Source: Candidatus Hydrogenedentes bacterium UBA2224 (GTDB lineage Bacteria; Hydrogenedentota; Hydrogenedentia; Hydrogenedentales; SLHB01). From it: a stretch of 64,000 nt of DNA. Position 1 is the stretch's first letter, and each line of letters begins with the position of its first letter. The stretch covers positions 24,248 through 88,247 of the forward strand of contig DDYW01000021.1 in the NCBI GenBank assembly GCA_002348185.1. Direction: 5' to 3'. The notes below the pieces were generated by a model. That model was not told the DNA's origin. It ran no database searches and saw nothing but the letters and a program-made list of their open reading frames with translations. Position numbers and translations under genes: made by a program. Shown in pieces: positions 1 to 64,000 of the stretch.

Positions 1-85
1 GGTTCGGCAGACGCCCCGCATCCATCCAGGGTTCCACCAGGGACGGTTCAGCGCCGTCCAGACCTATCAACAGAAACCGTGCCAT
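1..85 (-). CDS. 5' end (about 28 codons) of an alkaline-phosphatase-superfamily / type I phosphodiesterase-nucleotide pyrophosphatase-like protein; the rest lies left of the window
   Basis: Reverse strand from the ATG (complement of 83-85) reads MARFLLIGLDGAEPSLVEPWMDAGRLPN, the typical N-terminal LIGLDG strand of that family. Absent from the ORF track because it is cut by the window edge. Confidence 0.4.
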   Translation of the reverse strand, partial: MARFLLIGLDGAEPSLVEPWMDAGRLPN

Positions 86-476
86 GCCCCCATTCTATAG
101 CAAAACCCGCGCCGGAAGCAGGGTGACCCGGGACCGGCGGCCCGGCGAATTCTTATGGACAACTAGCAAACAATGGGCTATAGTAGACTCATACACGCGG
201 TGCCAGGCCGGGTGTTACGGGCTGGGGCATGCACCAGGCGCGCGCCAGAATAAGGGAAAGGCGCATTGCTGGCGGCACGGGCGGCGGCGCGGAACCCGGA
301 GGGGGGTTCCAAACCGCCAGTGAGCCGGGGCGGCTGCCCGCTGCGGCTTCGGCGGCGAAGGTGTGAACCGTCTTGCGGAATGCGGCGCCTTTCCGCTCGT
401 GTCCCGCGATGGAATTCCGGGCGCCCGGTCCGGGTTGGATCCTGTGACGCGCAACTGCGCTGCAAGGTGACGCGCC

Positions 477-1400
477 ATGGCAGGATTTCGTCCGGGAAAA
501 GCTGTCGCGCTGCTGCTCAAAGGGATCATCCTGTTCGTTATCTGGGGGGTCATTGCGTTTTGCGTCTGGAAATACCTGGGCGGAGAATGGCGGCTGGTTG
601 GAGACGTGACTGCGTATGACCGGGAGGCCGACTGGTACCTGGCCGAATTCCCCTGGCTCGATCCCCCGCTGGAAGAAGGGGTGCACATCCGCGGGAGAGC
701 GGTTGTGGCCGACGTCACGGAAGGGGCCGTACTGCCCCTGACCTTCGAGTTGCCTGACGACATTACCCCGAGCTCCCCGGACGAGGTCGGCACGGTCATC
801 CAGATCGAGCGTTTTCTGGAGGAAACCGGCGCCTACGACGACGACACCCCGGCCTACCGCCAGAATGCGCTGGTCCGCATCGTCGACCTGGGATACGAGT
901 GCGTGATTGGCGAAGCGTTTATCCAGGGCGGGGAACCGCCTGACGAAAAGCCGAAAAAGGGTCCCGGGCTTGGTGAGCCGCCCGATGACCAGATCCCGGC
1001 CCTTGTTGCGGAGCTGCCGCGGCTCACGCTCGATGGCAACCGGGTTTTGGCCGGCGCGCCCGAGGCCTCGGCCCGGGGCGGGCTGCCGGGCGGACGCCGC
1101 ACTAGCGCGTTTGCGACCACGCCGCAGTTCGCGAGCGGCGAGGCCCGCGGCGGCGGTGCGCATGCGGCGTCGGGCCGCGCGGGCGCAGCGCGAAAGCCCA
1201 AAGCAGCGGATCTCACGGCGCGGCTGGTTGAGGGTATGACTCCCCGGGATGTCGGCACCGTGCTGGGAGACCCCGCAAGCCACTCCACCATCGGGTCCGG
1301 CGAGCGCGAGGTCAAACGGTATACGTGGCGGCTGCCCGACGGCAGCACGCTCACGTGCAGTTTTCGCGCGGACACCCTCCAGAAATGGGAGGTGGAGTAG
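477..1400 (+). CDS. membrane-anchored hypothetical protein with a C-terminal SmpA/OmlA (BamE)-like domain
   Basis: N-terminal TM helix (AVALLLKGIILFVIWGVIAFCVW). C-terminal GMTPRDVGTVLGDP...YTWRLPDGSTLTCSF...KWEV resembles the BamE/DUF3862 fold. Antisense ORFs are Arg/Ala-rich junk. Confidence 0.6.
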   Translation: MAGFRPGKAVALLLKGIILFVIWGVIAFCVWKYLGGEWRLVGDVTAYDREADWYLAEFPWLDPPLEEGVHIRGRAVVADVTEGAVLPLTFELPDDITPSSPDEVGTVIQIERFLEETGAYDDDTPAYRQNALVRIVDLGYECVIGEAFIQGGEPPDEKPKKGPGLGEPPDDQIPALVAELPRLTLDGNRVLAGAPEASARGGLPGGRRTSAFATTPQFASGEARGGGAHAASGRAGAARKPKAADLTARLVEGMTPRDVGTVLGDPASHSTIGSGEREVKRYTWRLPDGSTLTCSFRADTLQKWEVE

Positions 1401-1536
1401 ACACCGCCACTCGCCGTCGCGGAGGCTCCGCCGTAAACCCGGGCCAATTCCCGTCAACTTGAACCGCCCGCCCCAAAACCGCTATTACTTAGCCCCATCA
1501 TCAATCGCGCCATCCGCGGGAAGGAACGCACGTGTC

Positions 1537-2613
1537 ATGAAGAGCATCCGGGTTGCCATCGTCGGCCAGGGACGCAGCGGCCGCGGCATCCATGCCGAAT
1601 ACCTCCAGCACGTCCCCAACAGATTCACCATCGCCGCCGTGGCCGACCCCATCCGGGAACGCCGCGACCGCGCTGCCCGGGAGTTCGGATGCGACGCCTA
1701 CAGCAGCCACAGGCCGCTCCTGAAACGCCGCGACATCGACCTGGTCATCAACGCGACGCCCAGCCACCTTCACGTGCCGTACACGCTCGAATTCCTGAAT
1801 GCGGGGTTCAACGTGCTTTGCGAAAAGCCCCTGGCCGTGAAGGTCAGGGACGTGGATCGACTCATCGCCGCGCAGAAGAAGCGTGGGACGGTGTTCGCGA
1901 TATTCCAGCAGTCGCGTTACGCGCCGTATTTTCAGCAGGTGCGCAAGGTCATTGCCTCGGGCGTCCTGGGCGACCTTGTGCAGGTCAATATCCAGTTCAA
2001 CGGGTTCAGCCGCCGGTACGACTGGCAGACCCTCACCGCGTTCGACGGGGGCAACCTGCTCAACACGGGTCCGCATCCCCTGGATCAGGCCCTGCAACTC
2101 TTCGGAACGGACATCATGCCCCGGGTTTTTTGCGTGATGCGCCGGGCCGTCAACTACGGCGATGCCGAGGATCACGTGCTGCTGGTACTCGAAGGGGAGG
2201 GGCGGCCCATCATCAACCTCGAGATCTCGTCGTGCTGCACGTATCCGCCCTATACCTACAACGTCTACGGCACCCGCGGCGGCCTCCGCGGCTCCATGGG
2301 CCGGCTCGAATGGCAGTACTACCTGCCCGAAGAAGCGCCGAAGCTCCGCCTCCAGAAGCGCCCCCTCACCAACAGCGCGGGCAACCCCGTCTATTGCTCC
2401 GACACGCTGACCTGGCACAAGAGAACCTGGAAGGCGCCCAAATCAAAACAAGATCTGTTCAACGCCATTTCGCACGGGTTCTATTCGATGCTCTACAAGA
2501 CCCTGACCCGGGGCGTCCCGCTCGAGATCACTCCGATGCAGGTGCGGCAGCAGATCGCCGTCATCGAGGAATGCCAGCGTCAGAACCCCCATATCTACGG
2601 AAAGAACACGTAG
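1537..2613 (+). CDS. Gfo/Idh/MocA family oxidoreductase
   Basis: MKSIRVAIVGQGRSGRGIHAEYL Rossmann N-terminus and a CEKPLA motif. GGAAGGA box upstream of the ATG at 1537; the track ORF from 1249 is an upstream extension. Confidence 0.9.
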   Translation: MKSIRVAIVGQGRSGRGIHAEYLQHVPNRFTIAAVADPIRERRDRAAREFGCDAYSSHRPLLKRRDIDLVINATPSHLHVPYTLEFLNAGFNVLCEKPLAVKVRDVDRLIAAQKKRGTVFAIFQQSRYAPYFQQVRKVIASGVLGDLVQVNIQFNGFSRRYDWQTLTAFDGGNLLNTGPHPLDQALQLFGTDIMPRVFCVMRRAVNYGDAEDHVLLVLEGEGRPIINLEISSCCTYPPYTYNVYGTRGGLRGSMGRLEWQYYLPEEAPKLRLQKRPLTNSAGNPVYCSDTLTWHKRTWKAPKSKQDLFNAISHGFYSMLYKTLTRGVPLEITPMQVRQQIAVIEECQRQNPHIYGKNT

Positions 2614-2799
2614 TCACCGTGTCAATGCGCCTCGGTGTGTAACTGCCGCGTCCGCTTCTCGCTTCTCACACCAAGCCACAAAGACACAAAGACACAGAGA
2701 GGCCTTCTGTCTCAATCCAGGGCGCCATTGATGATGCGTGATATGCCGTGCGAAGGTCGCGAACAGGACGGGGTGAGTGCACACTGGGCCCCTGCTTTC

Positions 2800-2857
2800 G
2801 CAGGGGAGACGGGAGGGGCAGGGGGAACGGGAGAGGGGCAGGGGAGACGGGAGAGGC
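2800..2857 (+). repeat. purine-rich ~19-bp tandem repeat (3 copies) with many G3-G5 runs
   Basis: gcaggggagacgggagggg / gcagggggaacgggagagggg / gcaggggagacgggagagg, read directly. Confidence 0.7.
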
Positions 2858-2902
2858 GCGTACCCCATAGGGCGCACCGCAAAAGACACCCCCACGGAAA
2901 AC

Positions 2903-2935
2903 GCGCGGCGCCGGAGATCGACCCCGGCGCCGCGC
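2903..2935. terminator. 12-bp perfect GC hairpin between convergent genes (candidate bidirectional terminator)
   Basis: gcgcggcgccgg-agatcgacc-ccggcgccgcgc. It lies between the stops at 2613 (+) and 2983 (-). No clear U-tract. Confidence 0.45.
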
Positions 2936-2982
2936 GCGCAATGTAACCTCTCGCTCTTTGTTCTTGCTGACGTTTCCCTGTG

Positions 2983-3681
2983 CTATTCCGTCAGAGTGAC
3001 CGCGTCGGCCCTTGCCTGCTGGCTGAGGCTGGTGTTCTTGACCGCCTCGTCCGAGGCCTTCTTGCCGCAACCCGAGCCGCATGCGGACGCGCAACCCGAG
3101 CCCGAAGAGCAGCTGGACTCGCCCTTGCGACCGCCCTGTTTCTCGTCGGACGCCAGCGCTGCCGCTTTCGCGGCGGCCAGCGGACACGAGGCTTCGTCCA
3201 CGGCGGCCTGCAGGCCGCACGCCGCACCCTCTGCCTTCGCCGCTACGCCGCAGGCGGCCCCTTCAGCCTTGGCAGCCGCACCACACGCGCCGCCTTCAGC
3301 CTTGGCAACGGTCCCGCACGCGGCGCTCTTCGCTGCACCGCACGCGCCGCCATCAGCCTTGTCCGCCGCAGGCCCGGACTTCTGCGTGGCCGCATATTCG
3401 GCCCACACCGCCTGGCTGCGGCCCTCTTTGGTGTTCAGGTCGGCGGTTTTCGCCGCGCTCGCAGACGTGTCTTTTCCACACGCCCGTCCGCGTTCACTGT
3501 GGGCGTTCGCGGCGGTTTTGCCTTTACTACAGCCCGCCTCTGACGATGCCTCGCACGACTTCTTGCCTGCGTCGTCGACCCCCGCGCTGAGCGCCTGCTG
3601 ACCGGCCAGCCCGAAGGCAACCGCGGCGACTCCCACGATGAAAACGACGGCAAACGGTTTCAAGAATCTCACATTTTTCAT
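2983..3681 (-). CDS. membrane-anchored/secreted Cys-Ala-Gly-rich repeat protein (possible metal- or redox-binding)
   Basis: GGAGAG box 9 nt upstream of the ATG. N-terminal hydrophobic helix FAVVFIVGVAAVAFGLAG. Three AKAEG(G/A)ACG(A/V)A repeats and a C-terminal SSCSSGSGCASACGSGCG; 14 Cys in total. Confidence 0.65.
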   Translation of the reverse strand: MKNVRFLKPFAVVFIVGVAAVAFGLAGQQALSAGVDDAGKKSCEASSEAGCSKGKTAANAHSERGRACGKDTSASAAKTADLNTKEGRSQAVWAEYAATQKSGPAADKADGGACGAAKSAACGTVAKAEGGACGAAAKAEGAACGVAAKAEGAACGLQAAVDEASCPLAAAKAAALASDEKQGGRKGESSCSSGSGCASACGSGCGKKASDEAVKNTSLSQQARADAVTLTE

Positions 3682-3867
3682 AGATTAAACTCTCCGGTTT
3701 GAGGTGCTCTCGCTTGGTATCTCTTGTACGTAAGGGAACCATTCCCGCGGAAGGTTCATTCCACCGAGCAGAGGTCCACGTCCGGAATCGAAGGAACACG
3801 GACAAACCGATGCTGTCTGATGGGTTACCCCGTCTGTCCAGGCGCGGGGCCCCCGACGGCGCCCCGC

Positions 3868-5085
3868 TTATTTCGCGGCCGCCCACTCGGCTTTCGGGGG
3901 CGCGACGTAATCGGCATAGCGGTCCGCGACCCCGGCCTGTTCGGCGTCGCCCGAGTGGATGTAGACCCGGTAGGCAAAGGTGAGCGATTCGCCGTTCTTC
4001 AGGGTGTAGTCGCCGTTCTCGGCGCCGTCGGTGAAATGGCTCAGCCCGAAGCAGTTGGCGCCCATGAGACCGTAATCGCGCACGTGCCAGCGCGAGGGGT
4101 GCCGCAGGTTGGCGGGGTTGTCGAACACGGCGACGCCGCGCACGCCCGCGCCCTCGAACGCGCCCGAGTAATCGCACCACACGGAGGGCTTGCCCCAGCA
4201 CGCCTGCATGCCTTTGAGGCCGTCGGCATTGGTGATCACGCCCGCGCCGTTTTTCTCGAGGATTGCGTCATGCATCCGCAGAGACACGATGCCGCCTTCC
4301 TTGGTATCGCCGAATTTGGCTTCGCCGTACGCGGCCGTGAAGGTTACTTTCACATCGACCATCTTCATGCTTTCGGGGGTATTGTAGAAACGGTATTCGC
4401 GCGCTTCGGCGATGACCGGATTGTGGTCCTTGTCCTGCCAGGTATTTTCGGCGGTGATCCAGCCGTAGGCGCCGCCCGAACCGCCCACTACGGCATCCGA
4501 ATGCTGGTAGCCTGATCTTTCGCTCGTCTCGGCCCAGCAGTCCATGCCGTTAATGTCGCCGTAGGCCGTCCAGAACGATTTCTGGTGCACGTGGTCTTCC
4601 GTGGCGACCTTCTCGCCCATGGGCCAGTCGCGGGTCACGCCCACGCCGCCCTCGGACAGCACCGGCCACAGGTAAGGTTTGCGGTTGTCGTTGCTGTAGG
4701 TATAGGTCGTAAAGGGCTTTCCGGCGATTACCACGTCCAGGGCATCGGCGTTGCCCTGTTTGACGATCTCGACCGGCGGCGCTGCGTCGGCGGATTTCAG
4801 CTTCACGACGTAATCGCGCTCTTCGCCGGGCGCGACGTTCTCGACGACAAACACAAACTCGCCGTTGCGCACGGTGGCGGGATACTCCTTGCCGGATGCC
4901 GAGTCCACCACCACAACGCACTGGCCGTCGGCCGGTTTTGCGCCGTCGCAGGGCAAGGCCACGGGCGCCCACTGGCTCGATTGACTGCCCGCCGTCACAT
5001 GAATCTGCCGGCCGTCGAGGCTCTGGGCTCCCGCCAGACCCGCCGTCAAGGCTATCGCCAACGTGCAACACAAGATCACTCGCAT
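3868..5085 (-). CDS. DUF6807 (PmoA-like) family protein, secreted
   Basis: Signal peptide MRVILCCTLAIALTAGLAGA. YSNDNRKPYLWPV and HQKSFW motifs are typical of the family. GGAAAGGAAA box before the ATG at 5085. Confidence 0.8.
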   Translation of the reverse strand: MRVILCCTLAIALTAGLAGAQSLDGRQIHVTAGSQSSQWAPVALPCDGAKPADGQCVVVVDSASGKEYPATVRNGEFVFVVENVAPGEERDYVVKLKSADAAPPVEIVKQGNADALDVVIAGKPFTTYTYSNDNRKPYLWPVLSEGGVGVTRDWPMGEKVATEDHVHQKSFWTAYGDINGMDCWAETSERSGYQHSDAVVGGSGGAYGWITAENTWQDKDHNPVIAEAREYRFYNTPESMKMVDVKVTFTAAYGEAKFGDTKEGGIVSLRMHDAILEKNGAGVITNADGLKGMQACWGKPSVWCDYSGAFEGAGVRGVAVFDNPANLRHPSRWHVRDYGLMGANCFGLSHFTDGAENGDYTLKNGESLTFAYRVYIHSGDAEQAGVADRYADYVAPPKAEWAAAK

Positions 5086-5336
5086 GGACCGTTTCCTTTC
5101 CGTCTGTCGATGTTCGGACGCCGTCCCGTGTTGGCCGGGACACGCGTTTCGCGCCGCACCACGATCGCTGTACTGTAGCAAACACCGGGGGCGCGCCGCA
5201 AAACGGGCCCGTGCCTGCTGGCCATACGCGCCAGCAACAGGGGAGGCCGCGGGAACGGCCCGCCCGGCGTGCCCAACGGCAAATTATCTTCCAGGCTTGA
5301 TATTCCTTACCCTTTTATCACTATTATGATTAGCAA

Positions 5337-5366
5337 TTGACATATTGCCACGGTGTGAAGTAAAGT
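5337..5366 (+). promoter_or_regulatory. sigma70-like promoter candidate for the pseudopilin operon
   Basis: TTGACA, 18-nt spacer, TAAAGT, inside a local AT-rich island upstream of 5393. Confidence 0.4.
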
Positions 5367-5392
5367 AACACTCGACAGATGGGGAGATTGCT

Positions 5393-6016
5393 GTGCCGCA
5401 CCGTGCAACGGTCCGCGTGTCGGCTTCGGACACGGCGGCGGCGGGCGGCGCAGAGCTTACACCAAGCGAAAAAGGGGACCAATCCGTGTTACCGACACAT
5501 CGCGACCGCCCGGGCTCGCGGCCTCGCAGAAGGCGGGAAGGCTTCACGCTGGTCGAAGTACTCGTGGCCCTTGCCGTCCTCAGCGTCGCCACCTGGATCA
5601 TCCTCTCCCTCTTCAGCAGCAGTCTCAAACTGGAACGGATCGCGCGCTCGACGCGCGTGGCGACCGACCTGGCCCGCGACCGGATGGCGGACATCCTCGC
5701 GCGGCCGGGCGCGTACGCCTGGCCCGCGGCCGACGCCATTACGGCTGAGACGGGGGCGCCGCTCAAACTCCTCAACGAATCCCCGCAAGAGGGCGCGTTC
5801 GCCGTGCCCGCCGTGCTGCCGGCCAGCCCGCTCGCGCGGAGTTCGGAGCAGGTCTTTTACGAGCGGTTCGGCTGGGAGGCCTTCGTTAAACAGCCTGCCG
5901 AGGGCCGCGGCTTTTACGAAGTGCTGGTCGTCGTGCGCTGGACGGAAGCGAACCGCCCCCAACAGGTCGTCCTGACCGGCAGCATTCCGGTGGCGATGAC
6001 GAAGGAGGCCTCATGA
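5393..6016 (+). CDS. type II secretion/pilus minor pseudopilin, GspI-like
   Basis: Prepilin cleavage/methylation motif G|FTLVEVLVALAVL. C-terminal YEVLVVVRWTEANRPQQVVLTGSI is GspI-like. GTG at 5393 has a GGGGAG box. An internal GTG (VLPTHRD...) would give a more typical 19-aa leader. Confidence 0.75.
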   Translation: MPHRATVRVSASDTAAAGGAELTPSEKGDQSVLPTHRDRPGSRPRRRREGFTLVEVLVALAVLSVATWIILSLFSSSLKLERIARSTRVATDLARDRMADILARPGAYAWPAADAITAETGAPLKLLNESPQEGAFAVPAVLPASPLARSSEQVFYERFGWEAFVKQPAEGRGFYEVLVVVRWTEANRPQQVVLTGSIPVAMTKEAS

Positions 6017-6639
6017 TGCACGCACGCACCACGCAGGGGTTCACCCTCGTCGAACTGATCCTGGTCATTGCCATCCTCGGCATCCTGTCGACCATGGGCG
6101 TCGTGATGTTCGGGCGCATCAACAATGCCTGGACCCTCACCCGGAACCGTACCGAACTGGATGCCAAAGCGGAGTATGCCCTGGATCAGATCCGGCAGGA
6201 TCTGACCGACCTGGTATCTCCCGCGCTGACCGGTGCCCCGTTGCAGGGCGCAGATGCGGCCGTACCCGATGCGGCGTTCCCCGGCGCGAACGCGGCTTCC
6301 GACACGCTGATTATCCCCATTCGGGGCGAGACCCCGTCGGGCACCGAAACGCTGGCCGCGGCGAAATACGCCGTTCAGACCGAGGGCGGCGCCCGCGTCC
6401 TGACACGCACTCAGACGGGACTCTACGGCGAAGCCCAGGAAAACGTGCCTCCTGCGAAGGTTGCCGAGGGCGTGGCGCAGTTTAACGTGCAGTTCCTGGG
6501 GCCGGAGGGCCAATGGCAGGATGCCTGGGAGACCGCGACGCCCCCGGCGGCGGTCCGGGTATCTCTGGTAGTGGCCAATCCTGACAGGCCGGAGCGGCAG
6601 GTGGCCCGCGAAACCGTGTTCGCCGTTCGGGCAAACTAA
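6013..6639 (+). CDS. minor pseudopilin, GspJ/PulJ-like
   Basis: QGFTLVELILVIAILGILS prepilin N-terminus. ATGA overlap with the upstream stop; GAAGGAGG box. Confidence 0.8.
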   Translation: MMHARTTQGFTLVELILVIAILGILSTMGVVMFGRINNAWTLTRNRTELDAKAEYALDQIRQDLTDLVSPALTGAPLQGADAAVPDAAFPGANAASDTLIIPIRGETPSGTETLAAAKYAVQTEGGARVLTRTQTGLYGEAQENVPPAKVAEGVAQFNVQFLGPEGQWQDAWETATPPAAVRVSLVVANPDRPERQVARETVFAVRAN

Positions 6640-6649
6640 GGGGTTGTCT

Positions 6650-7660
6650 ATGAACATGGCCAGACGAGAACGCAAGCAACGGGGCGCGGCCCTGATCATC
6701 GCGCTGGGGATGCTGGCGGTATTCGCCGCCCTCGGCACGGCCTACCTCGGCTACATGGTCCTTGAACAGCAGCGCTCGCAGGAGTACCTCGCCGAAGTGC
6801 ATGCGCGCCAGTTGGCCGACCGCGCGATCTGGGCCGCCGTCGGCGAGATCCAGGCGGCGCTCGCGAACGGCGAAACACCGGCGCTGGGCGCGCACGACGA
6901 ACATCTTCTGCCGCAATACCGCGCGGTCATCGAGGGGACGCCCGAGGCTTGGTCGCGCCGGGACGGCTGGGTTCGGATCGCCATCGAGGACGAATCGGCC
7001 AAGCTCAACATCAATCATGCGCCGCCCCGTGTGCTGCAGGCCATGCTGGGCGTCGACGGCGACAAGGCCCGGAGCATCCGCAGCCAGGTCCCGCGGCCCG
7101 GCGAGTCTCCCGGCCCGCAACAGCGCTGGTTCGCCAGCGTCGACGGACTGGTCGAGCGCGGCTTCCTCACCGATGAGGCCCTCGCCCAGCGTGAACCGCG
7201 GCGCGGGGCTTGGCTTACGGCGTACTCGGTCGCCGACAACCTCGCCCCCAAAGCGTATCTGAACGTCAACACGGCGCCGAAAGAAGTTCTCGCGGCCGTG
7301 TTCAATGCGGAAGCCGCCGAGCGCATCGTTGCGGCGCGCGCCCAGGCCCCCATCGCCGATTTCGCGGGGCTGGTGCAGGCCGCCCAGGCGGAGCCGTCGA
7401 CCTTCAACCTGGATATCCCGGCGGACGGAAGCGCGCCTCCCGAACTCGCGTTTCAGTCGCGCAGCTTCCGTATTGCCTGCGAGGCGAAGGCACGAAAAGA
7501 AGGGGAGTCGCTCGCGGCGTGCCGCGTGGAGGCGGTCGTCGTGTTGTCAGATACGGGAGTCGCGAACATCACGTATTGGAAGGAAATGCCGGCCGCGCTC
7601 GCTGACGAGGAGGCGCCGGAGCCAGGTTCCGATACACAACAGGCAGTGGCGGAATCGTAA
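6650..7660 (+). CDS. gspK: type II secretion system protein K (GspK)-like
   Basis: RGAALIIALGMLAV N-terminus and IEDESAKLNINHAP (the GspK DESxKLNxN signature). AAGGGG box before the ATG at 6650. Confidence 0.8.
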   Translation: MNMARRERKQRGAALIIALGMLAVFAALGTAYLGYMVLEQQRSQEYLAEVHARQLADRAIWAAVGEIQAALANGETPALGAHDEHLLPQYRAVIEGTPEAWSRRDGWVRIAIEDESAKLNINHAPPRVLQAMLGVDGDKARSIRSQVPRPGESPGPQQRWFASVDGLVERGFLTDEALAQREPRRGAWLTAYSVADNLAPKAYLNVNTAPKEVLAAVFNAEAAERIVAARAQAPIADFAGLVQAAQAEPSTFNLDIPADGSAPPELAFQSRSFRIACEAKARKEGESLAACRVEAVVVLSDTGVANITYWKEMPAALADEEAPEPGSDTQQAVAES

Positions 7661-7691
7661 GCGCACGCGATGGAATGGAGGAACTACTACA

Positions 7692-8969
7692 ATGCCATCC
7701 AAAGCCGACAATGCTCAAGAACCGGGCCGGAAAGTAAAGCGGGTGCGGAGGGGTTCGGCCCGACAGCCGGCCAAAGCCGCCCCGAGTGACGCGGCCGAAG
7801 AAGCCCTCGAGTTGGAAGACGGCGCGCCGGCATCGAAGGCCTCCGCCCGGAGAGTCACGGCGATCCGCGACACGTCCGCGCCGCGCGGGAGCGGATTCTG
7901 GAACCTGGCATCCGTCCGGCGGCGGGACATCACGGTGTTCCTCCGCCAACTGGTGATGCTGCTGGAGGCCGGCACGCCGCTGCTGAAGTCGCTCAAGACC
8001 CTGGCGAACCGGCTTGAGGGCCGGGGCATCCGCAACATGGTGCAGGACCTCGCCGACCAGGTCGAGAACGGCAATCCGCTGTGGCAGGCCTTTGAACGGC
8101 ACCCGCACGAGTATTTCGATACGGTGTTCGTCGCCCTGGTCAAGGCCAGTGAGGCGAGCGGTACGCTGGTCGACACCCTGCGCCGCCAGACCGAATACTA
8201 CGAGCGCCGGGAAATGCTGCGGCGCCGCGTGAAAACCGCGCTGGTGTATCCGGCGATTCTGGTGATTCTGTGCGGCGCGGTGCTGTTCGTGATGGCCAAG
8301 TTCGTCGTGCCCGCGTTCGAGGAGATCTTCGAGGGCGCGCTGAACGTGAGCATGCCGCCGTTCACCCTGGGGCTGATCAGCGTCATCCATTTCCTGACGT
8401 CGTGGCCGATTCTGGTGGTGTTCGCGGCCATCGTAGCGCTGATCGTTGTCTACTGGGTGTGGCAGCGGAACCCCGTGAACCGCCTGCTGGCGGACCGGAT
8501 CAAGCTGCGGGTGCCGCTCCTGGGCCGGATCAGCCAGAAGTATGCGGTGGCCCAGATGACCAGCTCGCTCGCTATGATGTTGCGCAGCGGCCTTTCCATG
8601 ATGGTCACGCTGGATCTGGCGCGCAGCGCCATCCACAACCAGGCCGTGGCCCAGGTGCTCCAGAAAGTGCGCAGCTCGGTGGAGCAGGGCAGCGGCATTG
8701 AAGAACCCCTGCGCGCCGAACCGAAGGTCATCCCGCCCGTGGTCACGGATATGCTGGTCACCGGCGAGGAAGCGGGCCAATTGGATCGCGTGGCGGCCCA
8801 TATCGCCGACACCTACGAGGAAGAGGTTCAGATTGACATCAGCACGCTGACCGACCTGCTGCCGGTCATCCTGGTGGTCGTGCTGGGGATCGCGGTGCTG
8901 ATGATCGTGCTGGCCTTCTTCCTGCCGCTCATTTCCAGCATCGACCAGTTGACCTCCGCCGCTTCCTGA
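7692..8969 (+). CDS. gspF: type II secretion / type IV pilus platform protein (GspF/PilC family)
   Basis: Duplicated T2SSF-type segments (FLRQLVMLLEAGTPLLKSL; MTSSLAMMLRSGLSMMVTL) and three TM regions. GGAGGA box before the ATG at 7692. Confidence 0.9.
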   Translation: MPSKADNAQEPGRKVKRVRRGSARQPAKAAPSDAAEEALELEDGAPASKASARRVTAIRDTSAPRGSGFWNLASVRRRDITVFLRQLVMLLEAGTPLLKSLKTLANRLEGRGIRNMVQDLADQVENGNPLWQAFERHPHEYFDTVFVALVKASEASGTLVDTLRRQTEYYERREMLRRRVKTALVYPAILVILCGAVLFVMAKFVVPAFEEIFEGALNVSMPPFTLGLISVIHFLTSWPILVVFAAIVALIVVYWVWQRNPVNRLLADRIKLRVPLLGRISQKYAVAQMTSSLAMMLRSGLSMMVTLDLARSAIHNQAVAQVLQKVRSSVEQGSGIEEPLRAEPKVIPPVVTDMLVTGEEAGQLDRVAAHIADTYEEEVQIDISTLTDLLPVILVVVLGIAVLMIVLAFFLPLISSIDQLTSAAS

Positions 8970-8992
8970 GGCGGTATCCGCAAGCCTGTACC

Positions 8993-9028
8993 GAGGCGGG
9001 GCCTGACAACTTGTCACGGCCCCGCCTC
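8993..9028 (+). terminator. hairpin terminator candidate after gspF
   Basis: gaggcggggcc-N14-ggccccgcctc, followed by a T-containing tail. Confidence 0.5.
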
Positions 9029-9115
9029 TGCGTTTATGCTTGTGGCGATTTTTGGGAGCAGGTCTCCTGACACAAGCCCGGAAGCGGCAACGCCGGGGCG
9101 CAAGAAGAGAGGTTT

Positions 9116-10651
9116 TTGCCAGTGAGCATTGCGGCATTGTTGGAGGAACGGGCGCGGCAGCACGGTTCGCGCACGTTTCTGATTTGCGAAGATATCGAAT
9201 ACTCGTTCGAGACGATGCACGAGTACAGCACGCGCGTTGCGGTGAACCTGGCCGCGCACGGTGTGCAGCAGGGCGACAAAGTCGTGCTGCTGATGGGTAA
9301 TTGCCTCGAGTATCTCTATGTATTCCTCGGGGCGGGACGCATCGGCGCGGTGATTGTGCCGGTCAACCCCACGCTGAAAGCCGACGAAATCGCGCACATC
9401 GTGAATAATTCGGAGGCCGAAACGCTGATCACGGCGCCGGAACTCGCGTCCCTGATCCCCCAGCTCCGGGCCGTCCTGCCCAACGTGAAACGCTATTTCG
9501 TCGCGGGCGAGGCCACCGAAGACGCGGAGTCGTTTTCCACGCTGATGACCCCGGTCGCTGAGGCGCCGCCCATGGCGGCCGCGCCGGGCGACACGGCGGC
9601 GCTCATCTACACTTCCGGCACCACCGGCATGCCGAAAGGCGTGATGCTGACCCACCGAAACTACCTCGCCAATGCCCTTATGCTGGTGAAATCGCAGACC
9701 GTGGTCGAGCACGACCGGTTTTTCTGCGTCTTGCCGCTATTCCATGTCAACGCGCAGGTGGTGACCATCCTGACCCCGCTGATGGGGGGGGCGTCGGTCG
9801 TGCTGATGAAAAAGTTCAACCCCTTCGCGATCCTGCCCATGATTCAGAAGCACCGGCCGACCATTATGAGCGCGGTGCCCACCATTTATAACGTGATGTG
9901 CCGTCTCGCAAAGGCCCAGGACCAGGAGTACGACCTGTCCTCCATCCGGTCGTTCGCGACCGGCGCTGCTCCCATGCCCGAAGAAACCTACAACGAGGCG
10001 CTCCGCACCTTGAAACGGCCCATCATCGGCGGATACGGGTTGACCGAGGCCACCTGTGCCAGCGCCGCGGCCGATTCCCGCGATCCCATTAAGTGGAACT
10101 CCGTGGGAAGCCCCCTCCCGTACACCATCATCCGCATCGCCGGCGAAGACGGCAAAGACGTGCCCTTCGGCGACGTCGGCGAGATTCTGATAGCCGGTCC
10201 CACGGTGATGAAGGGCTATTACAAGAACCCCGCCGCCACCGCCGAAGTGCTGCGCGACGGATGGCTGTACACCGGCGACCTCGGACAGTTCGACGAAGAC
10301 GGTTACCTCTATATCGTGGGCCGCGTAAAAGACATGATCATCCGGGGCGGCCAGAACATCTACCCCCAGCAAATTGAGGATGTCATTTCGCGCCTTCCGG
10401 GCGTCGAAGAGTGCTGCGTGGTCGGCGTGGAAGAGGCGCGCTGGGGCCAGGAAGTGCTCGCCGTCGTCAAATGCACCGAAAACATCAACTTGGCGGAAAG
10501 CGACGTCATCCAGCATTGCCGGCGCTATCTGGCGAACTACAAGTGCCCCGCCTTCGTGCGGTTTGTCGACGAACTGCCGAAGACCCCGACCGGCAAGATC
10601 AAAAAGACGCAGGTGGCCGCGAGCTTCGCGGACATTGCCAAGAGCGGATAG
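9116..10651 (+). CDS. AMP-dependent acyl-CoA synthetase/ligase
   Basis: YTSGTTGMPKGVMLTHRN (AMP-binding box), GYGLTE, TGDLG..DEDGYLYIVGRVKDMI, PKTPTGKI. The start is TTG 9116 or GTG 9122. Confidence 0.9.
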   Translation: MPVSIAALLEERARQHGSRTFLICEDIEYSFETMHEYSTRVAVNLAAHGVQQGDKVVLLMGNCLEYLYVFLGAGRIGAVIVPVNPTLKADEIAHIVNNSEAETLITAPELASLIPQLRAVLPNVKRYFVAGEATEDAESFSTLMTPVAEAPPMAAAPGDTAALIYTSGTTGMPKGVMLTHRNYLANALMLVKSQTVVEHDRFFCVLPLFHVNAQVVTILTPLMGGASVVLMKKFNPFAILPMIQKHRPTIMSAVPTIYNVMCRLAKAQDQEYDLSSIRSFATGAAPMPEETYNEALRTLKRPIIGGYGLTEATCASAAADSRDPIKWNSVGSPLPYTIIRIAGEDGKDVPFGDVGEILIAGPTVMKGYYKNPAATAEVLRDGWLYTGDLGQFDEDGYLYIVGRVKDMIIRGGQNIYPQQIEDVISRLPGVEECCVVGVEEARWGQEVLAVVKCTENINLAESDVIQHCRRYLANYKCPAFVRFVDELPKTPTGKIKKTQVAASFADIAKSG

Positions 10652-10686
10652 GCGCGCCAGGCCACGGACAGAGAGAGGAGTTCGCC

Positions 10687-11112
10687 ATGATGCGCAAACG
10701 GGCATTTTACGGACTGTTGACGGGGGTTCTGGTTCTGTGCGTCTGCGGATGCGCCACGACGCGACAAGGCATCTCCGACGACGAACTGATCCGCGAGACC
10801 CTCGCCACGTGGAAATCCGGGCTCGAAAGCCACGACCTCGACGTCCTGATGTCCACGATCTCCGAGGATTTCGTCAGCGACGAAGGGGGCGGCAAAGCCG
10901 ACTTCCGCGAATACGTCGCCGGACTCTTCGACGACGGCACCTTGTCCGGCGCGAAGATGGACATTGACAGCGCCCGCGTCACCATCGAAGAAGAAATGGC
11001 CACGGTCGAGAACGCCGGCCTGAGCGGCGATCGCGGCAGCGTCCTGCTCGACATGGACCTCAAGAAAGAGGACGATGGCGTCTGGCGCATCGTGGGCCTG
11101 CAAGCCTACTAG
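10687..11112 (+). CDS. lipoprotein with an NTF2/SnoaL-like fold
   Basis: Lipobox LVLCVCGCA. GAGGAG box before the ATG at 10687. ETLATWKSGLESHDLDVLMSTISEDF is typical of DUF4440/SnoaL-like domains. Confidence 0.7.
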   Translation: MMRKRAFYGLLTGVLVLCVCGCATTRQGISDDELIRETLATWKSGLESHDLDVLMSTISEDFVSDEGGGKADFREYVAGLFDDGTLSGAKMDIDSARVTIEEEMATVENAGLSGDRGSVLLDMDLKKEDDGVWRIVGLQAY

Positions 11113-11252
11113 ACGCGGTATCCCGACACGCCGGGCCGACGCCGCGCCCGGGAGCCAGGTGACAGCCACGACATGCTCCGGCGAAGGGTACCGCCGGCCA
11201 AGGACAGAAAACAGGCGTCCCCCCGGCGTCCGGCGCGTTCCCCGCGTTCGGG

Positions 11253-13004
11253 CTATTCCTTGATGTGGTGCTTGATGTCGACGATCTCGCCCTTGAAGAT
11301 ATCGACGACTTTGGCGATGTGGGGGTCTTCCAGGGCCTGCCGCGCCAGCTCCGGGTTCACGTGGGCGGCGGCCGCGCGGGGTGGGGCTTCGCGCGCAGGC
11401 CGCGGGGACTCCGGGCTGTCTCCGTTGACGCGCGTGCGGTAGCCGGTCAGGTTGGCGGTCCACGTTCGCAGAATGCGCTCCACCGCGGCGCGGTTTTCGG
11501 GTCGTTCGAGGTAAGTTCGCGCGTTTTGCTGGTCGTGGGTGAAGTCGAGGAGGATGGTCTCGTTCTCGATGGCGGCGGGAGACGCCTGACCGAGCCAGAT
11601 GCCGAGATTGAGGTTTTCGGCGCCGGCTTTCTCCGTTACGCGCAGCCACGCCTCGCGCAGGTTGGTTTCCGAGACGGTTGCACAGGAGGATGCGGCGGGG
11701 GATTCATGCTCGGGACACTGCGCCGGAGCCTGGTGCGGCGCCGGCGCACGCTTAGGGGGGCTGGATTTGCCCTCGCCCTTGCCGCCCTTGCCGGCCTGCG
11801 CCGTTTGCGCCGCCGGCGGGGTCGCGGCGGCCACGGGGCCCACGCCACCGGCGCCGAGCTGGACGAGTTTTTCGAGCACGGTGTCGACCGATACCTCGAC
11901 GGCCACCTTCGACACGCGGATCAGGAGCGTTTCCAGCGCGATGCGCTGCGCAAGCTGCGAATCGAACCCCTTCGAGAGTTCCGCGAACTGCTCGATCAAT
12001 TGGATGAGACGCGTCAAGAGGAACCGGTCCGCCCGCTCCTGCATCGCCGCGATCTCATGCCCGGGCAAGGCCAGCAGTTCCGGGATCCGGGCCCCGGCGG
12101 TCTTGCACACCAGCAGGTTCCGGAAATACCGGATGATGTCCTGAACAAACTGGGACAGATCCTTTCCCGTCGCCACGATGTCCTCGACGAGCCGGAGCTG
12201 CGTGGCGATGTCCGCGTCCAGGATGGCGTCGCACAGCGCGTTGAGCTGTGCCCAGTCGACCAGACCCAGCACTTCGAATACGTCCTTAAACGTAATCTCC
12301 CGGCCGCAATACGAGATCAACTGTTCCAGGATGCTCTCGGCATCGCGGATGCCCCCGTCCGCGGCGCGCGCAATGGCATACAGCACCTCGTCGGAACAGG
12401 TCACCTTTTCCTGGTCGAGGATGCGGCGCAGCAGGGCGCAGATGTCCTCCTGGCCCACGCGGCGGAAATCGTAGCGCTGGCAGCGCGAGATAATCGTGGC
12501 CGGCACCTTGTGCGCTTCGGTCGTCGCCAGGATAAACACCGCATGGGCGGGCGGCTCTTCGAGCGTCTTGAGCAGCGCGTTGAAGGCGGCACCGCTCAAC
12601 TGGTGCACCTCGTCAATCACGTAAATCTTGTACCGCGACGACGAAGGCACCAGGCGGACATTGTCGCGGATCTGCCGGACATCGTCGACGCTGTTGTTGG
12701 AGGCGCCGTCGATTTCGAGGACGTCGATGTTGCGGCCCGCGGCGATGGATACGCAGTTCTCGCAGGTTCCGCAGGGATTGGGGGTGGGGCCGTCGGACGA
12801 CCGGCAGTTGAGCGCTTTGGCCAGGATGCGCGCCGTGGTGGTCTTCCCGATGCCGCGCGAACCGATGAACAGGTAGGCGTGGCCGATGCGCTGATTCTCG
12901 ATGGCGTTCTGAAGGGTGCGCGTGATGTGCTGCTGGCCCACGACCTCGTCGAAGGCCTGGGGCCGCCACGTTCGCGCCAAAACCTGGTAGTGCCCTTCCG
13001 CCAT
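11253..13004 (-). CDS. dnaX: DNA polymerase III subunit gamma/tau
   Basis: YQVLARTWRPQAFDEVVGQQH, Walker A GSRGIGKTTTARILAKALNC, zinc module CGTCENC, IYVIDEVHQLS. Confidence 0.93.
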   Translation of the reverse strand: MAEGHYQVLARTWRPQAFDEVVGQQHITRTLQNAIENQRIGHAYLFIGSRGIGKTTTARILAKALNCRSSDGPTPNPCGTCENCVSIAAGRNIDVLEIDGASNNSVDDVRQIRDNVRLVPSSSRYKIYVIDEVHQLSGAAFNALLKTLEEPPAHAVFILATTEAHKVPATIISRCQRYDFRRVGQEDICALLRRILDQEKVTCSDEVLYAIARAADGGIRDAESILEQLISYCGREITFKDVFEVLGLVDWAQLNALCDAILDADIATQLRLVEDIVATGKDLSQFVQDIIRYFRNLLVCKTAGARIPELLALPGHEIAAMQERADRFLLTRLIQLIEQFAELSKGFDSQLAQRIALETLLIRVSKVAVEVSVDTVLEKLVQLGAGGVGPVAAATPPAAQTAQAGKGGKGEGKSSPPKRAPAPHQAPAQCPEHESPAASSCATVSETNLREAWLRVTEKAGAENLNLGIWLGQASPAAIENETILLDFTHDQQNARTYLERPENRAAVERILRTWTANLTGYRTRVNGDSPESPRPAREAPPRAAAAHVNPELARQALEDPHIAKVVDIFKGEIVDIKHHIKE

Positions 13005-13091
13005 GACCACCCTCGCCTCCGCGGCCGCACGGCCCTGGCCTGCGGCGGCCTCCAATTGCCCCCCGGCGCTTGTGCCAGGAAAACAAAAAAT

Positions 13092-13365
13092 GCCCGCGCA
13101 CCCACCGTCGAACGCTTACCCAGAGCGGCCACGGGGCCGTTGACTCGGGCCAGGCGTCCCTACAGCACACGAGAAGAACCGCCTGCGGCTGCTTCCGTCA
13201 GGATCTGACCGGGTTCAGCAGCTTCCCGTTGAGTAGGACCCAGCCGTCAGCGCCTCGTACCCCGCGCCTGACCAAAAGGCAAGACGCCCTCGGGTGGGAA
13301 TTCGACCTCGCTAAAGCGGATTGCGAGTGCAGGACACCGCTAACTTCCCGTCTAGCGCGGGCAAA
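13092..13365 (-). ncRNA. ffs: signal recognition particle RNA, long Bacillus-type with an Alu domain
   Basis: The reverse strand contains GGUCAGAUCCUGACGGAAGCAGCC (domain IV). It also contains an Alu-domain block GACGGGAAGUUAGCGGUGUCCUGCACUCGCAAUCCGCUUUAGCGAGGUCGAAUUCCC, closely parallel to B. subtilis scRNA. 5' GCCCGCGC pairs with 3' GCGCGGGC, followed by a U-run. Classic position upstream of dnaX. Confidence 0.88.
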
Positions 13366-13397
13366 CTCAAAATCTGCGCCAAAACAGCGTAACACTC

Positions 13398-13427
13398 ACT
13401 TTAGCATTCATCGCGGGGGCCAGTCAA
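13398..13427 (-). promoter_or_regulatory. sigma70-like promoter candidate for the SRP RNA
   Basis: The reverse strand reads TTGACT, 18-nt spacer, TAAAGT, about 30 nt upstream of the SRP RNA helix. Confidence 0.4.
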
Positions 13428-13557
13428 TTTACCCGTTTCGTCCCGAACCATTGGCTAACGCGAAGGCTGATTACTCCGATGCGTGCGCCTTCGGGCGCTG
13501 GAGCTTTTGTCGACTCACCCACGTGGTGAAACAAGAGACGATTCTGCCTTCCGGGGT

Positions 13558-13820
13558 GCCAAAGGCGCGAAAACATGCCAGCCCAGCCCGCAGGGCTCCG
13601 AGTCCCGCAGGGACGGCAGACCGAAGCGCCCATGTTCTCGCGTCTGGAGCGCCGAAGGCGCGAAAACATGCCAGACCAGTCCGCAGGGCTCCGAGTCCCG
13701 CAGGGACGGCAGACAATAGCCCACCACTTCAGGAACCTCCGCATCCCTCGAATCACAAGTCCCGTAGGGACGGCAGACCGAAGCGCCCATGTTCTCGCGT
13801 CTGGAGCGCCGAAGGCGCGG
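13558..13820. repeat. ~93-bp tandem repeat, about 2.7 copies with one internal replacement
   Basis: The unit gccRaaggcgcgaaaacatgccagNccagNccgcagggctccgagtcccgcagggacggcagaccgaagcgcccatgttctcgcgtctggagc recurs at 13558 and 13651. The second half recurs at 13758. Confidence 0.8.
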
Positions 13821-13833
13821 CGGAGACGTGCAC

Positions 13834-13878
13834 GAGGCGGACGGTATGGACAATATGGACGGCATGGACGGTATGGAA
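13834..13878 (+). repeat. 9-bp-phased RTGGAC array (5 units)
   Basis: gaggcggac ggtatggac aatatggac ggcatggac ggtatggaa. Confidence 0.8.
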
Positions 13879-14092
13879 ACATCCGTCTTGGCGTCTTGGC
13901 GCCTTTGCGTGAGGCGCTGGTCCGCCCGTATCGCATTTCCCACCCGCGATTCGGATCCCTGGGGTGGCCGGTTGCACCTGTCGCCCGCAGCGGATATGCT
14001 GGCCTCTGAGCAGCGGTTCCTGCCTCCGCGCGGCACGAGGCGCCCGCGCAGGAGAGACGGAAGAGACCAATGGCGAGAGGGAGAGGGTACCC

Positions 14093-16006
14093 ATGACCAT
14101 GCACCTGTTCCTGGCGGTTTCTGTGGCGATCAGCCTGGGGATCCACGCGGCCGAGCCGCCGGCCGTCAGCGTGTGGGCGCCCCCGCCGCTAACCAAGGTC
14201 TTGCGCGACGCCGTTCCGCCTTCCGAAGGGGCCGAGCCGCTCCTCATCGAAGGCGCCCGCAACGAAACGGTCAGCGCGCAGGCGGCCGTGCGCTCCGCGG
14301 AGAACGCGGTGGCCGCCCGGATGTCGATCTCGGACCTCACGCACCGCGAAACCGGCGCTGCGCTTCCCGCCAGCGCCGTAAGCCTCCAGTGGGAACGGTA
14401 TATCGCCATTGATCGCAACACCACGGGCCTCCCCGGCGACGAACTCGTCGCCAGCGCGCCCAACAGCATCCCGGACCCCTTCTGGGAGGCCGAAAACATC
14501 CCGCTCCAGGCCGGGGAGACGCAGGCGGCGTGGCTCGAGGTGGTCATCCCGGCCGATGCCGCGCCCGGCGATTACGACGGGACGCTCACCATCACGGCGG
14601 ACGGCCAGTCCGCCCGATTGCCGGTCGCCCTGCACGTCTGGAATTTCGTCGTGCCGGATGAACGCCACCTCTCGGTCGTGAACTGGTGGCGGTTTCCGGG
14701 GTTGGGGTTCGAAGGGCGGTTTGAACCGTTTTCCGACGCGTATTACCAGTTTCTGGGGGAATGCTGCGCGTTTCTCGCGGCCCACCGTCAGACCGACATC
14801 CAGTTGTCTCTGAACGAACTGGTACAGGAGGTCGCGGGGGTCGACGGCAGCGTAAGCTACGACACGTCGCGGCTCGAACGGTTCACCGCCACAGCGTTCG
14901 AGCACGGCATTCGGCAGATTCATCTGCACGGCGTGGGAACGCGCACCGGGAACCACACCGAGCCGGACGGCCGCATCGAACCGGTTGCCGCGTCCATGAA
15001 CCGCCTGCCCGCACTCGAGGCCGTGATACAGCAACACCAGTGGCAGGGCCGCATCGCGGTCAACATCTCCGACGAACCGTTCATCCATCACGAACAGTCG
15101 TACGCGGCTGTGGTTCGTCAGGTGCATCAGCTTGCGCCGAGCGTCCGGGTGATCGAGGCGGTGGAAGCGGAGTTTTTCGGCGACCTCGACATCTACGTGC
15201 CCAAACTGAGCCACCTCAACCTGTGGTATCCCCGGTTTCAGGACGTGCAGCGCGAAGGCAAGGAACTCTGGTATTACACCTGCTGCCACCCGGTCGGGCG
15301 CTACCCGAACCGCTTTCTCGATCAGTCGCTCCTGAAAGGGCGCGCGTTGTTCTGGATCAATTACCTCTATGACCTCGACGGATACCTGCACTGGGGCCTG
15401 AACCATTTTTACGGCGACGATCCCTACACGCAGGAGGCCATCAGCCACGACCTGCCGCTCGGGGACCGTGCCGTGGTGTATCCCGGCGAATCGAAGTATC
15501 TCGGCTCGCTCCGGTTCAGCACCATGCGCGACGGCTTGCAGGATTTCGAATACCTGTGGCTGCTCGAAGACGGTCTGCGGCAGCTCAAGGAGCGCGTGGG
15601 CGACGACGCGTACTGGCTCGAGCCGCGCCAGCGCTCCCTCGAACTGTGCCGCCGGGTGGTGCAATCGTTCTACGACCACACCCGCGACCCCCAGGCGCTG
15701 ATGGAGACCCGGCGCATGCTCGCGGCAGAGATCGAAGCCCTCGCCGCCGCCCCGCTGCTGGTCGTCCAGACCTCGCCGCCGGAGAACACCTTTGTGCCCG
15801 CGGGACCGCGAAACATCGGCGTGCGCGGCCTGGTCGCGCCCGGAGCCGCGGTGACGGTCAACGGGAAACCCGTCCCCGTGCGCGAAAGCGGCTATTTCTG
15901 CCTGGCCTGTTTCATGCGGGACGACCAGCCCGTCATCACGGTCACCGTCGACGAAAATGGAGCGCACCGTTCGGTCTCACGATCGTTTATACTGGAGCAA
16001 GAATAA
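14093..16006 (+). CDS. DUF4091 domain (GH123-like) secreted glycoside-hydrolase-like protein
   Basis: Signal peptide MTMHLFLAVSVAISLGIHA. WYYTCCHP, RALFWINYLYDLDGYLHWGLNHF and STMRDGLQDFEYLWLL motifs. GAGAGGG box upstream. Confidence 0.8.
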   Translation: MTMHLFLAVSVAISLGIHAAEPPAVSVWAPPPLTKVLRDAVPPSEGAEPLLIEGARNETVSAQAAVRSAENAVAARMSISDLTHRETGAALPASAVSLQWERYIAIDRNTTGLPGDELVASAPNSIPDPFWEAENIPLQAGETQAAWLEVVIPADAAPGDYDGTLTITADGQSARLPVALHVWNFVVPDERHLSVVNWWRFPGLGFEGRFEPFSDAYYQFLGECCAFLAAHRQTDIQLSLNELVQEVAGVDGSVSYDTSRLERFTATAFEHGIRQIHLHGVGTRTGNHTEPDGRIEPVAASMNRLPALEAVIQQHQWQGRIAVNISDEPFIHHEQSYAAVVRQVHQLAPSVRVIEAVEAEFFGDLDIYVPKLSHLNLWYPRFQDVQREGKELWYYTCCHPVGRYPNRFLDQSLLKGRALFWINYLYDLDGYLHWGLNHFYGDDPYTQEAISHDLPLGDRAVVYPGESKYLGSLRFSTMRDGLQDFEYLWLLEDGLRQLKERVGDDAYWLEPRQRSLELCRRVVQSFYDHTRDPQALMETRRMLAAEIEALAAAPLLVVQTSPPENTFVPAGPRNIGVRGLVAPGAAVTVNGKPVPVRESGYFCLACFMRDDQPVITVTVDENGAHRSVSRSFILEQE

Positions 16007-16040
16007 GGGTGAGCAACCCCCGGACCTGAGGGAAGACTGA

Positions 16041-16637
16041 ATGGCATACGATCCGGAAAAACTTGCCGAATCACTCCGCCTGGAAGCCGGCCTGCTTCTG
16101 GAACGGTCCGGCCTCGCGCCCACGCTCCATGGGTACGGACAGGTCCACCTGACGGGCAGCTACGCCCTCGATCTCATGGCGTGGCGCGACGTGGACATTC
16201 AACTCGTGCTTTTCGAAATCTGGGATCCCCTCGATGCCTTTTTCGCCCTGGGCCACCAGATCGCCAAGCAGCGCGGCGTGATTCGCATGACCTTCGGAAA
16301 CCATCTTCGCAAGCCCACGCCGAAACTGCCCGGCGGACTCTATTGGGGCGTGCGGATGCTCAGCCTCGACAACGGGGAGGAATGGACACTCGATATCTGG
16401 GCCGTGGACGAGACCCACGTCCAGCAAAACAACGGTCTTATGCAGCGTATCCGCGACGCCCTGGACGTTCCGTCACGCCGCCTGATCCTCGATATGAAAC
16501 ACGCTCTCCTCACCAGCGAGGGCCGCACCCCGCCTCTCAGCGGCATCCCTCTGTGCGAAGCGGTGTTGTTCGAAGGCCTCCGCGACGAAGCCGCTATTCG
16601 CGCCTATCTCCGTCGGCAGGGGGTCGAGGGCGTCTGA
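16041..16637 (+). CDS. nucleotidyltransferase-fold protein (standalone)
   Basis: HLTGSYALDLMAWRDVDIQLV fits the GS...DxD polymerase-beta NTase signature. GAGGGAAG box upstream. Confidence 0.6.
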   Translation: MAYDPEKLAESLRLEAGLLLERSGLAPTLHGYGQVHLTGSYALDLMAWRDVDIQLVLFEIWDPLDAFFALGHQIAKQRGVIRMTFGNHLRKPTPKLPGGLYWGVRMLSLDNGEEWTLDIWAVDETHVQQNNGLMQRIRDALDVPSRRLILDMKHALLTSEGRTPPLSGIPLCEAVLFEGLRDEAAIRAYLRRQGVEGV

Positions 16638-16651
16638 GGGGAGAGAGAGAA

Positions 16652-16687
16652 GTAGACAGGATTTACAAGACTTACAGGATTTTGGGG
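16652..16687 (+). repeat. 9-bp-phased array, TTACAG-type variant (4 units)
   Basis: gtagacagg atttacaag acttacagg attttgggg, just after the stop at 16637. Confidence 0.55.
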
Positions 16688-16837
16688 CCCGAGCTTTCCT
16701 GCAGTCTCTGCCTGACCGTCTCGCTGTCGCTTTTGGTATTTTCACTTAAATATTATGTTGTCTATTCAGCAATTAGAAAAGCAAAAACTGGAGTGTGACC
16801 GTTTTAATAAAATCTTGTCCATCCTGCCAATTATGCC

Positions 16838-19800
16838 TTAAAAGCCGGTGCACACGGCAAGGTGACCGTCTCGTGTCCCGAATACCACGGCACGTTCGCC
16901 AGGCAGGGCGAGGATCTTCGTCGGGGTATCCGGGAGCCGGCCCTGACGCACGGGCGTTCCGGCGGCGTCGAGCACCAGCAGATTTCCGTTCTCCCCGCCC
17001 ACGACAATGCACGGAGCATCGCCGCCGCCGGGCGTGATGCAGGCGAGCGTCGTGGGCACAAAAGGCAGTCGCCGCGACCAGAGTTTTTCGCAGGTGCCGG
17101 TCAACGCCACGCACAAGCGGTCGACCGTGGCCACGGCGATGTCGGGAACCCCGTCGCCGGTAAGGTCGCCGGTGTCGATATCGCGCATGTTCACATACGG
17201 GATGGCCTTGCCGGGACCGAAGCTCGCATCGTATTCCGCCGTGCCGTCCGGCCGCCACACGGTGACGCGGTTCCACACGCCGTTGATCTCCGTCATGAGC
17301 TCGGGTTCGCCATCGCCGTCGAAATCGTCGAAGAAAATGTGTTCGCGGTTCATGGCGGACCATCCGGGCACGTGGGTATGGCCTTCCGGCACGGAATCAA
17401 ATCCGCGGGGGCTGGGATCCAGCGTCGCGCTGTTGATGATACCCAGGGTGTTGGAGCCGTTGTAGCGGCGCGCGGCGAGCAGGGTGTGGGACCCGTTGGG
17501 GCCGGGAATCAGCTTCATCACGGAGACCTTGCCCCAGAATTGCGGCATGCGGCGCACGAGCCGGCCGGTTTCGTCCAGAATCTCGAGCGTGCAGGCGGAA
17601 CCCACGAACGCCATGGGCGTGCCGTCGATGAACGGCCCCGAATACAGCCCGTGAATGCCCTCGTGACCCGGCGCCGACTTGAACCAGTAGGTTTTGGCTG
17701 CGCGATAGACTTCCGGATCCATCTCCGAAACGAAGACCCACCTGCGGTTGCCGTCGCGGTCGAACGCGATGACCTTCTCGTCCGCGCACCCCGCGAGCAG
17801 CAACTGCGGTTCAGGCCACCAGTGGAGCATGCGGACGGGGCCGTCGGTCGAAAACGCCGCCACCGGCTCGCCTGAAAGCGACATCGCGTGGATGGTCTGG
17901 CCTTCGGCGGCATAAAGCCGCGTCCCGTCCGGCGCCGCGACGAGGTCCATGATCGCAGCATCGCCCGTTTTCACCGCCGTGCATTGCAGTTCGGGGAGGG
18001 CCTGTTCCGCGGCGGTCGCGGTGTCGGCCGTCTGGCCGGCATGAGTTCGGGCCTGTTCCAGGCAGGCCGCCAGCCACGCGCGCACGGCCGGAAGCATGGG
18101 GGCGGGCGCGGGGGCGGGACGCGTCTCAGGCGGCTGCGCGCTATTGGCCGAGGACGCGAGGGTCATCTCGCCGCGTGCCAGGTTCCAGTCGATGTCCATG
18201 GGTTCCGCGCTCTTAAATACCGGACTCAGTCCCGGCACGGCCAGTTGAACAACGCCTCTTCCGTAGAAATGCGTCTCCGACAGCACGGCGAACTCGGCCT
18301 CGATGCCCTCGTACGTGCCGGCGGCCGCGAGTGCGAGTTCGGGCGTCAAGAGGACGGCCGCGTTTCCGGCGAGGCGCAGGCAGGCCACCTCGGTCTCCGT
18401 CTCGGTGGGCACGCCGGTGACCAGCGAGAAGAACCGCAGCGTTTCGCCGGTGCGGGCCGGGCCGAGCCACTGCATGGCCGCTTCATACCCGTTGCGGAGG
18501 AGGGTGACGTCGGACGCGGTGCAGATCAGGGGGATGCGCGGCACCGGGGCACTGAGGGGCCGGTCGAGGCGCATCTGGTTCGGACGCTCGGGCCCGGCAA
18601 GCCAGTTGCCGCCCCGGGTCTCCCAAAGCAACTGGACCTCGAGGTTCTCGGTGTCGATGCGCGGCGTCAGTTCGTCGAGCACCAGGGCATACCGGCCCGG
18701 ACGGTGGACCAGCGCCCGCCGCCAGGAGGCGAACGGCATGCCGGGCACCTCGGCCACGGCGACGACCGTCTCGCCCAGCACCCGGCAGTGTTTGAGGGCC
18801 GCGTCCATCGCGACGGTCTTTTCGGTGAGGCCATCGGCCCGCGTGCGGAGCTGGTTCAGGTACCCTTCGAGCAGGGTGGCCCCGTCCTGCCGCAGCGCGA
18901 GGATCGCGAACGTGTGATAGGGGTTGCGGGACGCCCCGTTGAATCCGTCCAGGAGGATGAAATCGCCCGTGGCGTCAGGACGGTTGCGGTAGCTCATGAA
19001 CAGGAACGATTCGTCGAGCGGGAATCCGTTGTTCCGCCATTTCCACATGGGTTCAGGCATCGCGTGGATCCGCCAGTCGCCCACCATATCGTCCGGCGGC
19101 ACGGGCTGGAGGTGGTCTTCCGGCCAGTACGATTGCCCGAGCCGGAAGAGCGCGGTATCGACGCCCGTGCGGTTGCGGTAGGTGAGCCAGCGGCCGTCCT
19201 GCATGAGGTACGCGGCCTGGTGCAGGAACCCCACCGAGGCGTAGTGCAGCGCCCAGTCGCCGTCTTTTCCCGAAGCGAGGATTTCGAGTCCGCGCAACAA
19301 TTCCGCGGCGACGCCGTTCTCGAGGGGCACACGGTCGCCGGTCAGCAGCAGGTAGCTGAAGATGGGCGCAATGGCGGTGTCGTACCAGAACAAATTGTCG
19401 TTTTCGCCGCTGACCCAGGCGTGTTCGTGCAGCGACCGGAAATGGTTCGCGCCGTTTTGCTCGCACACCGGCCAGACGGGGTCGTCGTAATCTTTGGCGA
19501 AATACCGGCCAAGGCAATACAACGAGATGGCGGTCCACTGTCCGTGCCGCGACCCGACCTGGGAGGGGATGGCCGCGTAGGGGCCGGCATAGGCCGAAGC
19601 GATGCCGGGATGCGCGAGCTGCTGCGCGAATGCCCGGGTGACGCGCAACCGTTCGTCGTCCGTGAAGACGGGGCTCTCCTCGATGAGGTCCCAGAAGAGG
19701 ATCATGAGGTGCGCGTTGTAATGGTAGGGCCCGCCGAGGGGATTGTCCTTGTTTTCGATACGTTCCCCGTCGATTTCGGCGATCTCCGCCCTGGCTTGGG

Positions 19801-21040
19801 CGTCGGGGAACGCGAGGCGGAGCGCCTCGCGCGCGTGAAACGCGTCGCCGGTCATGTAATACATGGCCATGCGTTTGCTGATGCTGTTCCACCCGAAATA
19901 GCCGATCGAGCCGTAGCCCGCCGAGGCTTCCCAGGCCTCGAACTGCCGCAGGTCCGTGGGGGGCGTGAGGCCGTCTCCGAGTTCGATTTCCATCAGCCAC
20001 GGCACGTCGAGCGCCGAGCCCGGCGGCCTCTCCGAGACGCGTTGTGCAAACGCCGTGGCGGCTTTGCCGACGCCCGCCGGGTCGCTCCCGCCCAGAAACA
20101 CCACGTTGTGGCCGTCGCCCATCGGATTGTGAAGCGTTCGGACAACGTAGCCCCCCGGGCCGGGGTACCGCAGGTCGAGAAGCGTGTAGTACCGGTTGTA
20201 GAGCTGGCCGATAAACCGGTTCGTGGAGCGGTTGCCGAGGGCGATGACATTCCGGTCGAAGGGCAGGCCCACGGCGTCATCGGAAAAGACGGGCAGTTCC
20301 GCGCCGGCACACGCCCGGATCGCCGCGTTCACCGCGGCTGCGTGCTCCGCATAGGCCGCCGGCACCACGATGGCCGCGACCGCCTGGCCGCCGGCGACCA
20401 GGGCCGTTTCGAGGTAGAGCGGTTTGAGCGCCTCGATTTCAGGCACTTCGGGGGCGCTGGGCAATCCCATCCCGGCCGGCAACTCGGCTACGGCCGCCAG
20501 CGAGACGTCATCGACCCGCACCTGCGTCACCGGGTCGCGGTGGGTATAGAGATACAGCACCGCTTCCCGGGTATCCGGCGGGGCCACCTTCCCCACCTCG
20601 ACGCGGTTGAACGTGCCCGGCAAACCGGGGACAAGCGGGCGCTGGACGTATTTTCCCGACGGCAGAAACCGTAACTGGAGGTAGGCCCCGGCGGGTGAGG
20701 CGTTTTCAACCCCCATGACCGATACGCCCGCTACATAAGGCGTGCCGGGCGCCGCCGGGACCCGCTGCACAATGCCCAGCTCTCCTCCGGGATGGCCGTC
20801 TGCGAGCTGCAGGGCCCGCCCTCCCTCGCCCGGCAGGTCCACCAGCGACAGCGCCCGCTGTTCGTCAATCTGGCCGTACAACCCCCAGCCGGCCGGGACG
20901 CCGGTATCCGACGCGCCCTCCTCGAACGAGGGGTTCCGGAGGAGGTTTTCCTCTCCGGACGGTTCCGCCGCGAACCCCGGCGCCCCACAGACGGCAAGCA
21001 CGCCCATACAAAGAAACGTCAGGCCAGGGCATCGGGTCAT
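16838..21040 (-). CDS. 1400-aa secreted multidomain protein: CBM4/9-like domain, large alpha-helical middle, C-terminal beta-propeller with FG-GAP/VCBS-type Ca-binding loops
   Basis: Signal peptide MTRCPGLTFLCMGVLAVCGAPGFA. NPSFEEG start of a galactose-binding-like module. C-terminal DDFDGDGEPEL and DTGDLTGDGVPDIAV loops. Confidence 0.85.
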   Translation of the reverse strand: MTRCPGLTFLCMGVLAVCGAPGFAAEPSGEENLLRNPSFEEGASDTGVPAGWGLYGQIDEQRALSLVDLPGEGGRALQLADGHPGGELGIVQRVPAAPGTPYVAGVSVMGVENASPAGAYLQLRFLPSGKYVQRPLVPGLPGTFNRVEVGKVAPPDTREAVLYLYTHRDPVTQVRVDDVSLAAVAELPAGMGLPSAPEVPEIEALKPLYLETALVAGGQAVAAIVVPAAYAEHAAAVNAAIRACAGAELPVFSDDAVGLPFDRNVIALGNRSTNRFIGQLYNRYYTLLDLRYPGPGGYVVRTLHNPMGDGHNVVFLGGSDPAGVGKAATAFAQRVSERPPGSALDVPWLMEIELGDGLTPPTDLRQFEAWEASAGYGSIGYFGWNSISKRMAMYYMTGDAFHAREALRLAFPDAQARAEIAEIDGERIENKDNPLGGPYHYNAHLMILFWDLIEESPVFTDDERLRVTRAFAQQLAHPGIASAYAGPYAAIPSQVGSRHGQWTAISLYCLGRYFAKDYDDPVWPVCEQNGANHFRSLHEHAWVSGENDNLFWYDTAIAPIFSYLLLTGDRVPLENGVAAELLRGLEILASGKDGDWALHYASVGFLHQAAYLMQDGRWLTYRNRTGVDTALFRLGQSYWPEDHLQPVPPDDMVGDWRIHAMPEPMWKWRNNGFPLDESFLFMSYRNRPDATGDFILLDGFNGASRNPYHTFAILALRQDGATLLEGYLNQLRTRADGLTEKTVAMDAALKHCRVLGETVVAVAEVPGMPFASWRRALVHRPGRYALVLDELTPRIDTENLEVQLLWETRGGNWLAGPERPNQMRLDRPLSAPVPRIPLICTASDVTLLRNGYEAAMQWLGPARTGETLRFFSLVTGVPTETETEVACLRLAGNAAVLLTPELALAAAGTYEGIEAEFAVLSETHFYGRGVVQLAVPGLSPVFKSAEPMDIDWNLARGEMTLASSANSAQPPETRPAPAPAPMLPAVRAWLAACLEQARTHAGQTADTATAAEQALPELQCTAVKTGDAAIMDLVAAPDGTRLYAAEGQTIHAMSLSGEPVAAFSTDGPVRMLHWWPEPQLLLAGCADEKVIAFDRDGNRRWVFVSEMDPEVYRAAKTYWFKSAPGHEGIHGLYSGPFIDGTPMAFVGSACTLEILDETGRLVRRMPQFWGKVSVMKLIPGPNGSHTLLAARRYNGSNTLGIINSATLDPSPRGFDSVPEGHTHVPGWSAMNREHIFFDDFDGDGEPELMTEINGVWNRVTVWRPDGTAEYDASFGPGKAIPYVNMRDIDTGDLTGDGVPDIAVATVDRLCVALTGTCEKLWSRRLPFVPTTLACITPGGGDAPCIVVGGENGNLLVLDAAGTPVRQGRLPDTPTKILALPGERAVVFGTRDGHLAVCTGF

Positions 21041-21182
21041 GTCGCGCTCCTCCAGAGATTGGGAACACAATACCCCATCGCGCGACTCCGGGCCAGAGAC
21101 CGGAGAATCCGACTCACCGGGCACTCACGATTCGCGCGGGGGCGCCCCCGAGGCGGGTATGCACGACGCGGGCGGCGGCGTG

Positions 21183-21426
21183 GTGGACCCCATGGACCCG
21201 ATGGACGATATGGACGACATGGACGACCCGGTCTTTGACGCCATCGAAGGTGTCGAATTTGCCGTGGGCGAAGCGCGTGGCTCGGTGGCGCCGTCCGATA
21301 CCAACCCCCAAATCGGGGTTGGATAGTCCCTGCGCCTTTGCTTGCCCCCTTCGCCATCGTTCGGGCTGGCATGTCCATAGAGTCCATATCGTCCATCCCG
21401 TCCACCTGGTCCGCCGTGTCCACATC
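21183..21426. repeat. composite intergenic element: 5 x ATGGACNNN, ~145-bp core, 6 x GTCCATNNN (inverted arrays)
   Basis: Left array 21183-21227, right array 21373-21426. The core contains the ccaacccc-caaat-cggggttgg hairpin and aligns in reverse with the core at 50827-50978. Confidence 0.8.
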
Positions 21427-21584
21427 TCCGCGCTTGACCGCCGGCCAGACAGTTTTGTTCCTCTTGCTCCCGGTCGTGCCTGCCTGGGGAAACCGTGTTT
21501 TCCCTGCCCCTTTTCTATGGGGAGCGCGTCCAGTACAATACCCGGCAGGGCGAGTGTCCAGATAACCTATGGGGAGGGCGGTCC

Positions 21585-21953
21585 ATGACGACAGACACAC
21601 CGGTTGAAGGCTACTCCAAAGACGAGCGGATGTGGGGCATGATTTGCCATCTCGCGGCCCTGGCGGGATTCGTGGGGATTCCGTTGGGCAACGTGCTGGG
21701 CCCGCTGGTCGTCTGGCTCATCAAACGGGAAGAGTTTCCCCTGGTGGCGGACCAGGGCAAGGAATCCCTCAACTTCCAGATTTCCATGACGATCTACGGG
21801 CTGATCTGCATCCCGCTGATGTTCGTGGTGATTGGCTTTCTGCTGGGGCTGGCCCTGCTCATTGCCGACGTGGTGTTCATTATCATCGCCGCGATGAAAG
21901 CAAACGACGGCATCCTGTACCGGTATCCGCTTACTATCCGTCTGATCAAGTAA
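21585..21953 (+). CDS. DUF4870 family membrane protein
   Basis: ERMWGMICHLAALAGFVGIPLGNVLGPLVVWLIK..DQGKESLNFQIS is a typical DUF4870 core. GGGGAGGG box upstream. Confidence 0.8.
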   Translation: MTTDTPVEGYSKDERMWGMICHLAALAGFVGIPLGNVLGPLVVWLIKREEFPLVADQGKESLNFQISMTIYGLICIPLMFVVIGFLLGLALLIADVVFIIIAAMKANDGILYRYPLTIRLIK

Positions 21954-22092
21954 GCGGTTTCAACAACAGCGCGAAAGCGTGCGCCCCGGCGTCCGTTCGG
22001 CCAGACCAGCCGGGCCGGTCTGACCAGAGAGATCGGTCTGACCGGAGGGAGGGAGCCGGCGCGAGGGCACGTTTCCGTCTAAGGGGGAAGCC

Positions 22093-23748
22093 ATGACCGA
22101 CTCGCGATACCGTCCAGAACTCTGTCGGCTGCCGGGACTATTGCTCCTGGCCTTGAGCGCGGCCGTCCTGGCTGCGGAGGAACCGGCCCCAGCGCCTCCG
22201 TCTACCGTCGTCCTGGTTCCGATGCGCGACGGCGTCCGGCTCGCCACGGAGATCTATCTTCCCGACGGCGGCGGCCCCTGCCCCGTCGTGCTCGCCCGGA
22301 GCGTCTACGGCCGCACCTTCGGCCCGCAATGGGGGCCGGCCTGGCTCGAGAAGGGCATCGCGTTTGCCGCCCAGGACTGCCGCGGCCGCGGGGACAGCGA
22401 GGGGACCGACCTGGGCTTTTTGGCCGATGGATGGGGGGAGGCGCGGGACGGCGCCGACACGGTCGCGTGGCTGCGCGCGCAGCCGTGGTGCAACGGCAAG
22501 ATCGCCACCCTGGGAGGGTCCGCGCTGGGCATCGTGCAGATTCTCGCGGCCCCGTCCACGCCCTGGATCACATGCCAGAGCATCGTTGTGGCGCCCGCCT
22601 CGCTTTACGGGAATGTCACGTATCAGGGGGGCGTGTTCCGCAAAGAGATGATGGAAGGCTGGCTGGCCGCGCAGAAACTTCCGCACGTGCTCGAGCTGTG
22701 GAAGGCGCATCCGGGCTACGATGCCTTCTGGCGCGGATTCGACGCCGAGCGCGCGGCCGACCGGGTGACAGCGCCCGCCGTGCATGTCGGAGGCTGGTGG
22801 GACTGTTTCGGGCAAGGCACCCTGGAGGCGTTCATGTCGCGCCAGCACGAGGGCGCGCCGCCGGCCCGCGGCAATCAGAAGCTCATCATGGGGCCGTGGC
22901 TGCATGGCCCGAAACGCGAGCCCGGCGACGTGACGCTGGCGGAGAATTTCGACGCCGTCGACTTCAACAAGTATACCCAGCGGTTTTTCCGTTACTGGCT
23001 CCTCGGAGAGCAGAACGGCATCATGGACGAGCCCGCCGTCCAGTATTACACCGTGGGCGACCTGTCGGACCCGAACGCGCCGGGCAACGAATGGCGGACT
23101 GCCAGCGACTGGCCGCCGTTTGCGACGGAGTCGACCCCGTTCTACCTGAACCCGGACGGTTCGCTCCACGCCGAACAGGTCGCGGACAGTTCGGGCGGCC
23201 TTACCTTTATGTATGATCCCGCGAACCCGGTGCCGTCGCTGGGCGGCGCGACCTTGCTCCACAAGCCCGGGGTGTACGACCAGCGTCCCGTGAGCGGGCG
23301 GCCGGATGTCCTCAAATTCGCCACCGCGCCCCTTTCCGCGCCTCTCGAGATCACCGGACGCGTGACGGTGCGCCTGTATGTGTCCACGGACGCCCGGGAC
23401 ACCGATTTCACGGCGAAACTGCTCGATATCTACCCGGACGGCCGTGAAATTCTGATGCTCGACGGCATCCAGCGGCTCAAGTTCCGGCACGGCTGCGAAA
23501 TGCCCGACTATCTGCTGCCGGGAGAGATTGCCGAGGTCGAAATCGACTTGTGGTCCATCAGCCTGATTTTTAACGCGGGCCACCGCATTGGACTGCACGT
23601 GTCGAGCAGCAACTTCCCCCGGTTCGAGGTTAATCCGAATACCGGCAAGGATTTCCCTGTCGAAGGCGAACCCCTGGCCGTCGCCGCGAATACGGTGTAT
23701 ACGGGCGTGCGCCATCCCAGCGCGTTGATACTGCCCGTTGCGCCTTAG
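22093..23748 (+). CDS. CocE/NonD family hydrolase (S15 X-Pro dipeptidyl-peptidase-like), secreted
   Basis: VPMRDGVRLATEIYLPDG, AQDCRGRGDSEG, GGSALG nucleophile elbow, C-terminal beta-sandwich (NFPRFEVNPNTG). Confidence 0.9.
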   Translation: MTDSRYRPELCRLPGLLLLALSAAVLAAEEPAPAPPSTVVLVPMRDGVRLATEIYLPDGGGPCPVVLARSVYGRTFGPQWGPAWLEKGIAFAAQDCRGRGDSEGTDLGFLADGWGEARDGADTVAWLRAQPWCNGKIATLGGSALGIVQILAAPSTPWITCQSIVVAPASLYGNVTYQGGVFRKEMMEGWLAAQKLPHVLELWKAHPGYDAFWRGFDAERAADRVTAPAVHVGGWWDCFGQGTLEAFMSRQHEGAPPARGNQKLIMGPWLHGPKREPGDVTLAENFDAVDFNKYTQRFFRYWLLGEQNGIMDEPAVQYYTVGDLSDPNAPGNEWRTASDWPPFATESTPFYLNPDGSLHAEQVADSSGGLTFMYDPANPVPSLGGATLLHKPGVYDQRPVSGRPDVLKFATAPLSAPLEITGRVTVRLYVSTDARDTDFTAKLLDIYPDGREILMLDGIQRLKFRHGCEMPDYLLPGEIAEVEIDLWSISLIFNAGHRIGLHVSSSNFPRFEVNPNTGKDFPVEGEPLAVAANTVYTGVRHPSALILPVAP

Positions 23749-23749
23749 T

Positions 23750-24709
23750 ATGATTGCGGCCATGACCGGCGAACACCGTACAACGCTTTGGTGGGCGGGC
23801 CTGACCGCGGAGAAGGTGCTGGGCCTCGTGTTTGTCCTGGCCGCGGCGCTCAAGGCGTGGGACCTCGAGGCCTTCGCGTTCCAGATTCGCTATTACCATG
23901 TGCTCACGGCCCCCGGGTCGCTCGTGGCCGCCGCCATCGGGTCCGTGGCGTGGGAAACTCTGCTGGGTGTCGCGATGCTCGTGGGGTTGCGGCTCCGCGG
24001 GTGGACCTTCGCCGCCGTCGCTGCCACTCTCGTGGGATTCACGGGGCTGGTGCTGTATTCGTGGCACTTCTATGACCTCGAGGATTGCGGCTGTTTCGGC
24101 TCGCTGGTGCCCCTGGGCCCCGGCGCCACCACCGCGAAGAACGCCGTGCTCCTGGTCCTGACCCTGTTGGCCTGGTATGGCCTCCGGTCCGGCCACACGC
24201 GCATTGAGGGTACCCTCTGGCAACACCCCCTGCTGAAGGGCGCCGCCGTGCTGGCGTCCAGCGTGCTGGTGCTGGTCGCGGGACTCTTCCACGCGCCGTT
24301 CGAGCAGGTGGGCGGAAACCCCGGCGGACAGGACGGGCCCTCCCTGGTATTCAACGTTGAACACGAGGGACAGGTCTACGACACGTCGCAGGGGGAATAC
24401 CTGGTCGCGTTCCTCAGCGATACCTGCGACGAGTGCCGCGCCGAAACCCCCCTGCTGAACGATATGCTGTATGTTCCCGAATTTCCCACCGTTATCGCGT
24501 TTATGCTCGTCGAAAGCGACGAATCCCTCAAACAATTCCGGGAACTGGCCCGGTTTCCCGCCATCAAGATGGATACCCTCCAATGGTCGCAATACATTAA
24601 TATGGCCCCCCCGCGCTTCTACCTGGTCCGCGACGGTAAGGAACTCGCCCACTGGGACGAGCACCTCCCTCCCCTGGAAGAGATCCTGGCCGTCCGCGAC
24701 GCGTCCTGA
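23750..24709 (+). CDS. MauE/DoxX-type membrane protein fused to a thioredoxin-like CxxC domain
   Basis: LAAALKAWDLEAFAFQIRYY and the MauE CGCFG motif in the TM part. C-terminal VAFLSDTCDECRAE (CxxC). The start overlaps or abuts the CocE/NonD stop. Confidence 0.8.
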   Translation: MIAAMTGEHRTTLWWAGLTAEKVLGLVFVLAAALKAWDLEAFAFQIRYYHVLTAPGSLVAAAIGSVAWETLLGVAMLVGLRLRGWTFAAVAATLVGFTGLVLYSWHFYDLEDCGCFGSLVPLGPGATTAKNAVLLVLTLLAWYGLRSGHTRIEGTLWQHPLLKGAAVLASSVLVLVAGLFHAPFEQVGGNPGGQDGPSLVFNVEHEGQVYDTSQGEYLVAFLSDTCDECRAETPLLNDMLYVPEFPTVIAFMLVESDESLKQFRELARFPAIKMDTLQWSQYINMAPPRFYLVRDGKELAHWDEHLPPLEEILAVRDAS

Positions 24710-24878
24710 TCTGGCCGGCGGCCCGAGTCTGTGGTAAACTTAATGGGTAAACTGCGCAAACGGAGCATTTTGCTGTCTCTAGCGGGGAAGTGAATAGACG
24801 AGGCGGGGTTTCGTCTATTGGGGTGTCGGAAACCGCACGCGCCGGGTGTTGTGGAGGCGTGCACTGGAGATTGAGACG

Positions 24879-25775
24879 ATGCGAAACCGAGGGATGTCAC
24901 TCCTGGAATTGCTGATTATCGTGGCCATTCTGGGATTATTCGCAGCGATCCTGCTGCCCGCGCTGGCCCATGCGAGGGGCTTCATGGCACGAAACGATTG
25001 CGCGGCGAACCTCAAACAACTGGGCCTCGCAAGCGCCATGTTCGCTGGCGAGGACGCTCATGGCCATTATCCCGCCCTCTACGCGGCCCACACGCCGCTC
25101 GTGGCGGAAGGCGGCGGACCGGCCGGGGACAGCGCGTTTCTGGTGCTGCCGTGCCTGGATCCCGCTGACCTCTATCCGGAATACATCGCCGACGCCCGGG
25201 TCTTCGTGTGCCCCGGCATCGCCGCGGAAAGCGCGGCCGACCGCCGGTTCGACGCGATCGTCGATTCCAGCGGGCGCATGCTGGAAACGCATGGACTGGG
25301 CCGCGTCGCGCGAAGCTACATGTATCTGGGCTGGGCTATGGACGCCATCTCGCCCGAAGCTCCCCAGGAACCGCTCGACATCCTCGGCGGCCCGGCGGAC
25401 CTGTCGGCGCCCGCGCAGTTGGTGCTGGGCGTGGGGCCGGTTCTCGATGAGGTCAGGCGGACCGAAGACCCCGCTCGTGCGGGTCTGGATATCCCGGTTC
25501 CCGGCGGCCTGGGCACCAGTGGCGGCGTCCTGATCCACCGCTTGCGCGAAGGCGTCGAGCGGTTTGGCGTAACCGACATCAACAGCGTTGAGCCCGCGGC
25601 GAAAGCCGAAGCCGCCATCTGGGTGCTTGGCGACCGCGTTTCCACGCCGGAAAGCGACGGCTATGCCTATGGCGCCAATGTCCTCTTCAAGGACGGGCAC
25701 GTTGAGTTCGTGCCCTATGGCGCGAAGGCGCCGGTGACGGCCGGCATGGCCCACTTCCTCGATACACTGCATTAA
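24879..25775 (+). CDS. DUF1559 / H-X9-DG family prepilin-type N-terminal domain protein
   Basis: GMSLLELLIIVAILGLFAAILLPAL, CAANLKQLGLA, C-terminal NVLFKDGHVEFV. Confidence 0.85.
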   Translation: MRNRGMSLLELLIIVAILGLFAAILLPALAHARGFMARNDCAANLKQLGLASAMFAGEDAHGHYPALYAAHTPLVAEGGGPAGDSAFLVLPCLDPADLYPEYIADARVFVCPGIAAESAADRRFDAIVDSSGRMLETHGLGRVARSYMYLGWAMDAISPEAPQEPLDILGGPADLSAPAQLVLGVGPVLDEVRRTEDPARAGLDIPVPGGLGTSGGVLIHRLREGVERFGVTDINSVEPAAKAEAAIWVLGDRVSTPESDGYAYGANVLFKDGHVEFVPYGAKAPVTAGMAHFLDTLH

Positions 25776-25795
25776 CCCGCGCAACCACCCGCGAA

Positions 25796-25838
25796 AACGC
25801 CTCCTCCGTCCCCCCTGGAGGAGGCGTTCCCCTTTTTT
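25796..25838 (+). terminator. rho-independent terminator
   Basis: aacgcctcctcc-gtcccccct-ggaggaggcgtt followed by cccctttttt. Confidence 0.75.
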
Positions 25839-25972
25839 GACCCTGCACCATCGGTTTCCCGGGCAGGCCCACGTGATTCATCCCGCAACCCGGGTGGTTT
25901 TCCCCCATGCCGCGCCCGGTGTGCCGGAGGTCCATTTGCCTTTGCCCTCGCGAGTCCGTATCGTATGCCCGC

Positions 25973-26521
25973 ATGGGACGAGATATAGTTCGATTCAGAT
26001 GCCACAGTTGCGGTCACTGCTGCACGGACGTCGTCTGTCTGCCTACGCCGTGGGACGTGATCCGGATTGTGAAGAACACGGGCGAATCCCCGTACGAGTT
26101 TCTGGAATTCCTGGGCCCGGACGAGATCAGCGAGGTCGACGACAGCGACTCCACATGGCTGGAATGCGGCGGCCATCGCTACCTCATGGCGCTCAAGCGG
26201 GGACCGCACGGCTGTTTTTTCCTCGACAAAGGGACCCGATTCTGCGCGATCTACGAGCACCGGCCCATCTTGTGCCGGCTCTACCCGTTCAAGTTACAGG
26301 AGACGCGGGACGGGAAGTTCAAGGGGTTCACCCTGCACTCCGACGTGGGGTGTCCCCGCCACCGTGACGGCGAGGTTGTCACGAAACCCCTCTTCACGCT
26401 ATACCGCCAGGATTGCGGCAACCAGAGGGATTACGACGATCTGGTTCGCGTATTCAACCGGCGTGAGTATCCCGGCAAGCAGCCCTCGGATTTTATCGGG
26501 ATGTTCATCGAGGTCAAATGA
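25973..26521 (+). CDS. YkgJ family (UPF0153) cysteine-cluster protein
   Basis: FRCHSCGHCC (CxxCxxCC) and CAIYEHRPILCRLYPF. The start is uncertain (25907 or 25973). Confidence 0.75.
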   Translation: MGRDIVRFRCHSCGHCCTDVVCLPTPWDVIRIVKNTGESPYEFLEFLGPDEISEVDDSDSTWLECGGHRYLMALKRGPHGCFFLDKGTRFCAIYEHRPILCRLYPFKLQETRDGKFKGFTLHSDVGCPRHRDGEVVTKPLFTLYRQDCGNQRDYDDLVRVFNRREYPGKQPSDFIGMFIEVK

Positions 26522-27828
26522 ACGCGATTGACGTGACCATCGCCTGCAGCGGTTCTTCACCCGAAGACACAGTGGCGGCGCTGGAGCACATCGCGCCCCG
26601 TCTCGGTGAATGCCGCGTCCGTGCCGAGTTCCTGGTCCTGGTCGCCGGGGGAGGGGGGGGACTGCCGGATCGGGCGGGCGGCTTCCCGCTTCGTGAAGTG
26701 CCCGTTGAACGCGGCACCTGCGGCGATGCCCTGCGGGCGGCGGTTCGCGAGGCGCGCGGCGACTGGCTCATTACGCTCGAAAACCCCAGTCCCCCGGACG
26801 CGTCCCTGGTGTTTGGCTTCTGCCACCGGCGGAACCAGGCGGATCTGGTCATCGCGTCGCGCTACGTCAGGGGCGGCGCCTACAGCATGCCGTGGCTGCG
26901 CAGCGCCATCAGCCGAACCTTGAACCGCGTATACCGGATGGCCCTGTCGCTTCCCGTGCATGACCTGTCCTCCGGCCGGCGCATGTACCGCAGCAGCATG
27001 CTCCGCCGGGTGCCCATTGAGGGCGACGACTACGACGTGCTTATGGAAGTCCTGTTGCGGTTCATGTCCAAAGGCGGCAGCGTCGAGGAGCTGCCGTTTC
27101 ATTATGAGTCGACCCGGTATCGGCAGGAACCCGGCACGGAGCTGCGGCTGGTTCGCAGTTCGCTGCGCACCCTGAAACGGATGCATGCCCTGCGCAACAG
27201 CATCGATTTCCCGGACTACGACTACCGGGCCTACGACAGCCGCATCTGGCTGCAACGCTACTGGCAGCGAAAGCGGTTCCAGATCATCCGGCGCTTCACC
27301 GATGGCCCGGGGCGCATTCTCGACGTGGGGTGCGGCTCGAGCCGCATCATTACCACCCGCCCCGAGATGTTCGGGCTGGACATCAACATCAACCGCTTGC
27401 GGTTTCTTCGGGACACGCTTCCCCGAAGGCTTCAGGCGACCGCCGGCGCCCTCCCCTTTGGAGACGAACAATTCGACACGGTGCTCAGCTCTCAGGTGAT
27501 CGAGCATACGGCCGAGCTCAACTGCGTGCAGGAAGCCGCGCGCGTTTGCCGCACGGGGGGCATCGTCGTGATCGGCACGCCCGATTACAGCACGTTCTGG
27601 TGGCCGGTCACCGAACGCCTGTACGCGCTGGCCCGCCCCTCCGCGTACGCCGACGAGCACATCATGCATTACACCCACGCCACGCTCACCCGGGAGCTGA
27701 GACGCTGCGGATGCGAGATCGAGGAATGCGCCTACGTGGGCGGGGGCGAGCTCATTGTGAAAGCCGTCAAACGGCGCCATCTGCCGAAGGGAGAAGGGCC
27801 GTGCGGCCTGCGCCTCAACCGGGATTGA
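26518..27828 (+). CDS. glycosyltransferase-2-like domain fused to a class I SAM-dependent methyltransferase
   Basis: The N-terminal half is GT2/dolichol-P-sugar-synthase-like (DLVIASRY, YDVLMEVLLR). The C-terminal half has ILDVGCGSS (motif I) and FDTVLSSQVIEH. ATGA overlap with the ykgJ-like stop. Confidence 0.8.
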   Translation: MNAIDVTIACSGSSPEDTVAALEHIAPRLGECRVRAEFLVLVAGGGGGLPDRAGGFPLREVPVERGTCGDALRAAVREARGDWLITLENPSPPDASLVFGFCHRRNQADLVIASRYVRGGAYSMPWLRSAISRTLNRVYRMALSLPVHDLSSGRRMYRSSMLRRVPIEGDDYDVLMEVLLRFMSKGGSVEELPFHYESTRYRQEPGTELRLVRSSLRTLKRMHALRNSIDFPDYDYRAYDSRIWLQRYWQRKRFQIIRRFTDGPGRILDVGCGSSRIITTRPEMFGLDININRLRFLRDTLPRRLQATAGALPFGDEQFDTVLSSQVIEHTAELNCVQEAARVCRTGGIVVIGTPDYSTFWWPVTERLYALARPSAYADEHIMHYTHATLTRELRRCGCEIEECAYVGGGELIVKAVKRRHLPKGEGPCGLRLNRD

Positions 27829-27986
27829 AGCTTCGCGCTCCGCACATCGGGCAGCCCGGGCGCGGGACGCGCGAGGGGCCGATACCGCTCCGGAGCCCTG
27901 TTACGGCCCGTTCCTGAGTTTTTTGTTAACCGAATTGCTTAAAATAAGAAATGCTATTAAAACCGGATTTTTCGGGCTTTCTCTCG

Positions 27987-28015
27987 TTGACTTCATTTTG
28001 GAGCCGTGCTATAGT
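27987..28015 (+). promoter_or_regulatory. near-consensus sigma70-type promoter
   Basis: TTGACT, 17-nt spacer, TATAGT, in an AT-rich island. It predicts a ~130-nt leader before the ATG at 28154. Confidence 0.55.
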
Positions 28016-28153
28016 CCGAAGGGTAGTGGGAACCGAAACGCAGATGCAGGGATAAAGTTGGGGAGTCGCGTGGGAACTCAATCGGGGAGATTTCGTACCC
28101 TCGCTTTTCCTGGGTAATTTGTGTCTTTTTACACTCGCGGGAGTCCGAACTAT

Positions 28154-29158
28154 ATGAAGAAGTGGACTGTGATGATGATCCCCCATGGCAAAGGGGCGAC
28201 TCGCAATCTAAGCCTTTCTTCCTTTCATATCTGGGTCACGGTCGCAAGCTTCTGTGTTCTCGCCTTCGCCTCCACCTTCACGCTCCAATTATACCGCAAT
28301 TCCCTCGCGCGGGTGGATGCCCTGGAACGGCAAACCTTCCATTTGCGCACCGCCACGCGCGGGGAGGTGTCCCGTCCTGTCGAAGGTATCTCCACGGAGG
28401 AGCTGGCGGCCATCGAGAGCAAGTACCGTGAAGATTACAAGAAGAGCATTGATTCCATTACAAGTAAATTGAACCGGCTGTACGAACTGGAATCGCAGAT
28501 CCGCGAAGTGCATGACCTTCCCGCCAAGGTGCGGTCCTCCTCGGACTACATCCGGGACGGCGTGGGCGGCGTGGGCGGCCCGCCCGCCGACCTGAGCGAG
28601 ATGGTGACGTCGGGCGACGACGAGCTCACGCGGCCGTCGAACTGGATCTACGGTCTGTCGCAGCCGTCCGCCGACCTCATTATCCAGGAGATCAATCTGC
28701 GCGTCGCCAGCCTCGAAGAACTGCTGACGGCCACGGCCGAAAAGCGCGAACGCATTGCCTGCACGCCGAACATTCTGCCGACGCTTGACGCGCGCCGCCG
28801 GATCAGTTCCCGGTTCGGCAACCGCAAGGATCCCTTTTCGAAGCGTCTGCAGTTCCATGCCGGCCTCGACATCTCGGCCACCCCCAAGTCTCCGGTGCTG
28901 GCCACCGCCAAGGGCAAGGTGGTAAAATCCGAGCGCGACGGCGAACTGGGCAATGTCATTGAGATCGACCATGGGAACGGGTTCCGGACGCTGTACGCGC
29001 ACCTGGACAAGCTCCTGGCCCGGGTTGGTGACACGGTTACGCGCGGCGACACCATTGGATTGCTGGGCACGACGGGCCGCAGTACCGGCTACCATGTCCA
29101 TTACGAAGTCTTCAAGAATGGCAAAAACATTGACCCCGAAACCACTGTGGTTAACTGA
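28154..29158 (+). CDS. M23 family metallopeptidase (membrane-anchored, coiled-coil N-terminal half)
   Basis: FHAGLDIS, IEIDHGNGFRTLYAHL, GTTGRSTGYHVHYEV (HxxxD and HxH zinc motifs). Confidence 0.9.
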   Translation: MKKWTVMMIPHGKGATRNLSLSSFHIWVTVASFCVLAFASTFTLQLYRNSLARVDALERQTFHLRTATRGEVSRPVEGISTEELAAIESKYREDYKKSIDSITSKLNRLYELESQIREVHDLPAKVRSSSDYIRDGVGGVGGPPADLSEMVTSGDDELTRPSNWIYGLSQPSADLIIQEINLRVASLEELLTATAEKRERIACTPNILPTLDARRRISSRFGNRKDPFSKRLQFHAGLDISATPKSPVLATAKGKVVKSERDGELGNVIEIDHGNGFRTLYAHLDKLLARVGDTVTRGDTIGLLGTTGRSTGYHVHYEVFKNGKNIDPETTVVN

Positions 29159-29160
29159 AC

Positions 29161-29583
29161 ATGCTTGATTCCGGAAGAAAAAAGACCTACAACGAGACGA
29201 ATGTGGTCACGATTATCGGCCAGGGAACGACCGTCATCGGCGAATTGAAGTCGAAAGGCACCATTCGCATCGAAGGCGTCATCTCCGGCCGGGTCCAGTG
29301 CGAGGACACGATTGTCGTGCAGGAGACCGGCCGGGTGAAGGCCGAAATGATCGCAGGACAGATCATCATCGGCGGCGAGGTCGAGGGCAACGTGTTCGCC
29401 CATGACCGCCTGGAAGTCACCTCGAAAGGCAAGCTGCTGGGCGACATCACCGCGCCGCGTATCGCCATCGCCGAAGGCGTCCTTTTCGAAGGCAAGTGCC
29501 AGATGAAACCGCCGGGCCAGATGAAGCCGCCAACGGGCGATGCCCCGGCCGTTTCCGGACAGGCCCCGCATCCACAGGGATAA
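29161..29583 (+). CDS. bactofilin (polymer-forming cytoskeletal protein)
   Basis: IIGQGTTVIGELKSKGTIRIEGVISGRV...GGEVEGNV...GDITAPRIAIAEGVLFEG, a beta-helical DUF583 repeat pattern. It starts 3 nt after the M23 stop. Confidence 0.9.
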   Translation: MLDSGRKKTYNETNVVTIIGQGTTVIGELKSKGTIRIEGVISGRVQCEDTIVVQETGRVKAEMIAGQIIIGGEVEGNVFAHDRLEVTSKGKLLGDITAPRIAIAEGVLFEGKCQMKPPGQMKPPTGDAPAVSGQAPHPQG

Positions 29584-29644
29584 ACCGCGCCGGGAGCGTC
29601 GGCGCACTGCCGGCGCCGGCACTCCTCACGGGAAACCGTCTCCC

Positions 29645-30712
29645 ATGACACCCACGGAGCCCGCCAGAGTTGTCGTCGCCATGAGCGGGGGGGTGGACAG
29701 TTCTGTTGCGGCCGCCCTGCTGAAAGACGCCGGTCATGAGGTTTTGGGCGTGACCATGCGGCTCTTTCCGGGCTGCGACGAGGCCGCGGGGTCGAGGGAA
29801 CAGGCCATCGAGGATGCCCGCCGCGCCGCCGCCCGGCTTGGTATCCCGCATCATGTCGCGGAGCTCACCGGGCACTTCCAGCGCCAGGTCCTCGACTACT
29901 TCCTGGACGAATACCGGCGCGCCAGGACCCCCAACCCCTGCGTCCGGTGCAACCAGCGGATCAAATTCGGGGCGCTGCTCGACCAGGCCCGCGCGCTGGG
30001 GGGGGAGTTCCTCGCCACGGGCCACTACGTCCGCGTGGCCGCCCGGGAGGGCCGGTACGCGGTCTGCCGGGCTGCCTGCCGCGAGAAGGACCAGAGCTAC
30101 GTGCTGTCGGGGCTAAGCCAGGAACAACTGGCGCGCGTCGTTTTTCCGCTCGGAGATCTCAGCAAGGACGAGACGCGGGCGATCGCCCGGTCGCTCGGGC
30201 TCGACGTCGCCGAAAAATCCGAGAGCCAGGACATCTGTTTCCTGGAAGGGGGGGATTACCGGGGCTATCTTGCCCGGCAGGGCGCGACCGGCGGGCCGGG
30301 CCCCATCGTCTCTACCTCGGGGAAGGTGCTCGGAACGCATACCGGCCTGGCCCATTACACGGTAGGCCAGCGCAGGGGCCTGGGCATCGCTGCTCCCCGG
30401 CCCTATTACGTGTTGCGACTGCTGCCGGAGCGCAACACGGTGGTGGTGGGATTTCATGAGGAGACCTTTGCGAAACGCCTCACGGCGAGCGGCGTCGTGT
30501 GGGCGGGCCTCTCCCCGCAGACCGACCCGTTCGAGTGCCAGATCCAGATCCGCTACCGCCACGAGGCGGTGACCTGCACGGTCGCACCCGCTCCGGACCG
30601 CTTTTCCGCGGAGTTCGATGCGCCCCAGCGCGCCGTGACTCCCGGACAGTGGGCGGTCCTGTATCGCGGCGACCTGGTGCTTGCGGCCGGGACCATCGAT
30701 ACCTTCGAATAG
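29645..30712 (+). CDS. mnmA: tRNA 2-thiouridine(34) synthase
   Basis: VVVAMSGGVDSSVAAALL PP-loop, NPCVRCN, ATGHY, KDQSY. Confidence 0.93.
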   Translation: MTPTEPARVVVAMSGGVDSSVAAALLKDAGHEVLGVTMRLFPGCDEAAGSREQAIEDARRAAARLGIPHHVAELTGHFQRQVLDYFLDEYRRARTPNPCVRCNQRIKFGALLDQARALGGEFLATGHYVRVAAREGRYAVCRAACREKDQSYVLSGLSQEQLARVVFPLGDLSKDETRAIARSLGLDVAEKSESQDICFLEGGDYRGYLARQGATGGPGPIVSTSGKVLGTHTGLAHYTVGQRRGLGIAAPRPYYVLRLLPERNTVVVGFHEETFAKRLTASGVVWAGLSPQTDPFECQIQIRYRHEAVTCTVAPAPDRFSAEFDAPQRAVTPGQWAVLYRGDLVLAAGTIDTFE

Positions 30713-30784
30713 CCCGCCGCGTTGCATCCGTTCTGCGGGGCTGTTAGACTGTCTCAAAACCGCAACCCAACCGCGAGGAACGCC

Positions 30785-32161
30785 ATGTTTATCAGAGTCA
30801 TCGCCCTGGCCCTGCTTTTTGTGATCGGTGCATCGCTCACGCCGGCCTACGGCGCGGAACGCCAGATCACCACCACCGCCAAGAACCACAATCTCGACAA
30901 CAACGACAATTTCTCGCCCGATGGGCGTTTTTTGTGCTATGACACCCGGGAAACCGTGGGGTCCGGCATCGGGAATGGCCAGACCATCGAGAAAGTCGAA
31001 CTCGCCACGGGCGAGGAAACGATGCTCTACCAGCCGGAAAAGACCCTTACCGGCGACAATGCGGCTCCCGGCGTGGGCGCGGTCACCTTCTGCCCCGTCG
31101 CCAACAAGGTCGCGTTCATTCACGGTCCCCTCGTCGACGACGTGCCCGAACGCGGGTATTACGACAAAACCAACCGCGTGGGGGCGGAAGTCATCGCGGA
31201 CGGCAGCCAGCGGCGCGTCTGGCTGGATCGGCGCGACGTCGCCACCGGCCGCGACACCCTCCCCGGCGCGCACCGGGGCGGCACGCACCGGCACGAATAC
31301 TCCTTTGACGGCAAGCGCATCGGCTTCACCTACGACGATGCCCTGTTGACCGAATACGGCCGCACCATCGGCATGCTGGTTCCGCATCCCCAGGCGCCCG
31401 AAGGCGCGACGCACTACTTTGCTTTGCTCGTCCGCGTCGCTCCCAAAGACACGTCCAAATCCGGCGAGCTGGAATCCGCCAAGAGCGATTCGTGGATCGG
31501 CCGGGAGGGGCTGATGCGCGGCTTTATCGGGACCGTCCGCGAACCGGACGGCTCCTTCCAGGAGTCGCTCTTTGTGGTGGACGTGCCCGCCGATGTCGAC
31601 GTCACCACGGCCGACAGCGGCGCGGCGGACCGCTATCCCTCGCCGCCGAACGGTCTGAAGGTGCGTCGGCTCACCCATAGCTGGGCCGCGGGGAACGTGC
31701 GCGGGACGCTCCAGGGCGACCGCATCGCGTACTACGCCAAGGCGGCTGACGGCACCCGGCAGGTGTTCATCATCCCGTCGGACGGTTCGGATCAGAGCGA
31801 TGACCCCGCGAAGCGGCCTGTTCAGGCGACGCATTTCGAGGGCGGCGCGGGCGACGGCATCCGGTGGCATCCCAGCGGCAACGCGATTGCCTGCATCGCG
31901 GACGGCGGCGTCGCGGTCACCTGTGTGGTTCCCGGCCCTGATTTCGGCAAGAGCGTCTTTGTGACACCCCACGGCGATACCGAACGCTCCGACCTGGTCT
32001 GGTCGCCCGACGGCTCGGTGCTGGCGTATTGCCGGGTCGTGGAGACTCTGGGCGGGGATGGCCAGCCGGCCCGCAACTACAAAGGCGAGGATTTCAGCCA
32101 GATTTTCACGGTCGAATACCCCGACGCCAACGGCGACGGCATTGCCGACACGCTGGAATAG
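30785..32161 (+). CDS. DUF3748 (YidR-like) beta-propeller protein, secreted
   Basis: Signal peptide MFIRVIALALLFVIGASLTPAYG. QITTTAKNHNLDNNDNFSPDGRFLCYDTR...VAFIHGP parallels E. coli YidR. Confidence 0.75.
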   Translation: MFIRVIALALLFVIGASLTPAYGAERQITTTAKNHNLDNNDNFSPDGRFLCYDTRETVGSGIGNGQTIEKVELATGEETMLYQPEKTLTGDNAAPGVGAVTFCPVANKVAFIHGPLVDDVPERGYYDKTNRVGAEVIADGSQRRVWLDRRDVATGRDTLPGAHRGGTHRHEYSFDGKRIGFTYDDALLTEYGRTIGMLVPHPQAPEGATHYFALLVRVAPKDTSKSGELESAKSDSWIGREGLMRGFIGTVREPDGSFQESLFVVDVPADVDVTTADSGAADRYPSPPNGLKVRRLTHSWAAGNVRGTLQGDRIAYYAKAADGTRQVFIIPSDGSDQSDDPAKRPVQATHFEGGAGDGIRWHPSGNAIACIADGGVAVTCVVPGPDFGKSVFVTPHGDTERSDLVWSPDGSVLAYCRVVETLGGDGQPARNYKGEDFSQIFTVEYPDANGDGIADTLE

Positions 32162-32226
32162 GTTCAGCGAGCGGGTATAGAGCAGAGCGCAAGGCGGGGT
32201 TTGACCTGCCGCCGGAGAATGAGAAC

Positions 32227-32245
32227 GCGGGCCCCCCGGGCCCGC
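32227..32245. terminator. short GC hairpin between convergent genes
   Basis: gcgggccc-ccc-gggcccgc followed by atttatt. Confidence 0.45.
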
Positions 32246-32302
32246 ATTTATTCGTGGTGGACGATTCCGCTAGTTAACGTTGTGGCCGTGGCGCCGGGAG
32301 CT

Positions 32303-33148
32303 TCAGGGATTGACCTCCTCGACGATTTGCATCAGGCGGCGGCCGTACTCGGTATAGGTCGAGTAGAGCTTGTCTTCACTCGTGGTGCGTTCTCCGGTGT
32401 GGATGATGGCCGCGAGGTGGGGTTCGATCGACAGCCCTCCGTCGTATCCATTCGCCAGGAGATCGCCAACGATCTCGCGCACGCAGCCGTCGCCTTCCCC
32501 GCAATAGACGTAGTGGTCTTCGCCGTTCACTTTCCGGATGTCCTTGATGTGCACGTACACGATGCTGTCGTACACGGCCTGGTAATACTCCCAGGCGTTC
32601 TGTCCGTAGCTGACCGGGTTGCCGGTATCGAACACGACCTGGAGCGCCGGGCTGTCGACTTCGGCGAGGAGGATATTGCTGTTTTCGGCCGACTGGCCGC
32701 CCCATCCGCTGCAGTTTTCGTGGGCGAGGATGATGCCGCCGTCCTCGGCCATGTCCGCGAGCACGCCCATACGCCGGATGGCTTCGTTGCGCCATTCCCG
32801 TTCCGGCAGGGGGTGGTTGGGGTCGTTGGGGTAACTCATGACGCGGATAAACGGGCAGTTGAACCGGTGCATGCGGGGAATGGCCCGTTTCAGGTCGTCG
32901 ATGTCGATCTGCGGGTCGCAGGTGATGGGCCGTGCCCAGTTGGCGATGGCGCTGCCGAAGCACGAGACCTGCATGCCGGCGGCCGCGAGTTTCTCGTAGA
33001 CCTCGTCAAGTTTAGCATCGGAGATGGCGGTGATGTTCTCTCCGTCCACCAGGCGCAGTTCCATGTGGTTCCAGCCCAGTTCCTGGTGCGCCCTGATCTG
33101 GGTGTCGATGGTCTGGCCGGATTCGTCCGAGATGCCGGAATAGAACAT
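32303..33148 (-). CDS. sugar phosphate isomerase/epimerase (xylose-isomerase-like TIM barrel)
   Basis: ELGWNHMELR, ILAHENCSGWGG, SIEPH motifs. GGGAG box before the ATG at 33148. Confidence 0.85.
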   Translation of the reverse strand: MFYSGISDESGQTIDTQIRAHQELGWNHMELRLVDGENITAISDAKLDEVYEKLAAAGMQVSCFGSAIANWARPITCDPQIDIDDLKRAIPRMHRFNCPFIRVMSYPNDPNHPLPEREWRNEAIRRMGVLADMAEDGGIILAHENCSGWGGQSAENSNILLAEVDSPALQVVFDTGNPVSYGQNAWEYYQAVYDSIVYVHIKDIRKVNGEDHYVYCGEGDGCVREIVGDLLANGYDGGLSIEPHLAAIIHTGERTTSEDKLYSTYTEYGRRLMQIVEEVNP

Positions 33149-33364
33149 GGTGAACTCCCTGCAGGCGCGCGCGGCGCCGACGTTGAATGCCCCGAATCGG
33201 AGCTTTGTTCTCGCTGAATCCCATCGTACCGCAGCGCGCCGGAGGCGTGCAACTGGGAGGGGCGGCCCCCGGCGGCGGCACAAAAAAGACCGGGCGGCAT
33301 CCGCTCGAAAGCGGCGCCGCCCGGCGAACTCCGTCCACTACGAACCGGCGGTGTTCCCGGTGCG

Positions 33365-34597
33365 TCAGCGAATGCTTGCCTCGGTCCAGGAACCCGCGTG
33401 CGGCGCCGTCGCGGGCACGGTAAGCGCCGCTTCGGCTTCCGCGGGAAGCGCGATCGCGGGCGCGGCGTCGGGAATGCCGAAGCTGAGGAACGCGCTCAGG
33501 ACAATCAGCGCCACCGCCACGCCGACGAGAATACGCAGGCTCCTGCGGATGTCCAGCTCCGCGGCGTATTTGCCGATCAGGCTGGGCATGAGGGTCGCGC
33601 CCAGCAGGCCGATGCCGAAGATCAAGCCAAAGACGCTGCCCGAGGCTTCGGTCTTGTTGAAAGTGACGCCCACCAGGGTCGGGAAAATGGGTCCCAGGAT
33701 AAAACCGGTCAGGACCGTAGCGCCGACGCCGACGCTGGCCGACTTGGCGGCCACCATCAGGGCGATCGTAATCACGGCGACCACGGCCAGCACCGGCACC
33801 ACGTACACCGACGCGTCCGCCGGGACGGTGAACGCCGCGATGAGCCGTGCGAACATCAGGGCGATCCAGAACCCCGACAGGGCCGTGCCGGCCTTTTCGT
33901 CGGACAGTTCGTGGCTCTTGAGGTAGGTGGTGATAAACCCGGCCAGGGTGGTTTCGAGGCTCATGTAGCAGAACAGGGCCAGGCCGCCCGCCCAAACGCC
34001 TCCCCGGCCGAGCAGGCCGATCGCCTGGGTGATTTTGAACCCCTCGGGAGGCGCCGGGAAGGTGCCGACCAGCGCGAACAGGATCGGGATCAGCAGAATC
34101 GCGCCGATAATGCTCACGGTCTTCTTGTACCCGATCTTTCCGAGCAGGGCCGCGATGATCAATGGGGTAATAAACGCGCCGACGCCGAAGAACACGTTGA
34201 GGAGGTTCGAAGCGGCTGCGTTATTCTTCCCGCCAAACAGAACCGCCGGTCCGAGCGTATTGCCGACCGTGTTAACGCACATGGCCGCGATCCCGAGCAA
34301 AAGGCAGGCAACGAGCGCGGCATTGTATGAGGTTGCGCTCGCGAGCAGCCAGAGGCAAATCGCGCCGGCCACAAATCCGATCAGGGCAATGATCTTGAAC
34401 CCCAACAGGTCGGTCAGGGGGCCGATGAGCAGCACGAACACCAGGCTGCTGAACATCAGCGCCGAGATCAGCTGGCCGACCTTGGCGTCGTCAATCTTCA
34501 GCTGTTCCGCCAGCTTCAACTTGACGCTGCCCAGAACGGAGAAGCACACTCCGAGGGCAAACACACCTGAAAATGCGGTCAATATTACAGGATCCAT
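33365..34597 (-). CDS. MFS transporter
   Basis: About 12 predicted hydrophobic helices. GGAAGGAGAA box before the ATG at 34597. Confidence 0.85.
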   Translation of the reverse strand: MDPVILTAFSGVFALGVCFSVLGSVKLKLAEQLKIDDAKVGQLISALMFSSLVFVLLIGPLTDLLGFKIIALIGFVAGAICLWLLASATSYNAALVACLLLGIAAMCVNTVGNTLGPAVLFGGKNNAAASNLLNVFFGVGAFITPLIIAALLGKIGYKKTVSIIGAILLIPILFALVGTFPAPPEGFKITQAIGLLGRGGVWAGGLALFCYMSLETTLAGFITTYLKSHELSDEKAGTALSGFWIALMFARLIAAFTVPADASVYVVPVLAVVAVITIALMVAAKSASVGVGATVLTGFILGPIFPTLVGVTFNKTEASGSVFGLIFGIGLLGATLMPSLIGKYAAELDIRRSLRILVGVAVALIVLSAFLSFGIPDAAPAIALPAEAEAALTVPATAPHAGSWTEASIR

Positions 34598-34862
34598 GAC
34601 GTTCTCCTTCCCCTGTGTCCCAGTACAGGACCACCCCCCGGGACCGGTTGACGGAATGAGTTTCCGCACCCGCTCCCGCGCGGGGCAAACGTATCAGCCT
34701 TCCGGCGCACCGGTTCTCGGAGTAGTCCGAGACCGGGTCCCCTGTTCCTTACGATGGTACCTTTCGCCGCGCCGCGCGTCAAGGCCGCGAATCGCGCCCG
34801 TTCGCCTGAGGATGGTAAGCGGTCCAGGATCACTGCTGCGGCTCTCGTGCGCTGTCCTCCAA

Positions 34863-34898
34863 GTGGACCCTATGGACGGTATGGACCCCATGGACGCG
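34863..34898 (+). repeat. 9-bp-phased RTGGAC array (4 units)
   Basis: gtggaccct atggacggt atggacccc atggacgcg. Confidence 0.8.
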
Positions 34899-35002
34899 CC
34901 TGCATCGGGATCGCTGATGTGAAATACGGTGAGAGGGATAATTGCCTCACACAAAGCCACAAAGCCGCCATGGAGGACATTCTGGACAAATCCGGGGCCT
35001 CG

Positions 35003-35078
35003 TTGTAGCGCAGGCGTCTCGCCTGCATTCGGGTCTGAGCCCGGAATCAAGAATGCAGGCGAGACGCCTGCGCTACAA
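35003..35078. repeat. 28-bp perfect inverted repeat with a 20-nt spacer; each arm holds its own 7-bp palindrome
   Basis: ttgtagcgcaggcgtctcgcctgcattc ...20 nt... gaatgcaggcgagacgcctgcgctacaa. Inner palindrome gcaggcg-nnn-cgcctgc. Confidence 0.85.
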
Positions 35079-35365
35079 GAATCCCGCTCTTTTTCGGTGC
35101 CTTTGAACTCGGAGGACTCTGCGCTCTCTGTGGCCGATTTCTTTGCCGGGCCGACGCGCCTGGCCCGGATGGGCAGCCACGGGGGGCTGTCCCTACAAGG
35201 GGAACCTGATGGGCAACGCCGTAGACGCTGAAGATGGGACTCCGGGGAGCCCGGAACGGGGTCCAATGTGAGTCGACATAATGGATCGACCGGCGCGATT
35301 CGTAGCATCGTAGGTTAAGCCAGGAATAACCGCAGCCCAGGGATCATGCGCGGGGGGGTTGTGTC

Positions 35366-36688
35366 TCAGTCAAGGATCAGGATGAGGCGGAGATAGAGGA
35401 ACCAGAGCATGCGCAGGGCGAGCAAGAGGACGACGCCGAGCCCGAGCAGGCCGATGATATTGGCGGCGAGCCGGTTGCGGCGGTCCCCCATGACGTTTTT
35501 GCGGTTTGCGAGCCAGAGGATGGTGGCGGCCATGAGGGGGTTGCCGATGACCGTCATGGCTTGCCCGAAGATCATGAGGTTGACGGTGGGAATCTTGAGC
35601 AGGAGGCCGGCGCTCGCGATGATGAACCCGGTAAGGAGCACGCAGACAGTAAACATGCGGGGCCAGAAGTCGTTGAGTCTGCCCGGAAAGCCCAGGCCGT
35701 CGGCGAGGGCGGTGCCGCCGATCATGGCGTTGATCAGGAAGGGGTTGAGCGCGATGGGGATCAACCCGATGCAAAACACGTAGAAGGCGGCCGGGCCGAG
35801 CAGGGGTTTGAGGGTCAGGGCAAGCGTCGCGATGTTGTTGGCGGGTTTGCCGAGGATGACCGTGCCCGCGGTGACCATGATCATCATGCTGACCAGGGTC
35901 AGCACGCCCACTCCGGCAACGGAATCGCCGATACCCCGGTCGTAATCTTCCTTGTCCCAGCCCTTTTCACGCACCAGATTGCCCTGAAAGAACGCACCCG
36001 CGACCGAGACCGTGGTTCCCATGAGCGAGGCGATCAATACCAGCGGGTCGTTGATGTCCCCGTCCACAATCCTGGGGATGCCGAGGGAGAGCTTCTCCGG
36101 AATGCCGGGCACGAGTCCTTTCAACACCTCGAAGAGGTTCGGACGGGCGACCAGCAAGTTGACCAGGAAGGACAGCAGCACGAGCCCGACCATGAACTTC
36201 ATGACGTTCTCGAGGGTCTTGAACACGGATTGCGCGCGGAGCATGAGGAGGATCAGGATGGCGTTGAGGAGGGCCACGGCGCCTATCTGGAACGCCAGGC
36301 CGTAGCGTTCCGGAGCGAAGGCGCTGACGGCGAGCGCGACAGCCAGATTGTTGGAGAATTGGAAGGCCGCGCAGGTCAGGCACAACACGATGCCCAGGAG
36401 CGCGGCGAAGGGGCGGTTGACCTCGCGGGCCAGGGTGGTGAAGTGGGTGGCGCCCGCGGTGACGCCGACGCGGGCCGACATCGTCATGTAGCCGCCCATG
36501 ACCAGGCCGGCCAGCGCGAGCAGCCAGAGGAGCTCGTAGCCGTAGGTCGCGCCCACGTTGGCGCTGATCACCAGGCTTCCCGGACCAAAGACCACGCAGG
36601 CGGTGATCAGGGCCGGGCCGATGGTTTTCCACCACGGCGGGCGCTGGGGCTCCACGTCTTTTTGCAGGTTCTGAGACATCGAATTCAT
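35366..36688 (-). CDS. Nramp/SLC11-family transporter with non-canonical metal-site motifs
   Basis: Overall Nramp topology and TM1 context (WWKTIGPALITACVVFGPGSLVISANVGATYGYELLW), but GPGS replaces DPGN and no MPH motif is seen in TM6. The start is 36688 or 36679. Confidence 0.85.
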   Translation of the reverse strand: MNSMSQNLQKDVEPQRPPWWKTIGPALITACVVFGPGSLVISANVGATYGYELLWLLALAGLVMGGYMTMSARVGVTAGATHFTTLAREVNRPFAALLGIVLCLTCAAFQFSNNLAVALAVSAFAPERYGLAFQIGAVALLNAILILLMLRAQSVFKTLENVMKFMVGLVLLSFLVNLLVARPNLFEVLKGLVPGIPEKLSLGIPRIVDGDINDPLVLIASLMGTTVSVAGAFFQGNLVREKGWDKEDYDRGIGDSVAGVGVLTLVSMMIMVTAGTVILGKPANNIATLALTLKPLLGPAAFYVFCIGLIPIALNPFLINAMIGGTALADGLGFPGRLNDFWPRMFTVCVLLTGFIIASAGLLLKIPTVNLMIFGQAMTVIGNPLMAATILWLANRKNVMGDRRNRLAANIIGLLGLGVVLLLALRMLWFLYLRLILILD

Positions 36689-36954
36689 CCTTGTTGCTGC
36701 CAAGACCCCGAGAGGCGCCTTGCGGCGGGCCTTCCCCAATAACCCTTCCCGCCCGATTGTAGAAAAACAGCCTGTGCATCCCCGCTGTGGCCATTTTGCC
36801 GCCGGTCCGCGGGAATGTCAAAAAGCGCCCCGCAGATGCGCGCATGCCCGGGGGGCTGGATGGCGACCGGGCACGCGTTTTCGCTGGACAGGGTGGGGGA
36901 GCGCGATTAGACTGAGTTCGCCGGTCGCGGAACCGGGAACGAGGGGGATGTGCG

Positions 36955-38622
36955 ATGAAACGCGCGACGGGGCGGGGCGGTGGGCTTCGGATGGCGGTCC
37001 TTGCGGTGATGTGCGCGGGAGCGATTGCCCCGGCGGCACTGGCCGCGGACGAAGCGGAAGGCGGAGACCTGTTGTACAACGGAATCCGTCTGCCGGAAAC
37101 CTGGCCGCCGGACCGGCCCCTCAGCCGCGAACCCATGCCGGCGCCCTGGCTCGAGAACCCGCCCGAGGTGATCCCCATCGACGTGGGCCGGCAGCTTTTC
37201 GTAGACGACTTTCTCGTCCAGGAAACCACACTCACGCGCACGCATCATGCCGCCGCCTACCGGTCCGGCAACCCCCTGCTCGTGCCCGACACGCCGTGGG
37301 AGAGCGACACCGTCTCTCAGGACCAGCCCGCTCCCACCGCCATGGTGTTCAGCGACGGCGTCTGGTACGACCCCGCCGACCAGCTCTTTAAGATGTGGTA
37401 CATGGGCGGCTACGTGAAATCCACATGTTACGCGACCTCCCAGGACGGCATTCACTGGGACAAACCCTCGCTGGACGTTGTGCCCGGGACCAATGTCGTC
37501 CATACCGGGCATCGGGATTCGGGGACGGTCTGGCTGGATCTCGACGAACCCGATTCCACACGCCGGTTCAAGATGGCCTTGCGCGAGGACGGCGGTGTGC
37601 TGACCTTGTACTTTTCGGGCGACGGCATCCACTGGGGCGAGCCGGTGGGCCGGACAGGGCCGCTCCGCGATCGCAGCACGTTCTTCTTCAACCCGTTTCG
37701 CACGGTGTGGGTATTCAGCGCGAAAGGTTACGAGGGCGGCGGGCTCGGGCGGTATCGTCACTATCACGAAGGCGCCGATCTGCTCTCGGCGGGGGCCTGG
37801 GAGGAAGGCCAACCGGTCTTCTGGGTGGGCGCCGACACGCTTGATCCTCCCCGCGCAGATCTCAAAACCCCGTGCGAACTCTACAACCTGGATTGCGTGG
37901 CCTACGAGAGTCTCCTTATCGGTCTGTTCACCCTCTGGCGGGGTCAGCCCACCGACCGCGCGAAACCCAACGAGCTGTGCATCGGCTATACACGCGACGG
38001 ATTTCACTGGTACCGTCCGGAGCACACGCCGTTTATCCCGGTGTCCGAACACTACGGCGACTGGAACTGGGGCAACGTGCAATCGGCCGGGGGCTGCTGC
38101 CTGGTGGTGGGCGACACGCTGTATTTCTACGTAAGCGGGCGCAAGGGCGTGCAGGGATCGCCGTCTTCCGGCGTATGCGCGACGGGCCTGGCCACGCTGC
38201 GCCGCGACGGGTTTGTGTCGATGAACGCGGGAGAAACGGAAGGCGTCCTGCTGACGCGTCCGGTCCGTTTCTCCGGAAAGCGGCTGTTCGTGAATGCCAA
38301 CGCGGGCGGCGGCGAACTGCGGGTGGAGGTCTGCGACACATCGGGCGCTCCGCATCCGGGGTACACGAAGGCCGACGGTGTGCCGGTAAGGGCTGATGCC
38401 ACGTGCGCGGAGGTGGCGTGGAATTCCGGGGGCGATTTGGGCGTCTTTGCGGGAAAAACGGTGCGGTTCAGGTTTTTTGTCCGGCAGGGCAGCGTGTACG
38501 CCTTCTGGGTCAGTGCCGACGAAAACGGGGCGAGCCACGGCTACGTCGCGGCGGGCGGTCCGGGGTTCACGGGTCCCACGGACACCGTGGGCCGCGCCGT
38601 GCTGCCCCGTCACGGGCTGTAG
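36955..38622 (+). CDS. secreted beta-propeller glycoside-hydrolase-like protein (GH32/43/68-type fold plus beta-sandwich); specific family not resolved
   Basis: Signal peptide with AALAADE. DGVWYDPADQLFKMWYMGG, DGIHW, LYFYVSGRKG, LATLRRDGFVS. GAGGGGG box upstream. Confidence 0.7.
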   Translation: MKRATGRGGGLRMAVLAVMCAGAIAPAALAADEAEGGDLLYNGIRLPETWPPDRPLSREPMPAPWLENPPEVIPIDVGRQLFVDDFLVQETTLTRTHHAAAYRSGNPLLVPDTPWESDTVSQDQPAPTAMVFSDGVWYDPADQLFKMWYMGGYVKSTCYATSQDGIHWDKPSLDVVPGTNVVHTGHRDSGTVWLDLDEPDSTRRFKMALREDGGVLTLYFSGDGIHWGEPVGRTGPLRDRSTFFFNPFRTVWVFSAKGYEGGGLGRYRHYHEGADLLSAGAWEEGQPVFWVGADTLDPPRADLKTPCELYNLDCVAYESLLIGLFTLWRGQPTDRAKPNELCIGYTRDGFHWYRPEHTPFIPVSEHYGDWNWGNVQSAGGCCLVVGDTLYFYVSGRKGVQGSPSSGVCATGLATLRRDGFVSMNAGETEGVLLTRPVRFSGKRLFVNANAGGGELRVEVCDTSGAPHPGYTKADGVPVRADATCAEVAWNSGGDLGVFAGKTVRFRFFVRQGSVYAFWVSADENGASHGYVAAGGPGFTGPTDTVGRAVLPRHGL

Positions 38623-39995
38623 TAATTGTAGGTCATTTTGCTGCGGCGGTACTGCTGCTGTTCCCAGAGCCGGGGGCGGTCCGGGTCGGGATTTGCGGCG
38701 GGGTTGTGGTAGATATGGAGCTCGTTGCCCGCGAGCACCACGATTTCCTCCCGCCAGTCCCCCGAGACATCCGCCACATAGAGGCGGTCGGCTTTTTCGT
38801 CGAAGGTCGTGACAAAGGTGCCCTTCAGCGGGTCAAAGATCGCGACGTCGCCGGAGGTGTGCCGTTCTTTGGCGGCGGCGAATTGCTTGGGGCCGCCGGT
38901 CCAGTCGATGGTCCAGATGAGTTCGACGCCGCTGGCCGTCCAGCCTTTGGGCGCGACGTTGTCCATCTCGTACTCGGCGATGAGTTCACCGGCCGCGTTG
39001 AACACGAAGGGTTTCTGGTGTTCGTTGTAGCGGCTGCGGCACCAGATCTGAAGCCCGTCGTGGTCGAGGGAGAAGGTGCCGACGGCGGTGTTCTGCGGCT
39101 CCTGGTTGCGGTGATGGGTTTCCCAGAGCATGCCCGTGGAGCTGGCGAGAAAGATGCGGTTGCCGCCGCCTTCTTCGAGGGCAACCACCTCGAGGCCGGG
39201 CACATCCGGGCGCACATCGGCCACGAACAGGGCGTCCAGGTGGCCCTTGACCGGCATGTTGCAGAGCCATTCGCCGTCGGCGGGATTGAGGATCTGGCCG
39301 GCAATGACCTCGTCGCGCCCGTCGCCGGTCAGGTCGGCGGCGCGGACCCCGTTGTGGGCGCAGGTGAGGAGGTCGTTGCGCTGCCACAAGGGTTCGTAGC
39401 GTTCCGCGGCCAGCTCTGACAAGGCATACGCGGCAATCATGTGGCCGACGCGGTAGCCTTCCTTGTTGGTCGCCTGCAGGAGGAGGTCACGGTCGCCCTC
39501 GCCCCGTAAATTCACCACGACCAGGTGTTCCCAGCGCTCGGCCAGGTCCGGAAACGGCGGTTTTGCGGTCCACTTCGATTCGCCGGACGCACCGTCCACG
39601 ACATGCACGACGCTGTCCTGTGTCAGGAACAGCACCTCGGTCCTGCCGTCGCCGTCGATGTCGGCCGCCTGCACGCCGGGTCCGCAGTGGCCGGGCAGGC
39701 CCTCGCGCTCGGACGAGCCCCCCACCCGGACGTCGATGTTGAGGAGCCAGAGTTTCGAGCCGTCGTGCGCGCAGGCCGCAATGTGGCCGGGCACCGTGAC
39801 CAGGTAGTCCATCAGGCCGTCGTTGTTGAGGTCGGCGGCGACGAGGCCCCCGGCGCTGTCCGCGGGGCCGGGGATGTCCAGGGCGAAGACAGCGGGGTTT
39901 TGCTCGTACTGCTCGGATCCTGCCTGACCAAAGGCCTGGATTGGGACCCACAGCAGGGAGAACAGCGCCAGGAACAGCGATTTGCGCGACATCAT
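38610..39995 (-). CDS. FG-GAP/VCBS-repeat beta-propeller protein (rhamnogalacturonan-lyase-like fold), secreted
   Basis: Signal peptide MMSRKSLFLALFSLLWVPIQAFG. Repeated ADLNNDGLMD, ADIDGDGRTE, ADLTGDGRDE, ADVSGDWREE loops. GGAGGGG box upstream. Confidence 0.8.
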   Translation of the reverse strand: MMSRKSLFLALFSLLWVPIQAFGQAGSEQYEQNPAVFALDIPGPADSAGGLVAADLNNDGLMDYLVTVPGHIAACAHDGSKLWLLNIDVRVGGSSEREGLPGHCGPGVQAADIDGDGRTEVLFLTQDSVVHVVDGASGESKWTAKPPFPDLAERWEHLVVVNLRGEGDRDLLLQATNKEGYRVGHMIAAYALSELAAERYEPLWQRNDLLTCAHNGVRAADLTGDGRDEVIAGQILNPADGEWLCNMPVKGHLDALFVADVRPDVPGLEVVALEEGGGNRIFLASSTGMLWETHHRNQEPQNTAVGTFSLDHDGLQIWCRSRYNEHQKPFVFNAAGELIAEYEMDNVAPKGWTASGVELIWTIDWTGGPKQFAAAKERHTSGDVAIFDPLKGTFVTTFDEKADRLYVADVSGDWREEIVVLAGNELHIYHNPAANPDPDRPRLWEQQQYRRSKMTYNYYSP

Positions 39996-40154
39996 GGTCA
40001 GCCCCTCCGGCGGGTTGCATGGCTCTTTCACCGTAACTGGAAGCATAGCACAACAAATTCCAGGCTGTTCCAGTGGCGCGAGCACAACCGGGGGCCAGTC
40101 ATCTGCGTCTCGCGTCGCGGACCTCGGCGCTGTGCCTGCGCTCTTCCCGAAGTA

Positions 40155-40295
40155 TCAAGACGACGCTGCAGACCAGCCGGACGACGCGATGGTTGTCAGG
40201 GCGAATTTGAGGGTATGGCTGGCCGTCTTGAGGTCGTTTTCGGCCTTGATGGTCCACTCATGCACCACCGCGACCAATTCGTCACGGCCTGGCAT
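40155..40295 (-). pseudogene. 5' remnant of a HEPN-domain toxin gene (46 codons)
   Basis: MPGRDELVAVVHEWTIKAENDLKTASHTLK matches the first HEPN helix. The ORF stops before any Rx4-6H motif. It overlaps the MNT stop by 14 nt as in intact MNT-HEPN pairs. Confidence 0.45.
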
Positions 40296-40608
40296 AGAGG
40301 ACCTTTCCCTCGCGTGCCGCGGGTTCCTCGATGGTGCCGATGATTTTCCGGCGCCACGCGAACTCCTCGGGGGTGCTGACAATGATGTCCTTCGGGACGG
40401 GAATACTGTGCAGAGCGACACGAATTTCAATCTGTTTGGCGCGCTTCGAGCCTTCAACCGGCATGACCACGAGCAGATCAACATCGCTGTCCGGTCCCGC
40501 GTCCTCCCGCGCATGTGAGCCAAACAGGATGATTTGTTCGGGTTGAAACTGGTCCACGATTCGGCGCACCATGGCGTCGATAGTGCTCGCGTCGACTTTC
40601 GGGGTCAT
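40282..40608 (-). CDS. minimal nucleotidyltransferase (MNT) antitoxin-type protein
   Basis: IILFGSHAREDAGPDSDVDLLVV (GS...DxD). GAGGGTG box before the ATG at 40608. Confidence 0.8.
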   Translation of the reverse strand: MTPKVDASTIDAMVRRIVDQFQPEQIILFGSHAREDAGPDSDVDLLVVMPVEGSKRAKQIEIRVALHSIPVPKDIIVSTPEEFAWRRKIIGTIEEPAAREGKVLYARP

Positions 40609-40769
40609 ATCATCACCCTCTGCCTGAAAACGCGCAACCTGCGTGCTCCCACAGGGCGGTCCTTCAACCGCCACATCATTATGCCCCAGACAACGGCATC
40701 ATGTCATCAGCGCCCGGCGCTCCCCGTGCGAACGAGGGGCATTCGAGAGGGGTCATCCGGGGCGGCGCG

Positions 40770-41058
40770 GTGGACATTGCGGACCCTGTGGACCGTGTGG
40801 ACCGTATGGACGTCCTTGCCTTGATGATTTGGAAGGGGGCGAGTCTCAGACCAGGCTTGACTGTATCGCGCCACCCTCGCAACGCAGCAAACCGCTCCGG
40901 GGGCCCCGGAACGGGGTCCAATTTGAGCCGTGACGCAGCCCATGGAGCAGCCGCAGCACAAGAAACCCAACTCTGACAGGGGTTGAACAAAGGCGCCGGG
41001 TCTTTTCAACCCCTATTCGGGGGTTGTGAGGGATGATGCGCCTGATCCACGGGTTTCA
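40770..41058 (+). repeat. member of the mosaic repeat family: 5-unit RTGGAC array, ~150-bp inserted module, three-part hairpin core
   Basis: Array 40770-40814. GGGGTTGAA 40979-87, TTCAACCCC 41005-13, GGGGGTTG 41019-26. The 3' end ...ccacgggtttcaccc overlaps the thioesterase stop codon. Confidence 0.8.
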
Positions 41059-41475
41059 CCCCTTGTTCTTCGGCTCTAGCTCGGCCCTCAGCGCGGTGAG
41101 GACATCGTTAGGCAGCGCGACGGCCCGGCGGGTCTGGGTGTTGACGGCGCAGTGGACGGTGCGGAGTCTGCAGGCCAGGTGGCCGCCGGCATTGAGGAAT
41201 TCGTAGTCGATGGTGAAGGTTCGGCTGCGCAGCTCGACGACGCGCAGGCGGATAAGTGCCCGCTCTCCGACGAAGAGTGGGCGGCGGTAATCGCTTTCGG
41301 CATGCACTACGGGGATGAGGTAGCCGGTGGTCCGGATCAGGTGTCCGATATTGAGGCCGTGGGAGTCCAGGAAGGTCTCGTAGGCGTCGTGGGCCAGGGC
41401 GAAGTAGCGGCCGAAGAACAACACGCCGGCGGCGTCGCCGTCGCGCAGGGAGATGCGGACCGGGTAGGTAAACAT
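41056..41475 (-). CDS. acyl-CoA thioesterase (4HBT/YbgC-like hotdog fold)
   Basis: FTYPVRISLRDGDAAGVLFFGRYFALAHDAYETFL and AESDYRRPL. AAGGGGG box upstream. Confidence 0.85.
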   Translation of the reverse strand: MFTYPVRISLRDGDAAGVLFFGRYFALAHDAYETFLDSHGLNIGHLIRTTGYLIPVVHAESDYRRPLFVGERALIRLRVVELRSRTFTIDYEFLNAGGHLACRLRTVHCAVNTQTRRAVALPNDVLTALRAELEPKNKG

Positions 41476-41503
41476 GCGCCCCCTTTCGGTGCTCGAACCC
41501 GTT

Positions 41504-42772
41504 TCAGGCTTGGCTGAGGTACTTCCAGAAATTGCCGCCCAGGAGCCCCGCGACATCGCGGTCGATCTCGCTCTGTTTCAGGGTCCATCCTGTGCCGAGG
41601 AGGTCGGCGTATTTGTCGGCCAGCACCCTGGCGATGATGGCGCGCGAATGGCCCCACTTGTAGAGGACCTGGTCGAGCACGCGGGCGTCCGAATGTTGCG
41701 GCAGGACGCTCGTGCCCAGCAGTTCGAAGCGCATGCGGATCATTTCCTCGATGAGGCTCGGCACATTGAGAAACCACCAGCATCCGAACAGAAAGAGGTT
41801 GGAGAATTTGCGCGCCGCGACCGAGACCTCATGCTGGTCCTCGCGCGCGAGCATCGTCACCATGAACTTGGCGTCCGGATACCTTGCGCACAAACGTTCG
41901 ACCGCGCCGACATCGCTCCTGGCCACGCCATCGCCGGCGAGTTTCAGGGCGGGGTTCACGGCGCGTTTGACGCCGATCATCATCGCGAAGGGAACGTTGT
42001 GCTCTTTCGCCACGGGCACGATGCATTCGGCAATGAGCCGGGCCCGGGCCGAGTCTTCGGGGTACACGAAATCCTGCGGAAGCGAAACCGCCATATACAG
42101 GGCGCGGGTCCTTTGGAGCCAATCGGCGAGGAAACGGCGCGTCTCCGCGAGGGCCGTGCCGCTGAGCGTTTCGTCGACGCCGTAACCCCATCCTTTGAGA
42201 CGGGCGCAGGCGCCGGCCCAGTTGTTGAGGACCGGGTCGATGCGCAGAGCGGCGTGGAAGCGCTTGTCGACGGCCCCGCCCGTCTCCCACACGGGCCGCT
42301 CGGCGTCGTCGAAGGGGTCGTTGGTCATGACGACTGAATCGAGATTGGCCCGTTCAAAGACCGTGTCGATGTAGCCTTCGACGGACTGCCGGGCGAAGTA
42401 GTCGCGATACGCGGCCAGGTCTCGGGAGGCGACATCGAGCCCCAGCCGGTCTAGCACGGTGAGCACGCCCCGGCAGGCTTCGCTGTACGGGGACCGCTCG
42501 ATAAAGAGCGTCTGCCAGATGAAATCGGCCTGTTCCCGCTTTGATTTGGCGTAGAACCGTGCGGGGTCGATGCGCGACGCCCGGACCACCTCCGCGATCA
42601 GGTAGTGGTAGGTGAGCAGTTCGTCCACGCCCCAGAGCAGCAATTTGCCGAATGCGGGGGCATACAGGTGGGTGTGAATATCCGTGACGGGCGTGCGCTC
42701 CACAGTTTCGCGTACCGCCGCGCGCATGGCATCAATGGTCTCGCGGGTGAATAGGGTCTCCGAAGCGGTCAT
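41504..42772 (-). CDS. amidohydrolase-fold (uronate-isomerase-like TIM barrel) protein
   Basis: TPVTDIHTHLY metal-binding start, ELLTYHYL. GGAAGGAGAG box upstream. The function is uncertain. Confidence 0.7.
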   Translation of the reverse strand: MTASETLFTRETIDAMRAAVRETVERTPVTDIHTHLYAPAFGKLLLWGVDELLTYHYLIAEVVRASRIDPARFYAKSKREQADFIWQTLFIERSPYSEACRGVLTVLDRLGLDVASRDLAAYRDYFARQSVEGYIDTVFERANLDSVVMTNDPFDDAERPVWETGGAVDKRFHAALRIDPVLNNWAGACARLKGWGYGVDETLSGTALAETRRFLADWLQRTRALYMAVSLPQDFVYPEDSARARLIAECIVPVAKEHNVPFAMMIGVKRAVNPALKLAGDGVARSDVGAVERLCARYPDAKFMVTMLAREDQHEVSVAARKFSNLFLFGCWWFLNVPSLIEEMIRMRFELLGTSVLPQHSDARVLDQVLYKWGHSRAIIARVLADKYADLLGTGWTLKQSEIDRDVAGLLGGNFWKYLSQA

Positions 42773-42826
42773 CGAGGATTACTCTCCTTCCTGTTCTGTC
42801 CGAGGCCCGGCGGAACGGCTTTTTGA

Positions 42827-42871
42827 ATAGGCCCCATAGGCCCCATAGGCCCTATAAGACCGATAAAACGC
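42827..42871 (+). repeat. 9-bp-phased array, ATAGGCCCC-type variant (5 units)
   Basis: ataggcccc ataggcccc ataggccct ataagaccg ataaaacgc. Confidence 0.7.
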
Positions 42872-42900
42872 CCGCTCCACCCCCGACACTCCCGTTCTGC

Positions 42901-44196
42901 CTACGCCAGGGTCCACGGGGCGCGGCGTTCGCGATCGAGAAAACGGTTGGCCTCCTCGTCGCCCGGGAAAGTCTCGGTTGCAGGGTCCCATGTGATCGGG
43001 CGTTTGAGCCAGCGGGCGATGTTGCCGAGATGGCAGACGGTGGTCGACCGGTGGCCGATCTCGACGTCCGCGTTGGGCGTCTGGCGCGTGCGGACGCAAT
43101 GGAGCCAGTTCGCGATATGTTCGTTGGTCTCGCCCACGAACGGAATGGGCTCGAGTTCGGGCAGGTCGTCGTCAAGGGTGTCGGGTTTGATGGCGTAGCG
43201 GCCGCGATCGATTTTGATCTCGCCTTCATCCCCTTCGAACCATCCGCCGCCCGCGGCGCCCTGGTCGTCCAGTTTCACAAGGGCGCCGTTGGCATAGCGC
43301 ATGTGGACCGGCCAGCGGGGGCCGATATGCACACCGTCGGAGGGCGGTTCCTCGTCCAGCACCGGCCAGATCTCGACGGGGCCTGAATTGTCCATGCCCA
43401 GCGCCCACTGGATCTGGTCGAGCCCGTGCGCGCCCCAGCCGGTCATTTCGCCGCCGGAATACGGCCGGTACGAGATCCAGCCCCACTCGTGTCCCTGTTT
43501 GCCGCCGCGCGGGGTGTAGAGCTTCTCGTGGTAGCCGCGGTAGGGCGTGGGACCGCACCACATGTCCCAGTTGATGTACTCGGGCGCGTCTTCTTCAGGC
43601 AGGGTGCACTCCCATGGGCTGGGATAGTTCGCCGTATGGACGGTGTGGACGTTTCCAATGCGGCCCGCGCGAACCAGCGCGCAGCCCACGCGGTTTTCCT
43701 GCGTCGAGCGCTGCTGGCTCCCGACCTGGCAGATGCGGCCGTGGGTGCGCGCCGCGTCGACCATCAAGCGGCCTTCCCGGATGGTGAGCGTCATCGGCTT
43801 CTCGACATACACGTCCTTGCCCGCCTCCATGGCATGGATTGCGTGCAGGGCATGCCAGTGGTCGGGCGACGAAATGATGACTGCGTCGAGCGCGTCGAGC
43901 GCGAGCATCTCGCGGTAGTCCGGGAACAGCATCGATTCGGAGATGCCGTATTGCTTGCCCAGCTTGCCCTTGGCCCAGTCTTCCAGGCGCCGTCTATTGA
44001 TGTCGGCCAGTGCGAGCACGTGGGCATCGCCGGGGACGCCCTGGAGCCCATCGGCCCGGCGCCCGCACCCGATGTAGCCGACGTTGATGCGGTCGTTGGC
44101 GCCGAACGCTTTTGCAGGCACGAAATACGGTGCGGCAAGCGCCGCGGCGGCCCCGGCGAGAAACTGTCTGCGCGTGGGCTGGCATCGAGTGGTCAT
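42901..44196 (-). CDS. Gfo/Idh/MocA oxidoreductase with a twin-arginine signal
   Basis: MTTRCQPTRRQFLAGAAAALAAPYF (Tat motif), INVGYIGCGRR, EKPMT. AAGGAG box before the ATG at 44196. Confidence 0.9.
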   Translation of the reverse strand: MTTRCQPTRRQFLAGAAAALAAPYFVPAKAFGANDRINVGYIGCGRRADGLQGVPGDAHVLALADINRRRLEDWAKGKLGKQYGISESMLFPDYREMLALDALDAVIISSPDHWHALHAIHAMEAGKDVYVEKPMTLTIREGRLMVDAARTHGRICQVGSQQRSTQENRVGCALVRAGRIGNVHTVHTANYPSPWECTLPEEDAPEYINWDMWCGPTPYRGYHEKLYTPRGGKQGHEWGWISYRPYSGGEMTGWGAHGLDQIQWALGMDNSGPVEIWPVLDEEPPSDGVHIGPRWPVHMRYANGALVKLDDQGAAGGGWFEGDEGEIKIDRGRYAIKPDTLDDDLPELEPIPFVGETNEHIANWLHCVRTRQTPNADVEIGHRSTTVCHLGNIARWLKRPITWDPATETFPGDEEANRFLDRERRAPWTLA

Positions 44197-44299
44197 GTGT
44201 GCGCTCCTTGTCACAATGCGTTTCGTACATGGACGGTGACCCATTTTAGGCCATCGAGGAGGGGTGTGCCAAATCGCCGCGGCGACGGGCCAGCAGGAT

Positions 44300-44335
44300 G
44301 TGGACGGGATGCACGGTATGGGTGGGGTGGATTCC
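44300..44335 (+). repeat. degenerate 9-bp-phased RTGGAC-like array
   Basis: gtggacggg atgcacggt atgggtggg gtggattcc. Confidence 0.4.
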
Positions 44336-44410
44336 GGGTTCCCGCATTTTTGCGCGCGGCCAGGCGGCGCCGGGTCTGTCCGCGTTCCTGTTACACCCCG
44401 CGGACCTGGT

Positions 44411-46642
44411 TTAGAGTCCCCTTGCCGTGCCAAGTGCGGCGTGGAACCGCTCGAAGAGCTCAGGCAGGGCTGCCGCGACGAGCTCGAAGGTATGGCCCCC
44501 CTCCAGCACGTGCAGTTCGTGGAGAATCTGCGCTTCTCCGAGTTTTTGGGCAAACGACTCGTTCATTTTCCGATCAAAGGCGGTGGAACCTGTGAACAGA
44601 AACACCTGCCTGGCCTGAAGGCGCGACACCTCGTTGATGGGATTCCACGCGGGCCAGGCATCTGCCGGACCGAGGATATCGGGCACGTCGTGGTTATCTT
44701 CTTCCGGATACTCGGGATTTGGCCAGTTCACCAGTCCGACGATGCTGCCCCATGTCGAGAATATCCCGGGATACGCGAGCAGGAACCGGAGACTGCCGAA
44801 CCCGCCCATGCTCCAGCCGCCGAGTGCGCGGCGGTGGGCGTCTCGTGAGACGTTGAGAGTGTCGCTCACGCGGTCGAGCAGTTCCTTGAGGTGGGTCTGG
44901 TACCGGCTGCCGGGGTCGACCGGACTGTCGACCCACCAGGATTGGCTGCCCTCGGGAAGGAGCACGACGCACGGCGATTGGGCGAGGACCGGGCGGGTCG
45001 CGTCGTTGTCGAGCAGGGTCCGGGCATTGCGGCCGTTGCCGTGGAGAAACACGATCAGGGGATAGGGTTCCGGGCGCCGCGGGTCGTAGTTTTCCGGCAG
45101 GTGCAGCACGAACCGTTCTTCGCGTGCCAGGGCGCGGGACGCCATCGCACAGTCGAAGAACCCGTCGCCCAGATCGTCTACGACCGCTCCGGCCCGTTTC
45201 AGGCGGTCCAGAGGGCCGGGGATGTTCGCTTCGAAGCGGATGCGTTTCAGCCGCACGTGGTTGTCTTTCGCGCCGGTTTGAGGGTCGATGTAATCCCTGG
45301 TGCCAAACGCCATGAGAATCTCGCGTTCTCCGGTTTGGATAATCGTCGTGTATCCCGAATACGGCGTGGCGTCGACGACGGTGTGATCGGTCCAGGTCTC
45401 GCCGCCGTCGGTGCTGAACACGATGGCCGCGCCCGGACGGCCGTAGCTGATGGCCAGGGTGCCGTCGTCGAGCACGAGCAGGTCGGGGAACGCGCCGTGC
45501 ACCCCCGTACGCTGGGGGACGGACCACGTCGCGCCGCCGTCGGCGCTCCGCGCGAACATGATCGGATTGTCTTGGCATTTGGCGTCGCGCATGCTGCCGG
45601 TGCGCAATGCGACGGCGAGTTCGCCGTTGGGCAGGCGCTTCATCGAGCCCTCGTTGTAGCCTTCGCTGCCGATCTGGCCGAAGCCGATTGTCGCGAGGTA
45701 TTCCCAGGTCGCGCCGCCATCGGTGGACACGCAAGCGTAGGTGCGCGAATAGGGGCGCCGCGGGTTATGAGGACAAGGCACGTCGTCGCCGTGAAACCAC
45801 CCGGCCATGAGGGCGACGAGGCGGCCGTCATCCATCTCGACCATCGACCGCATGTACAGGGGGCCGGGATGGTAGGCATGTCCGTAGGCGGGTTTTGCGA
45901 GGGGCACATGGATGCGCACGTCGCGCGTCGTCACGGTGCGGCCCGCATCGGTCGAGACATAGCCTGTGCTCTGGTACCAGCCCGCTTCGCCGTCGATGGG
46001 CGCCGACCGGTATTCCATGGCGAACACGCGTCCGTCGCGGAGTTCACACGCGCCCGGGCCGAGCGTGCCCGACTCGCGTTTCTGCCAGGTGTCTCCGTTG
46101 TCGGCGCTGAGGTATTCCGTGTAGACCAGCGTGCCATCGGACAGGCGCGTCATTCGTTCCGCGTGGGTGCCCGGGCACAGGAGCCAGGGCTCGGAGACCG
46201 TGACGTCGAGCGTGTCGCGGGGACCGCGTATCTTGAGCGCCGCGTGGCGCGCGCCGGGCGCCCCGGCAAGCTGAATTTCAAAGAAATACAGGCCGGGGTT
46301 CCAGCCCGAGGTGTCGAGAGGCACGCGGAAGGCATTCGGGGCCGGGTCGGCATCCAGAAACCCGTTGTCGAGAATGACGTTTTGACCGGGATCGGCCAGA
46401 CAGGAGGTCTTTTCGGCGGGAAGATACGTGAATCCCGGCGGGACGTTCTGTTGGGCGACGTAGAACGGCTGACGGCATTCCAGGCCCGTGACGTTTTCGG
46501 ATGCGGTGACGGTCAGCACGACGGGTTCGCCCGGTGACACTTCGCGCGGTTCGAGCGAGAGCGTGGTGATCGCGGTTTGCGCTTCCGCGACGGCGAGCAC
46601 GGGAAACAGCATCAGGACGGATACAAGCCGGCGGAGCGACAT
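44411..46642 (-). CDS. BNR/Asp-box sialidase-like beta-propeller fused to a C-terminal alpha/beta esterase (esterase-D/putative-esterase type), secreted
   Basis: Four Asp-boxes (SADNGDTW, STDGGATW, SADGGATW, STDGGETW). C-terminal PLIVFLHGNGRNA ... LGGWSMGGFGSL. Signal peptide MSLRRLVSVLMLFPVLAVAEA. Confidence 0.85.
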   Translation of the reverse strand: MSLRRLVSVLMLFPVLAVAEAQTAITTLSLEPREVSPGEPVVLTVTASENVTGLECRQPFYVAQQNVPPGFTYLPAEKTSCLADPGQNVILDNGFLDADPAPNAFRVPLDTSGWNPGLYFFEIQLAGAPGARHAALKIRGPRDTLDVTVSEPWLLCPGTHAERMTRLSDGTLVYTEYLSADNGDTWQKRESGTLGPGACELRDGRVFAMEYRSAPIDGEAGWYQSTGYVSTDAGRTVTTRDVRIHVPLAKPAYGHAYHPGPLYMRSMVEMDDGRLVALMAGWFHGDDVPCPHNPRRPYSRTYACVSTDGGATWEYLATIGFGQIGSEGYNEGSMKRLPNGELAVALRTGSMRDAKCQDNPIMFARSADGGATWSVPQRTGVHGAFPDLLVLDDGTLAISYGRPGAAIVFSTDGGETWTDHTVVDATPYSGYTTIIQTGEREILMAFGTRDYIDPQTGAKDNHVRLKRIRFEANIPGPLDRLKRAGAVVDDLGDGFFDCAMASRALAREERFVLHLPENYDPRRPEPYPLIVFLHGNGRNARTLLDNDATRPVLAQSPCVVLLPEGSQSWWVDSPVDPGSRYQTHLKELLDRVSDTLNVSRDAHRRALGGWSMGGFGSLRFLLAYPGIFSTWGSIVGLVNWPNPEYPEEDNHDVPDILGPADAWPAWNPINEVSRLQARQVFLFTGSTAFDRKMNESFAQKLGEAQILHELHVLEGGHTFELVAAALPELFERFHAALGTARGL

Positions 46643-46861
46643 GGCCGATCTCCCTCGTGGCCCGGGCTGCGATTTCTGCGGGCACGCTACCATTCCGGGA
46701 TGACGCAGTCAACGACGGGGAAATGCCGCGGTGGGCGGGGCTGTTGATCCCGAAGTGTCCCGCCGGGCTTGCATGCGGCCGGCCGGATTGCCTAACGTAT
46801 GGACATAACGGAACTTGCGGACTCCGGACTTCACGCACAACGCAAAAGGAGGGCAGGAACC

Positions 46862-47413
46862 ATGCCGAGTGTATTGGTGCCGCTTGCGGAAGGGTTTGAG
46901 GAAATCGAGGCCATTACGCTGATAGACATCCTGCGGCGCGCGGACTTTGACGTGGTCACGGCCAGCCTGGGCGACGAAGCCGTCGAGGCGGCGCACGGCG
47001 TTTCCATCCTGGCCGACTGCACGCTCGACGAGGCCCTGACGCGCGACTACGACATGGTGGTCCTTCCCGGCGGACTCCCCGGCGCGGACCATCTGGACAA
47101 GGACCCGCGCATCCACCAGATCCTGAAGAAGACCGCGGACAGCGGGCGCTTCGTGGGGGCGATCTGCGCGGCGCCCAAGGTGCTGGCCAACGCCAATCTC
47201 CTTGATGGAAAGAAGGCGACCAGCTATCCCGGGTTCGTCGACAAAATGAACCTGCCCAACACGACCTATACGGGCAGCGCCGTGGAAAGAGATGGCAAGA
47301 TCATGACCTCGCGGGGGCCGGGAACGGCGATGGACTTCGCCCTGGCCATCATCGAGGCGCTTGCCGGTCCCGGGAAACGCAAGACGATCGAGGCTGGACT
47401 GGTGCGGAGCTGA
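46862..47413 (+). CDS. DJ-1/PfpI family protein (YajL/ThiJ-like)
   Basis: VLVPLAEGFEEIEAITLIDILRRA, VVLPGGLPGA, GAICAAP nucleophile elbow. AAAGGAGGG box upstream. Confidence 0.9.
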   Translation: MPSVLVPLAEGFEEIEAITLIDILRRADFDVVTASLGDEAVEAAHGVSILADCTLDEALTRDYDMVVLPGGLPGADHLDKDPRIHQILKKTADSGRFVGAICAAPKVLANANLLDGKKATSYPGFVDKMNLPNTTYTGSAVERDGKIMTSRGPGTAMDFALAIIEALAGPGKRKTIEAGLVRS

Positions 47414-47476
47414 GGCTTCTTTGATTGTGCCGGAACGGGTTCGCCAGGCCCCCGGATTCGCAAGGGCGCCGGTGCG

Positions 47477-48379
47477 CTACCCTTTGAGCCCGCTCATGGC
47501 GATGCCCTGAATGAACGTGCGCTGGGTGAAGAAGAACAGCACGATTACCGGCGCCACGACGAGCGTCGAGGCTGCCATGAGCAGGTTCCACGGCGTGCCG
47601 CCCTGCCGGCTCTGGAAAAACTGGAGTCCGAGGGCCAGGGTGAACGTGTCCTGGTCGATGAGGTAGATCAGCGGCCCCAGAAAATCGTTCCAGCAATACA
47701 TGAAATGGAACAGCGCCACCACGGCCAGCGTCGGCCGTGACAGGGGCAGCACCACCCGCCGGTAAATGCCGAACTCGGAACACCCGTCCATGCGCGCCGC
47801 GTCGTCGAAGTCGCGCGGAATCGTCAGGAAAAACTGGCGCAGCAGGAAGACGTTAAAGGCGCTCGCCCCGAACCACGCAGGCACCCACAGCGGCCGGAAC
47901 GTGCCGATCCAGTGCAGGTTCCGGAACACCGCATACAACGGCACCATCGTCACGGGGAACGGCACCATCATCGTGGCGAGAAGCACGAGGAATACCGGGT
48001 CGCGGCCTTTCCACTCGATCCGTGAGAATCCGTAGGCGACGATGGAACTGCTGATCACGGTGCCGAGCGTGCCGAGAAGGGCGATGGTCAGGGTGTTGCG
48101 GGCATAGGCGAAAAAGGGAACGTAATTGACGGCCTCGCGGAAATTCTCCCACTGGATTGGAGCGGGAAACCAGCGCGGCGGCATGAGCATGGTCTGGTCC
48201 AGGGGTTTGAGCGCCGTCGACATCATCCACACCAGCGGAAAGAGGAACAGGACGCTTCCGGCGAGCAGCAGGGCGTGAATTGCGAGCGCGTTCGGCCGGC
48301 TCAGGCGGTTGGCATGGGAGCCGGGCCGGGCCGTGCGCCGCGAAGCGTGTTCAAACGCGTGGGTCCGGCTATCCCGCAT
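47477..48379 (-). CDS. carbohydrate ABC transporter permease (MalG-like)
   Basis: EAA-loop region DAARMDGCSEFGIYRRVVLPLSRP and six hydrophobic segments. Confidence 0.9.
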   Translation of the reverse strand: MRDSRTHAFEHASRRTARPGSHANRLSRPNALAIHALLLAGSVLFLFPLVWMMSTALKPLDQTMLMPPRWFPAPIQWENFREAVNYVPFFAYARNTLTIALLGTLGTVISSSIVAYGFSRIEWKGRDPVFLVLLATMMVPFPVTMVPLYAVFRNLHWIGTFRPLWVPAWFGASAFNVFLLRQFFLTIPRDFDDAARMDGCSEFGIYRRVVLPLSRPTLAVVALFHFMYCWNDFLGPLIYLIDQDTFTLALGLQFFQSRQGGTPWNLLMAASTLVVAPVIVLFFFTQRTFIQGIAMSGLKG

Positions 48380-49265
48380 AATGCACCCTCTTGCGCGACA
48401 CGCGATACACGAGAAGCGTCAGGGCGAGGATGATGAGGAACAGGAGCCAGGCCATCGCGCAGGCATACCCCATGCGAAGGTATCGAAACGCGGAATTGTA
48501 GAGGAGCATGGTGTAGAACAGGGTCGAACGCGCGGGCCCGCCCGTGCCGTCGGTAAGCACGTAGGGCAGCGCGAACACCTGCAGCGCCCCGATCAGGCCC
48601 ATGACCACGTTGAAGAAGATCGCCGGCGACAGCAGCGGCAGGGTGATGTGGCGGAGCTTCGCCAACCACCGGGCGCCGTCGAGCTCCGCCGCCTCGTACA
48701 ACTGCTTCGGGATGTCCTGCAGTCCCGCGAGATAGATCACGACCGCATACCCCACGCCCCAGAGGCTCATGAGAACGATGGCGGGTTTCGACCACGCCGT
48801 TGATTGCAGCCAGATCGGCGCCTGCAGCCCCAACGGGTTCAACACCAGATTGAGCACGTAGTTCACGACACCGTATTCGCCGTTCAGCATCCACATCCAC
48901 AGAATGCCCAGCGCAACGAGCGGCGTAAGCGACGGCAGAAAGAAGATCGTCCGGTACATGGTCATGCCGCGGACGCCCGTGTTGAGCAGCAAGGCCAGCG
49001 TGATGGCCAGGACGGTCGCCAGCGGCAGAAAACACACCGCGAAATACAGCGTGTTGTAAAGCGATTTCCAGAATACCGGGTCCGTAACCAGTTCCTGGTA
49101 GTTCGCGCCGCCGACAAACACGGGCGGTTTCAGCACGGAGTAGTCGCAGAGGCTGTAGTAGAGCGACGCGCCGAGAGGATAGGCGGTGAACACGGCAAAC
49201 CCGGCTATCCACGGCGAGATGAACAGCAGCCCGTTGCGGAGGTTTCGCCGTTCGCGGTTCGTCAT
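48369..49265 (-). CDS. carbohydrate ABC transporter permease (MalF-like)
   Basis: YEAAELDGARWLAKLRHITLPLLSP EAA loop. It overlaps its neighbours on both sides. Confidence 0.9.
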   Translation of the reverse strand: MTNRERRNLRNGLLFISPWIAGFAVFTAYPLGASLYYSLCDYSVLKPPVFVGGANYQELVTDPVFWKSLYNTLYFAVCFLPLATVLAITLALLLNTGVRGMTMYRTIFFLPSLTPLVALGILWMWMLNGEYGVVNYVLNLVLNPLGLQAPIWLQSTAWSKPAIVLMSLWGVGYAVVIYLAGLQDIPKQLYEAAELDGARWLAKLRHITLPLLSPAIFFNVVMGLIGALQVFALPYVLTDGTGGPARSTLFYTMLLYNSAFRYLRMGYACAMAWLLFLIILALTLLVYRVSRKRVHYAG

Positions 49266-50713
49266 GGCGCGGCCTCCTGTTCCGCCTGTTCGCGTCGTTC
49301 GATGCTGCTGCGGGCACGTTCCCACATGCCCGACACGCGGTCCTGCACCTGCGTCACCGCTTCCCGGGGCGAGGCTTGGCCGAACATGACCTGGTCGAAG
49401 GCCGGGGTGATCTCATCGTTGTATTCGAACCATGTGCTCATCAGCGGCGCATAGAATGCGTTGGGGCTCTTCGCCAGTTCAATGAACAGCTCGATATACG
49501 GGTTGGGATGGCTGGCCAGAAACTCCGGGCTGACCGCTTTGAGCGGGGTGAACTTCTTGTGGCCCAGGTTGAGCAGTTCCAGGCCCTCCTGCGAACACAG
49601 GTAGCGGATGAACTCGAAGGCTTCATCCGGATGCCGCGCGCCCACCGGGATGCAGATCGAATCGCACTCCACCATGGCCACGTTGTCGAGCCCCGGCACC
49701 GCCGAGGGAAACGGCGCGGCGCCCCATTCGAGACCGGGCGCGTAGGTGTCGATGAAACTCGCCATCCACACGCCCTGGACGATCATCGCCACACGCTCGG
49801 TGAAGAAGGCGTTCTGGGGCGAGGCGAACTGCCCGGCAATCCCGCTCTGAAACCGGCGCAGCTCCGCCGCGCCGTATTTCTCGGGGTAACTCTGGATCCA
49901 TTCCCACGCGGCCAGGTTCTCGGGGGTGTCGAAGGTTACGCGCTCGCCGTCCCACAGCGCCCCCCCGAACCAGTAGCCCCACGACCAGTGCCACCATCCC
50001 GGTTCCGACGGCGTGAACCCCACCTGCACCAGGTGGCCTTGCTCGTCGTAACGGGTCAGTTTCGCGGCCATGGCATCGAGTTCGGCGAGGGTCCGGGGCG
50101 GCCGCTCCGGATCGAGGCCCGCCTCGCGAAACAGCCGTTTGTTGTAATGCAGCGCGGTCGTGGCCGGCGTCGTGGGCAGCCCGTACAGGGTGCCCCGGTA
50201 GGTGTTCTGTTCCAGGAACACGTCCAGGAACGTGTCGCGCGGCATGCCCGTCTTTTCCATGAAGGGTTCGAGGGGCATGAGGGCGCGTTTCTCGGCGAAC
50301 TGCGACAGTCCCGCGCTCCAGAGACCCACCAGGTCCGGCGGATCGCCCCCCGCGATCGCCACCAGCGCTTTCCGATCGATCTGGCTCATCGTGACCAGAT
50401 TGACGCGGATGCGGTCCTGTTTCTCATTAAACCGGTCCACGACCCGCTGGATGGCCTCGCCTTCAAAGCCGGTCCATTTCTCCCAGTAGGTGATCTGCAG
50501 GCGGCCGTCGACGTAATCGTCCTGCGGCTGAGGAATGATGACGTTGCAGCCGGAGAGGGCGCTGACGCTCACGAGCACCAGGCACGCTGCGACGAACCAG
50601 GACGATGTGACGCGGCGCACGGGCAGGATGCCGCATGGCCACCGGATCCCCGGCCTGTCTTGGTAGTCTTCCACGATCTCCCCCAAACCGGCACACGGAA
50701 AACATCCTGGCAA
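49262..50713 (-). CDS. ABC transporter extracellular solute-binding lipoprotein (family 1, sugar type)
   Basis: Lipobox VSALSGC, ITYWEKWTGFEG. The real start may be the GTG near 50620 rather than the ATG at 50713. Confidence 0.85.
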   Translation of the reverse strand: MPGCFPCAGLGEIVEDYQDRPGIRWPCGILPVRRVTSSWFVAACLVLVSVSALSGCNVIIPQPQDDYVDGRLQITYWEKWTGFEGEAIQRVVDRFNEKQDRIRVNLVTMSQIDRKALVAIAGGDPPDLVGLWSAGLSQFAEKRALMPLEPFMEKTGMPRDTFLDVFLEQNTYRGTLYGLPTTPATTALHYNKRLFREAGLDPERPPRTLAELDAMAAKLTRYDEQGHLVQVGFTPSEPGWWHWSWGYWFGGALWDGERVTFDTPENLAAWEWIQSYPEKYGAAELRRFQSGIAGQFASPQNAFFTERVAMIVQGVWMASFIDTYAPGLEWGAAPFPSAVPGLDNVAMVECDSICIPVGARHPDEAFEFIRYLCSQEGLELLNLGHKKFTPLKAVSPEFLASHPNPYIELFIELAKSPNAFYAPLMSTWFEYNDEITPAFDQVMFGQASPREAVTQVQDRVSGMWERARSSIERREQAEQEAAP

Positions 50714-50790
50714 CGCCAGATGTCTCTAGCATACACATTTCGCGGCGTGGAGGTGAATGGCGTTGGCCGGGGGCAATCGGCGGTGGCGTG

Positions 50791-51005
50791 GTGGACCCTA
50801 TGGACGTCATGGACGCAATGGACGTGGATGTCCGAACGATTGCGAAGGGGTTGAACAATGTCGCCGGGCTTGTTCAACCCCCATTCGGGGGTTGGGATAG
50901 GGGGGATGCGCCCGATCCACGGGCTTCACCCGCGGCTTCTCAAATTCGACACCTTCGGTGTCGTTGGGCGGCAAGGCCGTCCACCAGGTCCACCGGGTCC
51001 ACCGG
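50791..51005. repeat. composite intergenic element: 4 x RTGGACNNN, ~150-bp core, 3 x GTCCACNNN (inverted arrays)
   Basis: Arrays 50791-50826 and 50979-51005. The core has GGGGTTGAACA 50847-57, TGTTCAACCCC 50871-81 and GGGGGTTG 50887-94. Confidence 0.85.
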
Positions 51006-51128
51006 GTCGTGCTTACGCGGCGATTCGGGAGGCAGCTCCCTTCGGGAATTCGCGCGCGTTTCGTGGTATCCTAACACCCAATTCCCATGAGCCGTTTCTG
51101 AGGTCCATCTACCGGAGGAGGTCTCTCC

Positions 51129-52253
51129 ATGGCTGCCGTGAACCACCGTCTGCTGCTTGTGCTTGCTGTTGCGCTTACGTTCGTGCTGTTCCCGGGATGC
51201 GCGCCGAAGGAGACTCCGTCCGCCGAACCGTCCGGTGCGGGCGAGCCCGCGGCTCCGGCCGAACCCGCGCCACAGCCCGAAGCGGCCGCGCCGGCGCCCG
51301 CCGCGATCGGCGACCCGGTGGCGGCGATGGCGGAGCCGCCGGCCATGCCGAAAGGGTACGGTTCGAGCGCCGAGGTGATGCTGGCCATCGGGAACGGCGA
51401 TCTCGCACTGCTCGACGAGAACCCGCCGGTGCCGGAAGGCGTGAACGAACTCGCCGGGCTCGAGTATTGCAGCATCGACGGGACGTCTCTCAAACTCGAT
51501 CTGGCGTTGCCCGCCGAGGGCGACGGGCCGTTTCCCGGCCTGATCTTCATTCATGGAGGCGCCTGGGTCAGCGGCGAACGCGAGATCTACCATCTCTATA
51601 CGTACCATTTTGCGCAGCAGGGGTACGCGGCCGCCACGATGTCGTACCGGCTCTCCGGCCAGGCCAAGTTTCCCGCGGCGGTGCAGGACGTGAAATGCGC
51701 GGTCCGGTGGATGCGCGCGAACGCCGCCACGTACAACATTGATCCCGACCACATCGCCTTGATCGGTGGGTCGGCGGGCGGCCATCTGGCCATGATGGTG
51801 GGGTACACCGCCGACGTGCCGGAATTCGAGGGCGAAGGCGGCAACCCCGGCGTCAGCAGCGCGGTCCAGGCTGTCGTCAACTTCTACGGTCCCTATGACC
51901 TCACCGCGGAGATCGCGCAGAAATCGGACGATGTGCAGGGCTTCCTGGGCGCGACCTGGGAAGAGAATCCCGACCTGCATCTCAAGGCGTCGCCGATGCA
52001 CTACCTGAACGCGGGCGATCCGCCCACCCTGATCTTCCATGGCAGCATCGACGAGGTGGTGCCGATCGAACAATCCGAACGACTTGCGGCGCGCCTCGGC
52101 GAGCTGGGCATCCCCTGCGTCTTCGAACGGTTCGAGGGGTGGCCCCATACCATGGATCTCGCCCAGCCGGTCAACGAGCGCTGCCGCTGGTTCATGTACC
52201 GGTTTTTTGAAGCGCATCTCTCGCCGAAACCGGCCGCGGGCGCCCCGCAATGA
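51129..52253 (+). CDS. alpha/beta hydrolase (carboxylesterase/lipase-type) lipoprotein
   Basis: Lipobox LFPGCA, IFIHGGAW (HGG oxyanion motif), GGSAGGHLA nucleophile elbow. GGAGGAGG box upstream. Confidence 0.85.
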   Translation: MAAVNHRLLLVLAVALTFVLFPGCAPKETPSAEPSGAGEPAAPAEPAPQPEAAAPAPAAIGDPVAAMAEPPAMPKGYGSSAEVMLAIGNGDLALLDENPPVPEGVNELAGLEYCSIDGTSLKLDLALPAEGDGPFPGLIFIHGGAWVSGEREIYHLYTYHFAQQGYAAATMSYRLSGQAKFPAAVQDVKCAVRWMRANAATYNIDPDHIALIGGSAGGHLAMMVGYTADVPEFEGEGGNPGVSSAVQAVVNFYGPYDLTAEIAQKSDDVQGFLGATWEENPDLHLKASPMHYLNAGDPPTLIFHGSIDEVVPIEQSERLAARLGELGIPCVFERFEGWPHTMDLAQPVNERCRWFMYRFFEAHLSPKPAAGAPQ

Positions 52254-52398
52254 GGATGGCCGGCGCCGGTTTGCAGGGGTTTGACCCGGGTGTGTCGCCG
52301 ATGGCTACGCCATTCTCGCGGCGGTGCTGATCGACGGGTTTCTCGAACAGGCCGAATCCACTCGCGGTTTCATCAAGGGCTATTCGTAGGAGTGCACG

Positions 52399-53349
52399 AT
52401 GCGGGTACTGGTGATGGGGGCCGGCGCGCTCGGCTCCGCGATAGGCGGATTTCTTGCGAACGCCGGGCATGCGGTCGCGCTCGTCGGCCGCCCGGCCCAC
52501 ATGGGCGCCATCGCGCGGCAGGGACTGCGCATCACCGGCATCTGGGGCGACCATCGCGTCCGTACCCTGACCGCGGCGACAGGGGTTGAAGCCTTCCAGC
52601 CGGGCGGCTTCGATCTGATCCTCATCACCGTCAAATCGTACGACACGCGGGCGGCGGTGGAGGAGGTCGCGCCTCTCGTTGACGCCGACACCCTCGTCTG
52701 CTCGTACCAGAACGGCCTGGGCAACGCCGAGATCATCGCCGAAACCGTCGGGTGGCACAGAACGGTCGGGGCGCGGGCGATCTACGGGGTGTGGCTGCCC
52801 GAACCCGGCACGGCCGAAGTGACGGTCATCGCGAATCCCACCGCGCTGGGCGTGTATTCCCAGGACGCCCCGGCCGAGCGGGTCCGCGCGATTGCGCAGG
52901 CCATGGATGATGCAGGCGTGCCTACCGTCTACACGGACACGATCGCCACCGTGCTGTGGGGCAAAGTGGCGTACAACTGCGCCCTCAACCCGCTGTCCGC
53001 CCTGCTGGATGTGCCGTACGGGGCGCTGCTCGACACCGAACACACCCGCGCCATCATGCGCGACGTCATTCACGAACTGTATGCCGCGGGACGGGCCCTG
53101 GACGTGCGCCTGGAACCTGACTCGCCGGAGGCCTACGTCACCCTGCTGTTCGAGGGACTGATTCCCCCCACCGCAAAACACTATGCCAGCATGCGCGAGG
53201 ATTTCCGGTTGAATCGACGCACCGAGATCGACGCCCTGAACGGCGCGATCTGCCGTTACGCTGAGGCCCGGGGCGTGTCGTGTCCGGTCAATACGCTCCT
53301 GACCCGCCTCGTCCATGCCCGCGAACACCAGATGGGCGTCGTGGCATAG
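52399..53349 (+). CDS. panE: 2-dehydropantoate 2-reductase (ApbA/PanE family)
   Basis: MRVLVMGAGALGSAIGGFLA, VKSYD, QNGLGN, and the typical C-terminal SM..D......TEID..NG. Confidence 0.85.
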   Translation: MRVLVMGAGALGSAIGGFLANAGHAVALVGRPAHMGAIARQGLRITGIWGDHRVRTLTAATGVEAFQPGGFDLILITVKSYDTRAAVEEVAPLVDADTLVCSYQNGLGNAEIIAETVGWHRTVGARAIYGVWLPEPGTAEVTVIANPTALGVYSQDAPAERVRAIAQAMDDAGVPTVYTDTIATVLWGKVAYNCALNPLSALLDVPYGALLDTEHTRAIMRDVIHELYAAGRALDVRLEPDSPEAYVTLLFEGLIPPTAKHYASMREDFRLNRRTEIDALNGAICRYAEARGVSCPVNTLLTRLVHAREHQMGVVA

Positions 53350-53380
53350 GCCGGCTCGGGGATCCGGGGGCGCGGGCACT

Positions 53381-53460
53381 GTGGACGGTATGGACCCGAT
53401 GGACGTTCTTGCCTGAATGACGGCGAAGGGGTCGAACCACGGCGCCGTGTTGCCTTGACC
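53381..53460 (+). repeat. truncated copy of the mosaic repeat (3-unit array plus the left part of the core)
   Basis: gtggacggt atggacccg atggacgtt, then cttgcctgaatgacggcgaaggggtcgaaccacggcgccgtgttgccttgaccccc, alignable to 50818-50882. Confidence 0.7.
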
Positions 53461-53511
53461 CCCCCTTCCCGCGGGCGCAAAATAGAGCCGAAGGGTTTCG
53501 GGTGCGATGCC

Positions 53512-54483
53512 ATGACGATTCAATGCGAATTGTGTCCCAAGAACTGCCTGATTGCTCCGGGACAGAGCGGCGAATGCCGGATTCGCGTGAACCTCGACGG
53601 CCGGCTGGTCGCGGTCACGTACGGGCGGCCCTGCGCGGTGCATGTGGACCCCATCGAGAAGAAGCCCCTGTTTCACGTGCTGCCGGGGAGCACGATCCTG
53701 TCGCTGGCCACGGTGGGCTGCAACCTTCACTGCAAGAACTGCCAGAACTGGGAGATTTCTCAGGAGAACCCCGAGAATCTGCCCGCGAAGGAACTGGCCC
53801 CCGACGATATTCCCGGTCTGGCCCGGCAGCACGCGTGCCAGTCCATCGCGTACACGTACACCGAGCCGGTCGTCTTTTATGAATATACGATGGACGGGTG
53901 CAGGCAGGCGCATGACGCGGGGCTCACCACCGTGCTGGTTACGGCAGGCTACATCAATCGCGAACCGTTCGAGCGTCTGGCGCCGTACGTCGATGCGGCC
54001 AACATCGATCTCAAAGCCATGTCCGACGCGTTTTACCGGGAGATCTGCGAGGGGAGCCTCGCGCCGGTCCTGAGCACCCTGGAGAGCGCGAAAGCGGCGG
54101 GCATCTGGGTCGAAGTCACCAACCTGGTGATCCCCACCCTGAACGATTCGGAAGCCGAGCTCCGGAACCTCTGCCAGTGGGTCGCGGCCAACCTGGGACG
54201 CGAGACCCCGCTCCATTTTTCGCGGTTCCATCCCGCGTACCGTATGAAGAACCTGCCGCCGACCCCGTCGGAAACCCTGGACCGCGCGCGGGAGATCGCC
54301 CGGGCGGAAGGGTTGTATTATGTGTATATTGGAAACGTGACGCGGGCGGACGCGGAAAACACGTACTGCTCCGGGTGCGGCGCCTTGTTACTTGAACGGC
54401 AGCGCTACACGATTCTGGAAAACAGGCTGCGCGACGGAGCGTGCCCTTCGTGCGGCACGAAAGCACACGGATTATGGACCTAG
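53512..54483 (+). CDS. amrS: AmmeMemoRadiSam system radical SAM enzyme
   Basis: CELCPKNCLIAPGQSGECRIR N-terminal Cys motif, DPIEKKPLFH, GCNLHCKNCQNW (CxxxCxxC), C-terminal CSGCG...CPSCG. Confidence 0.9.
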   Translation: MTIQCELCPKNCLIAPGQSGECRIRVNLDGRLVAVTYGRPCAVHVDPIEKKPLFHVLPGSTILSLATVGCNLHCKNCQNWEISQENPENLPAKELAPDDIPGLARQHACQSIAYTYTEPVVFYEYTMDGCRQAHDAGLTTVLVTAGYINREPFERLAPYVDAANIDLKAMSDAFYREICEGSLAPVLSTLESAKAAGIWVEVTNLVIPTLNDSEAELRNLCQWVAANLGRETPLHFSRFHPAYRMKNLPPTPSETLDRAREIARAEGLYYVYIGNVTRADAENTYCSGCGALLLERQRYTILENRLRDGACPSCGTKAHGLWT

Positions 54484-54671
54484 CGCGACGCACATTCATG
54501 TACACGGTCCTGACGGCCGCGGCCGCTGTGCTCTGTCCGGTGTTGCGCCGGGCGCGTCGGGTGCTCGTTCGCGTCCGGTATGCGGAACGGCCGCGGCGCG
54601 GCGAATGCCCGGCCGTCCTTGCGCCGTTGACGCCGGAGGAGACGGCGCGTCCCGCCAAATGGGCGGGGTAG
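54474..54671 (+). CDS. candidate small ORF (65 aa) with an RR-hydrophobic N-terminus, bridging amrS and the Memo-AMMECR1 gene
   Basis: MDLARRTFMYTVLTAAAAVLCPVL... The third codon positions are mostly G/C as in real genes here. The ATG overlaps the amrS stop. No homology recognised. Confidence 0.3.
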   Translation: MDLARRTFMYTVLTAAAAVLCPVLRRARRVLVRVRYAERPRRGECPAVLAPLTPEETARPAKWAG

Positions 54672-54707
54672 GCCGCGCCCGGAACACCGAGGTTGGGGAA
54701 AGGACCT

Positions 54708-56312
54708 ATGGCAACGCATCCGTACAGGGCCGGGGCCGGGATCATCCTGGCCGTGGCGGCGGCGGCCATCGCCGTCTGGATGGCGCGCCGCGAAGGACTC
54801 GAAGAGGCGCCGCGCGAACCCCCGCAGCAGGTGCAGGAGGCCGAGATGCCCGAACAAGCTTCACACCCGAAGGCCGTGTTTGACTCGCCTCTGGCGGGGC
54901 GATGGTATCCGGCCAGCCCGCCGGTGCTGACGGAGATGCTGGATGAGCAGCTCGCGGCCGCGGAACAGAGGCCGCTGGACGGCGTCTGCGCGCTCATTCT
55001 GCCGCACGCGGGCTACCAGTACAGCGGTCCGGTGGCGGCGTACGGATTGAAGGCGGTGCGGGCCCGGCGCTATGCCCGCATCGTAATCCTGGGCCCGTCG
55101 CACCGCGTGCCGATGCGCGGGTACGCCAGCGTGCCCGGGGCCACGCATTACCGCACGCCCCTGGGCGAGATCCCGCTCGATGTGGCGTTCATCGAGGCGC
55201 TGCTCGAACACGGCATGTTTCGGCAGGTCGCCCAGGTCGAGGACCTCGAACACAGCGTTCAGATCGAAGTGCCGCTGATCCAGCATGCGCTGGGGGCGAC
55301 GCCGCTCGTGCCCATTGTGGTGGGGCATCTCACGCTGGCGGAGTCGCGCGAGATGGCGCGCATCCTGCGCGGCCTGGTGGATAACGACACCCTCGTGCTC
55401 GTGAGCAGCGATTTCACTCATTACGGGCCCAACTACGGGTACCTGCCGTTTAAGGACGACATCCGCGCGAATCTCGAACGTCTCGATATGGCGGCGTGGA
55501 ACGCCATCGAGTCCAAGGCGCCCGGGGTTTTTGAAACCTGGGTCGAGGACAGCGGCGCCACCATCTGCGGGACCTGCCCCATCCTGGTCCTGCTCTCGAT
55601 GCTCCCCGAAGACGCCCGGCCCCAGCTGCTCAAATACGACACGTCGGGCGCCATCACGAGCGACTACGAAAACTCCGTGAGCTATCTCAGCATCGCCTTT
55701 ACCGGCGCCTGGCGGGAAGGCGGCCTCATGTCCGACAGCGCCGGCACCGCGCTGCCCCTTTCGGAGGAGGATAAGGAACGTCTGCTCCGGCTTGCCCGCG
55801 AAACCCTGCACACCTACGTCGCCGCGGGGAAAATGCCCACCCCCGAAGAGCTGGGGGTTGAGATCACCCCTGCCATGAGCCAGACCATGGGCGCGTTCGT
55901 CACGCTGCACGCGCACGGGAGGCTCCGCGGATGCATTGGCGAGATTGAGCCCCGCCGGCCCCTGTATCAGGCCGTCATGGCCAACGCTATCAACGCCGGA
56001 CTCAAGGACTATCGGTTCCCGAGCGTCACGGCGGACGAACTCCCCGAACTGGACTTCGAGATCTCCGCCCTGACGCCCCCACACCCCGTCGACGGTCCCG
56101 AACGCATCGTTATCGGCCGTCACGGCATGACCGTCGAGAAAGGCGGCCGCCGCGCCGTGTTCCTGCCCCAGGTCGCCCCCGAACAGGGCTGGGACCGCGA
56201 CACCACCCTCAACCATCTCTGCATGAAGGCGGGGTTGCCTCCGGACGCGTGGCGGCAAGGCGCCGCCTTCACGGTGTTTGAAGCCGTCGTGTTTGGCGAG
56301 GAGCGAGGATGA
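54708..56312 (+). CDS. membrane-anchored fusion of AmmeMemoRadiSam protein B (Memo family) and protein A (AMMECR1 family)
   Basis: TM helix GAGIILAVAAAAIAVWM. Memo part: ALILPHAGYQYSGPVAAYG, ILGPSH, SSDFTHYG. AMMECR1 part: GAFVTLHAHGRLRGCIGE, VFLPQVAPEQGW. GGGGAAAGGA box before the ATG at 54708. Confidence 0.9.
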   Translation: MATHPYRAGAGIILAVAAAAIAVWMARREGLEEAPREPPQQVQEAEMPEQASHPKAVFDSPLAGRWYPASPPVLTEMLDEQLAAAEQRPLDGVCALILPHAGYQYSGPVAAYGLKAVRARRYARIVILGPSHRVPMRGYASVPGATHYRTPLGEIPLDVAFIEALLEHGMFRQVAQVEDLEHSVQIEVPLIQHALGATPLVPIVVGHLTLAESREMARILRGLVDNDTLVLVSSDFTHYGPNYGYLPFKDDIRANLERLDMAAWNAIESKAPGVFETWVEDSGATICGTCPILVLLSMLPEDARPQLLKYDTSGAITSDYENSVSYLSIAFTGAWREGGLMSDSAGTALPLSEEDKERLLRLARETLHTYVAAGKMPTPEELGVEITPAMSQTMGAFVTLHAHGRLRGCIGEIEPRRPLYQAVMANAINAGLKDYRFPSVTADELPELDFEISALTPPHPVDGPERIVIGRHGMTVEKGGRRAVFLPQVAPEQGWDRDTTLNHLCMKAGLPPDAWRQGAAFTVFEAVVFGEERG

Positions 56313-59300
56313 GACCGGGCCGCGCCGCGGTCATATTCTCGCTGGGGTTCTTCGCCATCGCGGCGCAAACGCTGCTGTTTCGCCAGTTCCTGACCGCATT
56401 CGAGGGCAATGAACTCGCCCTCGGGGTGTTTTTCTGTTCGTGGCTGCTCTGGGTCACCGTGGGTGCGTGGCTGGCCCGCGCCGTGCGTCCCCTGGCCGCT
56501 GCGCTGAGCGGGCGTTTCCGGGGCATCGCGCTCCTCTATCTGCCCGCGTTCGTGGTTCAATACGTTCTGATCGGCCAAGCGCGGGAACTCGCCGGGGTGG
56601 CGCCCTACGAGCAGTTCCCGCTGCTGGCCATGATTGGCGTGTGTGTTGTTGCGAACAGCCCGGTCAGCCTGCTCACCGGCGCGCTGTTCACGTGGGCCTG
56701 CCGCTGGGCCGCCGGCGCCGGGGAGGACTCGCCGGACGTTGCCCTGACTCCCGCCCGGGTGTACATGCTGGAAGCGTTGGGGGCCGCGGCGGGCGGAATC
56801 TGGGCTACGCTGTGGCTCGCGAACGGTGTGCCGGTCGAGACCGTGTTTCTGCTGTCGGCCATCGTCGTGGTTGCCGCGGGGCTTCAGCCAAACCTCGGAG
56901 GCCTGGTGCGCGCCGCCGGCGTGGCCGCCCTGGCGCTGGCGATCGTCCTGGGCGCGGGCGAGCTTTGGTCCGCGCACACCCACCAGCGGCAATGGGGCCG
57001 TCTCATTCCCGGGGGGTACGAGGGCCGCGTCGCTACCGCGCAAGGCGAGTACCTCTACGGCGAACACGACGGGCAGTTCACCGTCATGACCTGGGGCAGC
57101 GTGTGCGAGACGCCGTTTACGCTCTCGCAGGGCGCGGAAGATGCCGCCGCCATCCTGCCGCAATGCCCGCAGGCGCGCCGCGTGCTTGTGCTGGGCGCGG
57201 GCGCCTATCCGCTGTGCACCGTGCTGTGCAGTCTGCCGCAGATTGAGCGGGTCGCCTGGTTCCATCCGGATCCCGCGTATCCGCCCCGGCTGGCGCAGTT
57301 GCTGCGCGAGCATGGGCACACCGTGCCCGAGAAGCTTCTGCCCTACGGCAGCGATGCGCGCACCTGGCTCCAGCACGCCGCTGATCAATACGATGTGGTG
57401 ATCCTGAGCCTGCCGGACACCACGACGCTCGTGCTGAACCGGTATTCGACCGCCGAGTTTTTCGCCGAAGTAAAGCGCGCCCTGTCGCCCGGCGGCGTGC
57501 TGGCCACGCGCGTGCCCGGCGGCGCCAACTACCTCGCCAGCGAATCCGCCGTTCTGGGGCTGTCGATGATGACGACCCTCGAAGCCGCGTTCCGGAACAC
57601 CGCGCTCAAACCCGGTGAATCTTCCTGGTTTTTCGCGTCGGACGGCGACAGCCTGATGAACGCGCCGATGCCCTTGGCCCGCCGCTGGATGGGCATCGAA
57701 GGCGCGGAAGCCTGGTATCCCGCCGAAGCTGTGCGCGATTTTTACCGGAGAGGCCGCGTGATGCGGCAACTCGACGCGTACCAGGCCGCCCGCGCCTCCG
57801 TGCCTTCCGACGTGCTGCTCAACACCGACCACAACCCCCGCGCGCTGCTTTTCGGCATCCTGCTGGAACTCCGGCGCGCCGGGTTGCGCCCGGCGGAGAC
57901 CGTACCGCCGCTGCTCTGGGGCGGCGTCTATCTTGTGGCCGCCGGGCTGCTCGTGGCCGCCGCGGGCCGTATCGTGTTTCTCGTCAAACACGGCGGCTCG
58001 GGCGTCCCCGCCGTCTTTGACACGCACCTGCTGATCGCAACGACCGGCCTGGCCAGCATGGCCCTGACCACCGTGCTCCTGTTTTTTTATCAGACGCGGC
58101 ACGGGGCCCTGTTTCTGCTGATCGGCCTCATCGCCGCGTTGGTGATGTTCGGCGCCTGGCTGGGAAGCCTGGTCCTGGGTCGGCTCCTGGCGCGTTGGGG
58201 CGCCGAACCCCGCCTGGCCCTGCCGGGATTGCTCGCGATACATGCCCTCGCGCTCAGCGGACTTCTGTGGATGGGCCCGGACGCGTCCGTGGGGCTCTTT
58301 CTGGCCGCGTTTTTCGTGTGTGGGCTGCTTACGGGGGCCTATTTTCCGGTGGGAGCGCTGCGTCTGGCGAATGCGGGCCAGCCGCCCGACGCTTCCGGCG
58401 CGCGGCTCGAAGCGTTTGACCACCTCGGCGGCGCGGCGGGGGCCGCCCTCACCGGGCTGGTGTTCTTGCCGTTTTTCGGCGCACCCCGCACGCTGGCCCT
58501 GCTCGCGGGCTGTCTCGCGCTGAATGTCCCCCCGCTGTTGCTGGGACGGCGTGCACGCCGGGTGCGTCCCGCGCCGGGGGACCGGTTTGACCGGCTGGTC
58601 CGTCCGGCCGCGTACACGCTGGCGACCCTCGCGGCGCTCGTGATCACGGCATCCAACATACTCGCGGTGTCCGGGACGGCACGGGAATCGGCGCAACTGC
58701 TTGACGAGGTCCGTTTGCTGGCCGGACCGGCCGCCCCGCTCGAGTCGGTGTCCACCACGCTCCCGGATGGCGCGGCCTTTACGTATTTCAAGGAAACCGG
58801 ACCCGAGGGCGAGACCGCGGGGTATCTGTTCGACACGCGCGTGCTCGCGGGCGATGTTTATGGATACGGCGGCCCGCTGGTGCTGGCCGTGTCCGTCGAT
58901 CCGGCGGGCATCGTGCGCGATTACCGCATCCTGCACTCCCTGGAAACCCCGGTGTATCTCGATTTCGTGCGGTCCTGGCGGCAGGAGTTGGTCGGGAAAA
59001 ACATCTTTGAAGCGCAACCCTTTGAGCAAGTCGACGCGCTGAGCGGGGCCACACTGACCTGCAACGCGCTGATGGCCGCCCTCGAGCAGGCCGGCCACCG
59101 GTTTGCGCTCGACGTGCTCGGCAAATCAGTGGCCCCGGGAAGCCCGGGCAGGCGGCCCGCTGGCGAGTGGACCGGCTTGGCCTGGCTCGCCGGATTGTCT
59201 CTGGCCGCCATGCTCGCGCGCCGCTGGCCCAACCCCTGGGTGCGTCGGGGCATCCTCGCGGCATCGCTGATCATCTGCGGCGGACACTTCAATGTCCAGT

Positions 59301-59866
59301 ACTCCACCCAGCAGGCCGCCAGCCTGGCGACGGGCGCTCTGCCCCCCTGGACCCTGTCCGCGCCGGTATTCCTGGTCCTCGTGCTGCCCCTGCTCACGGT
59401 TCTGTTCGGGAACTTCTATTGCGGCTACCTGTGCCCGTTCGGGGCGGCGCAAGAGGCCATGGAAGAGGTGACGCGGGGAACCGTGGCCGTCGACCCGTCC
59501 AAAGAGGTCTGGCGCTACGCGCGCGCCGTAAAATACCTGCTGCTCTTCCTGCTCGCCCTGCTGTATGCCGTGCACCGCGACGCCGCCGTGCTTCAGGCCG
59601 ATCCGTTGATCACCATTTTCAGCGGCATGCCGGGCCGGTTCGTGCTTTATCTGGGTCTCGGGACGCTGGTGCTTTCCCTGACGTTTCGCCGGTTCTGGTG
59701 CCGGAATCTCTGTCCGGCCGGGGCATTTCTGTCGCTGTGCAACGGCGTTCGCGTGTTCCGGCGGCTTCGTCCTGCCGTCCAGCCCGCGAAATGTCCCCTC
59801 GGCGTGCGCACGGGAACCGAATTCGACTGCATTTGCTGCGACAGGTGCCGCCATGAAAGCCGCTGA
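56309..59866 (+). CDS. 1185-aa fusion: polytopic membrane domain + spermidine-synthase-like Rossmann domain + second TM block + FMN_bind domain + NapH/NosR-type polyferredoxin
   Basis: FFAIAAQTLLFRQFLTAFEGNELALGV (membrane spermidine-synthase-like N-terminus). VLVLGAGAY...DVVILSLPD...LSPGGVLA. GYGGPLVLAVSVD...VDALSGATLT (flavinylation motif, about 59042-59053). YCGYLCPFG and WCRNLCPAG (CX3CP), terminal CICCDRC. ATGA overlap with the upstream stop. Confidence 0.85.
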   Translation: MRPGRAAVIFSLGFFAIAAQTLLFRQFLTAFEGNELALGVFFCSWLLWVTVGAWLARAVRPLAAALSGRFRGIALLYLPAFVVQYVLIGQARELAGVAPYEQFPLLAMIGVCVVANSPVSLLTGALFTWACRWAAGAGEDSPDVALTPARVYMLEALGAAAGGIWATLWLANGVPVETVFLLSAIVVVAAGLQPNLGGLVRAAGVAALALAIVLGAGELWSAHTHQRQWGRLIPGGYEGRVATAQGEYLYGEHDGQFTVMTWGSVCETPFTLSQGAEDAAAILPQCPQARRVLVLGAGAYPLCTVLCSLPQIERVAWFHPDPAYPPRLAQLLREHGHTVPEKLLPYGSDARTWLQHAADQYDVVILSLPDTTTLVLNRYSTAEFFAEVKRALSPGGVLATRVPGGANYLASESAVLGLSMMTTLEAAFRNTALKPGESSWFFASDGDSLMNAPMPLARRWMGIEGAEAWYPAEAVRDFYRRGRVMRQLDAYQAARASVPSDVLLNTDHNPRALLFGILLELRRAGLRPAETVPPLLWGGVYLVAAGLLVAAAGRIVFLVKHGGSGVPAVFDTHLLIATTGLASMALTTVLLFFYQTRHGALFLLIGLIAALVMFGAWLGSLVLGRLLARWGAEPRLALPGLLAIHALALSGLLWMGPDASVGLFLAAFFVCGLLTGAYFPVGALRLANAGQPPDASGARLEAFDHLGGAAGAALTGLVFLPFFGAPRTLALLAGCLALNVPPLLLGRRARRVRPAPGDRFDRLVRPAAYTLATLAALVITASNILAVSGTARESAQLLDEVRLLAGPAAPLESVSTTLPDGAAFTYFKETGPEGETAGYLFDTRVLAGDVYGYGGPLVLAVSVDPAGIVRDYRILHSLETPVYLDFVRSWRQELVGKNIFEAQPFEQVDALSGATLTCNALMAALEQAGHRFALDVLGKSVAPGSPGRRPAGEWTGLAWLAGLSLAAMLARRWPNPWVRRGILAASLIICGGHFNVQYSTQQAASLATGALPPWTLSAPVFLVLVLPLLTVLFGNFYCGYLCPFGAAQEAMEEVTRGTVAVDPSKEVWRYARAVKYLLLFLLALLYAVHRDAAVLQADPLITIFSGMPGRFVLYLGLGTLVLSLTFRRFWCRNLCPAGAFLSLCNGVRVFRRLRPAVQPAKCPLGVRTGTEFDCICCDRCRHESR

Positions 59867-60116
59867 CGTCCTGTTTCTGGTCTGCGTGGCCGCGGTGGCG
59901 GCGCTGTTTGTGGCCGCGACCCTGGCGCATACCGAAACGGCCGCCTCGCCCCCGGCCGCCCCGGCGGCGCCCGGCGGAACCGGCCGTCCCCGCGACCTCG
60001 ACCTCGAGCGTATCCGCGAAATGATCGAGCGCGGCGACTTGTCCGGACGTGAGGCGGAGTTTTACCGCGAAGCGCCCGCCGGACCGCAAAACGAAACCGC
60101 CTCCCCACCGGAGTGA
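59853..60116 (+). CDS. small single-pass membrane protein (87 aa)
   Basis: N-terminal helix VLFLVCVAAVAALFVAATLA, a Pro/Ala linker, then DLERIREMIERGDLSGREAEFYRE. It overlaps the upstream stop by 14 nt. Confidence 0.5.
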   Translation: MKAADVLFLVCVAAVAALFVAATLAHTETAASPPAAPAAPGGTGRPRDLDLERIREMIERGDLSGREAEFYREAPAGPQNETASPPE

Positions 60117-60142
60117 GGAGGCGGCTCAGGTCCGGATTCAGG

Positions 60143-62266
60143 TCACAGGATGCCGAGGGCGGCGTTGATCACCATCTGCACATCAACGGCATTTACGCCA
60201 TCCAGGTCATTCACGTCTGCGTCGCGGCCCTCGATGTCCAGCCCCAGCGCGGCGTTGATCACGAGCTGCACATCGACGGCATCCACGTCGCCGTCGCGGT
60301 CGATGTCGCACGCGGGCACGCTCACGTCGAACACGCGGGTCAGGGCGTTGTTGGCCGGGTTCGGGTCGGCCGGGACATCGCCTTCCGAGTCGGCGATGGC
60401 CGTCACTGAATAGTCTTCGCCCTTGGGAAGCGTTGCCGGCCGCGGCACCACATAGCTCGCACCGGCGTCCAGGGCGGGTACGGGGTACGTCAACGGCGTG
60501 GCGTCGCCCGTCAGTTCGATGGAAAGCACGGAGGGCCCGGCATTCCCCAGGCCCACGTTCAGAACGGTCACCTGGATCGTGAATTCTTCGTCCGGCAGAG
60601 GCGCCGCGGGAAGCAGCGTCACGGCGCTGACCGCGAGATCGGGCAGCCGGATGAGTTCGTCGGCGCCCATGTCGTAATCCGAGCCGTCGCCCGGCTCAGG
60701 CGGTCCCGTCGGGCCGTCATTGAGCCCGTCGTATCCCCGGGCGTCGCCGTCGATGTCCGTCGTGACGGCGCCGTAGGTGCTCTCACTGGCGTCGCGGCCC
60801 GTGTCCAGGCACGGCGACGTGTCCTGCAGGCGCCAGTTCAGCACTTCGTATGCGCGCGGCGCCGTGGCCGCCCCGCCCCGGGTGACGTCCGCCCAGACGG
60901 TAATGGTGGCGGCATCGTTGGCCACGATCAGGTACCCGCAGGGCGGGTCATACTGATCGACCGGCGCGACCTGCAGGAGTTGGCCCGCCAACGTGCCGGG
61001 CAGGAACGCGCCCGACTCGACGGTCACCGTGGACTGGCAGGTGGCGGCATCGTAGGCCAGCGCGCTGATCGTGCCGGAGTATCCTGGAAGAAACAGAGGA
61101 TCCGCGTCGATGTTCGCGGTGCCGGCCAGGCCGCCCGCCACGTCGTTGTAACTGTACGAGCGTGTCGACGCGTAGAAATCCATCTCATTGGGCGTGCCGT
61201 CGTCTTTGAGGCCTTCCCAGAGGATGCAGTTGGTCATGCGGAAGGCCGTGCTTTTGCCATAGAGGTTGCCGCCGGAAAACGCGGAACCGGCATGACACCA
61301 GTTCCGGCGCAGCGTGCAGTTCGTCATAATCAGATCGCCGTCGGTCCACTTGGAAATTGCCCCGCCGTAGAGCGAGGTGTTGCCGGTAAACACGCAGTTC
61401 AGGATCGTCAAGTCTCCGTCCTCGCTCGAAATTCCTCCGCCATGGCCGCTGATCTCGTTGCCCACAAACCGGCATCCGGAAAACGTGGCCGACGAATCGC
61501 CCGCCATATAGACCCCCGCGCCATCCTGCCACGCCTCGTTGCTGGCGAAGGTGCAATCACTGAACGTCAGGTCGGTCGAGGCGCCCTGGGCATTCACACC
61601 GCCGCCGTTGTCGTCAGCTTCATTGCCCGCGAAGAGGCACCGCACAATCGTGGCGGTGCTGTTCGCGGCGTACAAGCCGCCGCCGCCGGAATCCGTGGCC
61701 TCATTGTCTAGAAACCGGCAATCGCGTATTACCGCAGACGACCCGGAGAGGCCCAGACCCCCGCCACTGCTGCCCGCATTCGCCTGAAATGTGCAGTTTG
61801 AGACGGTGGGACTGGTGTTCTCGCATTGCATCCCGCCGCCCCACGACGTCGTCGTGGGCACGCAGTGCGTGATCGTAAAACCATCGATAATAGCGTTATT
61901 CGCCCCCGTTACCCCGCGGCGGGCATTCTCGCCGTCAATGATCGTCACATTGGCCTGCGGATCGCGCAGATCAAACTGGTCCGCGCTCTCGCTGCCCGCA
62001 AACCCGCCGTAGATCGCCACGTCGGTGGCCATGGCCACCACCGGACTGGCCGCACTGGTGTAGGTACCCGCGGCCACCCACACCTGGCCGCCGCCCGGGC
62101 CCGCCGCGTCCACCCCGCTTTGAATGTTTGTGAACGCCGTGGCCCAGGTGGTTCCGTCCTCCACGCCCGATACGTTGTCCGCATCGACCAGCCAAATCGC
62201 CCCCGATGCCGACAGAGAGACCGCCATTGCCGCCGCCAGACACACCGTCCATGCCGCTGCCTTCAT
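60143..62266 (-). CDS. secreted right-handed parallel beta-helix protein with a CARDB-like domain and a C-terminal dockerin-type repeat pair
   Basis: Signal peptide MKAAAWTVCLAAAMAVSLSASG. Repeated NCxFxxNxA..GGG coils. C-terminal DIDRDGDVDAVDVQLVINAALG / DVNDLDGVNAVDVQMVINAALG. Confidence 0.85.
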   Translation of the reverse strand: MKAAAWTVCLAAAMAVSLSASGAIWLVDADNVSGVEDGTTWATAFTNIQSGVDAAGPGGGQVWVAAGTYTSAASPVVAMATDVAIYGGFAGSESADQFDLRDPQANVTIIDGENARRGVTGANNAIIDGFTITHCVPTTTSWGGGMQCENTSPTVSNCTFQANAGSSGGGLGLSGSSAVIRDCRFLDNEATDSGGGGLYAANSTATIVRCLFAGNEADDNGGGVNAQGASTDLTFSDCTFASNEAWQDGAGVYMAGDSSATFSGCRFVGNEISGHGGGISSEDGDLTILNCVFTGNTSLYGGAISKWTDGDLIMTNCTLRRNWCHAGSAFSGGNLYGKSTAFRMTNCILWEGLKDDGTPNEMDFYASTRSYSYNDVAGGLAGTANIDADPLFLPGYSGTISALAYDAATCQSTVTVESGAFLPGTLAGQLLQVAPVDQYDPPCGYLIVANDAATITVWADVTRGGAATAPRAYEVLNWRLQDTSPCLDTGRDASESTYGAVTTDIDGDARGYDGLNDGPTGPPEPGDGSDYDMGADELIRLPDLAVSAVTLLPAAPLPDEEFTIQVTVLNVGLGNAGPSVLSIELTGDATPLTYPVPALDAGASYVVPRPATLPKGEDYSVTAIADSEGDVPADPNPANNALTRVFDVSVPACDIDRDGDVDAVDVQLVINAALGLDIEGRDADVNDLDGVNAVDVQMVINAALGIL

Positions 62267-62500
62267 CGTAGATCCCTTTCCCTGACTCGCAGATCCCCTC
62301 GTGTGAGCCGCACAGATCCCCAAGATGCCCCTCTAATCCACCGGAAGAGTATCACAGATGGCGCAAAAAGCGAACACGGTTTTGCCTGACCACCTGGCCC
62401 ACTGGGAGTTCGAAGGGCAGCCGTGCGACGATGGCACGCTTGTGCTTGTGAAGGCCGAAACGCTATTCTCGCCACGACCCGATGGACAGGAGAATCTACC

Positions 62501-63676
62501 ATGAACTACCGACCCGTTACCCTGGCCCTCATGGCGCTGGCCCTCGCGGCGCCGCTCGCATCCGCCCAGCAGAATGTCCGGCCCATGTTGCCGAAGACGC
62601 TCTATGCCGCGCCGGGGATTGAGTGCAATCTCTATTTCGACAACGCGGTCCTCGTTCTCGATGCGGACGGTTTTGCCTTCGACGCCAATTGCGGGAAAGG
62701 CGTCCAGTTCGCCGAGTGCTGGCGTTTCGTGCCGGTGGCGGACGACGTGGGGGATTACGGCCTCACGCTCACGGTGCGCAACGCCGAAAACGCGGTGGTG
62801 GCCGAGGGCGCGACGGTCGTCCGGGTCGCCCCGGCAAGCGCTGGCGCGGGCAGGAACGTCTCGCTTCTGCTCATCGGCGACAGCCTCACCAACGCCTCGG
62901 TGTATTCGCAGCATCTGCTCGATCTGTGCGCGGCCGAGGGCAATCCCGCCCTGACGCTCGTCGGCTCCCACGGGCCCGGCGAAGTGCTCGGCCCCAACCG
63001 TCATGAAGGCTACGGCGGGTGGACCGCGAGACGGTTCGCGACGCATTGGACCGGCATCGCCCGCACCGGCGACCTCGCCAAACGCGGCAGCCCCTTTCTC
63101 TACGAGACCGGCGACGGCCGCCGCGAACTCGATTTCCAGCGGTACTGCAACGACGTCAATGGCGGGCACGTCCCCGATTTCGTCACCATCTTCCTCGGGT
63201 GCAACGACACCTTTGGCGCCACCGACGACACCATCGAGAGCCAGATCGACGACATGTTTGCCCATATGGACGCGCTCATCGCCATGATCCGCGCGGTTTC
63301 GCCCGATCTGCCCATCGGACTGATCCAGCCGGTGCCGCCCACCGCGTCGCAGGACGCCTTCGGCGCGAATTATGCCTCCGGGCAGACCCGGTGGCAGTAT
63401 CGCCGTAACCAGCACCGTGTGGTCGAGCGCATGGAAGAGCGCTACGCCGCGATGCCCCACGTGTGGCTCGTGCCCGCGTACATCAGCCTCGACGGCGTGC
63501 ACAATTTCCCGGCAGCGCCGCAGCCGGTCAATGCGCGGAACGCCGCAACCGTTGTGCGCTCGTACGACAGCGTGCATCCCGCCGAGACCGGCTACCGTCA
63601 GATCGGCGACAGCATCTACTGCTGGTTGAAACACCTGCTCGCGGAAGACGCTCAGGCTCCGGAGACCGCCCCATGA
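62501..63676 (+). CDS. SGNH/GDSL-type hydrolase, secreted
   Basis: Signal peptide ...LAAPLASA. LLLIGDSLTN (block I), GCND (block III), DSVHPAETGY (block V DxxH). GGACAGGAGAA box upstream. Confidence 0.8.
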   Translation: MNYRPVTLALMALALAAPLASAQQNVRPMLPKTLYAAPGIECNLYFDNAVLVLDADGFAFDANCGKGVQFAECWRFVPVADDVGDYGLTLTVRNAENAVVAEGATVVRVAPASAGAGRNVSLLLIGDSLTNASVYSQHLLDLCAAEGNPALTLVGSHGPGEVLGPNRHEGYGGWTARRFATHWTGIARTGDLAKRGSPFLYETGDGRRELDFQRYCNDVNGGHVPDFVTIFLGCNDTFGATDDTIESQIDDMFAHMDALIAMIRAVSPDLPIGLIQPVPPTASQDAFGANYASGQTRWQYRRNQHRVVERMEERYAAMPHVWLVPAYISLDGVHNFPAAPQPVNARNAATVVRSYDSVHPAETGYRQIGDSIYCWLKHLLAEDAQAPETAP

Positions 63677-64000
63677 AGTACGTGGCCGGCCGGGTATTCG
63701 CCATGGCGTCGCTTGCGGTCCTCTGCGCCGGCGCGTATGCCGCTGAAGCGCCGCCCGGGGACGTTTCCCGCGTGTCGTACGACCTGCAGCTCGACACTGT
63801 CCGGTCCGGGTACGACTAGGAGACCTGCTGGGTCCATTCCCGCGCGGGCGCCATTCCCGCCGACCCGCCCATCGTCGTGCTGACCATGCAGAAACTGCTC
63901 CTGAGCGGCTCCGACATCTTTTTCGCGCTGAACGAAATGCGCACCGATGACCTCGGCCGCACGTGGACCGGCCCCGTCGAGCACGAGACCCTCGGACGCC
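63673..64000 (+). pseudogene. BNR/sialidase-like secreted protein gene interrupted by an in-frame TAG (63817-63819); it continues past the window end
   Basis: ATGA overlap with the upstream stop. Signal peptide MKYVAGRVFAMASLAVLCAGAYA. The frame reads ...VRSGYD*ETCWVHSRAGAIPADPPIVVLTMQKLLLSGSDIFFALNEMRTDDLGRTWTGP with codon bias unchanged after the stop. Confidence 0.55.

Follow-up and report, generated by a model that had tools for sequence, protein, structure and literature searches.

What are the short RTGGAC strings that recur between genes in this DNA, and what reads them? Most of what is known of dispersed intergenic repeats comes from Proteobacteria, in which REP/RAYT elements affect transcription termination, the stability of mRNA, supercoiling and the plasticity of the genome. 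The window analysed here, a stretch of 64,000 nucleotides with a GC content of 65%, belongs to a Candidatus Hydrogenedentota MAG, of a species present in anaerobic-digester and sewage samples. A GC3-based gene map, combined with Pfam domains, assigned to it glycoside hydrolases, FG-GAP/RGL11-like proteins, sugar ABC transporters, esterases, type II secretion parts and DnaX, and revealed no transposase, integrase or cas genes in the window. A large-type SRP RNA is also encoded and was the sole Rfam family to reach its gathering score over the window.

Chaining GGAC at 9-bp spacing yielded eight RTGGAC-NNN arrays in the window, each of three to six units in strict 9-bp phase, together with one decayed remnant (Table 1). 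The pattern RTGGAC-N3-RTGGAC-N3-RTGGAC, with two mismatches at most, matched 21 times, against 0.02 matches expected from shuffled sequences. All of the arrays listed in an earlier sequence-only reading of the window were present within 3 bp of where that reading had placed them, and the gene map and Pfam domains located every one between genes, as it had claimed.

Table 1. Arrays, composites and core features of the RTGGAC elements in the window
Feature	Positions	Strand	Description
Solo array	13837-13878	+	4-5 units: GCGGAC, ATGGAC x3, ATGGAA
Left arm, second composite	21183-21224	+	5 units
Core, second composite	21225-21372	-	homologous to 50824-50978, reverse orientation
Right arm, second composite	21373-21423	-	6 units; outer GTGGAC/GCGGAC, inner ATGGAC
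Solo array	34863-34895	+	4 units
Array at left end of one-armed composite	40770-40811	+	5 units
Mosaic core, one-armed composite	40812-41061	+	longer than composite cores; holds 85% copy of 50846-50931
Decayed array remnant	~44298-44330	+	GTGGAC/ATGCAC/ATGGGT/GTGGAT
G-rich outer flank GGCGGTGGCGTG	50779-50790	+	reads as decayed 9-bp units; 85% identical to 21171-21182
Left arm, composite	50791-50823	+	4 units: GTGGAC-CCT-ATGGAC-GTC-ATGGAC-GCA-ATGGAC
Mosaic core, composite	50824-50978	+	lineage-specific
Core block CCGAACGATTGCGAAGGGG	50832-50850		
Core hairpin 1	50847-50881		segments GGGGTTGAACA (50847-57) and TGTTCAACCCC (50871-81)
Core hairpin 2	50875-50894		CAACCCC-N5-GGGGTTG; includes GGGGGTTG (50887-94)
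Core block GATCCACGGGCTTCACCC	50914-50931		
Core hairpin	50947-50963		CGACACC-TTCG-GTGTCG
Right arm, composite	50979-51002	-	3 GTGGAC units on the minus strand, decayed fourth to ~51011
Array	53381-53404	+	3 units
Half-core gttcttgcctgaatgacggcgaaggggtcgaa	53405-53436	+	

At two sites, 50791-51002 and 21183-21423, arrays face inward around a mosaic core of ~150 bp. The first of these composites had been described in the sequence-only reading and was confirmed here; the second is organised in the same way. Including their G-rich flanks and decayed units, they extend over 50779-51011 and 21171-21430. The recurring unit consists, from outside to inside, of a G-rich stretch (GGCGGYGGCGTG) in which decayed units can be recognised, an array with GTGGAC or GCGGAC outermost and ATGGAC innermost, and a segment of ~30 bp (gYCCTTGCC..GAAYGAY..CGAAGGGGTYGAAC), and two such units placed face to face around further modules make up a composite. 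DNA homologous to that of the sister species (locus L245) stops at GGGCAATCG just upstream, setting the boundary at ~50779. The G-rich leader, array and half-core at ~53350-53436 form a segment of ~85 bp, and the core of the one-armed composite contains a module that it has in common with 35240-35272 and with a composite of the sister species. As the sequence-only reading had proposed, the core can be aligned with other copies: positions 50790-51008 matched 21406-21195 (reverse) at 71% over 219 bp, 50846-50931 matched 40978-41061 at 85%, and 53374-53463 aligned partially. The window copies are 71-85% identical to each other.

Three core segments, GGGGTTGAACA, TGTTCAACCCC and GGGGGTTG, lie exactly where they had been reported, and the middle one had been suggested to pair with either neighbour in two alternative hairpins. 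Comparison of the three full core copies showed that the second hairpin is kept in all three, whereas the longer GGGGTTGAACA/TGTTCAACCCC hairpin is lost in the copy at 21300. One hairpin is therefore conserved, and the riboswitch-like idea of a choice between two gained no covariation support from three full copies. No sigma-70-like promoter or intrinsic terminator was found inside the composite, and Rfam gave no match at E<=1 in 50600-51200. We also considered a sigma-54 reading of TGGAC-N4-TTGC and rejected it by reasoning from the sequence, since its GG-GC spacing is 8 and not 10.

To follow these elements between relatives, we compared the window with orthologous contigs from a sister species, whose genes are ~91% identical in nucleotide sequence, and from a relative at 80%. 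Genes were collinear and aligned end to end, but the array-bearing intergenic segments did not align. Over ~50 kb of shared DNA the sister species has one array and the window eight, and the 80% relative has none in 13 kb. The ~85-bp segment at 53350-53436 is missing from three sister-species contigs and from the 80% relative (L241, L242, L245 and L243), in all of which the distance between the stop codon and a conserved GCCTTGAC is 18-19 bp. In L245, the composite (50780-51036) is replaced by a different MITE of ~390 bp with GGGCAATCGCAC termini, which also replaces the 34788-35348 segment carrying array 34863 in the sister species. The sister has ~100 unrelated bp in place of 40710-41055 and 66 bp in place of 13435-13967; the array at 13837-13878 is embedded among other repeats in a block of 530 bp that is missing from the sister, and the 21183-21423 composite adjoins a 4.3-kb gene absent from that species. 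Conversely, at the site orthologous to the decayed 44300 array the sister retains a full composite, whose right arm has four, three or two GTCCACTCT units among strains, an exact 9-bp ladder. The decayed array is what is left of the composite that the sister keeps. No clean empty site, termini or target-site duplication could be defined at the compared junctions because the flanks are too different between these species. Together, these results amount to presence/absence polymorphism relative to the sister species, along with unit-number variation in 9-bp steps.

The array was also sought in other genomes by its pattern. A four-unit pattern (20 fixed bases and four purines) is expected to match ~0.07 times in 596 Gb of one-per-species genomes; at least 120 matches were found. 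Among the 120 matches listed, 89 had variable spacers, 19 were perfect or nearly perfect repeats and 12 were TGGACC-type coding repeats of collagen-like Gly-Pro-X genes, a class that includes the viral match L142. The 89 variable-spacer loci came from ~13 phyla, by record title, at 37-70% GC: Lentisphaerota (11), Desulfobacterota (10), Hydrogenedentota (8), Sumerlaeota, Cloacimonadota and Planctomycetota (6 each), Verrucomicrobiota, Chlamydiota and Chlorobi (5 each), Acidobacteriota (4), Nitrospirota and Myxococcota (3 each), Zixibacteria and others; these counts are lower bounds, and the absence of a phylum from the matches listed means little. Genomes with arrays include those of Oligosphaera ethanolica DSM 24202, Victivallis vadensis, Akkermansia, Chlorobaculum and Chthoniobacter; O. 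ethanolica, V. vadensis and Chlorobaculum are in culture and rich in arrays. A BLAST search with a synthetic array gave no match among GenBank phages or PLSDB plasmids, probably owing to the low-complexity filter. Copies within one genome have non-array flanks in common. The core is confined to the lineage of the window, and the arrays are the conserved part. The sequence-only reading had centred the element on its composite core; the mosaic family is genuine, but its core is lineage-specific and the arrays are what is conserved across phyla.

As a control, we masked 300 bp around each triggering array and rescanned the same loci. Eight further variable-spacer TGGAC arrays appeared, compared with zero to two for each of the 59 other pentamer permutations, and TGGAC at periods of 7, 8, 10, 11 or 12 bp gave zero to two arrays each, so the excess was found at period 9 only. 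A logo of 118 arrays displayed an invariant R-T-G-G-A-C followed by three nearly free, weakly purine-biased positions, which argues for selection on the hexamer rather than simple slippage. This bears on the proposal that the arrays are neutral slippage minisatellites without function, alike across phyla by mutational or compositional coincidence. The exact 9-bp-step length polymorphism between strains would suit such an origin, as would the perfect or near-perfect arrays (19 of the 120 matches listed). Slippage, however, would make all units alike, and these arrays combine a constant hexamer with variable spacers; this hexamer at this period turns up again from 37 to 70% GC where 59 permuted pentamers and other periods fail, and the orientation of neighbouring arrays, described below, is non-random (36 versus 4). 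We therefore consider neutral minisatellites improbable.

A coding origin had been dismissed in the sequence-only reading on the ground that a 9-bp period is no codon artefact. That argument was wrong in principle because nine bp are three codons, and collagen-like Gly-Pro-X genes do match the pattern outside the window (the 12 of 120 listed matches mentioned above). As coding repeats the units would read Met/Val-Asp-X, or Gly-X-Y in another frame, and in the phage contigs L166, L181 and L207 the arrays fall inside the longest ORF predictions. For the window, in contrast, a collagen-like or tripeptide coding repeat was rejected, since its arrays lie between genes with a clear GC3 signal and Pfam domains, and spacers in the RTG frame include TGA, TAA and TAG. 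Neither coding repeats nor an assembly artefact would account for arrays that occur on either strand, as inverted pairs and in independent assemblies, and we regard both as barely credible. RTGGAC strings occur between genes in at least 12 other bacterial phyla, and they are therefore probably read by a DNA-binding protein.

Arrays follow a rule of orientation. At least two GTCCA partners within 120 bp were found on the 3' side in 36 of 118 arrays and on the 5' side in 4 of 118, indicating that paired arrays point inward; inverted partners are convergent nine times as often as divergent. The window has two composites, and there are 22 convergent pairs overall; gaps measure 5-155 bp, and about two thirds of the arrays have no partner. 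Spacer complementarity between paired arms was weak (0.37 against a null of 0.27 ± 0.04), suggesting that the hexamers, not a perfect hairpin, are maintained. On the outer side, a run of at least five G within 45 bp accompanied 18% of arrays compared with 3.6% of the background, a fivefold excess seen across phyla, and C-runs were absent there. Besides these upstream G-runs and the inverted hexamers downstream, no other flanking motif was common across phyla.

With respect to genes, arrays occupy all four intergenic configurations, and convergent regions are over-represented (~21 of 70, by crude gene calls). The promoter-proximal bias inferred from the window alone is thus not general. The array strand agreed with that of co-directional genes in 17 cases and opposed it in 15, again by crude gene calls, and no preference was seen relative to nearby gene starts (8 versus 10). 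The lack of strand bias argues for action at the level of DNA. CsrA-type or Rho-utilisation RNA sites were rejected for the same reason.

These data also bear on whether the element might act as RNA or single-stranded DNA, its convergent arms folding into a long hairpin of 6-bp helices split by 3x3 loops. Roles suggested for such a structure include a terminator or stabiliser, sequestration of a ribosome-binding site, and display of repeated (A/G)UGGA motifs that a CsrA-like or ring-shaped RNA-binding protein would bind. The single strand of the composite does fold more stably than shuffled sequences, with its arms paired (z of -4.0 as RNA and -4.5 as DNA), convergent regions are enriched, and spacer complementarity slightly exceeds the null; in phage contig L166, three inverted pairs bracket the starts of terminase and portal-region genes, enclosing the Shine-Dalgarno sequence and start codon of successive genes. 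Against this stand the absence of strand bias relative to transcription in genomes, the majority of arrays that have no partner, spacers that are mostly non-complementary, the location of both window composites between divergent genes, the lack of a U-tract terminator or Rfam match, and the three full core copies, which supply no covariation support. A role as RNA or single-stranded DNA is accordingly rather unlikely in our judgement.

Arrays also occur in short intergenic gaps of phage-like contigs, and they lie upstream of gpW/portal genes at the same junction in six related lambda-like phage contigs. Such a recurrent position would be expected if a conserved transcription factor or nucleoid-associated protein of the host used the arrays as operator or nucleoid-organising sites, the elements themselves being immobile and their turnover reflecting ordinary intergenic decay and recombination. 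The hexamer is kept across phyla while its flanks are lineage-specific, and arrays are often near gene starts, especially in phage-like contigs (17 versus 7). The array grammar, in which repeats are direct or convergent and seldom divergent, resembles the heptad operators of omega-type ribbon-helix-helix repressors. Yet no function is common to the neighbouring genes, arrays are over-represented in convergent (3'-end) intergenic regions, sites are not kept between species at 91% identity, and copies in one genome share non-array flanks like duplicated elements. We therefore consider fixed host sites unlikely.

How do these arrays compare with described repeats? A search of the literature by sequence and by concept found no description of an RTGGAC 9-bp array family. 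A REP is a single imperfect palindrome of 20-40 bp with a 5' GT[AG]G or CGTC tag at the foot of its stem (PMC3733652, PMC6006769). No such tagged stem-loop was found in the window elements, whose arms are hexamer arrays of 27-51 bp. Like RAYT-mobilised REP/REPIN/BIME elements, the arrays are short, abundant (eight to nine in 64 kb), strictly intergenic and often at 3' ends; their mobile-looking form is an inverted doublet and the composites are mosaic, their single strands are strongly structured, and they turn over between close relatives. Unlike a REP, the arm consists of tandem hexamers whose 3-bp spacers are free, complementarity between the arms is not required, and array-bearing loci contain no RAYT near the arrays; REP sequences also vary between species, whereas the RTGGAC hexamer is constant across phyla. 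The statement of the sequence-only reading that this is not a described REP/BIME or CRISPR-like family holds, the elements lacking both the GTAG/CGTC features of REPs and the GGGGWSAS-type TIR (PMC3733652, PMC6006769) and being absent from Rfam.

With MITEs such as Correia/NEMIS, and with the GGGCAATCGCAC-TIR element of the sister species, the elements share a length of 85-260 bp, a non-coding, intergenic character, inverted ends, presence/absence polymorphism and mosaic interiors. Their ends, however, are arrays of variable unit number and not a fixed TIR, and inverted ends were found in the two composites and not in solo arrays. STRR of heterocystous cyanobacteria are heptamer tandem units dispersed at many intergenic sites, and omega heptads and MetJ 8-bp boxes are contiguous short units, each bound by one protein in a cooperative manner, that can be arranged directly or convergently. 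The RTGGAC arrays resemble STRR as short tandem units at many intergenic sites, but they differ from STRR, plasmid iterons and omega/MetJ operators in having a 9-bp unit with a fixed hexamer and free spacer, in occurring in many phyla, and in having no associated replicon or regulon. A CRISPR array (24-48-bp repeats, 25-70-bp spacers, cas) was rejected, since the conserved part is 6 bp, the spacer 3 bp, and no cas domains occur in the window. DnaA boxes (TTWTNCACA; TTGTCCACA in high-GC bacteria) were likewise rejected: GTCCAC corresponds to positions 3-8, but positions 1, 2 and 9 are unconstrained, and the logo has GTCCAT as commonly as GTCCAC.

TnpA of IS607, a serine transposase, pairs the ends of its transposon after nucleating on subterminal 9-bp motifs in direct repeat (PMC6188088). 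Several direct 9-bp repeats are common to IS607 ends and RTGGAC arrays, and the cooperative filament that captures a second end is described for IS607 (PMC6188088). The IS607 motifs are helically phased (~10 bp apart), element-specific and flank the transposase gene; RTGGAC units are contiguous at 9 bp, are kept across phyla and show no gene linkage. With no GTAG/CGTC stem-loop or parent IS, no Y1 gene found in the array-bearing loci and no target duplication defined at the junctions compared, the arrays were not filed under any of the families considered. Their nearest genomic precedent is REP/REPIN, and their nearest mechanistic precedent is the IS607 end.

We also searched for a partner protein. 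All-against-all BLASTP of flanking ORFs revealed no recurrent protein family beside the arrays, and a Pfam scan of 150 adjacent ORFs returned phage structural genes and unrelated enzymes only. Among array-bearing loci, neither a parent or autonomous IS with the same array ends nor a gene-sized convergent array pair enclosing a transposase was found. Four candidates for an autonomous element were rejected, L142 and L230 as collagen-like or eukaryotic-virus-like coding repeats, and L052 and L166 as separate palindromes at gene junctions.

One class of enzyme merited a directed search. TnpA_Y1 proteins of subclass 2.1 (TIRYT) have a C-terminal HTH resembling DnaA domain IV, a reader of 9-bp boxes, and for most of them no cognate dispersed repeat is known (PMC6006769). 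They are, like the arrays, widespread and patchy across phyla (PMC6006769, PMC3733652). Tandem repeats abut the G-run TIR in TIRYT loci, comparable to the G-run followed by an array seen here, and the high-GC DnaA box has GTCCAC at its core. Neither a Y1 profile nor DnaA domain IV matched any of 17,074 ORFs in 261 array-bearing loci (~2.2 Mb), and an alignment-based scan of viral contigs detected no Y1-HTH relatives. Two Y1 consensus sequences each matched more than 8000 Y1_Tnp(+Bac_DnaA_C) proteins, and we examined 18 of the corresponding loci (L268-L285). Their genes lie between TIRs of the GGGTCAGGTCTACA, GGGGACGTTCGTG or GGGACGCCCTTAAC type, those of L268, L270, L274 and L277-L285 being of the GGGGWSAS type. 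Short tandem repeats abut the left G-run TIR (10 bp x3 in L285), and another TIRYT element, present in eight different contexts, has an 18-bp unit once or twice beside its left TIR. Neither the TIRs nor their tandem repeats contained RTGGAC arrays in any of the 18 loci, and no Y1 gene lies near the arrays, so the Y1-HTH link is no result but an analogy, based on tandem repeats that adjoin an end with a G-run.

By that analogy, RTGGAC arrays might be the cognate DNA of one clade within a very large orphan family, the HUH-Y1 (RAYT/TIRYT-like) proteins with a DnaA-domain-IV-like HTH. The hexamer would be a stripped-down DnaA box, the HTH would coat the array with one copy per 9 bp, and the Y1 domain would process the single-stranded palindrome. 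We regard this proposal as a long shot; if true, it would describe a second, cross-phylum REP-like system, horizontally spread among PVC, FCB-related, Desulfobacterota and Acidobacteriota lineages and their phages. Should the Y1 link fail, the alternative would be a conserved nucleoid or regulatory protein with a 9-bp binding register, new to description.

Taking all of these data into account, the reading that we favour, with about an even chance of being correct, is that these are non-coding, non-autonomous, REPIN/BIME- or MITE-like palindromic intergenic elements whose hexamer arrays serve as platforms for a putative sequence-specific protein. This reading rests on a selected hexamer with free spacers, a fixed register, an orientation rule, interiors particular to the lineage, fast gain and loss of elements, slippage of units and the occurrence of arrays in phages. 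The sequence-only reading had offered a regulatory, nucleoid or mobile role; of these, a MITE-like, mobile or protein-binding nature remains the best reading, with a mechanism that we infer. The functional module would be the head-to-tail 9-bp unit, RTGGAC plus three unconstrained bases; two arrays facing each other would serve as arms, and the intervening DNA would be a disposable, lineage-specific mosaic. Each hexamer may be the recognition site for one protomer or domain of the putative DNA-binding protein, which would bind along the array in a cooperative fashion, with a protomer every 9 bp, and the convergent coated arms could be brought together as in a paired-end or synaptic complex. 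The protein that reads the arrays might be the mobilising enzyme of the elements, acting in trans, or a host factor that they exploit. Unit number changes by slippage or unequal exchange in 9-bp steps, and in intergenic DNA there is quick gain, loss and replacement of whole elements.

Several observations sit less comfortably with this REPIN- or MITE-like reading. The loci examined yielded no binding protein or autonomous partner, an identity of 71-85% between window copies would be odd for a recent burst from one master, and contacts in a 9-bp register would fall on different faces of B-DNA, for which there is no exact precedent.

The observation itself is real, reproducible and wider in scope than the sequence-only reading had envisaged. 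One hexamer and one 9-bp register are common to intergenic elements of ~13 mostly uncultured phyla and of phages, which implies a conserved trans-acting protein of unchanged specificity, be it a mobilising enzyme that has been widely transferred or a factor of the host. Should the arrays turn out to be neutral satellites, the finding would be no more than a curiosity; there is a modest chance that they point to a cross-phylum protein–DNA system new to description. Variation in 9-bp steps provides a ready marker for strain typing. Finding the protein would annotate thousands of intergenic features that are now blank in genomes of PVC, Hydrogenedentota, Cloacimonadota, Chlorobi and related groups, and an orphan protein family might thereby gain a function.

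The window arrays starting at 50791 and 34863 occupy exactly the two sites at which the sister species, a collinear relative with ~91% nucleotide identity, carries a MITE different from the window elements. This MITE of ~390 bp is bounded by GGGCAATCGCACTWAA termini and contains two repeats of ~100 bp, and a GGGCAATCG remnant is retained in the window at 50771-50779. The 13837 array lies directly downstream of three copies of a ~62-bp repeat (CGCCGAAGGCGCGAAAACATGCCAG..CCGCAGGGCTCCGAGTCCCGCAGGGACGGCAGAC; 95-98% identical), and the 530-bp block holding these repeats and the array is missing as a whole in the sister species. The 21183-21423 composite lies at the junction of a gene difference, with an FG-GAP protein gene (1428 aa) in the window lineage only and a PDDEXK_3 gene (141 aa) at its position in the sister species.

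Only about 80 bp remain in the window of the HEPN partner of an MNT-type nucleotidyltransferase gene (NTP_transf_2), a partner that the sister species has intact (138 aa), indicating that the toxin-antitoxin-like pair is broken in the window. Between its genes for the esterase and for ketopantoate reductase, the sister species has an extra coding sequence of about 700 bp, which the window lacks at 52244-52298.

Other short repeats were found in the window. A near-perfect 76-bp palindrome (TTGTAGCGCAGGCGTCTCGCCTGCATTC...GAATGCAGGCGAGACGCCTGCGCTACAA) shares an intergenic region with the 34863 array. A second phased short-repeat family, unrelated to the first, has an 8-bp unit, (A)CACAAAG(C), and forms short arrays at two intergenic sites. 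ORF 2777-3601, which had no Pfam match, contains 2.5-2.8 copies of a 33-bp tandem repeat.

Arrays of the RTGGAC type were also detected outside the window. In a Sumerlaeia MAG (L010), a ~500-bp intergenic block consists of tandem ~90-bp higher-order units, in each of which inverted GTCCAC hexamers precede a GTGGAC array, so that divergent and convergent junctions alternate. The L166 array and window 21184-21216 agree in 32 of 33 bases, spacers included; this match, which could be due to chance, hints that L166 is a phage of the window's own lineage with the same array family.

Coordinates of the features described
Feature	Location	Strand	Details
Large (Bacillus-type) bacterial SRP RNA	window 13094-13360	-	182.8 bits, full length
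~62-bp repeats	window 13558-13819
FG-GAP gene	window 16838-21124
MNT-type gene	window 40126-40674
Palindrome	window 35003-35078
8-bp unit arrays	window 2668-2700, 34950-34966
33-bp tandem repeat	window 3214-3331
Sister MITE	L245 5497-5907; L253 about 3250-3560		L253 copy reverse complement
Sister extra coding sequence	L245 7116-7822
Sumerlaeia block	L010 4860-5390
ATGGAC-CCA-ATGGAC-CCG-ATGGAC-GAT-ATGGAC array	L166 1193-1305		phage-like contig
TIRYT tandem repeat (GAATATGGGGACGTTCGT)	L277-L284		x1-2; P0310 element
TIRYT tandem repeat (TGTGAAAGTC)	L285 about 2900-3000		x3

Tandem repeats also adjoin the left TIR of TIRYT (Y1_Tnp+Bac_DnaA_C) elements, and these repeats are candidate binding sites of the HTH domain. 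Since one identical TIRYT protein occurs in at least eight different genomic contexts, its element is probably active.

Follow-up and report, generated by a model that had tools for sequence, protein, structure and literature searches.

A conserved five-gene operon unites the AmmeMemoRadiSam trio with a flavin/Fe-S membrane protein

A gene neighbourhood encoding AMMECR1, ring-opening-dioxygenase-like and radical SAM proteins was noted by Balaji and Aravind, 2007 (PMC2034487). Curated models describe the three families as the AmmeMemoRadiSam system (TIGR04335 for AmrA, TIGR04336 for AmrB and TIGR04337 for AmrS), and fusion of the AmrB and AmrA genes is already known. Flavinylated NapH-like transmembrane conduits, i.e. 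NosR, PceC/RdhC and NapH/MauN relatives with an N-terminal FMN_bind domain, have been surveyed (PMC8238504); Memo, AMMECR1 and spermidine synthase are not mentioned in the main text or in the examined supplementary files of that survey. Two further protein groups are RnfG and NqrC, the covalent-FMN subunits of Rnf and Na+-NQR, and the membrane spermidine-synthase-like proteins (PRK03612; NF037959, fused MFS/spermidine synthase), in which an aminopropyltransferase fold lies between two TM blocks. Cytoplasmic radical SAM maturases serve periplasmic enzymes in the case of the anaerobic sulfatase-maturating enzymes (anSME) and their sulfatases, and of QhpD and QhpC of quinohemoprotein amine dehydrogenase, whereas the mau cluster combines MauA, a small subunit with a Trp-derived cofactor, with the NapH-like MauN.

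The window, i.e. the whole 64,000-nt stretch of DNA that was analysed, contains five overlapping or closely packed ORFs on one strand, and reading of the sequence bore out the positions given in the initial annotation. A profile-HMM check likewise upheld its domain calls, with amrS, amrB and amrA above the TIGRFAM cut-offs and FMN_bind and Fer4_5 above the Pfam cut-offs. The features are as follows:

53455–53483, + strand: weak candidate for a promoter-like site some 30 nt upstream of amrS, with TTGACC and CAAAAT spaced by 17 nt
53512–54483, + strand: amrS, AmmeMemoRadiSam radical SAM enzyme, 323 aa (TIGR04337, Pfam Radical_SAM)
54474–54671, + strand: small ORF, 65 aa, conserved and found in all collinear loci (family profile)
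54708–56312, + strand: Memo-AMMECR1 fusion, 534 aa (TIGR04336, TIGR04335, Pfam Memo and AMMECR1)
54720–54794, + strand: its N-terminal helix, residues 5–29, followed by a disordered tether, residues 30–55
54876–55712, + strand: Memo domain, separated by a hinge from the AMMECR1 domain
55755–56309, + strand: AMMECR1 domain
56309–59866, + strand: 1185-aa conduit fusion
56309–56953, + strand: 7-TM repeat 1 of the fusion, residues 1–215 (AlphaFold2 helices)
57011–57898, + strand: spermidine-synthase-like domain, residues ~235–530 (Foldseek, PDB alignments, motif comparison)
57902–58678, + strand: connecting helix TM8 and 7-TM repeat 2, residues 532–790 (AlphaFold2, positive-inside analysis, profile comparison)
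58730–59116, + strand: FMN-binding domain of RnfG/NqrC type, residues ~808–936 (Pfam FMN_bind, profile matches)
59156–59866, + strand: NosR/NapH-like 5-TM Fe-S module, residues 950–1185 (Pfam Fer4_5, invariant columns)
59853–60116, + strand: tail ORF, 87 aa, with a TM helix (nt 59868–59924) and then an acidic segment

The amrS gene and the small ORF overlap by 10 nt (ATGGACCTAG), the Memo-AMMECR1 and conduit fusion genes share an ATGA (56309–56312), and the conduit fusion and tail ORF overlap by 14 nt (59853–59866). As evidence for coupling, start/stop overlaps are found not only in the window but also at two other loci (L084 and L085). The best explanation for the region is a single translationally coupled operon consisting of amrS, a small Tat-like ORF, amrB-amrA, the conduit fusion and the tail ORF. 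The promoter-like site matches 9 of 12 consensus positions, and no Rfam elements were found in 51000–61500.

The order amrS, small ORF, Memo-AMMECR1 and fusion, in some cases continued by the tail, is collinear in about 20 loci from at least six phyla (L003–L005, L007–L010, L012, L013, L015, L016, L020, L024, L032, L034, L035, L084, L085, L087 and L088), with Hydrogenedentota, Planctomycetota, Kiritimatiellota, Desulfobacterota-type lineages and Nitrospirota among the lineages represented. In several phyla, order and overlapping junctions are kept at 30–45% protein identity, and the flanking genes differ at every locus. Two loci are cut off upstream (L011, L022), yet Memo/AMMECR1 still abuts the fusion. 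Variant linked layouts are divergent (L021, L023), have Memo-AMMECR1 downstream (L041), or pair Memo-AMMECR1 with the fusion while no amrS is adjacent (L086). In a reverse test with independently picked signal-bearing Memo-AMMECR1 genes, the fusion lay directly downstream in three out of three. Trio genes were absent from all of the approximately 40 control loci that have only NosR/NapH. At L006 and L017 no trio lies within 10 kb of the fusion, so the association, although strong, is not obligatory. The adjacency in the operon is not due to chance, and the five genes represent a conserved module in many phyla. The functional tie between trio and flavin/Fe-S fusion proposed in the initial annotation thus withstood the comparison, and its statement that such a link had not been described agrees with the searchable literature, where we found no description.

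In its core the trio matches the canonical system, with all three families adjacent and above the curated cut-offs. AmrS scores 399 bits against TIGR04337 (cut-off 220); the Memo-AMMECR1 fusion reaches 203 bits with TIGR04336 (cut-off 26) and 173 bits with TIGR04335 (cut-off 99), with Pfam matches of 4.7e-52 for Memo and 3e-54 for AMMECR1. The radical SAM CX3CX2C motif is intact (CNLHCKNC, nt 53719–53742) and is accompanied by further Cys pairs (CELC at the N-terminus, CSGC...CPSC at the C-terminus). Because all AmrS orthologues begin M-x-[VI]-Q-C-E-L-C-P-K, the ATG at 53512 is supported as the start. The His/Asp/Cys signatures of Memo and the RGCIG and DxRF signatures of AMMECR1 are all kept (PHAG, GPSH, DFTH, ICG, RGCIG, DYRF) and are at least 97% conserved among 120 orthologues. 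The locus departs from the canonical system in that Memo-AMMECR1 bears an anchor or export signal and is probably located in the periplasm, and in the addition of two conserved small proteins and the 1185-aa flavin/Fe-S/spermidine-synthase-fold membrane protein.

In the AlphaFold2 model of Memo-AMMECR1 (pLDDT 87.7) a lone helix is followed by a long, disordered, Pro/Glu/Ala-rich tether that is typical of lipoprotein linkers. The helix agrees with the membrane anchor of the initial annotation, but the orthologues point to more than anchoring. A strict lipobox occurs in 26 of the 120 orthologues and a K/R-plus-hydrophobic N-terminus in most others; of the nearest 150 representatives at 50% identity, a lipobox is seen in 31, another hydrophobic extension in 71 and no extension in 26. 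Cleavable Sec-type signals are found e.g. at L012, L021, L024 and L041. Because orthologues use this N-terminal segment as a lipoprotein or Sec signal, Memo-AMMECR1 of the fusion-linked clade probably faces the periplasm. The anchor in the window looks uncleaved and has Arg residues on both sides, so its orientation here rests on the orthologues. A signal peptide was found neither on AmrS of the window nor on any orthologue examined. Most likely, AmrS stays in the cytoplasm, where the SAM that it needs is located. With Memo-AMMECR1 outside and AmrS inside, the trio would therefore be split across the membrane, and the system would span it. Against this stands the canonical trio, which is all-cytosolic; a membrane between the radical SAM enzyme and its partners needs a special explanation.

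Judged by sequence and structure prediction, the conduit fusion contains two 7-TM repeats that are homologous to each other; a domain that is probably periplasmic follows each of them, and the NosR/NapH-like Fe-S module comes last. Residues 1–215 are homologous to residues 570–791 (hhalign, 91% probability, E=1e-6). Repeat 1 shows a positive-inside pattern with the N-terminus inside, and the last helix of repeat 2 is equivalent to the N-terminal anchor of RnfG. A weak similarity to MFS_1 in the repeat-2 region (29.6 bits) falls below the cut-off of 33.4. One point against the same-side topology for the spermidine-synthase-like domain is that it needs two membrane crossings within residues 693–737, which AlphaFold2 draws as one helix. 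Between the repeats, the fold of a spermidine synthase was recovered by AlphaFold2 and Foldseek (TM-score 0.6–0.68 to 1uir, 3anx and 3o4f), and a sequence match to PRK03612 (37 bits) is below cut-off. The spermidine-synthase-like transferase of the initial annotation holds as a fold but probably not as a function. Its SAM pocket is degenerate, with GAGAY for GGG[D/E]G, H319 for the ribose-binding acid and S367 for the catalytic Asp, while D321 and D362 are invariant. Shorter relatives of 700–850 aa, which belong to the membrane-bound spermidine-synthase-like proteins, keep GGGxx, VELDP, DGR and often the Asp, whereas the fusion clade has lost the glycine loop and both acidic residues, the ribose-binding one and the catalytic Asp. 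Since the loop and the catalytic Asp are lost and the domain is probably periplasmic, a working transferase is unlikely. This location and the appended FMN_bind and NapH modules distinguish the fusion from the membrane spermidine-synthase-like proteins, with which it shares the arrangement of fold and TM blocks.

The FMN_bind match (44 bits, cut-off 22) covers residues 852–928 and includes the ApbE flavinylation motif DALSGAT (residues 909–915, nt 59033–59053), in which G913-A914-T915, with the threonine predicted to carry the FMN, are invariant. Profile matches to RnfG (9eri_G, 8ahx_G, 8rb9_G and 7zc6_G, E ~1e-12 to 1e-9), which extend over membrane anchor and FMN domain, and to NqrC (7xk3_C) relate this part to the Rnf and Na+-NQR subunits; here, however, the domain is embedded in an 1185-aa protein rather than forming a subunit of an ion-pumping complex, and no other Rnf/Nqr genes are nearby. 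Fer4_5 matches in two stretches (49 bits, cut-off 22). Like the NapH-like conduits, the fusion has TM helices with two CX3CP motifs (CGYLCP, residues 1038–1043, nt 59420–59437; CRNLCP, residues 1131–1136, nt 59699–59716) and a C-terminal Cys cluster (C1162...C1174-x2-C1177-x2-C1180, nt 59792–59848); the motif Cys residues are all invariant and lie on the cytoplasmic side by positive-inside analysis. The RnfG homology including the anchor, the positive-inside rule and the invariance of SGAT and the Cys residues suggest that the FMN domain is outside and the Fe-S motifs inside. Matches to NosR (56 bits, cut-off 1000) and NapH (30 bits, cut-off 213) stay far below the equivalog cut-offs, and MauN is also matched weakly. 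The fusion further differs from the NapH-like conduits in its single C-terminal CxxCxxC-type motif, in that a spermidine-synthase fold and two 7-TM repeats precede the module while a TM helix and acidic tail follow it, and in having Memo-AMMECR1 as partner, not a respiratory reductase or oxidase. Another feature in common with these conduits, besides a periplasmic FMN_bind with the [S/T]GA[S/T] motif, is the proximity of ApbE. In line with the initial annotation, a homologue search found no ApbE gene in the window; ApbE genes form part of the cluster or adjoin it in L004, L013, L033, L034 and L035, and one lies 6.5 kb upstream in L085. Hence, the fusion is a candidate for covalent flavinylation at its ApbE motif.

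The two small ORFs have no match among Pfam and NCBIfam models. The one behind amrS encodes 65 aa in the window and 60 aa in most relatives. Its twin-arginine-type N-terminus (RRTF, nt 54486–54497) precedes a hydrophobic stretch and a very basic segment, and a clear AxA cleavage site is lacking. Invariant in the family are RRxF, [Y/F]PG and the C-terminal W-x-G (KWAG in the window, nt 54657–54668), including P46, W63 and the terminal G65. The family comprises 568 clusters, one with the NCBI name Tat-signal protein, and the window ORF matches its profile with E=1.6e-20. The small ORF always adjoins a same-strand amrS and is missing where amrS is absent (L086) or divergent; it was not found in the L021, L023 and L041 layouts. 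By these patterns the small ORF is a genuine family of about 60 aa and a conserved part of the system, not incidental. The tail ORF, whose acidic segment contains the conserved motif RDLDLERIREMIERGDLSGREAEFY (nt 59991–60065), is homologous to a C-terminal extension fused to the conduit in most homologues. In tblastn searches most loci have a tail match after the NapH part, either in frame with it or on an ORF that overlaps it, and in an alignment with 61 fused extensions 18 homologues stop 3–5 residues past CxxCxxC, like the window protein. The 87-aa ORF is, by this homology, the split-off C-terminus of longer homologues and again a conserved, non-incidental part.

We assign a probability of about 0.5 to the reading that this is an extracytoplasmic variant of AmmeMemoRadiSam, wired to the membrane or cytoplasm by a flavinylated conduit, with AmrS as a cytoplasmic maturase. 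AmrS would act on a protein target prior to export, either the co-translated small twin-arginine protein or the Memo-AMMECR1 precursor, comparable to anaerobic sulfatase-maturating enzymes and QhpD. The likeness to the anSME, Qhp and mau systems is one of mechanism: genes for exported proteins accompany that of a cytoplasmic radical SAM enzyme, and the cluster includes a membrane protein of the NapH family as well as a small, putatively exported polypeptide whose Trp is invariant, but AmrS has no SPASM domain. The Fe-S module and covalent FMN could provide a route for electrons through the membrane, comparable to NosR, PceC and RnfG, by which the quinone pool or a redox partner in the cytoplasm would be connected, in either direction, with Memo-AMMECR1 on the periplasmic side; that electrons pass between conduit and enzyme is what we infer from sequence. 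Memo-AMMECR1 would act on a substrate in the periplasm or envelope, possibly one that the spermidine-synthase-like domain holds together with the 7-TM repeats.

Among the alternatives, a pathway centred on the small protein fares best, even if we consider it unlikely. AmrS would modify its C-terminal K/R-W-x-G (or YPG) in the cytoplasm; after Tat export, Memo, with its ring-chemistry fold, and AMMECR1, fed by the conduit, would complete the product, either a redox cofactor made from the peptide or a modified peptide that is secreted. PqqA/PqqE, MftA/MftC, QhpC/QhpD and MauA with MauN are analogues. The translational coupling to amrS, the presence in every collinear locus, the absence wherever amrS is not adjacent on the same strand, the fixed length and invariant residues, the family size, the similarity of AmrS, which is greatest to protein-acting activases of PFL-AE type, and a weak match of the fusion to the NapH/MauN model TIGR02163 favour such a route. 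Nevertheless, the peptide is unlikely as the core substrate of the trio because the canonical trio is widespread with no such peptide known. The three layouts lacking the small ORF also count against it, as does the lack of a recognisable RiPP-recognition or SPASM domain among the Pfam/NCBIfam matches of AmrS, and a role as small structural subunit is just as conceivable for the peptide, cf. the small Tat-signal proteins beside formate dehydrogenases.

It is rather improbable that the whole trio is periplasmic, with AmrS folding with its clusters in the cytoplasm and hitchhiking through Tat on the small protein. This would account for all odd accessory domains together: the covalent FMN, fed through Fe-S, would replace flavodoxin (FMN), the reductant of PFL-AE-type enzymes, and the 7-TM transporter-like repeats and SAM-fold domain would handle SAM. 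It would also fit a signal-less AmrS whose stop overlaps the start of a Tat-motif protein, the Sec-avoiding, Tat-type basic region of the latter, and the outward orientation of Memo-AMMECR1, the FMN domain, the tail and probably the spermidine-synthase-like domain. Yet we know of no periplasmic radical SAM enzyme or periplasmic SAM pool, the SAM pocket is degenerate in exactly the fusion clade, and the MFS similarity is under cut-off. A mature part of about 30 residues is very small for a carrier, L021 and L023 have amrS with neither the small ORF nor an AmrS signal, and L086 lacks an adjacent amrS.

Just as doubtful is a picture based on that of the initial annotation, in which the trio would act on the cytoplasmic face, with Memo-AMMECR1 on an N-out/C-in anchor, giving electrons to, or receiving a substrate from, an outward-directed conduit. 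The cytosolic canonical trio and AmrS are compatible with it, and the Arg-Arg-Glu (MARRE) after the window anchor could place the C-terminal domains inside by the positive-inside rule. A cytoplasmic partner is geometrically possible because the Fe-S motifs of the conduit are cytoplasmic. It is, however, at odds with the textbook lipoprotein signals at the same position in orthologues, the Sec-type signals elsewhere and the lipoprotein-like tether, since orthologous operons would hardly place homologous catalytic domains on different sides of the membrane. Finally, an independent role of the fusion as a NosR-like protein of respiration or transport, which shares an operon with the trio in one lineage only, is close to refuted by the conserved order and junctions, the trio-free controls and the varying flanks, despite the trio-less L006 and L017 and the known modularity of flavinylated NapH-like conduits (PMC8238504).

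Whichever way the electrons may run in the membrane-spanning system that we favour, the five-gene operon is conserved across many anaerobic bacterial lineages. Human relatives of the radical SAM/Memo/AMMECR1 trio are disease genes of enigmatic chemistry, and this operon unites the trio with a flavin/Fe-S membrane protein.

Five open reading frames (ORFs) on the forward strand make up the operon, and the ORF call places them where the initial annotation had put them:

53512-54483, +, amrS, the radical SAM gene of the AmmeMemoRadiSam trio
54474-54671, +, small ORF with an RR motif, 65 aa
54708-56312, +, fused Memo (AmrB) and AMMECR1 (AmrA) gene, 534 aa
56309-59866, +, gene for the fusion protein, 1185 aa
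59853-60116, +, tail ORF, 87 aa

Inspection of the junctions showed that amrS and the small ORF share 10 nt (ATGGACCTAG), that a Shine-Dalgarno-like GGGGAAAGGA stands in front of the Memo-AMMECR1 ATG at 54708, that Memo-AMMECR1 and the fusion gene overlap in ATGA (56309-56312), and that the fusion gene and the tail ORF have 14 nt in common (59853-59866). A search upstream of the operon for riboswitches or other known RNAs yielded none. On the same strand as amrS, 160 nt upstream, lies an ApbA/PanE-type (ketopantoate-reductase-like) gene (52399-53349, +), which we rejected as a member of the system because it adjoins the module in no other locus; it is probably unrelated. Three long antisense ORFs opposite real genes (56120-59098, −, 992 aa; 54861-56258, −, 465 aa; 52192-54231, −, 679 aa) are high-GC shadow ORFs and not genes, their apparent homologues elsewhere being merely the antisense of conserved genes. 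The operon is closed by a convergent gene (60143-62323, −) for a 726-aa protein with a right-handed beta-helix (NosD/Beta_helix), CARDB and C-terminal dockerin-like D-x-D-x-D-G repeats. Genes for a GDSL lipase, a carboxylesterase, a BNR/esterase and a sugar ABC transporter surround it, and this neighbourhood suggests a polysaccharide-degrading lifestyle.

The fusion protein comprises a 7-TM repeat, a spermidine-synthase-like domain, a second 7-TM repeat, an FMN_bind domain and a NosR/NapH-like Fe-S module. This architecture defines a family, as a database search returned about 95 full-length homologues of 1150-1400 aa from Hydrogenedentota, Planctomycetota, Verrucomicrobiota, Lentisphaerota and Elusimicrobiota. 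For a locus survey, one genome per species was scanned with an alignment of 27 fusion homologues, which gave 80 loci; about 35 hold a full-length fusion gene, and the remainder, ordinary NosR/NapH loci, were used as controls. According to tblastn searches with the window proteins, amrS, Memo-AMMECR1 and the fusion gene are collinear, in this order, in 16 loci (L003-5, 7-10, 12, 13, 15, 16, 20, 24, 32, 34 and 35). In L011 and L022 the upstream end is missing, yet Memo/AMMECR1 abuts the fusion gene; L021 and L023 have a divergent layout, and in L041 Memo-AMMECR1 is located 3' of the fusion gene. All three trio genes are co-located in the window, where they are adjacent and overlapping, and in about 20 related loci, and tblastn found not one of the three in the approximately 40 NosR/NapH controls. 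L006 and L017, from one Lentisphaerota and one Verrucomicrobiota genome, carry a full fusion gene (10001-13591 and 10001-13585) and lack amrS, Memo and AMMECR1 alike over a distance of 10 kb. A reverse test gave the same association: three out of three signal-bearing Memo-AMMECR1 genes, picked independently of the fusion gene, have it directly 3'. The flanking genes of the module differ in every locus, and clustering of all ORFs of 28 loci left only four conserved families. In view of the collinear loci, the clean controls, the reverse test and the differing flanks, we regard the linkage as conserved. The trio had initially been proposed to be linked to a flavin/Fe-S membrane protein, with adjacency in other genomes as the check. 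The gene order does recur, and the survey with its NosR/NapH-only controls rules out chance juxtaposition. The module is conserved and translationally coupled. Its tightest pair is Memo-AMMECR1 and the fusion gene, because L086 (8001-13538, on a 2-Mb contig) has the one followed directly by the other, without an adjacent amrS and without the small ORF. This locus also holds a gene for a polyprenyl synthetase some 3 kb upstream.

The small ORF between amrS and Memo-AMMECR1, which the gene caller of the contig omitted, is one of the four conserved families. In the alignment of this family R-R-x-F is invariant (mostly M-T-R-R-K-F-[LIV]-x-K-L), followed by a hydrophobic stretch and a very basic segment; [Y/F]-P-G is almost invariant, and W-x-G is invariant at the extreme C-terminus. 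The window sequence (…ARRTFM…AKWAG) matches the family profile with E=1.6e-20, and public data hold 568 clusters, mostly of exactly 60 aa. The ORF clustering, the family profile and these public clusters led us to reject a spurious high-GC ORF. All clusters are unnamed but one, which bears the NCBI name twin-arginine signal protein. As the Tat criterion we took [S/T]-R-R-x-F-L-K, a moderately hydrophobic h-region and a basic c-region; the window protein has A-R-R-T-F-M and lacks a clear AxA site, and no Pfam or NCBIfam model, including TIGR01409 and Pfam TAT_signal, matched it. With the window small ORF as query, tblastn gave no match in the surveyed loci. The small ORF is present in every collinear locus and was not found in the divergent L021 and L023, in L041 or in L086; it tracks with amrS. 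Two family members on megabase contigs belong to a four-gene operon of the same kind, whose genes overlap by 4 nt.

The tail ORF corresponds by homology to a C-terminal extension seen in longer fusion homologues, where a TM helix is joined through a variable linker to the motif G-x-P-R-D-V-D-M-x-R-L-x-x-L-I-x-x-G-x-L-S-D-x-E-A-x-[F/Y]-Y. The extension is fused in about 61 of 82 full-length homologues, 18 stop 3-5 residues after CxxCxxC like the window protein, and a split with overlapping start also occurs in L003, L004, L020, L032 and L087. Because of the shared endpoint in 18 homologues and the recurrent overlap in five loci, a frameshift error as the cause of the 1185/87 split was rejected; the split is a natural variant. 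Pfam and NCBIfam contain no family for the tail ORF. Its motif L-x-x-L-I-x-x-G-x-L-S-D-x-E-A-x-[F/Y]-Y (59991-60065) resembles, in our view, the short SHOCT-type motif at the C-terminus of many membrane proteins; a SHOCT match was not obtained with Pfam, and we treat this as a lead only. The tail is acidic, the small ORF strongly basic in its C-terminal half.

Profile searches bore out all initial domain calls. AmrS scores 399.3 bits against TIGR04337 (cut-off 220), carries the radical SAM CX3CX2C motif as CNLHCKNC (residues 70-77) and has protein-acting activases as its nearest characterised relatives. The Memo part reaches 202.8 bits with TIGR04336 (cut-off 26) and 177 bits with Pfam Memo (PF01875, cut-off 27), and the AMMECR1 part 172.7 bits with TIGR04335 (cut-off 99) and 183 bits with Pfam AMMECR1 (PF01871, cut-off 25). 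PHAG, GPSH, DFTH and C287 are conserved in Memo, as are RGCIG (407-411) and DYRF (434-437) in AMMECR1. Conservation of these catalytic signatures among 120 close orthologues is 97% or higher in either domain, and Memo-AMMECR1 appears catalytically intact. With three families above cut-off, their motifs and their co-location, the operon corresponds to AmmeMemoRadiSam in everything but cytosolic location.

The components of canonical archaeal and bacterial AmmeMemoRadiSam systems are all soluble and, implicitly, cytosolic. In contrast, the predicted structure of Memo-AMMECR1 (pLDDT 87.7) begins with a lone helix (5-29) and a disordered tether (30-55), followed by Memo, a hinge and AMMECR1. In orthologues the N-terminus is often a textbook lipoprotein signal (LISC, FVSC, LVSC or LTSC plus a hydrophilic linker) or a Sec-type signal. 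When we required a K/R n-region, a hydrophobic h-region, an [LVI][ASTVI][GAS]C lipobox and hydrophilic residues after the Cys, 26 of 120 close orthologues had the strict pattern. In the 150 closest representatives at 50% identity, a lipobox occurs in 31 and another hydrophobic extension in 71, and only 26 start directly at the Memo domain; these 26 (e.g. P0373, P0376, P0382 and P0388) are presumably cytosolic. The window protein itself has an anchor-type helix only and no lipobox. From these signals, Memo-AMMECR1 of this clade most probably faces the periplasm, to which we assign a probability of roughly 0.8.

The C-terminal part of the fusion protein contains FMN_bind (PF04205, 44 bits, cut-off 22) and two stretches of Fer4_5 (PF12801, 49.2 bits, cut-off 22). 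Pfam and motif searches agree with the initial reading of an FMN_bind domain with DALSGAT, followed by CX3CP Fe-S motifs. DALSGAT (residues 909-915) conforms to the ApbE motif [D/N]xx[S/T]GA[S/T], and its G913, A914 and T915 are invariant in the 27 aligned homologues. The CX3CP motifs, CGYLCP and CRNLCP, are surrounded by five TM helices according to the structure model and the positive-inside rule. The profile of the 27 homologues matches solved RnfG chains over the membrane anchor and the FMN domain, which sets helix 762-786 as N-in/C-out and FMN_bind as outside. According to positive-inside counts over these homologues, both CX3CP motifs and the Cys-rich C-terminus are inside, as in NosR. 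Similarity to spermidine synthases, NosR, NapH/MauN, RnfG and MFS_1 is weak and sub-threshold; NosR (NF046105, only 56.1 bits against a cut-off of 1000) and NapH/MauN (TIGR02163 and NF007013, 29.6 against 213 and 30.1 against 234) align with the C-terminal part alone. Judged from sequence, the protein falls under the definition used operationally for flavinylated NapH-like conduits, i.e. PF12801 with TM helices plus FMN_bind (PMC8238504). The 64-kb window contains no ApbE homologue, as had been noted. An ApbE gene lies directly 3' of the fusion gene in L013 and L034, just 5' of amrS in L004 and L035, near the module in L033 and 6.5 kb upstream of it in L085. These genes in or near related clusters independently support the predicted flavinylation of FMN_bind by ApbE.

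The AlphaFold2 model of the fusion protein (pLDDT 84.6, pTM 0.82) shows a complete aminopropyltransferase fold at residues ~235-530, with an N-terminal beta-hairpin domain and a Rossmann domain. Foldseek (E=7e-8, TM-scores of 0.6-0.68 to 1uir, 3anx, 3o4f and 6bq2) and a profile match to 3anx (1e-21) bear out the spermidine-synthase-like fold; PRK03612 gave 36.9 bits (cut-off 472). The fold is shared with spermidine synthase, but the dcSAM-binding GGG[D/E]G loop is replaced by GAGAY (296-300), the ribose-binding acid by H319 and the catalytic Asp of D-[SL]-[ST]-D-P by S367, and these positions vary across the fusion clade. On account of this motif loss we reject a working aminopropyltransferase, and the role of the transferase fold in the initial reading has to be revised. 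Shorter TM-SpdSyn-TM relatives keep GGGxx, VELDP and DGR, and often the Asp. In a graded series, P0095-P0120 (700-850 aa) consist of TM-SpdSyn-TM alone and have retained more of the SAM pocket, and P0080-P0082 (~980 aa) add FMN_bind without the Fer4_5 module; this suggests that the conduit was assembled stepwise. In the Planctomycetota locus L085 (positions 17021-18183, and 1438-2466), genes of polyamine synthesis, for a pyruvoyl-dependent arginine decarboxylase and an arginase/agmatinase-family protein, lie within about 2.5 kb after the module, with the ApbE gene 6.5 kb upstream. This is one case, which may be due to chance or may hint at polyamine binding by the spermidine-synthase-like domain.

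The first TM block (3-224) is homologous to 570-791 (hhalign, 91% probability, E=1e-6). The two units, with about seven helices each, are split by the soluble domain and an extra connector helix (534-558), and in the repeat register TM7 pairs with the RnfG-like helix. A true MFS transporter is not supported, as MFS_1 scores 29.6 bits, below its cut-off of 33.4, and a 6+6 TM organisation is lacking. For the topology we relied on positive-inside counts averaged over the alignment, on the homology to RnfG and on the internal repeats. Because of the parity and positive-inside pattern of both repeats, the spermidine-synthase-like domain is likely on the same periplasmic side as FMN_bind, although this topology needs two crossings at 693-737, which the model draws as one helix. 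The decay of the SAM pocket fits such a placement.

No export signal was detected on AmrS in any orthologue examined, so that an AmrS with its own export signal was rejected, and AmrS is accordingly placed in the cytoplasm. It would act before export on a protein target, in line with its relationship to protein-acting activases and with its co-translation with the small protein. The fusion protein would form a membrane conduit with its Fe-S sites inside and its flavin domain outside. The spermidine-synthase-like domain and the 7-TM repeats would hold or present the substrate. By analogy with NosR, PceC and other flavinylated NapH-like proteins, which serve periplasmic redox enzymes (PMC8238504), the conduit may connect Memo-AMMECR1 with the quinone pool or with a donor or acceptor in the cytoplasm, and we infer that enzyme and conduit exchange electrons. 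That its partner is a predicted flavinylated Fe-S conduit speaks for redox chemistry in Memo-AMMECR1, with need of an external electron supply or sink.

A rival reading centres on a peptide: the small protein, co-translated with AmrS through the overlap, would be the substrate, modified at its invariant Trp or terminal Gly. The Trp would then give rise to a new peptide-derived redox cofactor. More extreme, and in our opinion improbable, is that the small, putatively twin-arginine protein carries AmrS across the membrane by Tat hitchhiking. This would be the first radical SAM-dependent system outside the cytoplasm, entirely periplasmic, with electrons and SAM from the fusion protein. If so, the fusion protein would feed exported AmrS with electrons via Fe-S and covalent FMN, replacing flavodoxin, the two transporter-like 7-TM repeats and the SAM-fold domain would handle SAM or products, and the substrate on which Memo-AMMECR1 then acts would belong to the cell envelope. 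A trio working on the cytoplasmic face, as in the initial model, is contradicted by the lipoboxes of Memo-AMMECR1 orthologues; of that interpretation the linkage stands on the conserved gene order, and its geometry and the role of the transferase fold call for revision. That trio and fusion protein have no functional link is almost excluded.

The trio has been known since 2007 (PMC2034487), and flavinylated NapH-like conduits are known to be modular (PMC8238504). Neither the 2021 flavinylation survey (PMC8238504; text and available supplements) nor a 2024 follow-up was found to connect trio and conduits. In the literature searched, no biochemical function of the trio was found. Extended Memo genome contexts are reportedly treated by Burroughs et al. 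2019 (J Biol Chem 294:10211), which is the likeliest place of an earlier mention and the main uncertainty as to priority. That work aside, our search found no paper that connects either Memo or AMMECR1 with proteins of the FMN_bind, NapH or spermidine-synthase type.

The conservation of Memo and AMMECR1 extends from archaea to humans; MEMO1 has been associated with cell motility and with cancer, AMMECR1 with a developmental syndrome that is X-linked, and we know of no established reaction for either. The operon offers testable handles on this puzzle, since it points to a redox partner, to a compartment and, for the radical SAM enzyme, to a protein or peptide as candidate partner. It also points to a new kind of client for ApbE-flavinylated extracytosolic electron-transfer systems, and to a spermidine-synthase fold that was probably reused outside the cytoplasm, apparently without its catalytic residues.

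Follow-up and report, generated by a model that had tools for sequence, protein, structure and literature searches.

Conservation of Memo and AMMECR1 extends from archaea to humans, and both cell motility and disease (cancer, the AMME contiguous-deletion syndrome) have been linked to them. To our knowledge, there is no agreed molecular function for either protein, and the bacterial trio that they form with a radical-SAM enzyme has been named (AmmeMemoRadiSam; TIGR04335, TIGR04336 and TIGR04337) but has no known chemistry. A comparative genomic study of Memo contexts by Burroughs et al. in 2019 (J Biol Chem 294:10211) may already cover part of what is presented here. The AMMECR1–dioxygenase–radical-SAM neighborhood and the fusion of Memo to AMMECR1 were already noted in 2007 (PMC2034487), and the earlier predictions were of RNA base modification by a system assumed to be cytoplasmic (PMC2034487, PMC4075521).

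NosR and the NapH-like flavinylated proteins (PceC/RdhC, NapH, MauN and CcoG) were surveyed by Meheust et al. in 2021 (PMC8238504). That survey describes the flavinylated NapH-like proteins as modular electron conduits for many reductases, and neither it nor the supplements examined make any mention of AmmeMemoRadiSam partners.

The Operon and Its Neighborhood

The window, as we call the whole 64,000-nucleotide stretch of DNA that was analyzed, carries an operon that joins features of these two kinds of system. A radical-SAM gene is followed by a fused Memo–AMMECR1 gene and then, as the last large gene, by the gene for a long membrane protein referred to here as BIG:

53455..54483 (+), AmmeMemoRadiSam radical-SAM enzyme (TIGR04337, 400 bits, cut-off 220; PF04055)
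54708..56312 (+), fused Memo (protein B)–AMMECR1 (protein A), 534 residues (TIGR04336, TIGR04335, Pfam Memo and AMMECR1)
56309..59866 (+), BIG, multi-module membrane protein, 1185 residues from an ATG start, 20 predicted transmembrane (TM) helices
59853..60116 (+), 87-residue open reading frame (ORF) with one TM helix and the motif PRDLDLERIREMIERGDLSGREAEFY, fused to the C-terminus in long-form BIG homologues

All three AmmeMemoRadiSam families are thus found above cut-off directly upstream of BIG, with the Memo–AMMECR1 fusion scoring 203 bits against TIGR04336 (cut-off 26) and 173 bits against TIGR04335 (cut-off 99). The start of BIG shares four nucleotides (ATGA) with the stop of Memo–AMMECR1 and is directly preceded by a Shine-Dalgarno-like stretch, GAGGAGCGAGG. 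An earlier, sequence-only reading of this DNA described BIG but overlooked the translationally coupled genes upstream and the export signal on Memo–AMMECR1.

The radical-SAM gene lies upstream of BIG in 20 or more related loci, and it adjoins BIG together with Memo–AMMECR1, in the same order and with BIG again as the last large gene, in 22 of the 25 informative ones, which span at least seven phyla; three BIG loci (L004, L016 and L028) have no AmmeMemoRadiSam genes nearby. The probable true start of the radical-SAM enzyme is the ATG at 53512 (MTIQCELCPKNC...), and since inspection of the N-termini found no signal peptide, the enzyme is placed in the cytoplasm.

Memo–AMMECR1, unlike the AmmeMemoRadiSam proteins as usually described, starts with an export or anchor sequence, a hydrophobic segment at 54729–54782. 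Such a segment is present in 109 of 116 homologues, and 18 of the 116 have a lipobox; the alignment with human Memo1 begins no earlier than residue 61. With one Arg ahead of the segment in the window and two behind, K/R counts alone leave the orientation ambiguous. Nevertheless, Memo–AMMECR1 is predicted to be exported, a case that rests on the lipobox-bearing orthologues and on net-charge statistics.

Our main reading, to which we assign a probability of about 0.5, is that an outward-facing (extracytoplasmic) variant of AmmeMemoRadiSam has BIG as its membrane subunit. A dedicated membrane redox/transport subunit would be a second difference from the described trio.

The NosR/NapH-Like Half

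The ORF and all motifs listed in the sequence-only reading were found where it had placed them, and the order that it gave holds: a TM block, a Rossmann domain resembling spermidine synthase (SpeE), a second TM block, FMN_bind, and a NapH-like domain with two CX3CP motifs and a Cys cluster. The C-terminal part comprises:

58601..58672 (+), TM15, anchor helix before the FMN domain (hydropathy, model, topology)
58739..59116 (+), FMN_bind domain, predicted periplasmic (PF04205, 44 bits; DALSGAT with T915)
59162..59743 (+), membrane domain of five helices resembling NapH/NosR, two CX3CP motifs at the cytoplasmic face (PF12801, 49 bits)
59792..59848 (+), C-x11-C-x2-C-x2-C motif, cytoplasmic

Both Pfam matches exceed their cut-off of 22, that to Fer4_5 (PF12801) in two stretches. 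Conservation and loop charges were counted in a family alignment of 78 sequences, in which G913, A914 and T915 are invariant. DALSGAT agrees with the ApbE target motif D-x-x-[ST]-G-A-[TS], and SGAT aligns with HSGAT of 8p2b, a solved covalent-FMN domain, and with GST of RnfG. The earlier proposal that the Thr of SGAT (59051–59053) carries the flavin is thereby strengthened, and T915 is likely to be the covalent FMN site. Also invariant are C1038, C1042 and P1043 of the first CX3CP motif (C1038–P1043, 59420–59437), C1131 and C1135 of the second (in WCRNLCPAG, C1131–P1136, 59699–59716), and C1162, C1174, C1177 and C1180. The last three belong to CICCDRC (C1174–C1180), and the four together probably form a single [4Fe-4S] site. 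The tail is rich in K/R. No ApbE gene was found in the 64-kb window, while ApbE genes adjoin the BIG operon in five related loci (L011, L031, L030, L002 and L032).

This part of BIG is strongly predicted to be a NosR-type module, made of an anchor helix, FMN_bind, five further helices, the CX3CP pair and the Cys4 tail. It shares with NosR and its NapH-like relatives the predicted periplasmic FMN domain after an anchor helix, the five helices with cytoplasmic-face CX3CP motifs, the cytoplasmic Cys-rich tail and the presumed role of transmembrane electron transfer to extracytosolic enzymes. However, BIG scores far below cut-off on the NosR model (NF046105, 56 bits versus 1000) and on the NapH model (TIGR02163, 29.6 versus 213). 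It has one Cys4 site (C-x11-CxxCxxC) where NosR has two ferredoxin-type motifs, its module is fused behind a 14-TM MFS/SpeE part, and its locus has AmmeMemoRadiSam partners and no nos, nap or rdh genes. One neighbor (60143..62323) has a weak NosD-type β-helix match; it is a CARDB/dockerin protein.

BIG might instead be a stand-alone respiratory quinol dehydrogenase of the NosR/NapH/PceC kind that serves a periplasmic reductase, with the MFS/SpeE part as a passenger and the link to AmmeMemoRadiSam as an accident of position. The modularity of NapH-like conduits (PMC8238504), the partial matches to the NosR and NapH models and the three loci without AmmeMemoRadiSam genes are all compatible with this. 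However, no conserved reductase gene lies near BIG, whose only conserved neighbors are the radical-SAM and Memo–AMMECR1 genes, and the four-nucleotide gene overlaps recur across phyla. Moreover, relatives made of the MFS/SpeE part only, without the NapH part, retain the link, with four out of five adjoining AmmeMemoRadiSam genes. We therefore consider a stand-alone dehydrogenase unlikely and continue with BIG as a subunit of the AmmeMemoRadiSam system.

MFS-Like Helices and Topology

The N-terminal part of BIG consists of two helical blocks on either side of the SpeE-like domain:

56315..56881 (+), MFS-like N half, TM1–6 (conserved R25, W45, N116, P118, Y152, E155 and G158)
56894..56950 (+), TM7, predicted to exit to the periplasm (hydropathy 2.17; model helix 196–213; loop charge alternation)
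57011..57898 (+), spermidine-synthase-fold domain, N-terminal β domain plus Rossmann domain, predicted periplasmic (profile, Foldseek)
57914..57985 (+), TM8, predicted to return to the cytoplasm (hydropathy, model, loop charges; R554 near-invariant)
58016..58549 (+), MFS-like C half, TM9–14 (invariant D704, G707 and P721; internal repeat)
58550..58600 (+), Arg-rich cytoplasmic linker (7 Arg in 17 residues)

TM1–6 and TM9–14 appear to form a parallel repeat of the MFS type, with hhalign matching the TM1–6 region to residues 572–732 at a probability of 92.9% (E = 3.7e-7). An AF2 model of residues 530–790 (pLDDT 91.5) retrieved mostly MFS transporters in Foldseek, at a TMq of about 0.5 over some 200 columns and weak E-values of 0.01 or more. 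The Pfam match to MFS_1 (PF07690) is below the cut-off (29.6 versus 33.4; E = 4e-7). The layout resembles that of the 14-TM (DHA2-type) MFS transporters, in which two extra helices stand between two six-helix repeats, and the fold of TM9–14 is similar to that of MFS halves. BIG differs in having a folded domain of 300 residues in the predicted periplasmic loop between TM7 and TM8; its sequence similarity is below threshold, and a transport role is putative.

Across the 78 sequences, loops rich and poor in K+R alternate perfectly along the helices (7 + 8 + 5 = 20). The rich ones are 58–69, 130–147, 560–569, 626–636, 685–699, 748–764, 973–976, 1035–1065 and the tail, and both termini are predicted to be cytoplasmic. 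The FMN domain, preceded by the Arg-rich loop and TM15, is predicted by the same alternation to face the periplasm, as the sequence-only reading had expected. The Arg-rich linker is a module boundary at which split homologues (loci L040 and L039) part into two genes.

That reading had combined a cytoplasmic aminopropyl- or methyltransferase with a periplasmic flavinylated redox module, with catalysis inside and redox outside. A SpeE fold with a Gly-rich loop would suit this arrangement, and SAM and decarboxylated SAM (dcSAM) are cytoplasmic metabolites. However, the loops flanking the SpeE-like domain lie opposite the K/R-rich face, and two MFS-type six-helix repeats, which end in the cytoplasm, flank TM7 and TM8, each a single helix of strong hydrophobicity. 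The residue that selects dcSAM and the catalytic Asp are also missing, as detailed below. A cytoplasmic enzyme domain is thus improbable, and the family-wide positive-inside counts and the MFS-type repeat instead predict that the SpeE-fold domain lies in the periplasm, sharing this side of the membrane with the FMN domain. In the extracytoplasmic reading, the first half of BIG is accordingly a 14-TM MFS-like domain whose TM7–TM8 loop bears a periplasmic SpeE-fold domain, an arrangement that is strongly predicted.

The SpeE-Like Domain

The domain has the same two-domain fold as SpeE (Thermus thermophilus 1uir/3anx, E. coli 3o4f, human 2o05), and Asp is conserved where β2, β3 and β4 end. A profile of the BIG family matches 1uir/3anx with an E-value of 2e-22, and Foldseek matches 1uir, 3o4f and 2o06 with TM-scores of 0.6–0.67 normalized to the SpeE chains. 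The motifs noted earlier lie at residues 290–300 (RVLVLGAGAY) and 361–370 (YDVVILSLPD), and ALSPGGVLATRV is also present.

In spermidine synthases, the acid of the G-G-G-[DE]-G loop selects dcSAM. BIG has GAGAY in place of GGG[DE]G, and the family has G-x-G-[SAG]: the position of the acid, 299, is Ser in 23 of the 78 sequences, Ala in 20, Gly in 13, a gap in 9 and Thr in 5, with no Asp or Glu among these five commonest states. The catalytic Asp (IID-x-x-DP, end of β4) corresponds to S367 in the window and is Asn (43) or Ser (10) in 53 of the 78, against Asp in 9, Ala in 4 and Leu in 4. Aminopropyl transfer, as the sequence-only reading had implied, is therefore unlikely. Residues of the adenosyl-binding type are retained (G296/G298, D321, D349 and D362), and D321, D362, R378 and also R351 are invariant. 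With the residues for aminopropyl transfer lost, those of the adenosyl type kept, and R351 and R378 gained, the domain is best interpreted as one that binds or presents a ligand.

It is very improbable that BIG is a true polyamine aminopropyltransferase, bound to the membrane, coupled to the export of polyamines and regulated by redox. A polyamine could leave through the MFS-like domain, and there are weak matches to PRK03612 and PRK00811; however, these are far under their cut-offs (36.9 versus 472 and 30.1 versus 260), the residues discussed above are lost, and the domain is predicted to be in the periplasm, a compartment without dcSAM. TIGR00417 (12.6 versus 249.55) and Pfam Spermine_synth (PF01564; 15.4 versus 22.9) are likewise below cut-off.

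The proteins of NF037959 and PRK03612 share with BIG a seven-helix N-terminal block, the SpeE fold, further helices and an NR[YF]xTxEF motif. BIG is below the NF037959 cut-off (18.9 bits versus 40) and has the extra NosR-like half. Two of its MFS/SpeE-only relatives, P0100 (88) and P0102 (42), pass that cut-off, and both adjoin AmmeMemoRadiSam genes; a literature search found no paper characterizing NF037959 proteins. Our findings suggest that "fused MFS/spermidine synthase", the name given to this large family (NF037959), is a misnomer.

The Family and Its Fifth Module

The architecture had been presented as standing out, but the BIG family is widespread, neither rare nor unique. About 90 full-length homologues (1150–1400 residues, 29–92% identity, query coverage 99–100%) occur in metagenome-assembled genomes of Hydrogenedentota, Planctomycetota, Verrucomicrobiota, Lentisphaerota, Nitrospirota, Desulfobacterota and Myxococcota. 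In databases, the family is annotated as "4Fe-4S binding protein". Homologue and locus searches also bore out that each half exists separately elsewhere; in Nitrospirota, the halves are adjacent genes.

Although separate halves in some Nitrospirota are what a frameshift or assembly artefact joining two ordinary genes would start from, we give this explanation, raised as a worry at the outset, practically no credence: the fusion is genuine because the roughly 90 independent homologues, from differing assemblies and phyla, and at least 25 species-level genomes keep a single frame over the junction, and the AF2 model is confident along the whole chain (mean pLDDT 88.8, pTM 0.86).

The description of BIG as a four-module protein stands for the window, where a fifth module is a separate small ORF, but not for most family members, in which all five are fused. 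This module, overlooked earlier, consists of a TM helix and PRDxD...LSxxEAxxY. The 87-residue ORF matches the C-terminal extensions of homologues of 1290–1390 residues (blastp E = 1e-16) and has no Pfam, NCBIfam or PDB match. It is strongly predicted to be the detached fifth module, which is likewise split off in L001, L002, L019, L023 and L029.

Proposed Role

As a subunit of an extracytoplasmic AmmeMemoRadiSam variant, BIG would pass electrons across the membrane between the Fe-S/CX3CP side in the cytoplasm and the covalent FMN in the periplasm. The FMN would serve the exported metal/redox enzyme Memo–AMMECR1, and the signal-less radical-SAM enzyme may feed, or couple to, the cytoplasmic end of the wire. 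The SpeE-fold domain may bind or present SAM, or a product that bears an adenosyl group, which the MFS-like channel beneath the domain would move. We know of no periplasmic SAM pool and no MFS exporter of SAM, and both points count against this main reading.

More tentatively, and with considerable doubt, BIG could be viewed as a transmembrane "life-support" unit, with a wire to exported Memo–AMMECR1 from the radical-SAM enzyme or another cytoplasmic donor and an MFS/SpeE half that exports and presents SAM or an adenosylated intermediate, so that the AmmeMemoRadiSam chemistry itself would be extracytoplasmic. In all four of the MFS/SpeE-only loci examined, the radical-SAM enzyme has a twin-arginine-type signal, which in these wire-less sister systems would imply radical-SAM chemistry in the periplasm, for which we know of no precedent. 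If true, the life-support reading would point to a Memo/AMMECR1 substrate in the cell envelope, of a lipid or isoprenoid type, rather than RNA.

For this branch at least, the combination of a flavinylated conduit, a transporter-like domain, a predicted outward adenosyl-type domain and an export signal suggests that the system carries out redox chemistry on the outer side of the membrane rather than modifying RNA. With this family, the ApbE-flavinylated extracytosolic electron-transfer systems gain a further, uncharacterized class. A membrane partner that is conserved and translationally coupled narrows the possible functions of AmmeMemoRadiSam and offers a new handle on these disease-linked families.

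The operon and its neighbours

The main new finding on the big gene, which encodes a multi-module membrane protein, is its AmmeMemoRadiSam context. The genes at 53455-56312 form a complete AmmeMemoRadiSam system, made up of a radical-SAM enzyme (rSAM), Memo and AMMECR1, that is translationally coupled to the big gene:

53455..54483 (+): AmmeMemoRadiSam radical-SAM enzyme, TIGR04337 at 400 bits against a cut-off of 220
54693/54708..56312 (+): fused Memo (TIGR04336) and AMMECR1 (TIGR04335) protein, upstream of the big gene
56309..59866 (+): the big gene, an ORF of 1185 residues with an ATG start
59853..60116 (+): 87-aa ORF, with a 14-nt overlap at the stop codon of the big gene

The ATG of the big gene and the stop codon of the gene upstream share the sequence ATGA, and a purine-rich, Shine-Dalgarno-like stretch lies 5' of the start. 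Neighbourhoods were compared by tblastn and ORF clustering in 80 fetched loci. The order rSAM, Memo-AMMECR1, big gene, with short or 4-nt overlaps, is kept in 22 of the 25 informative loci, which come from many phyla (the exceptions are L004, L016 and L028). When all ORFs of 46 loci were clustered, no protein families other than rSAM and Memo-AMMECR1 were conserved near the big gene; the other recurrent clusters consisted of ApbE, the small ORF treated below as a fifth module, and shadow ORFs on the antisense strand. No nos, nap or rdh genes were found around the big gene, either by Pfam and NCBIfam searches of the window or in the clustered ORFs of the 46 loci. The trio is also adjoined by NosR-like halves alone, in L035 and L042, and four of the five relatives examined that lack the NosR-like half (MFS/SpeE-only) lie beside TIGR04337 and/or Memo-AMMECR1 genes. 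Two MFS/SpeE-only relatives pass the NF037959 model.

The operon is flanked by the following genes, with long ORFs lying antisense to the real genes:

49262-50713 (-): solute-binding protein (SBP_bac_1)
51129-52253 (+): BD-FAE/alpha-beta hydrolase esterase
52399-53349 (+): PanE/ApbA (ketopantoate-reductase) family gene, just 5' of the operon, with no conservation among the related loci
60143-62323 (-): convergent gene whose 726-aa product is a right-handed beta-helix protein; it contains CARDB and dockerin domains and shows a weak match of the NosD type
62423-63676 (+): GDSL lipase-like gene
56120-59098 (-): antisense ORF, 992 aa
54861-56258 (-): antisense ORF, 465 aa
52192-54231 (-): antisense ORF, 679 aa

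The beta-helix protein is probably a secreted polysaccharide-active protein outside the system; together with the solute-binding protein, the esterase and the lipase-like gene it suggests a carbohydrate-degrading lifestyle. The three antisense ORFs have no family matches, and their apparent conservation is only the shadow of the sense genes. Such shadow ORFs are typical of high-G+C DNA.

A real fusion, widely distributed

The ORF and all motifs quoted in the sequence-only reading are found where that reading had placed them:

59051-59053 (+): T915 of SGAT
59420-59437 (+): first CX3CP motif
59699-59716 (+): second CX3CP motif
C-terminus of the big gene (+): CICCDRC cluster

Among Pfam models, Fer4_5 (49 bits, in two stretches) and FMN_bind (44 bits) exceed their cut-offs, and MFS_1 (29.6 bits) and Spermine_synth (15.4 bits) stay under theirs. 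The NCBIfam models for NosR, NapH, RnfG and membrane-bound polyamine aminopropyltransferases give partial matches, all far below threshold.

A search of a collection of 5.8 billion proteins found full-length homologues in about 90 clusters (1150-1400 aa, 99-100% query coverage, 29-92% identity), labelled at source as “4Fe-4S binding protein” or “spermidine synthase” and originating from metagenome-assembled genomes of Hydrogenedentes, Planctomycetes, Verrucomicrobia, Lentisphaerae and Elusimicrobia. With each species represented by one genome, a scan placed the gene in Hydrogenedentota, Pirellulales, Sedimentisphaerales, Phycisphaerae, Kiritimatiellae and Lentisphaerae, and also in Verrucomicrobiota, Nitrospirales, Thermodesulfobacteriota, Desulfomonilaceae, Myxococcota and a Thiohalocapsa chromosome; Thiohalocapsa sp. 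PB-PSB1 is a cultivable carrier. The nearest named relative, at 72%, is from Candidatus Hydrogenedentes, which makes this phylum the probable source of the window. The sequence-only reading had asked for a frameshift-generated fusion to be excluded; conservation across full-length homologues from many phyla excludes an assembly or frameshift artefact, and the fusion is real. Its statement that the halves exist separately elsewhere is borne out by MFS/SpeE-only and NosR-like-only relatives and by two Nitrospirota, L040 and L039, in which the halves are separate adjacent genes (684 aa and 405 aa with a 14-nt overlap in L040). The split point lies in an Arg-rich loop equivalent to residues 748-764 of the window's protein.

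Membrane topology and the MFS-like part

An AlphaFold2 model of the big protein, built from a 78-sequence alignment, reached a mean pLDDT of 88.8 and a pTM of 0.86. The helices of the model, taken with hydropathy, give a layout of TM1-7, a soluble part (235-530), TM8-15, FMN_bind (811-936), TM16-20 and a short C-terminal tail. With Lys and Arg counted per loop across the whole alignment, rich and poor loops alternate cleanly along the protein:

Rich loops (1.1-3.2 Lys+Arg per short loop, 10 in the tail): 58-69, 130-147, 560-569, 626-636, 685-699, 748-764, 973-976, 1035-1065 and the tail
Poor loops: 28-35, 91-104, 172-175, 596-604, 654-660, 723-726, 994-1013 and 1090-1107

If the rich side is taken as cytoplasmic, both CX3CP motifs and also the Cys tail are well predicted to lie inside and FMN_bind outside, which is the established topology of NosR and NapH. 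The spermidine-synthase-fold (SpeE-like) domain is likewise well predicted to be outside, on the same side as FMN_bind. This placement is supported independently by a parallel repeat, since TM1-6 (residues 5-181) and TM9-14 (residues 572-732) are homologous and run in the same direction (hhalign probability 92.9%, E 3.7e-7). MFS proteins are arranged in this way, as two six-helix halves with both ends of each half on the cytoplasmic side. The strongly hydrophobic helices TM7 and TM8 are predicted to form a hairpin that joins the MFS-like halves and carries the 300-residue domain in its outer loop, resembling the extra two-helix hairpin found between the six-helix halves of 14-TM MFS transporters.

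The Foldseek match list for the whole model was filled by SpeE chains, and the membrane parts were judged from a separate model of residues 530-790 (TM8-15; pLDDT 91.5). Its PDB matches are mostly MFS transporters, with TM-scores of about 0.5 over about 200 columns; the weak E-values leave the term “MFS-like” supported, short of proof. The outward-facing FMN_bind of the sequence-only reading thus agrees with the predicted topology. However, the Rossmann domain, which that reading had assigned to the cytoplasm, is placed outside by both the loop alternation and the MFS-type repeat.

The SpeE-like domain

The family profile of the big protein matches the SpeE structures 1uir and 3anx with an E-value of 2e-22, and SpeE chains align to the model over about 280-300 columns with target-normalised TM-scores of 0.6-0.67 (Foldseek). 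Residues were compared with Thermus SpeE. The SpeE loop GGGEG reads G296-A-G298-A-Y in the window's protein, and the five commonest states at the acid position in the family are Ser, Ala, Gly, Thr or a gap, with no Asp or Glu among them. S367 stands in place of the catalytic Asp of IID-LT-DP (N43, S10 and D9 in the family). D321, D362 and R378 are invariant in the family alignment, D349, R351, N377 and T381 nearly so, and there are family-specific arginines. These changes indicate that residues of the adenosyl-binding type are retained, whereas those for aminopropyl transfer are lost. The domain thus has the fold of SpeE but lacks its defining catalytic features.

A function as an aminopropyltransferase is rejected as unlikely on residues, with both the acid of the dcSAM loop and the catalytic Asp changed, and on predicted topology. 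We read the SpeE-like domain as a putative ligand-binding or hand-over domain, because it keeps adenosyl-type residues, has lost the catalytic ones and is predicted to lie outside.

The redox half and ApbE

In the family alignment G913, A914 and T915 are invariant, D909 nearly is, and position 912 is Ser or Thr, conservation that corresponds to the ApbE target motif D-x-x-[ST]-G-A-T (PMC8238504). The SGAT segment matches HSGAT of the covalent-FMN domain 8p2b residue for residue, and also RnfG; the family profile matches RnfG and NqrC structures too. The Thr of SGAT, already proposed from the first inspection, remains the predicted flavinylation site on its invariance, the motif fit and the alignment with 8p2b. 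Both CX3CP motifs are invariant, as are C1162, C1174, C1177 and C1180, whose C-x11-C-x2-C-x2-C spacing fits one [4Fe-4S] cluster. NosR and NapH have two ferredoxin-type motifs.

A tblastn search with E. coli ApbE/Ftp as the probe found no ApbE within the 64-kb window. With the same probe, ApbE genes were found adjoining the operon in five related loci:

L011 13887-14903: directly downstream
L031 13884-14525: directly downstream
L030 3604-4488: nearby
L002 3-401: nearby
L032 5363-6115: nearby

A fifth module

The product of the 87-aa ORF consists of a single TM helix and then PRDLDLERIREMIERGDLSGREAEFY, with the conserved motif PRDxD...LSxxEAxxY. It matches the C-terminal extension of about 100 residues in long-form homologues (1290-1390 aa; E down to 1e-16), a homology that points to gene fission, and it is likewise a separate small gene in L001, L002, L019, L023 and L029. 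It has no relative in Pfam, NCBIfam or the PDB. A helix following the cytoplasmic Cys tail would put the conserved motif outside.

Location of Memo-AMMECR1 and the radical-SAM enzyme

Archaeal AMMECR1 structures align to Memo-AMMECR1 from residue 352, and those of human Memo1 from residue 61 only, so the first ~55 residues are an addition, which holds a hydrophobic stretch. Such an N-terminal stretch is present in all 23 full-length Memo-AMMECR1 proteins (at least 450 aa) from loci that also carry a big-gene relative, which lies directly beside them in every case except L034. Plain lipoprotein signals are seen in L006 (ISGC), L007 (VGSC), L014 (LAGC), L035 (AASC) and L040 (LSAC), and Sec-type signals in L010, L020, L023 and L043. 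Database homologues with independent gene calls carry the segment in 109 of 116 cases and a lipobox in 18, in a list that is saturated by the signal-bearing type and gave no cytoplasmic fusions unlinked to the big gene as controls. The net-charge rule favours an N-in/C-out orientation in 90 of the 109; plain Lys+Arg counts discriminate less clearly (49 vs 36), and the window's own protein is ambiguous when taken alone.

The rSAM proteins of loci with the big gene start right at CxxCPxxC, without a signal. Their N-termini (53512-53600 in the window, and homologues) show a conserved C-x2-C-P-x2-C-x7-G-x-C before the radical-SAM core, which probably holds an auxiliary metal or cluster. In four MFS/SpeE-only loci, the rSAM has an N-terminal twin-arginine-type signal (ISRRTAIGIGVGGAVGLAGA in L086, MDRREMLRLMLCSGLALGGAAAVGLTGC in L088), with a lipobox in one of the four, and Memo-AMMECR1 has a lipoprotein signal. 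The twin-arginine-type rSAM genes (TIGR04337-type) are:

L082 8411-9739
L084 9540-10667 (-)
L086 8571-9989
L088 4863-6014

If this is a true export signal, a radical-SAM enzyme is exported in these loci.

Several other genes accompany the MFS/SpeE-only type. A conserved two-helix ORF of 85-86 aa with several His residues (…HLPLIVLVLAHVVPAAY…; L082 8178-8438, L086 8307-8564) lies between the MFS/SpeE-only and rSAM genes; it is unrelated to the window's 87-aa ORF and may encode a small subunit that binds heme or has a redox role. In L082, the MFS/SpeE-only gene is directly preceded by the gene for a 1222-aa protein (2207-5875) whose C-terminal domain is a thioredoxin of the ResA/TlpA type; this protein is a possible alternative redox partner in the periplasm. 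In L084, three heptosyltransferase-family genes and an MsbA-like ABC exporter (618-5749) adjoin the MFS/SpeE-only and AmmeMemoRadiSam cluster, which hints at an envelope context, although it may be a coincidence.

Proposed mechanism and relation to known systems

The module order, the operon coupling, the export or anchor sequence on Memo-AMMECR1, the outward FMN and SpeE-fold domains and the inward CX3CP and Cys4 sites are observed or well predicted. The NosR-like half, or wire, would let electrons cross the membrane, with a partner in the cytoplasm at one end and the covalent FMN at the other. Flavinylated NapH-like proteins are proposed to supply enzymes outside the cytosol by such electron transfer (PMC8238504). 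The enzyme served by the wire may here be the exported Memo-AMMECR1. The wire is present where the rSAM is inside (~22 loci) and absent where the rSAM has a Tat-type signal (4 loci), and since its presence tracks the rSAM signal in this way, it may connect the two sides of a membrane-split system. The MFS-like domain, together with the outward domain of the adenosyl-binding type, may serve to move SAM or an adenosylated product and to present it. Of the whole proposal, this transport step is the weakest; no periplasmic SAM pool and no MFS SAM exporter is known.

Like NosR and NapH, the big protein can be read as a flavinylated conduit, but it differs from them in model scores, in gene context and in its Fe-S motifs, with one Cys4 site instead of two. 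It is related to the “fused MFS/spermidine synthase” family (NF037959), although it scores under the cut-off. It is best described as joining two known kinds of module and tying both to the AmmeMemoRadiSam system. The interpretation made from sequence alone stands as to the flavinylation site, the outward FMN and the fusion, but not as to where the Rossmann domain lies or what it probably does.

Burroughs et al. 2019 reportedly linked Memo contexts also to isoprenoid modification, and may already mention the membrane partner. The literature found has only passing mentions of AmmeMemoRadiSam, and a search for fused MFS/spermidine synthases gave no paper. Memo, AMMECR1 and spermidine-synthase terms are absent from the text and the searched supplements of Meheust 2021 (PMC8238504). 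For AMMECR1, a dioxygenase-like protein and a radical-SAM enzyme, RNA-base modification has been proposed (PMC2034487 and PMC4075521), but such proposals do not fit an outward-facing system. The family of the big gene is broad, and its operon link turns the question of Memo and AMMECR1 function into concrete tests.
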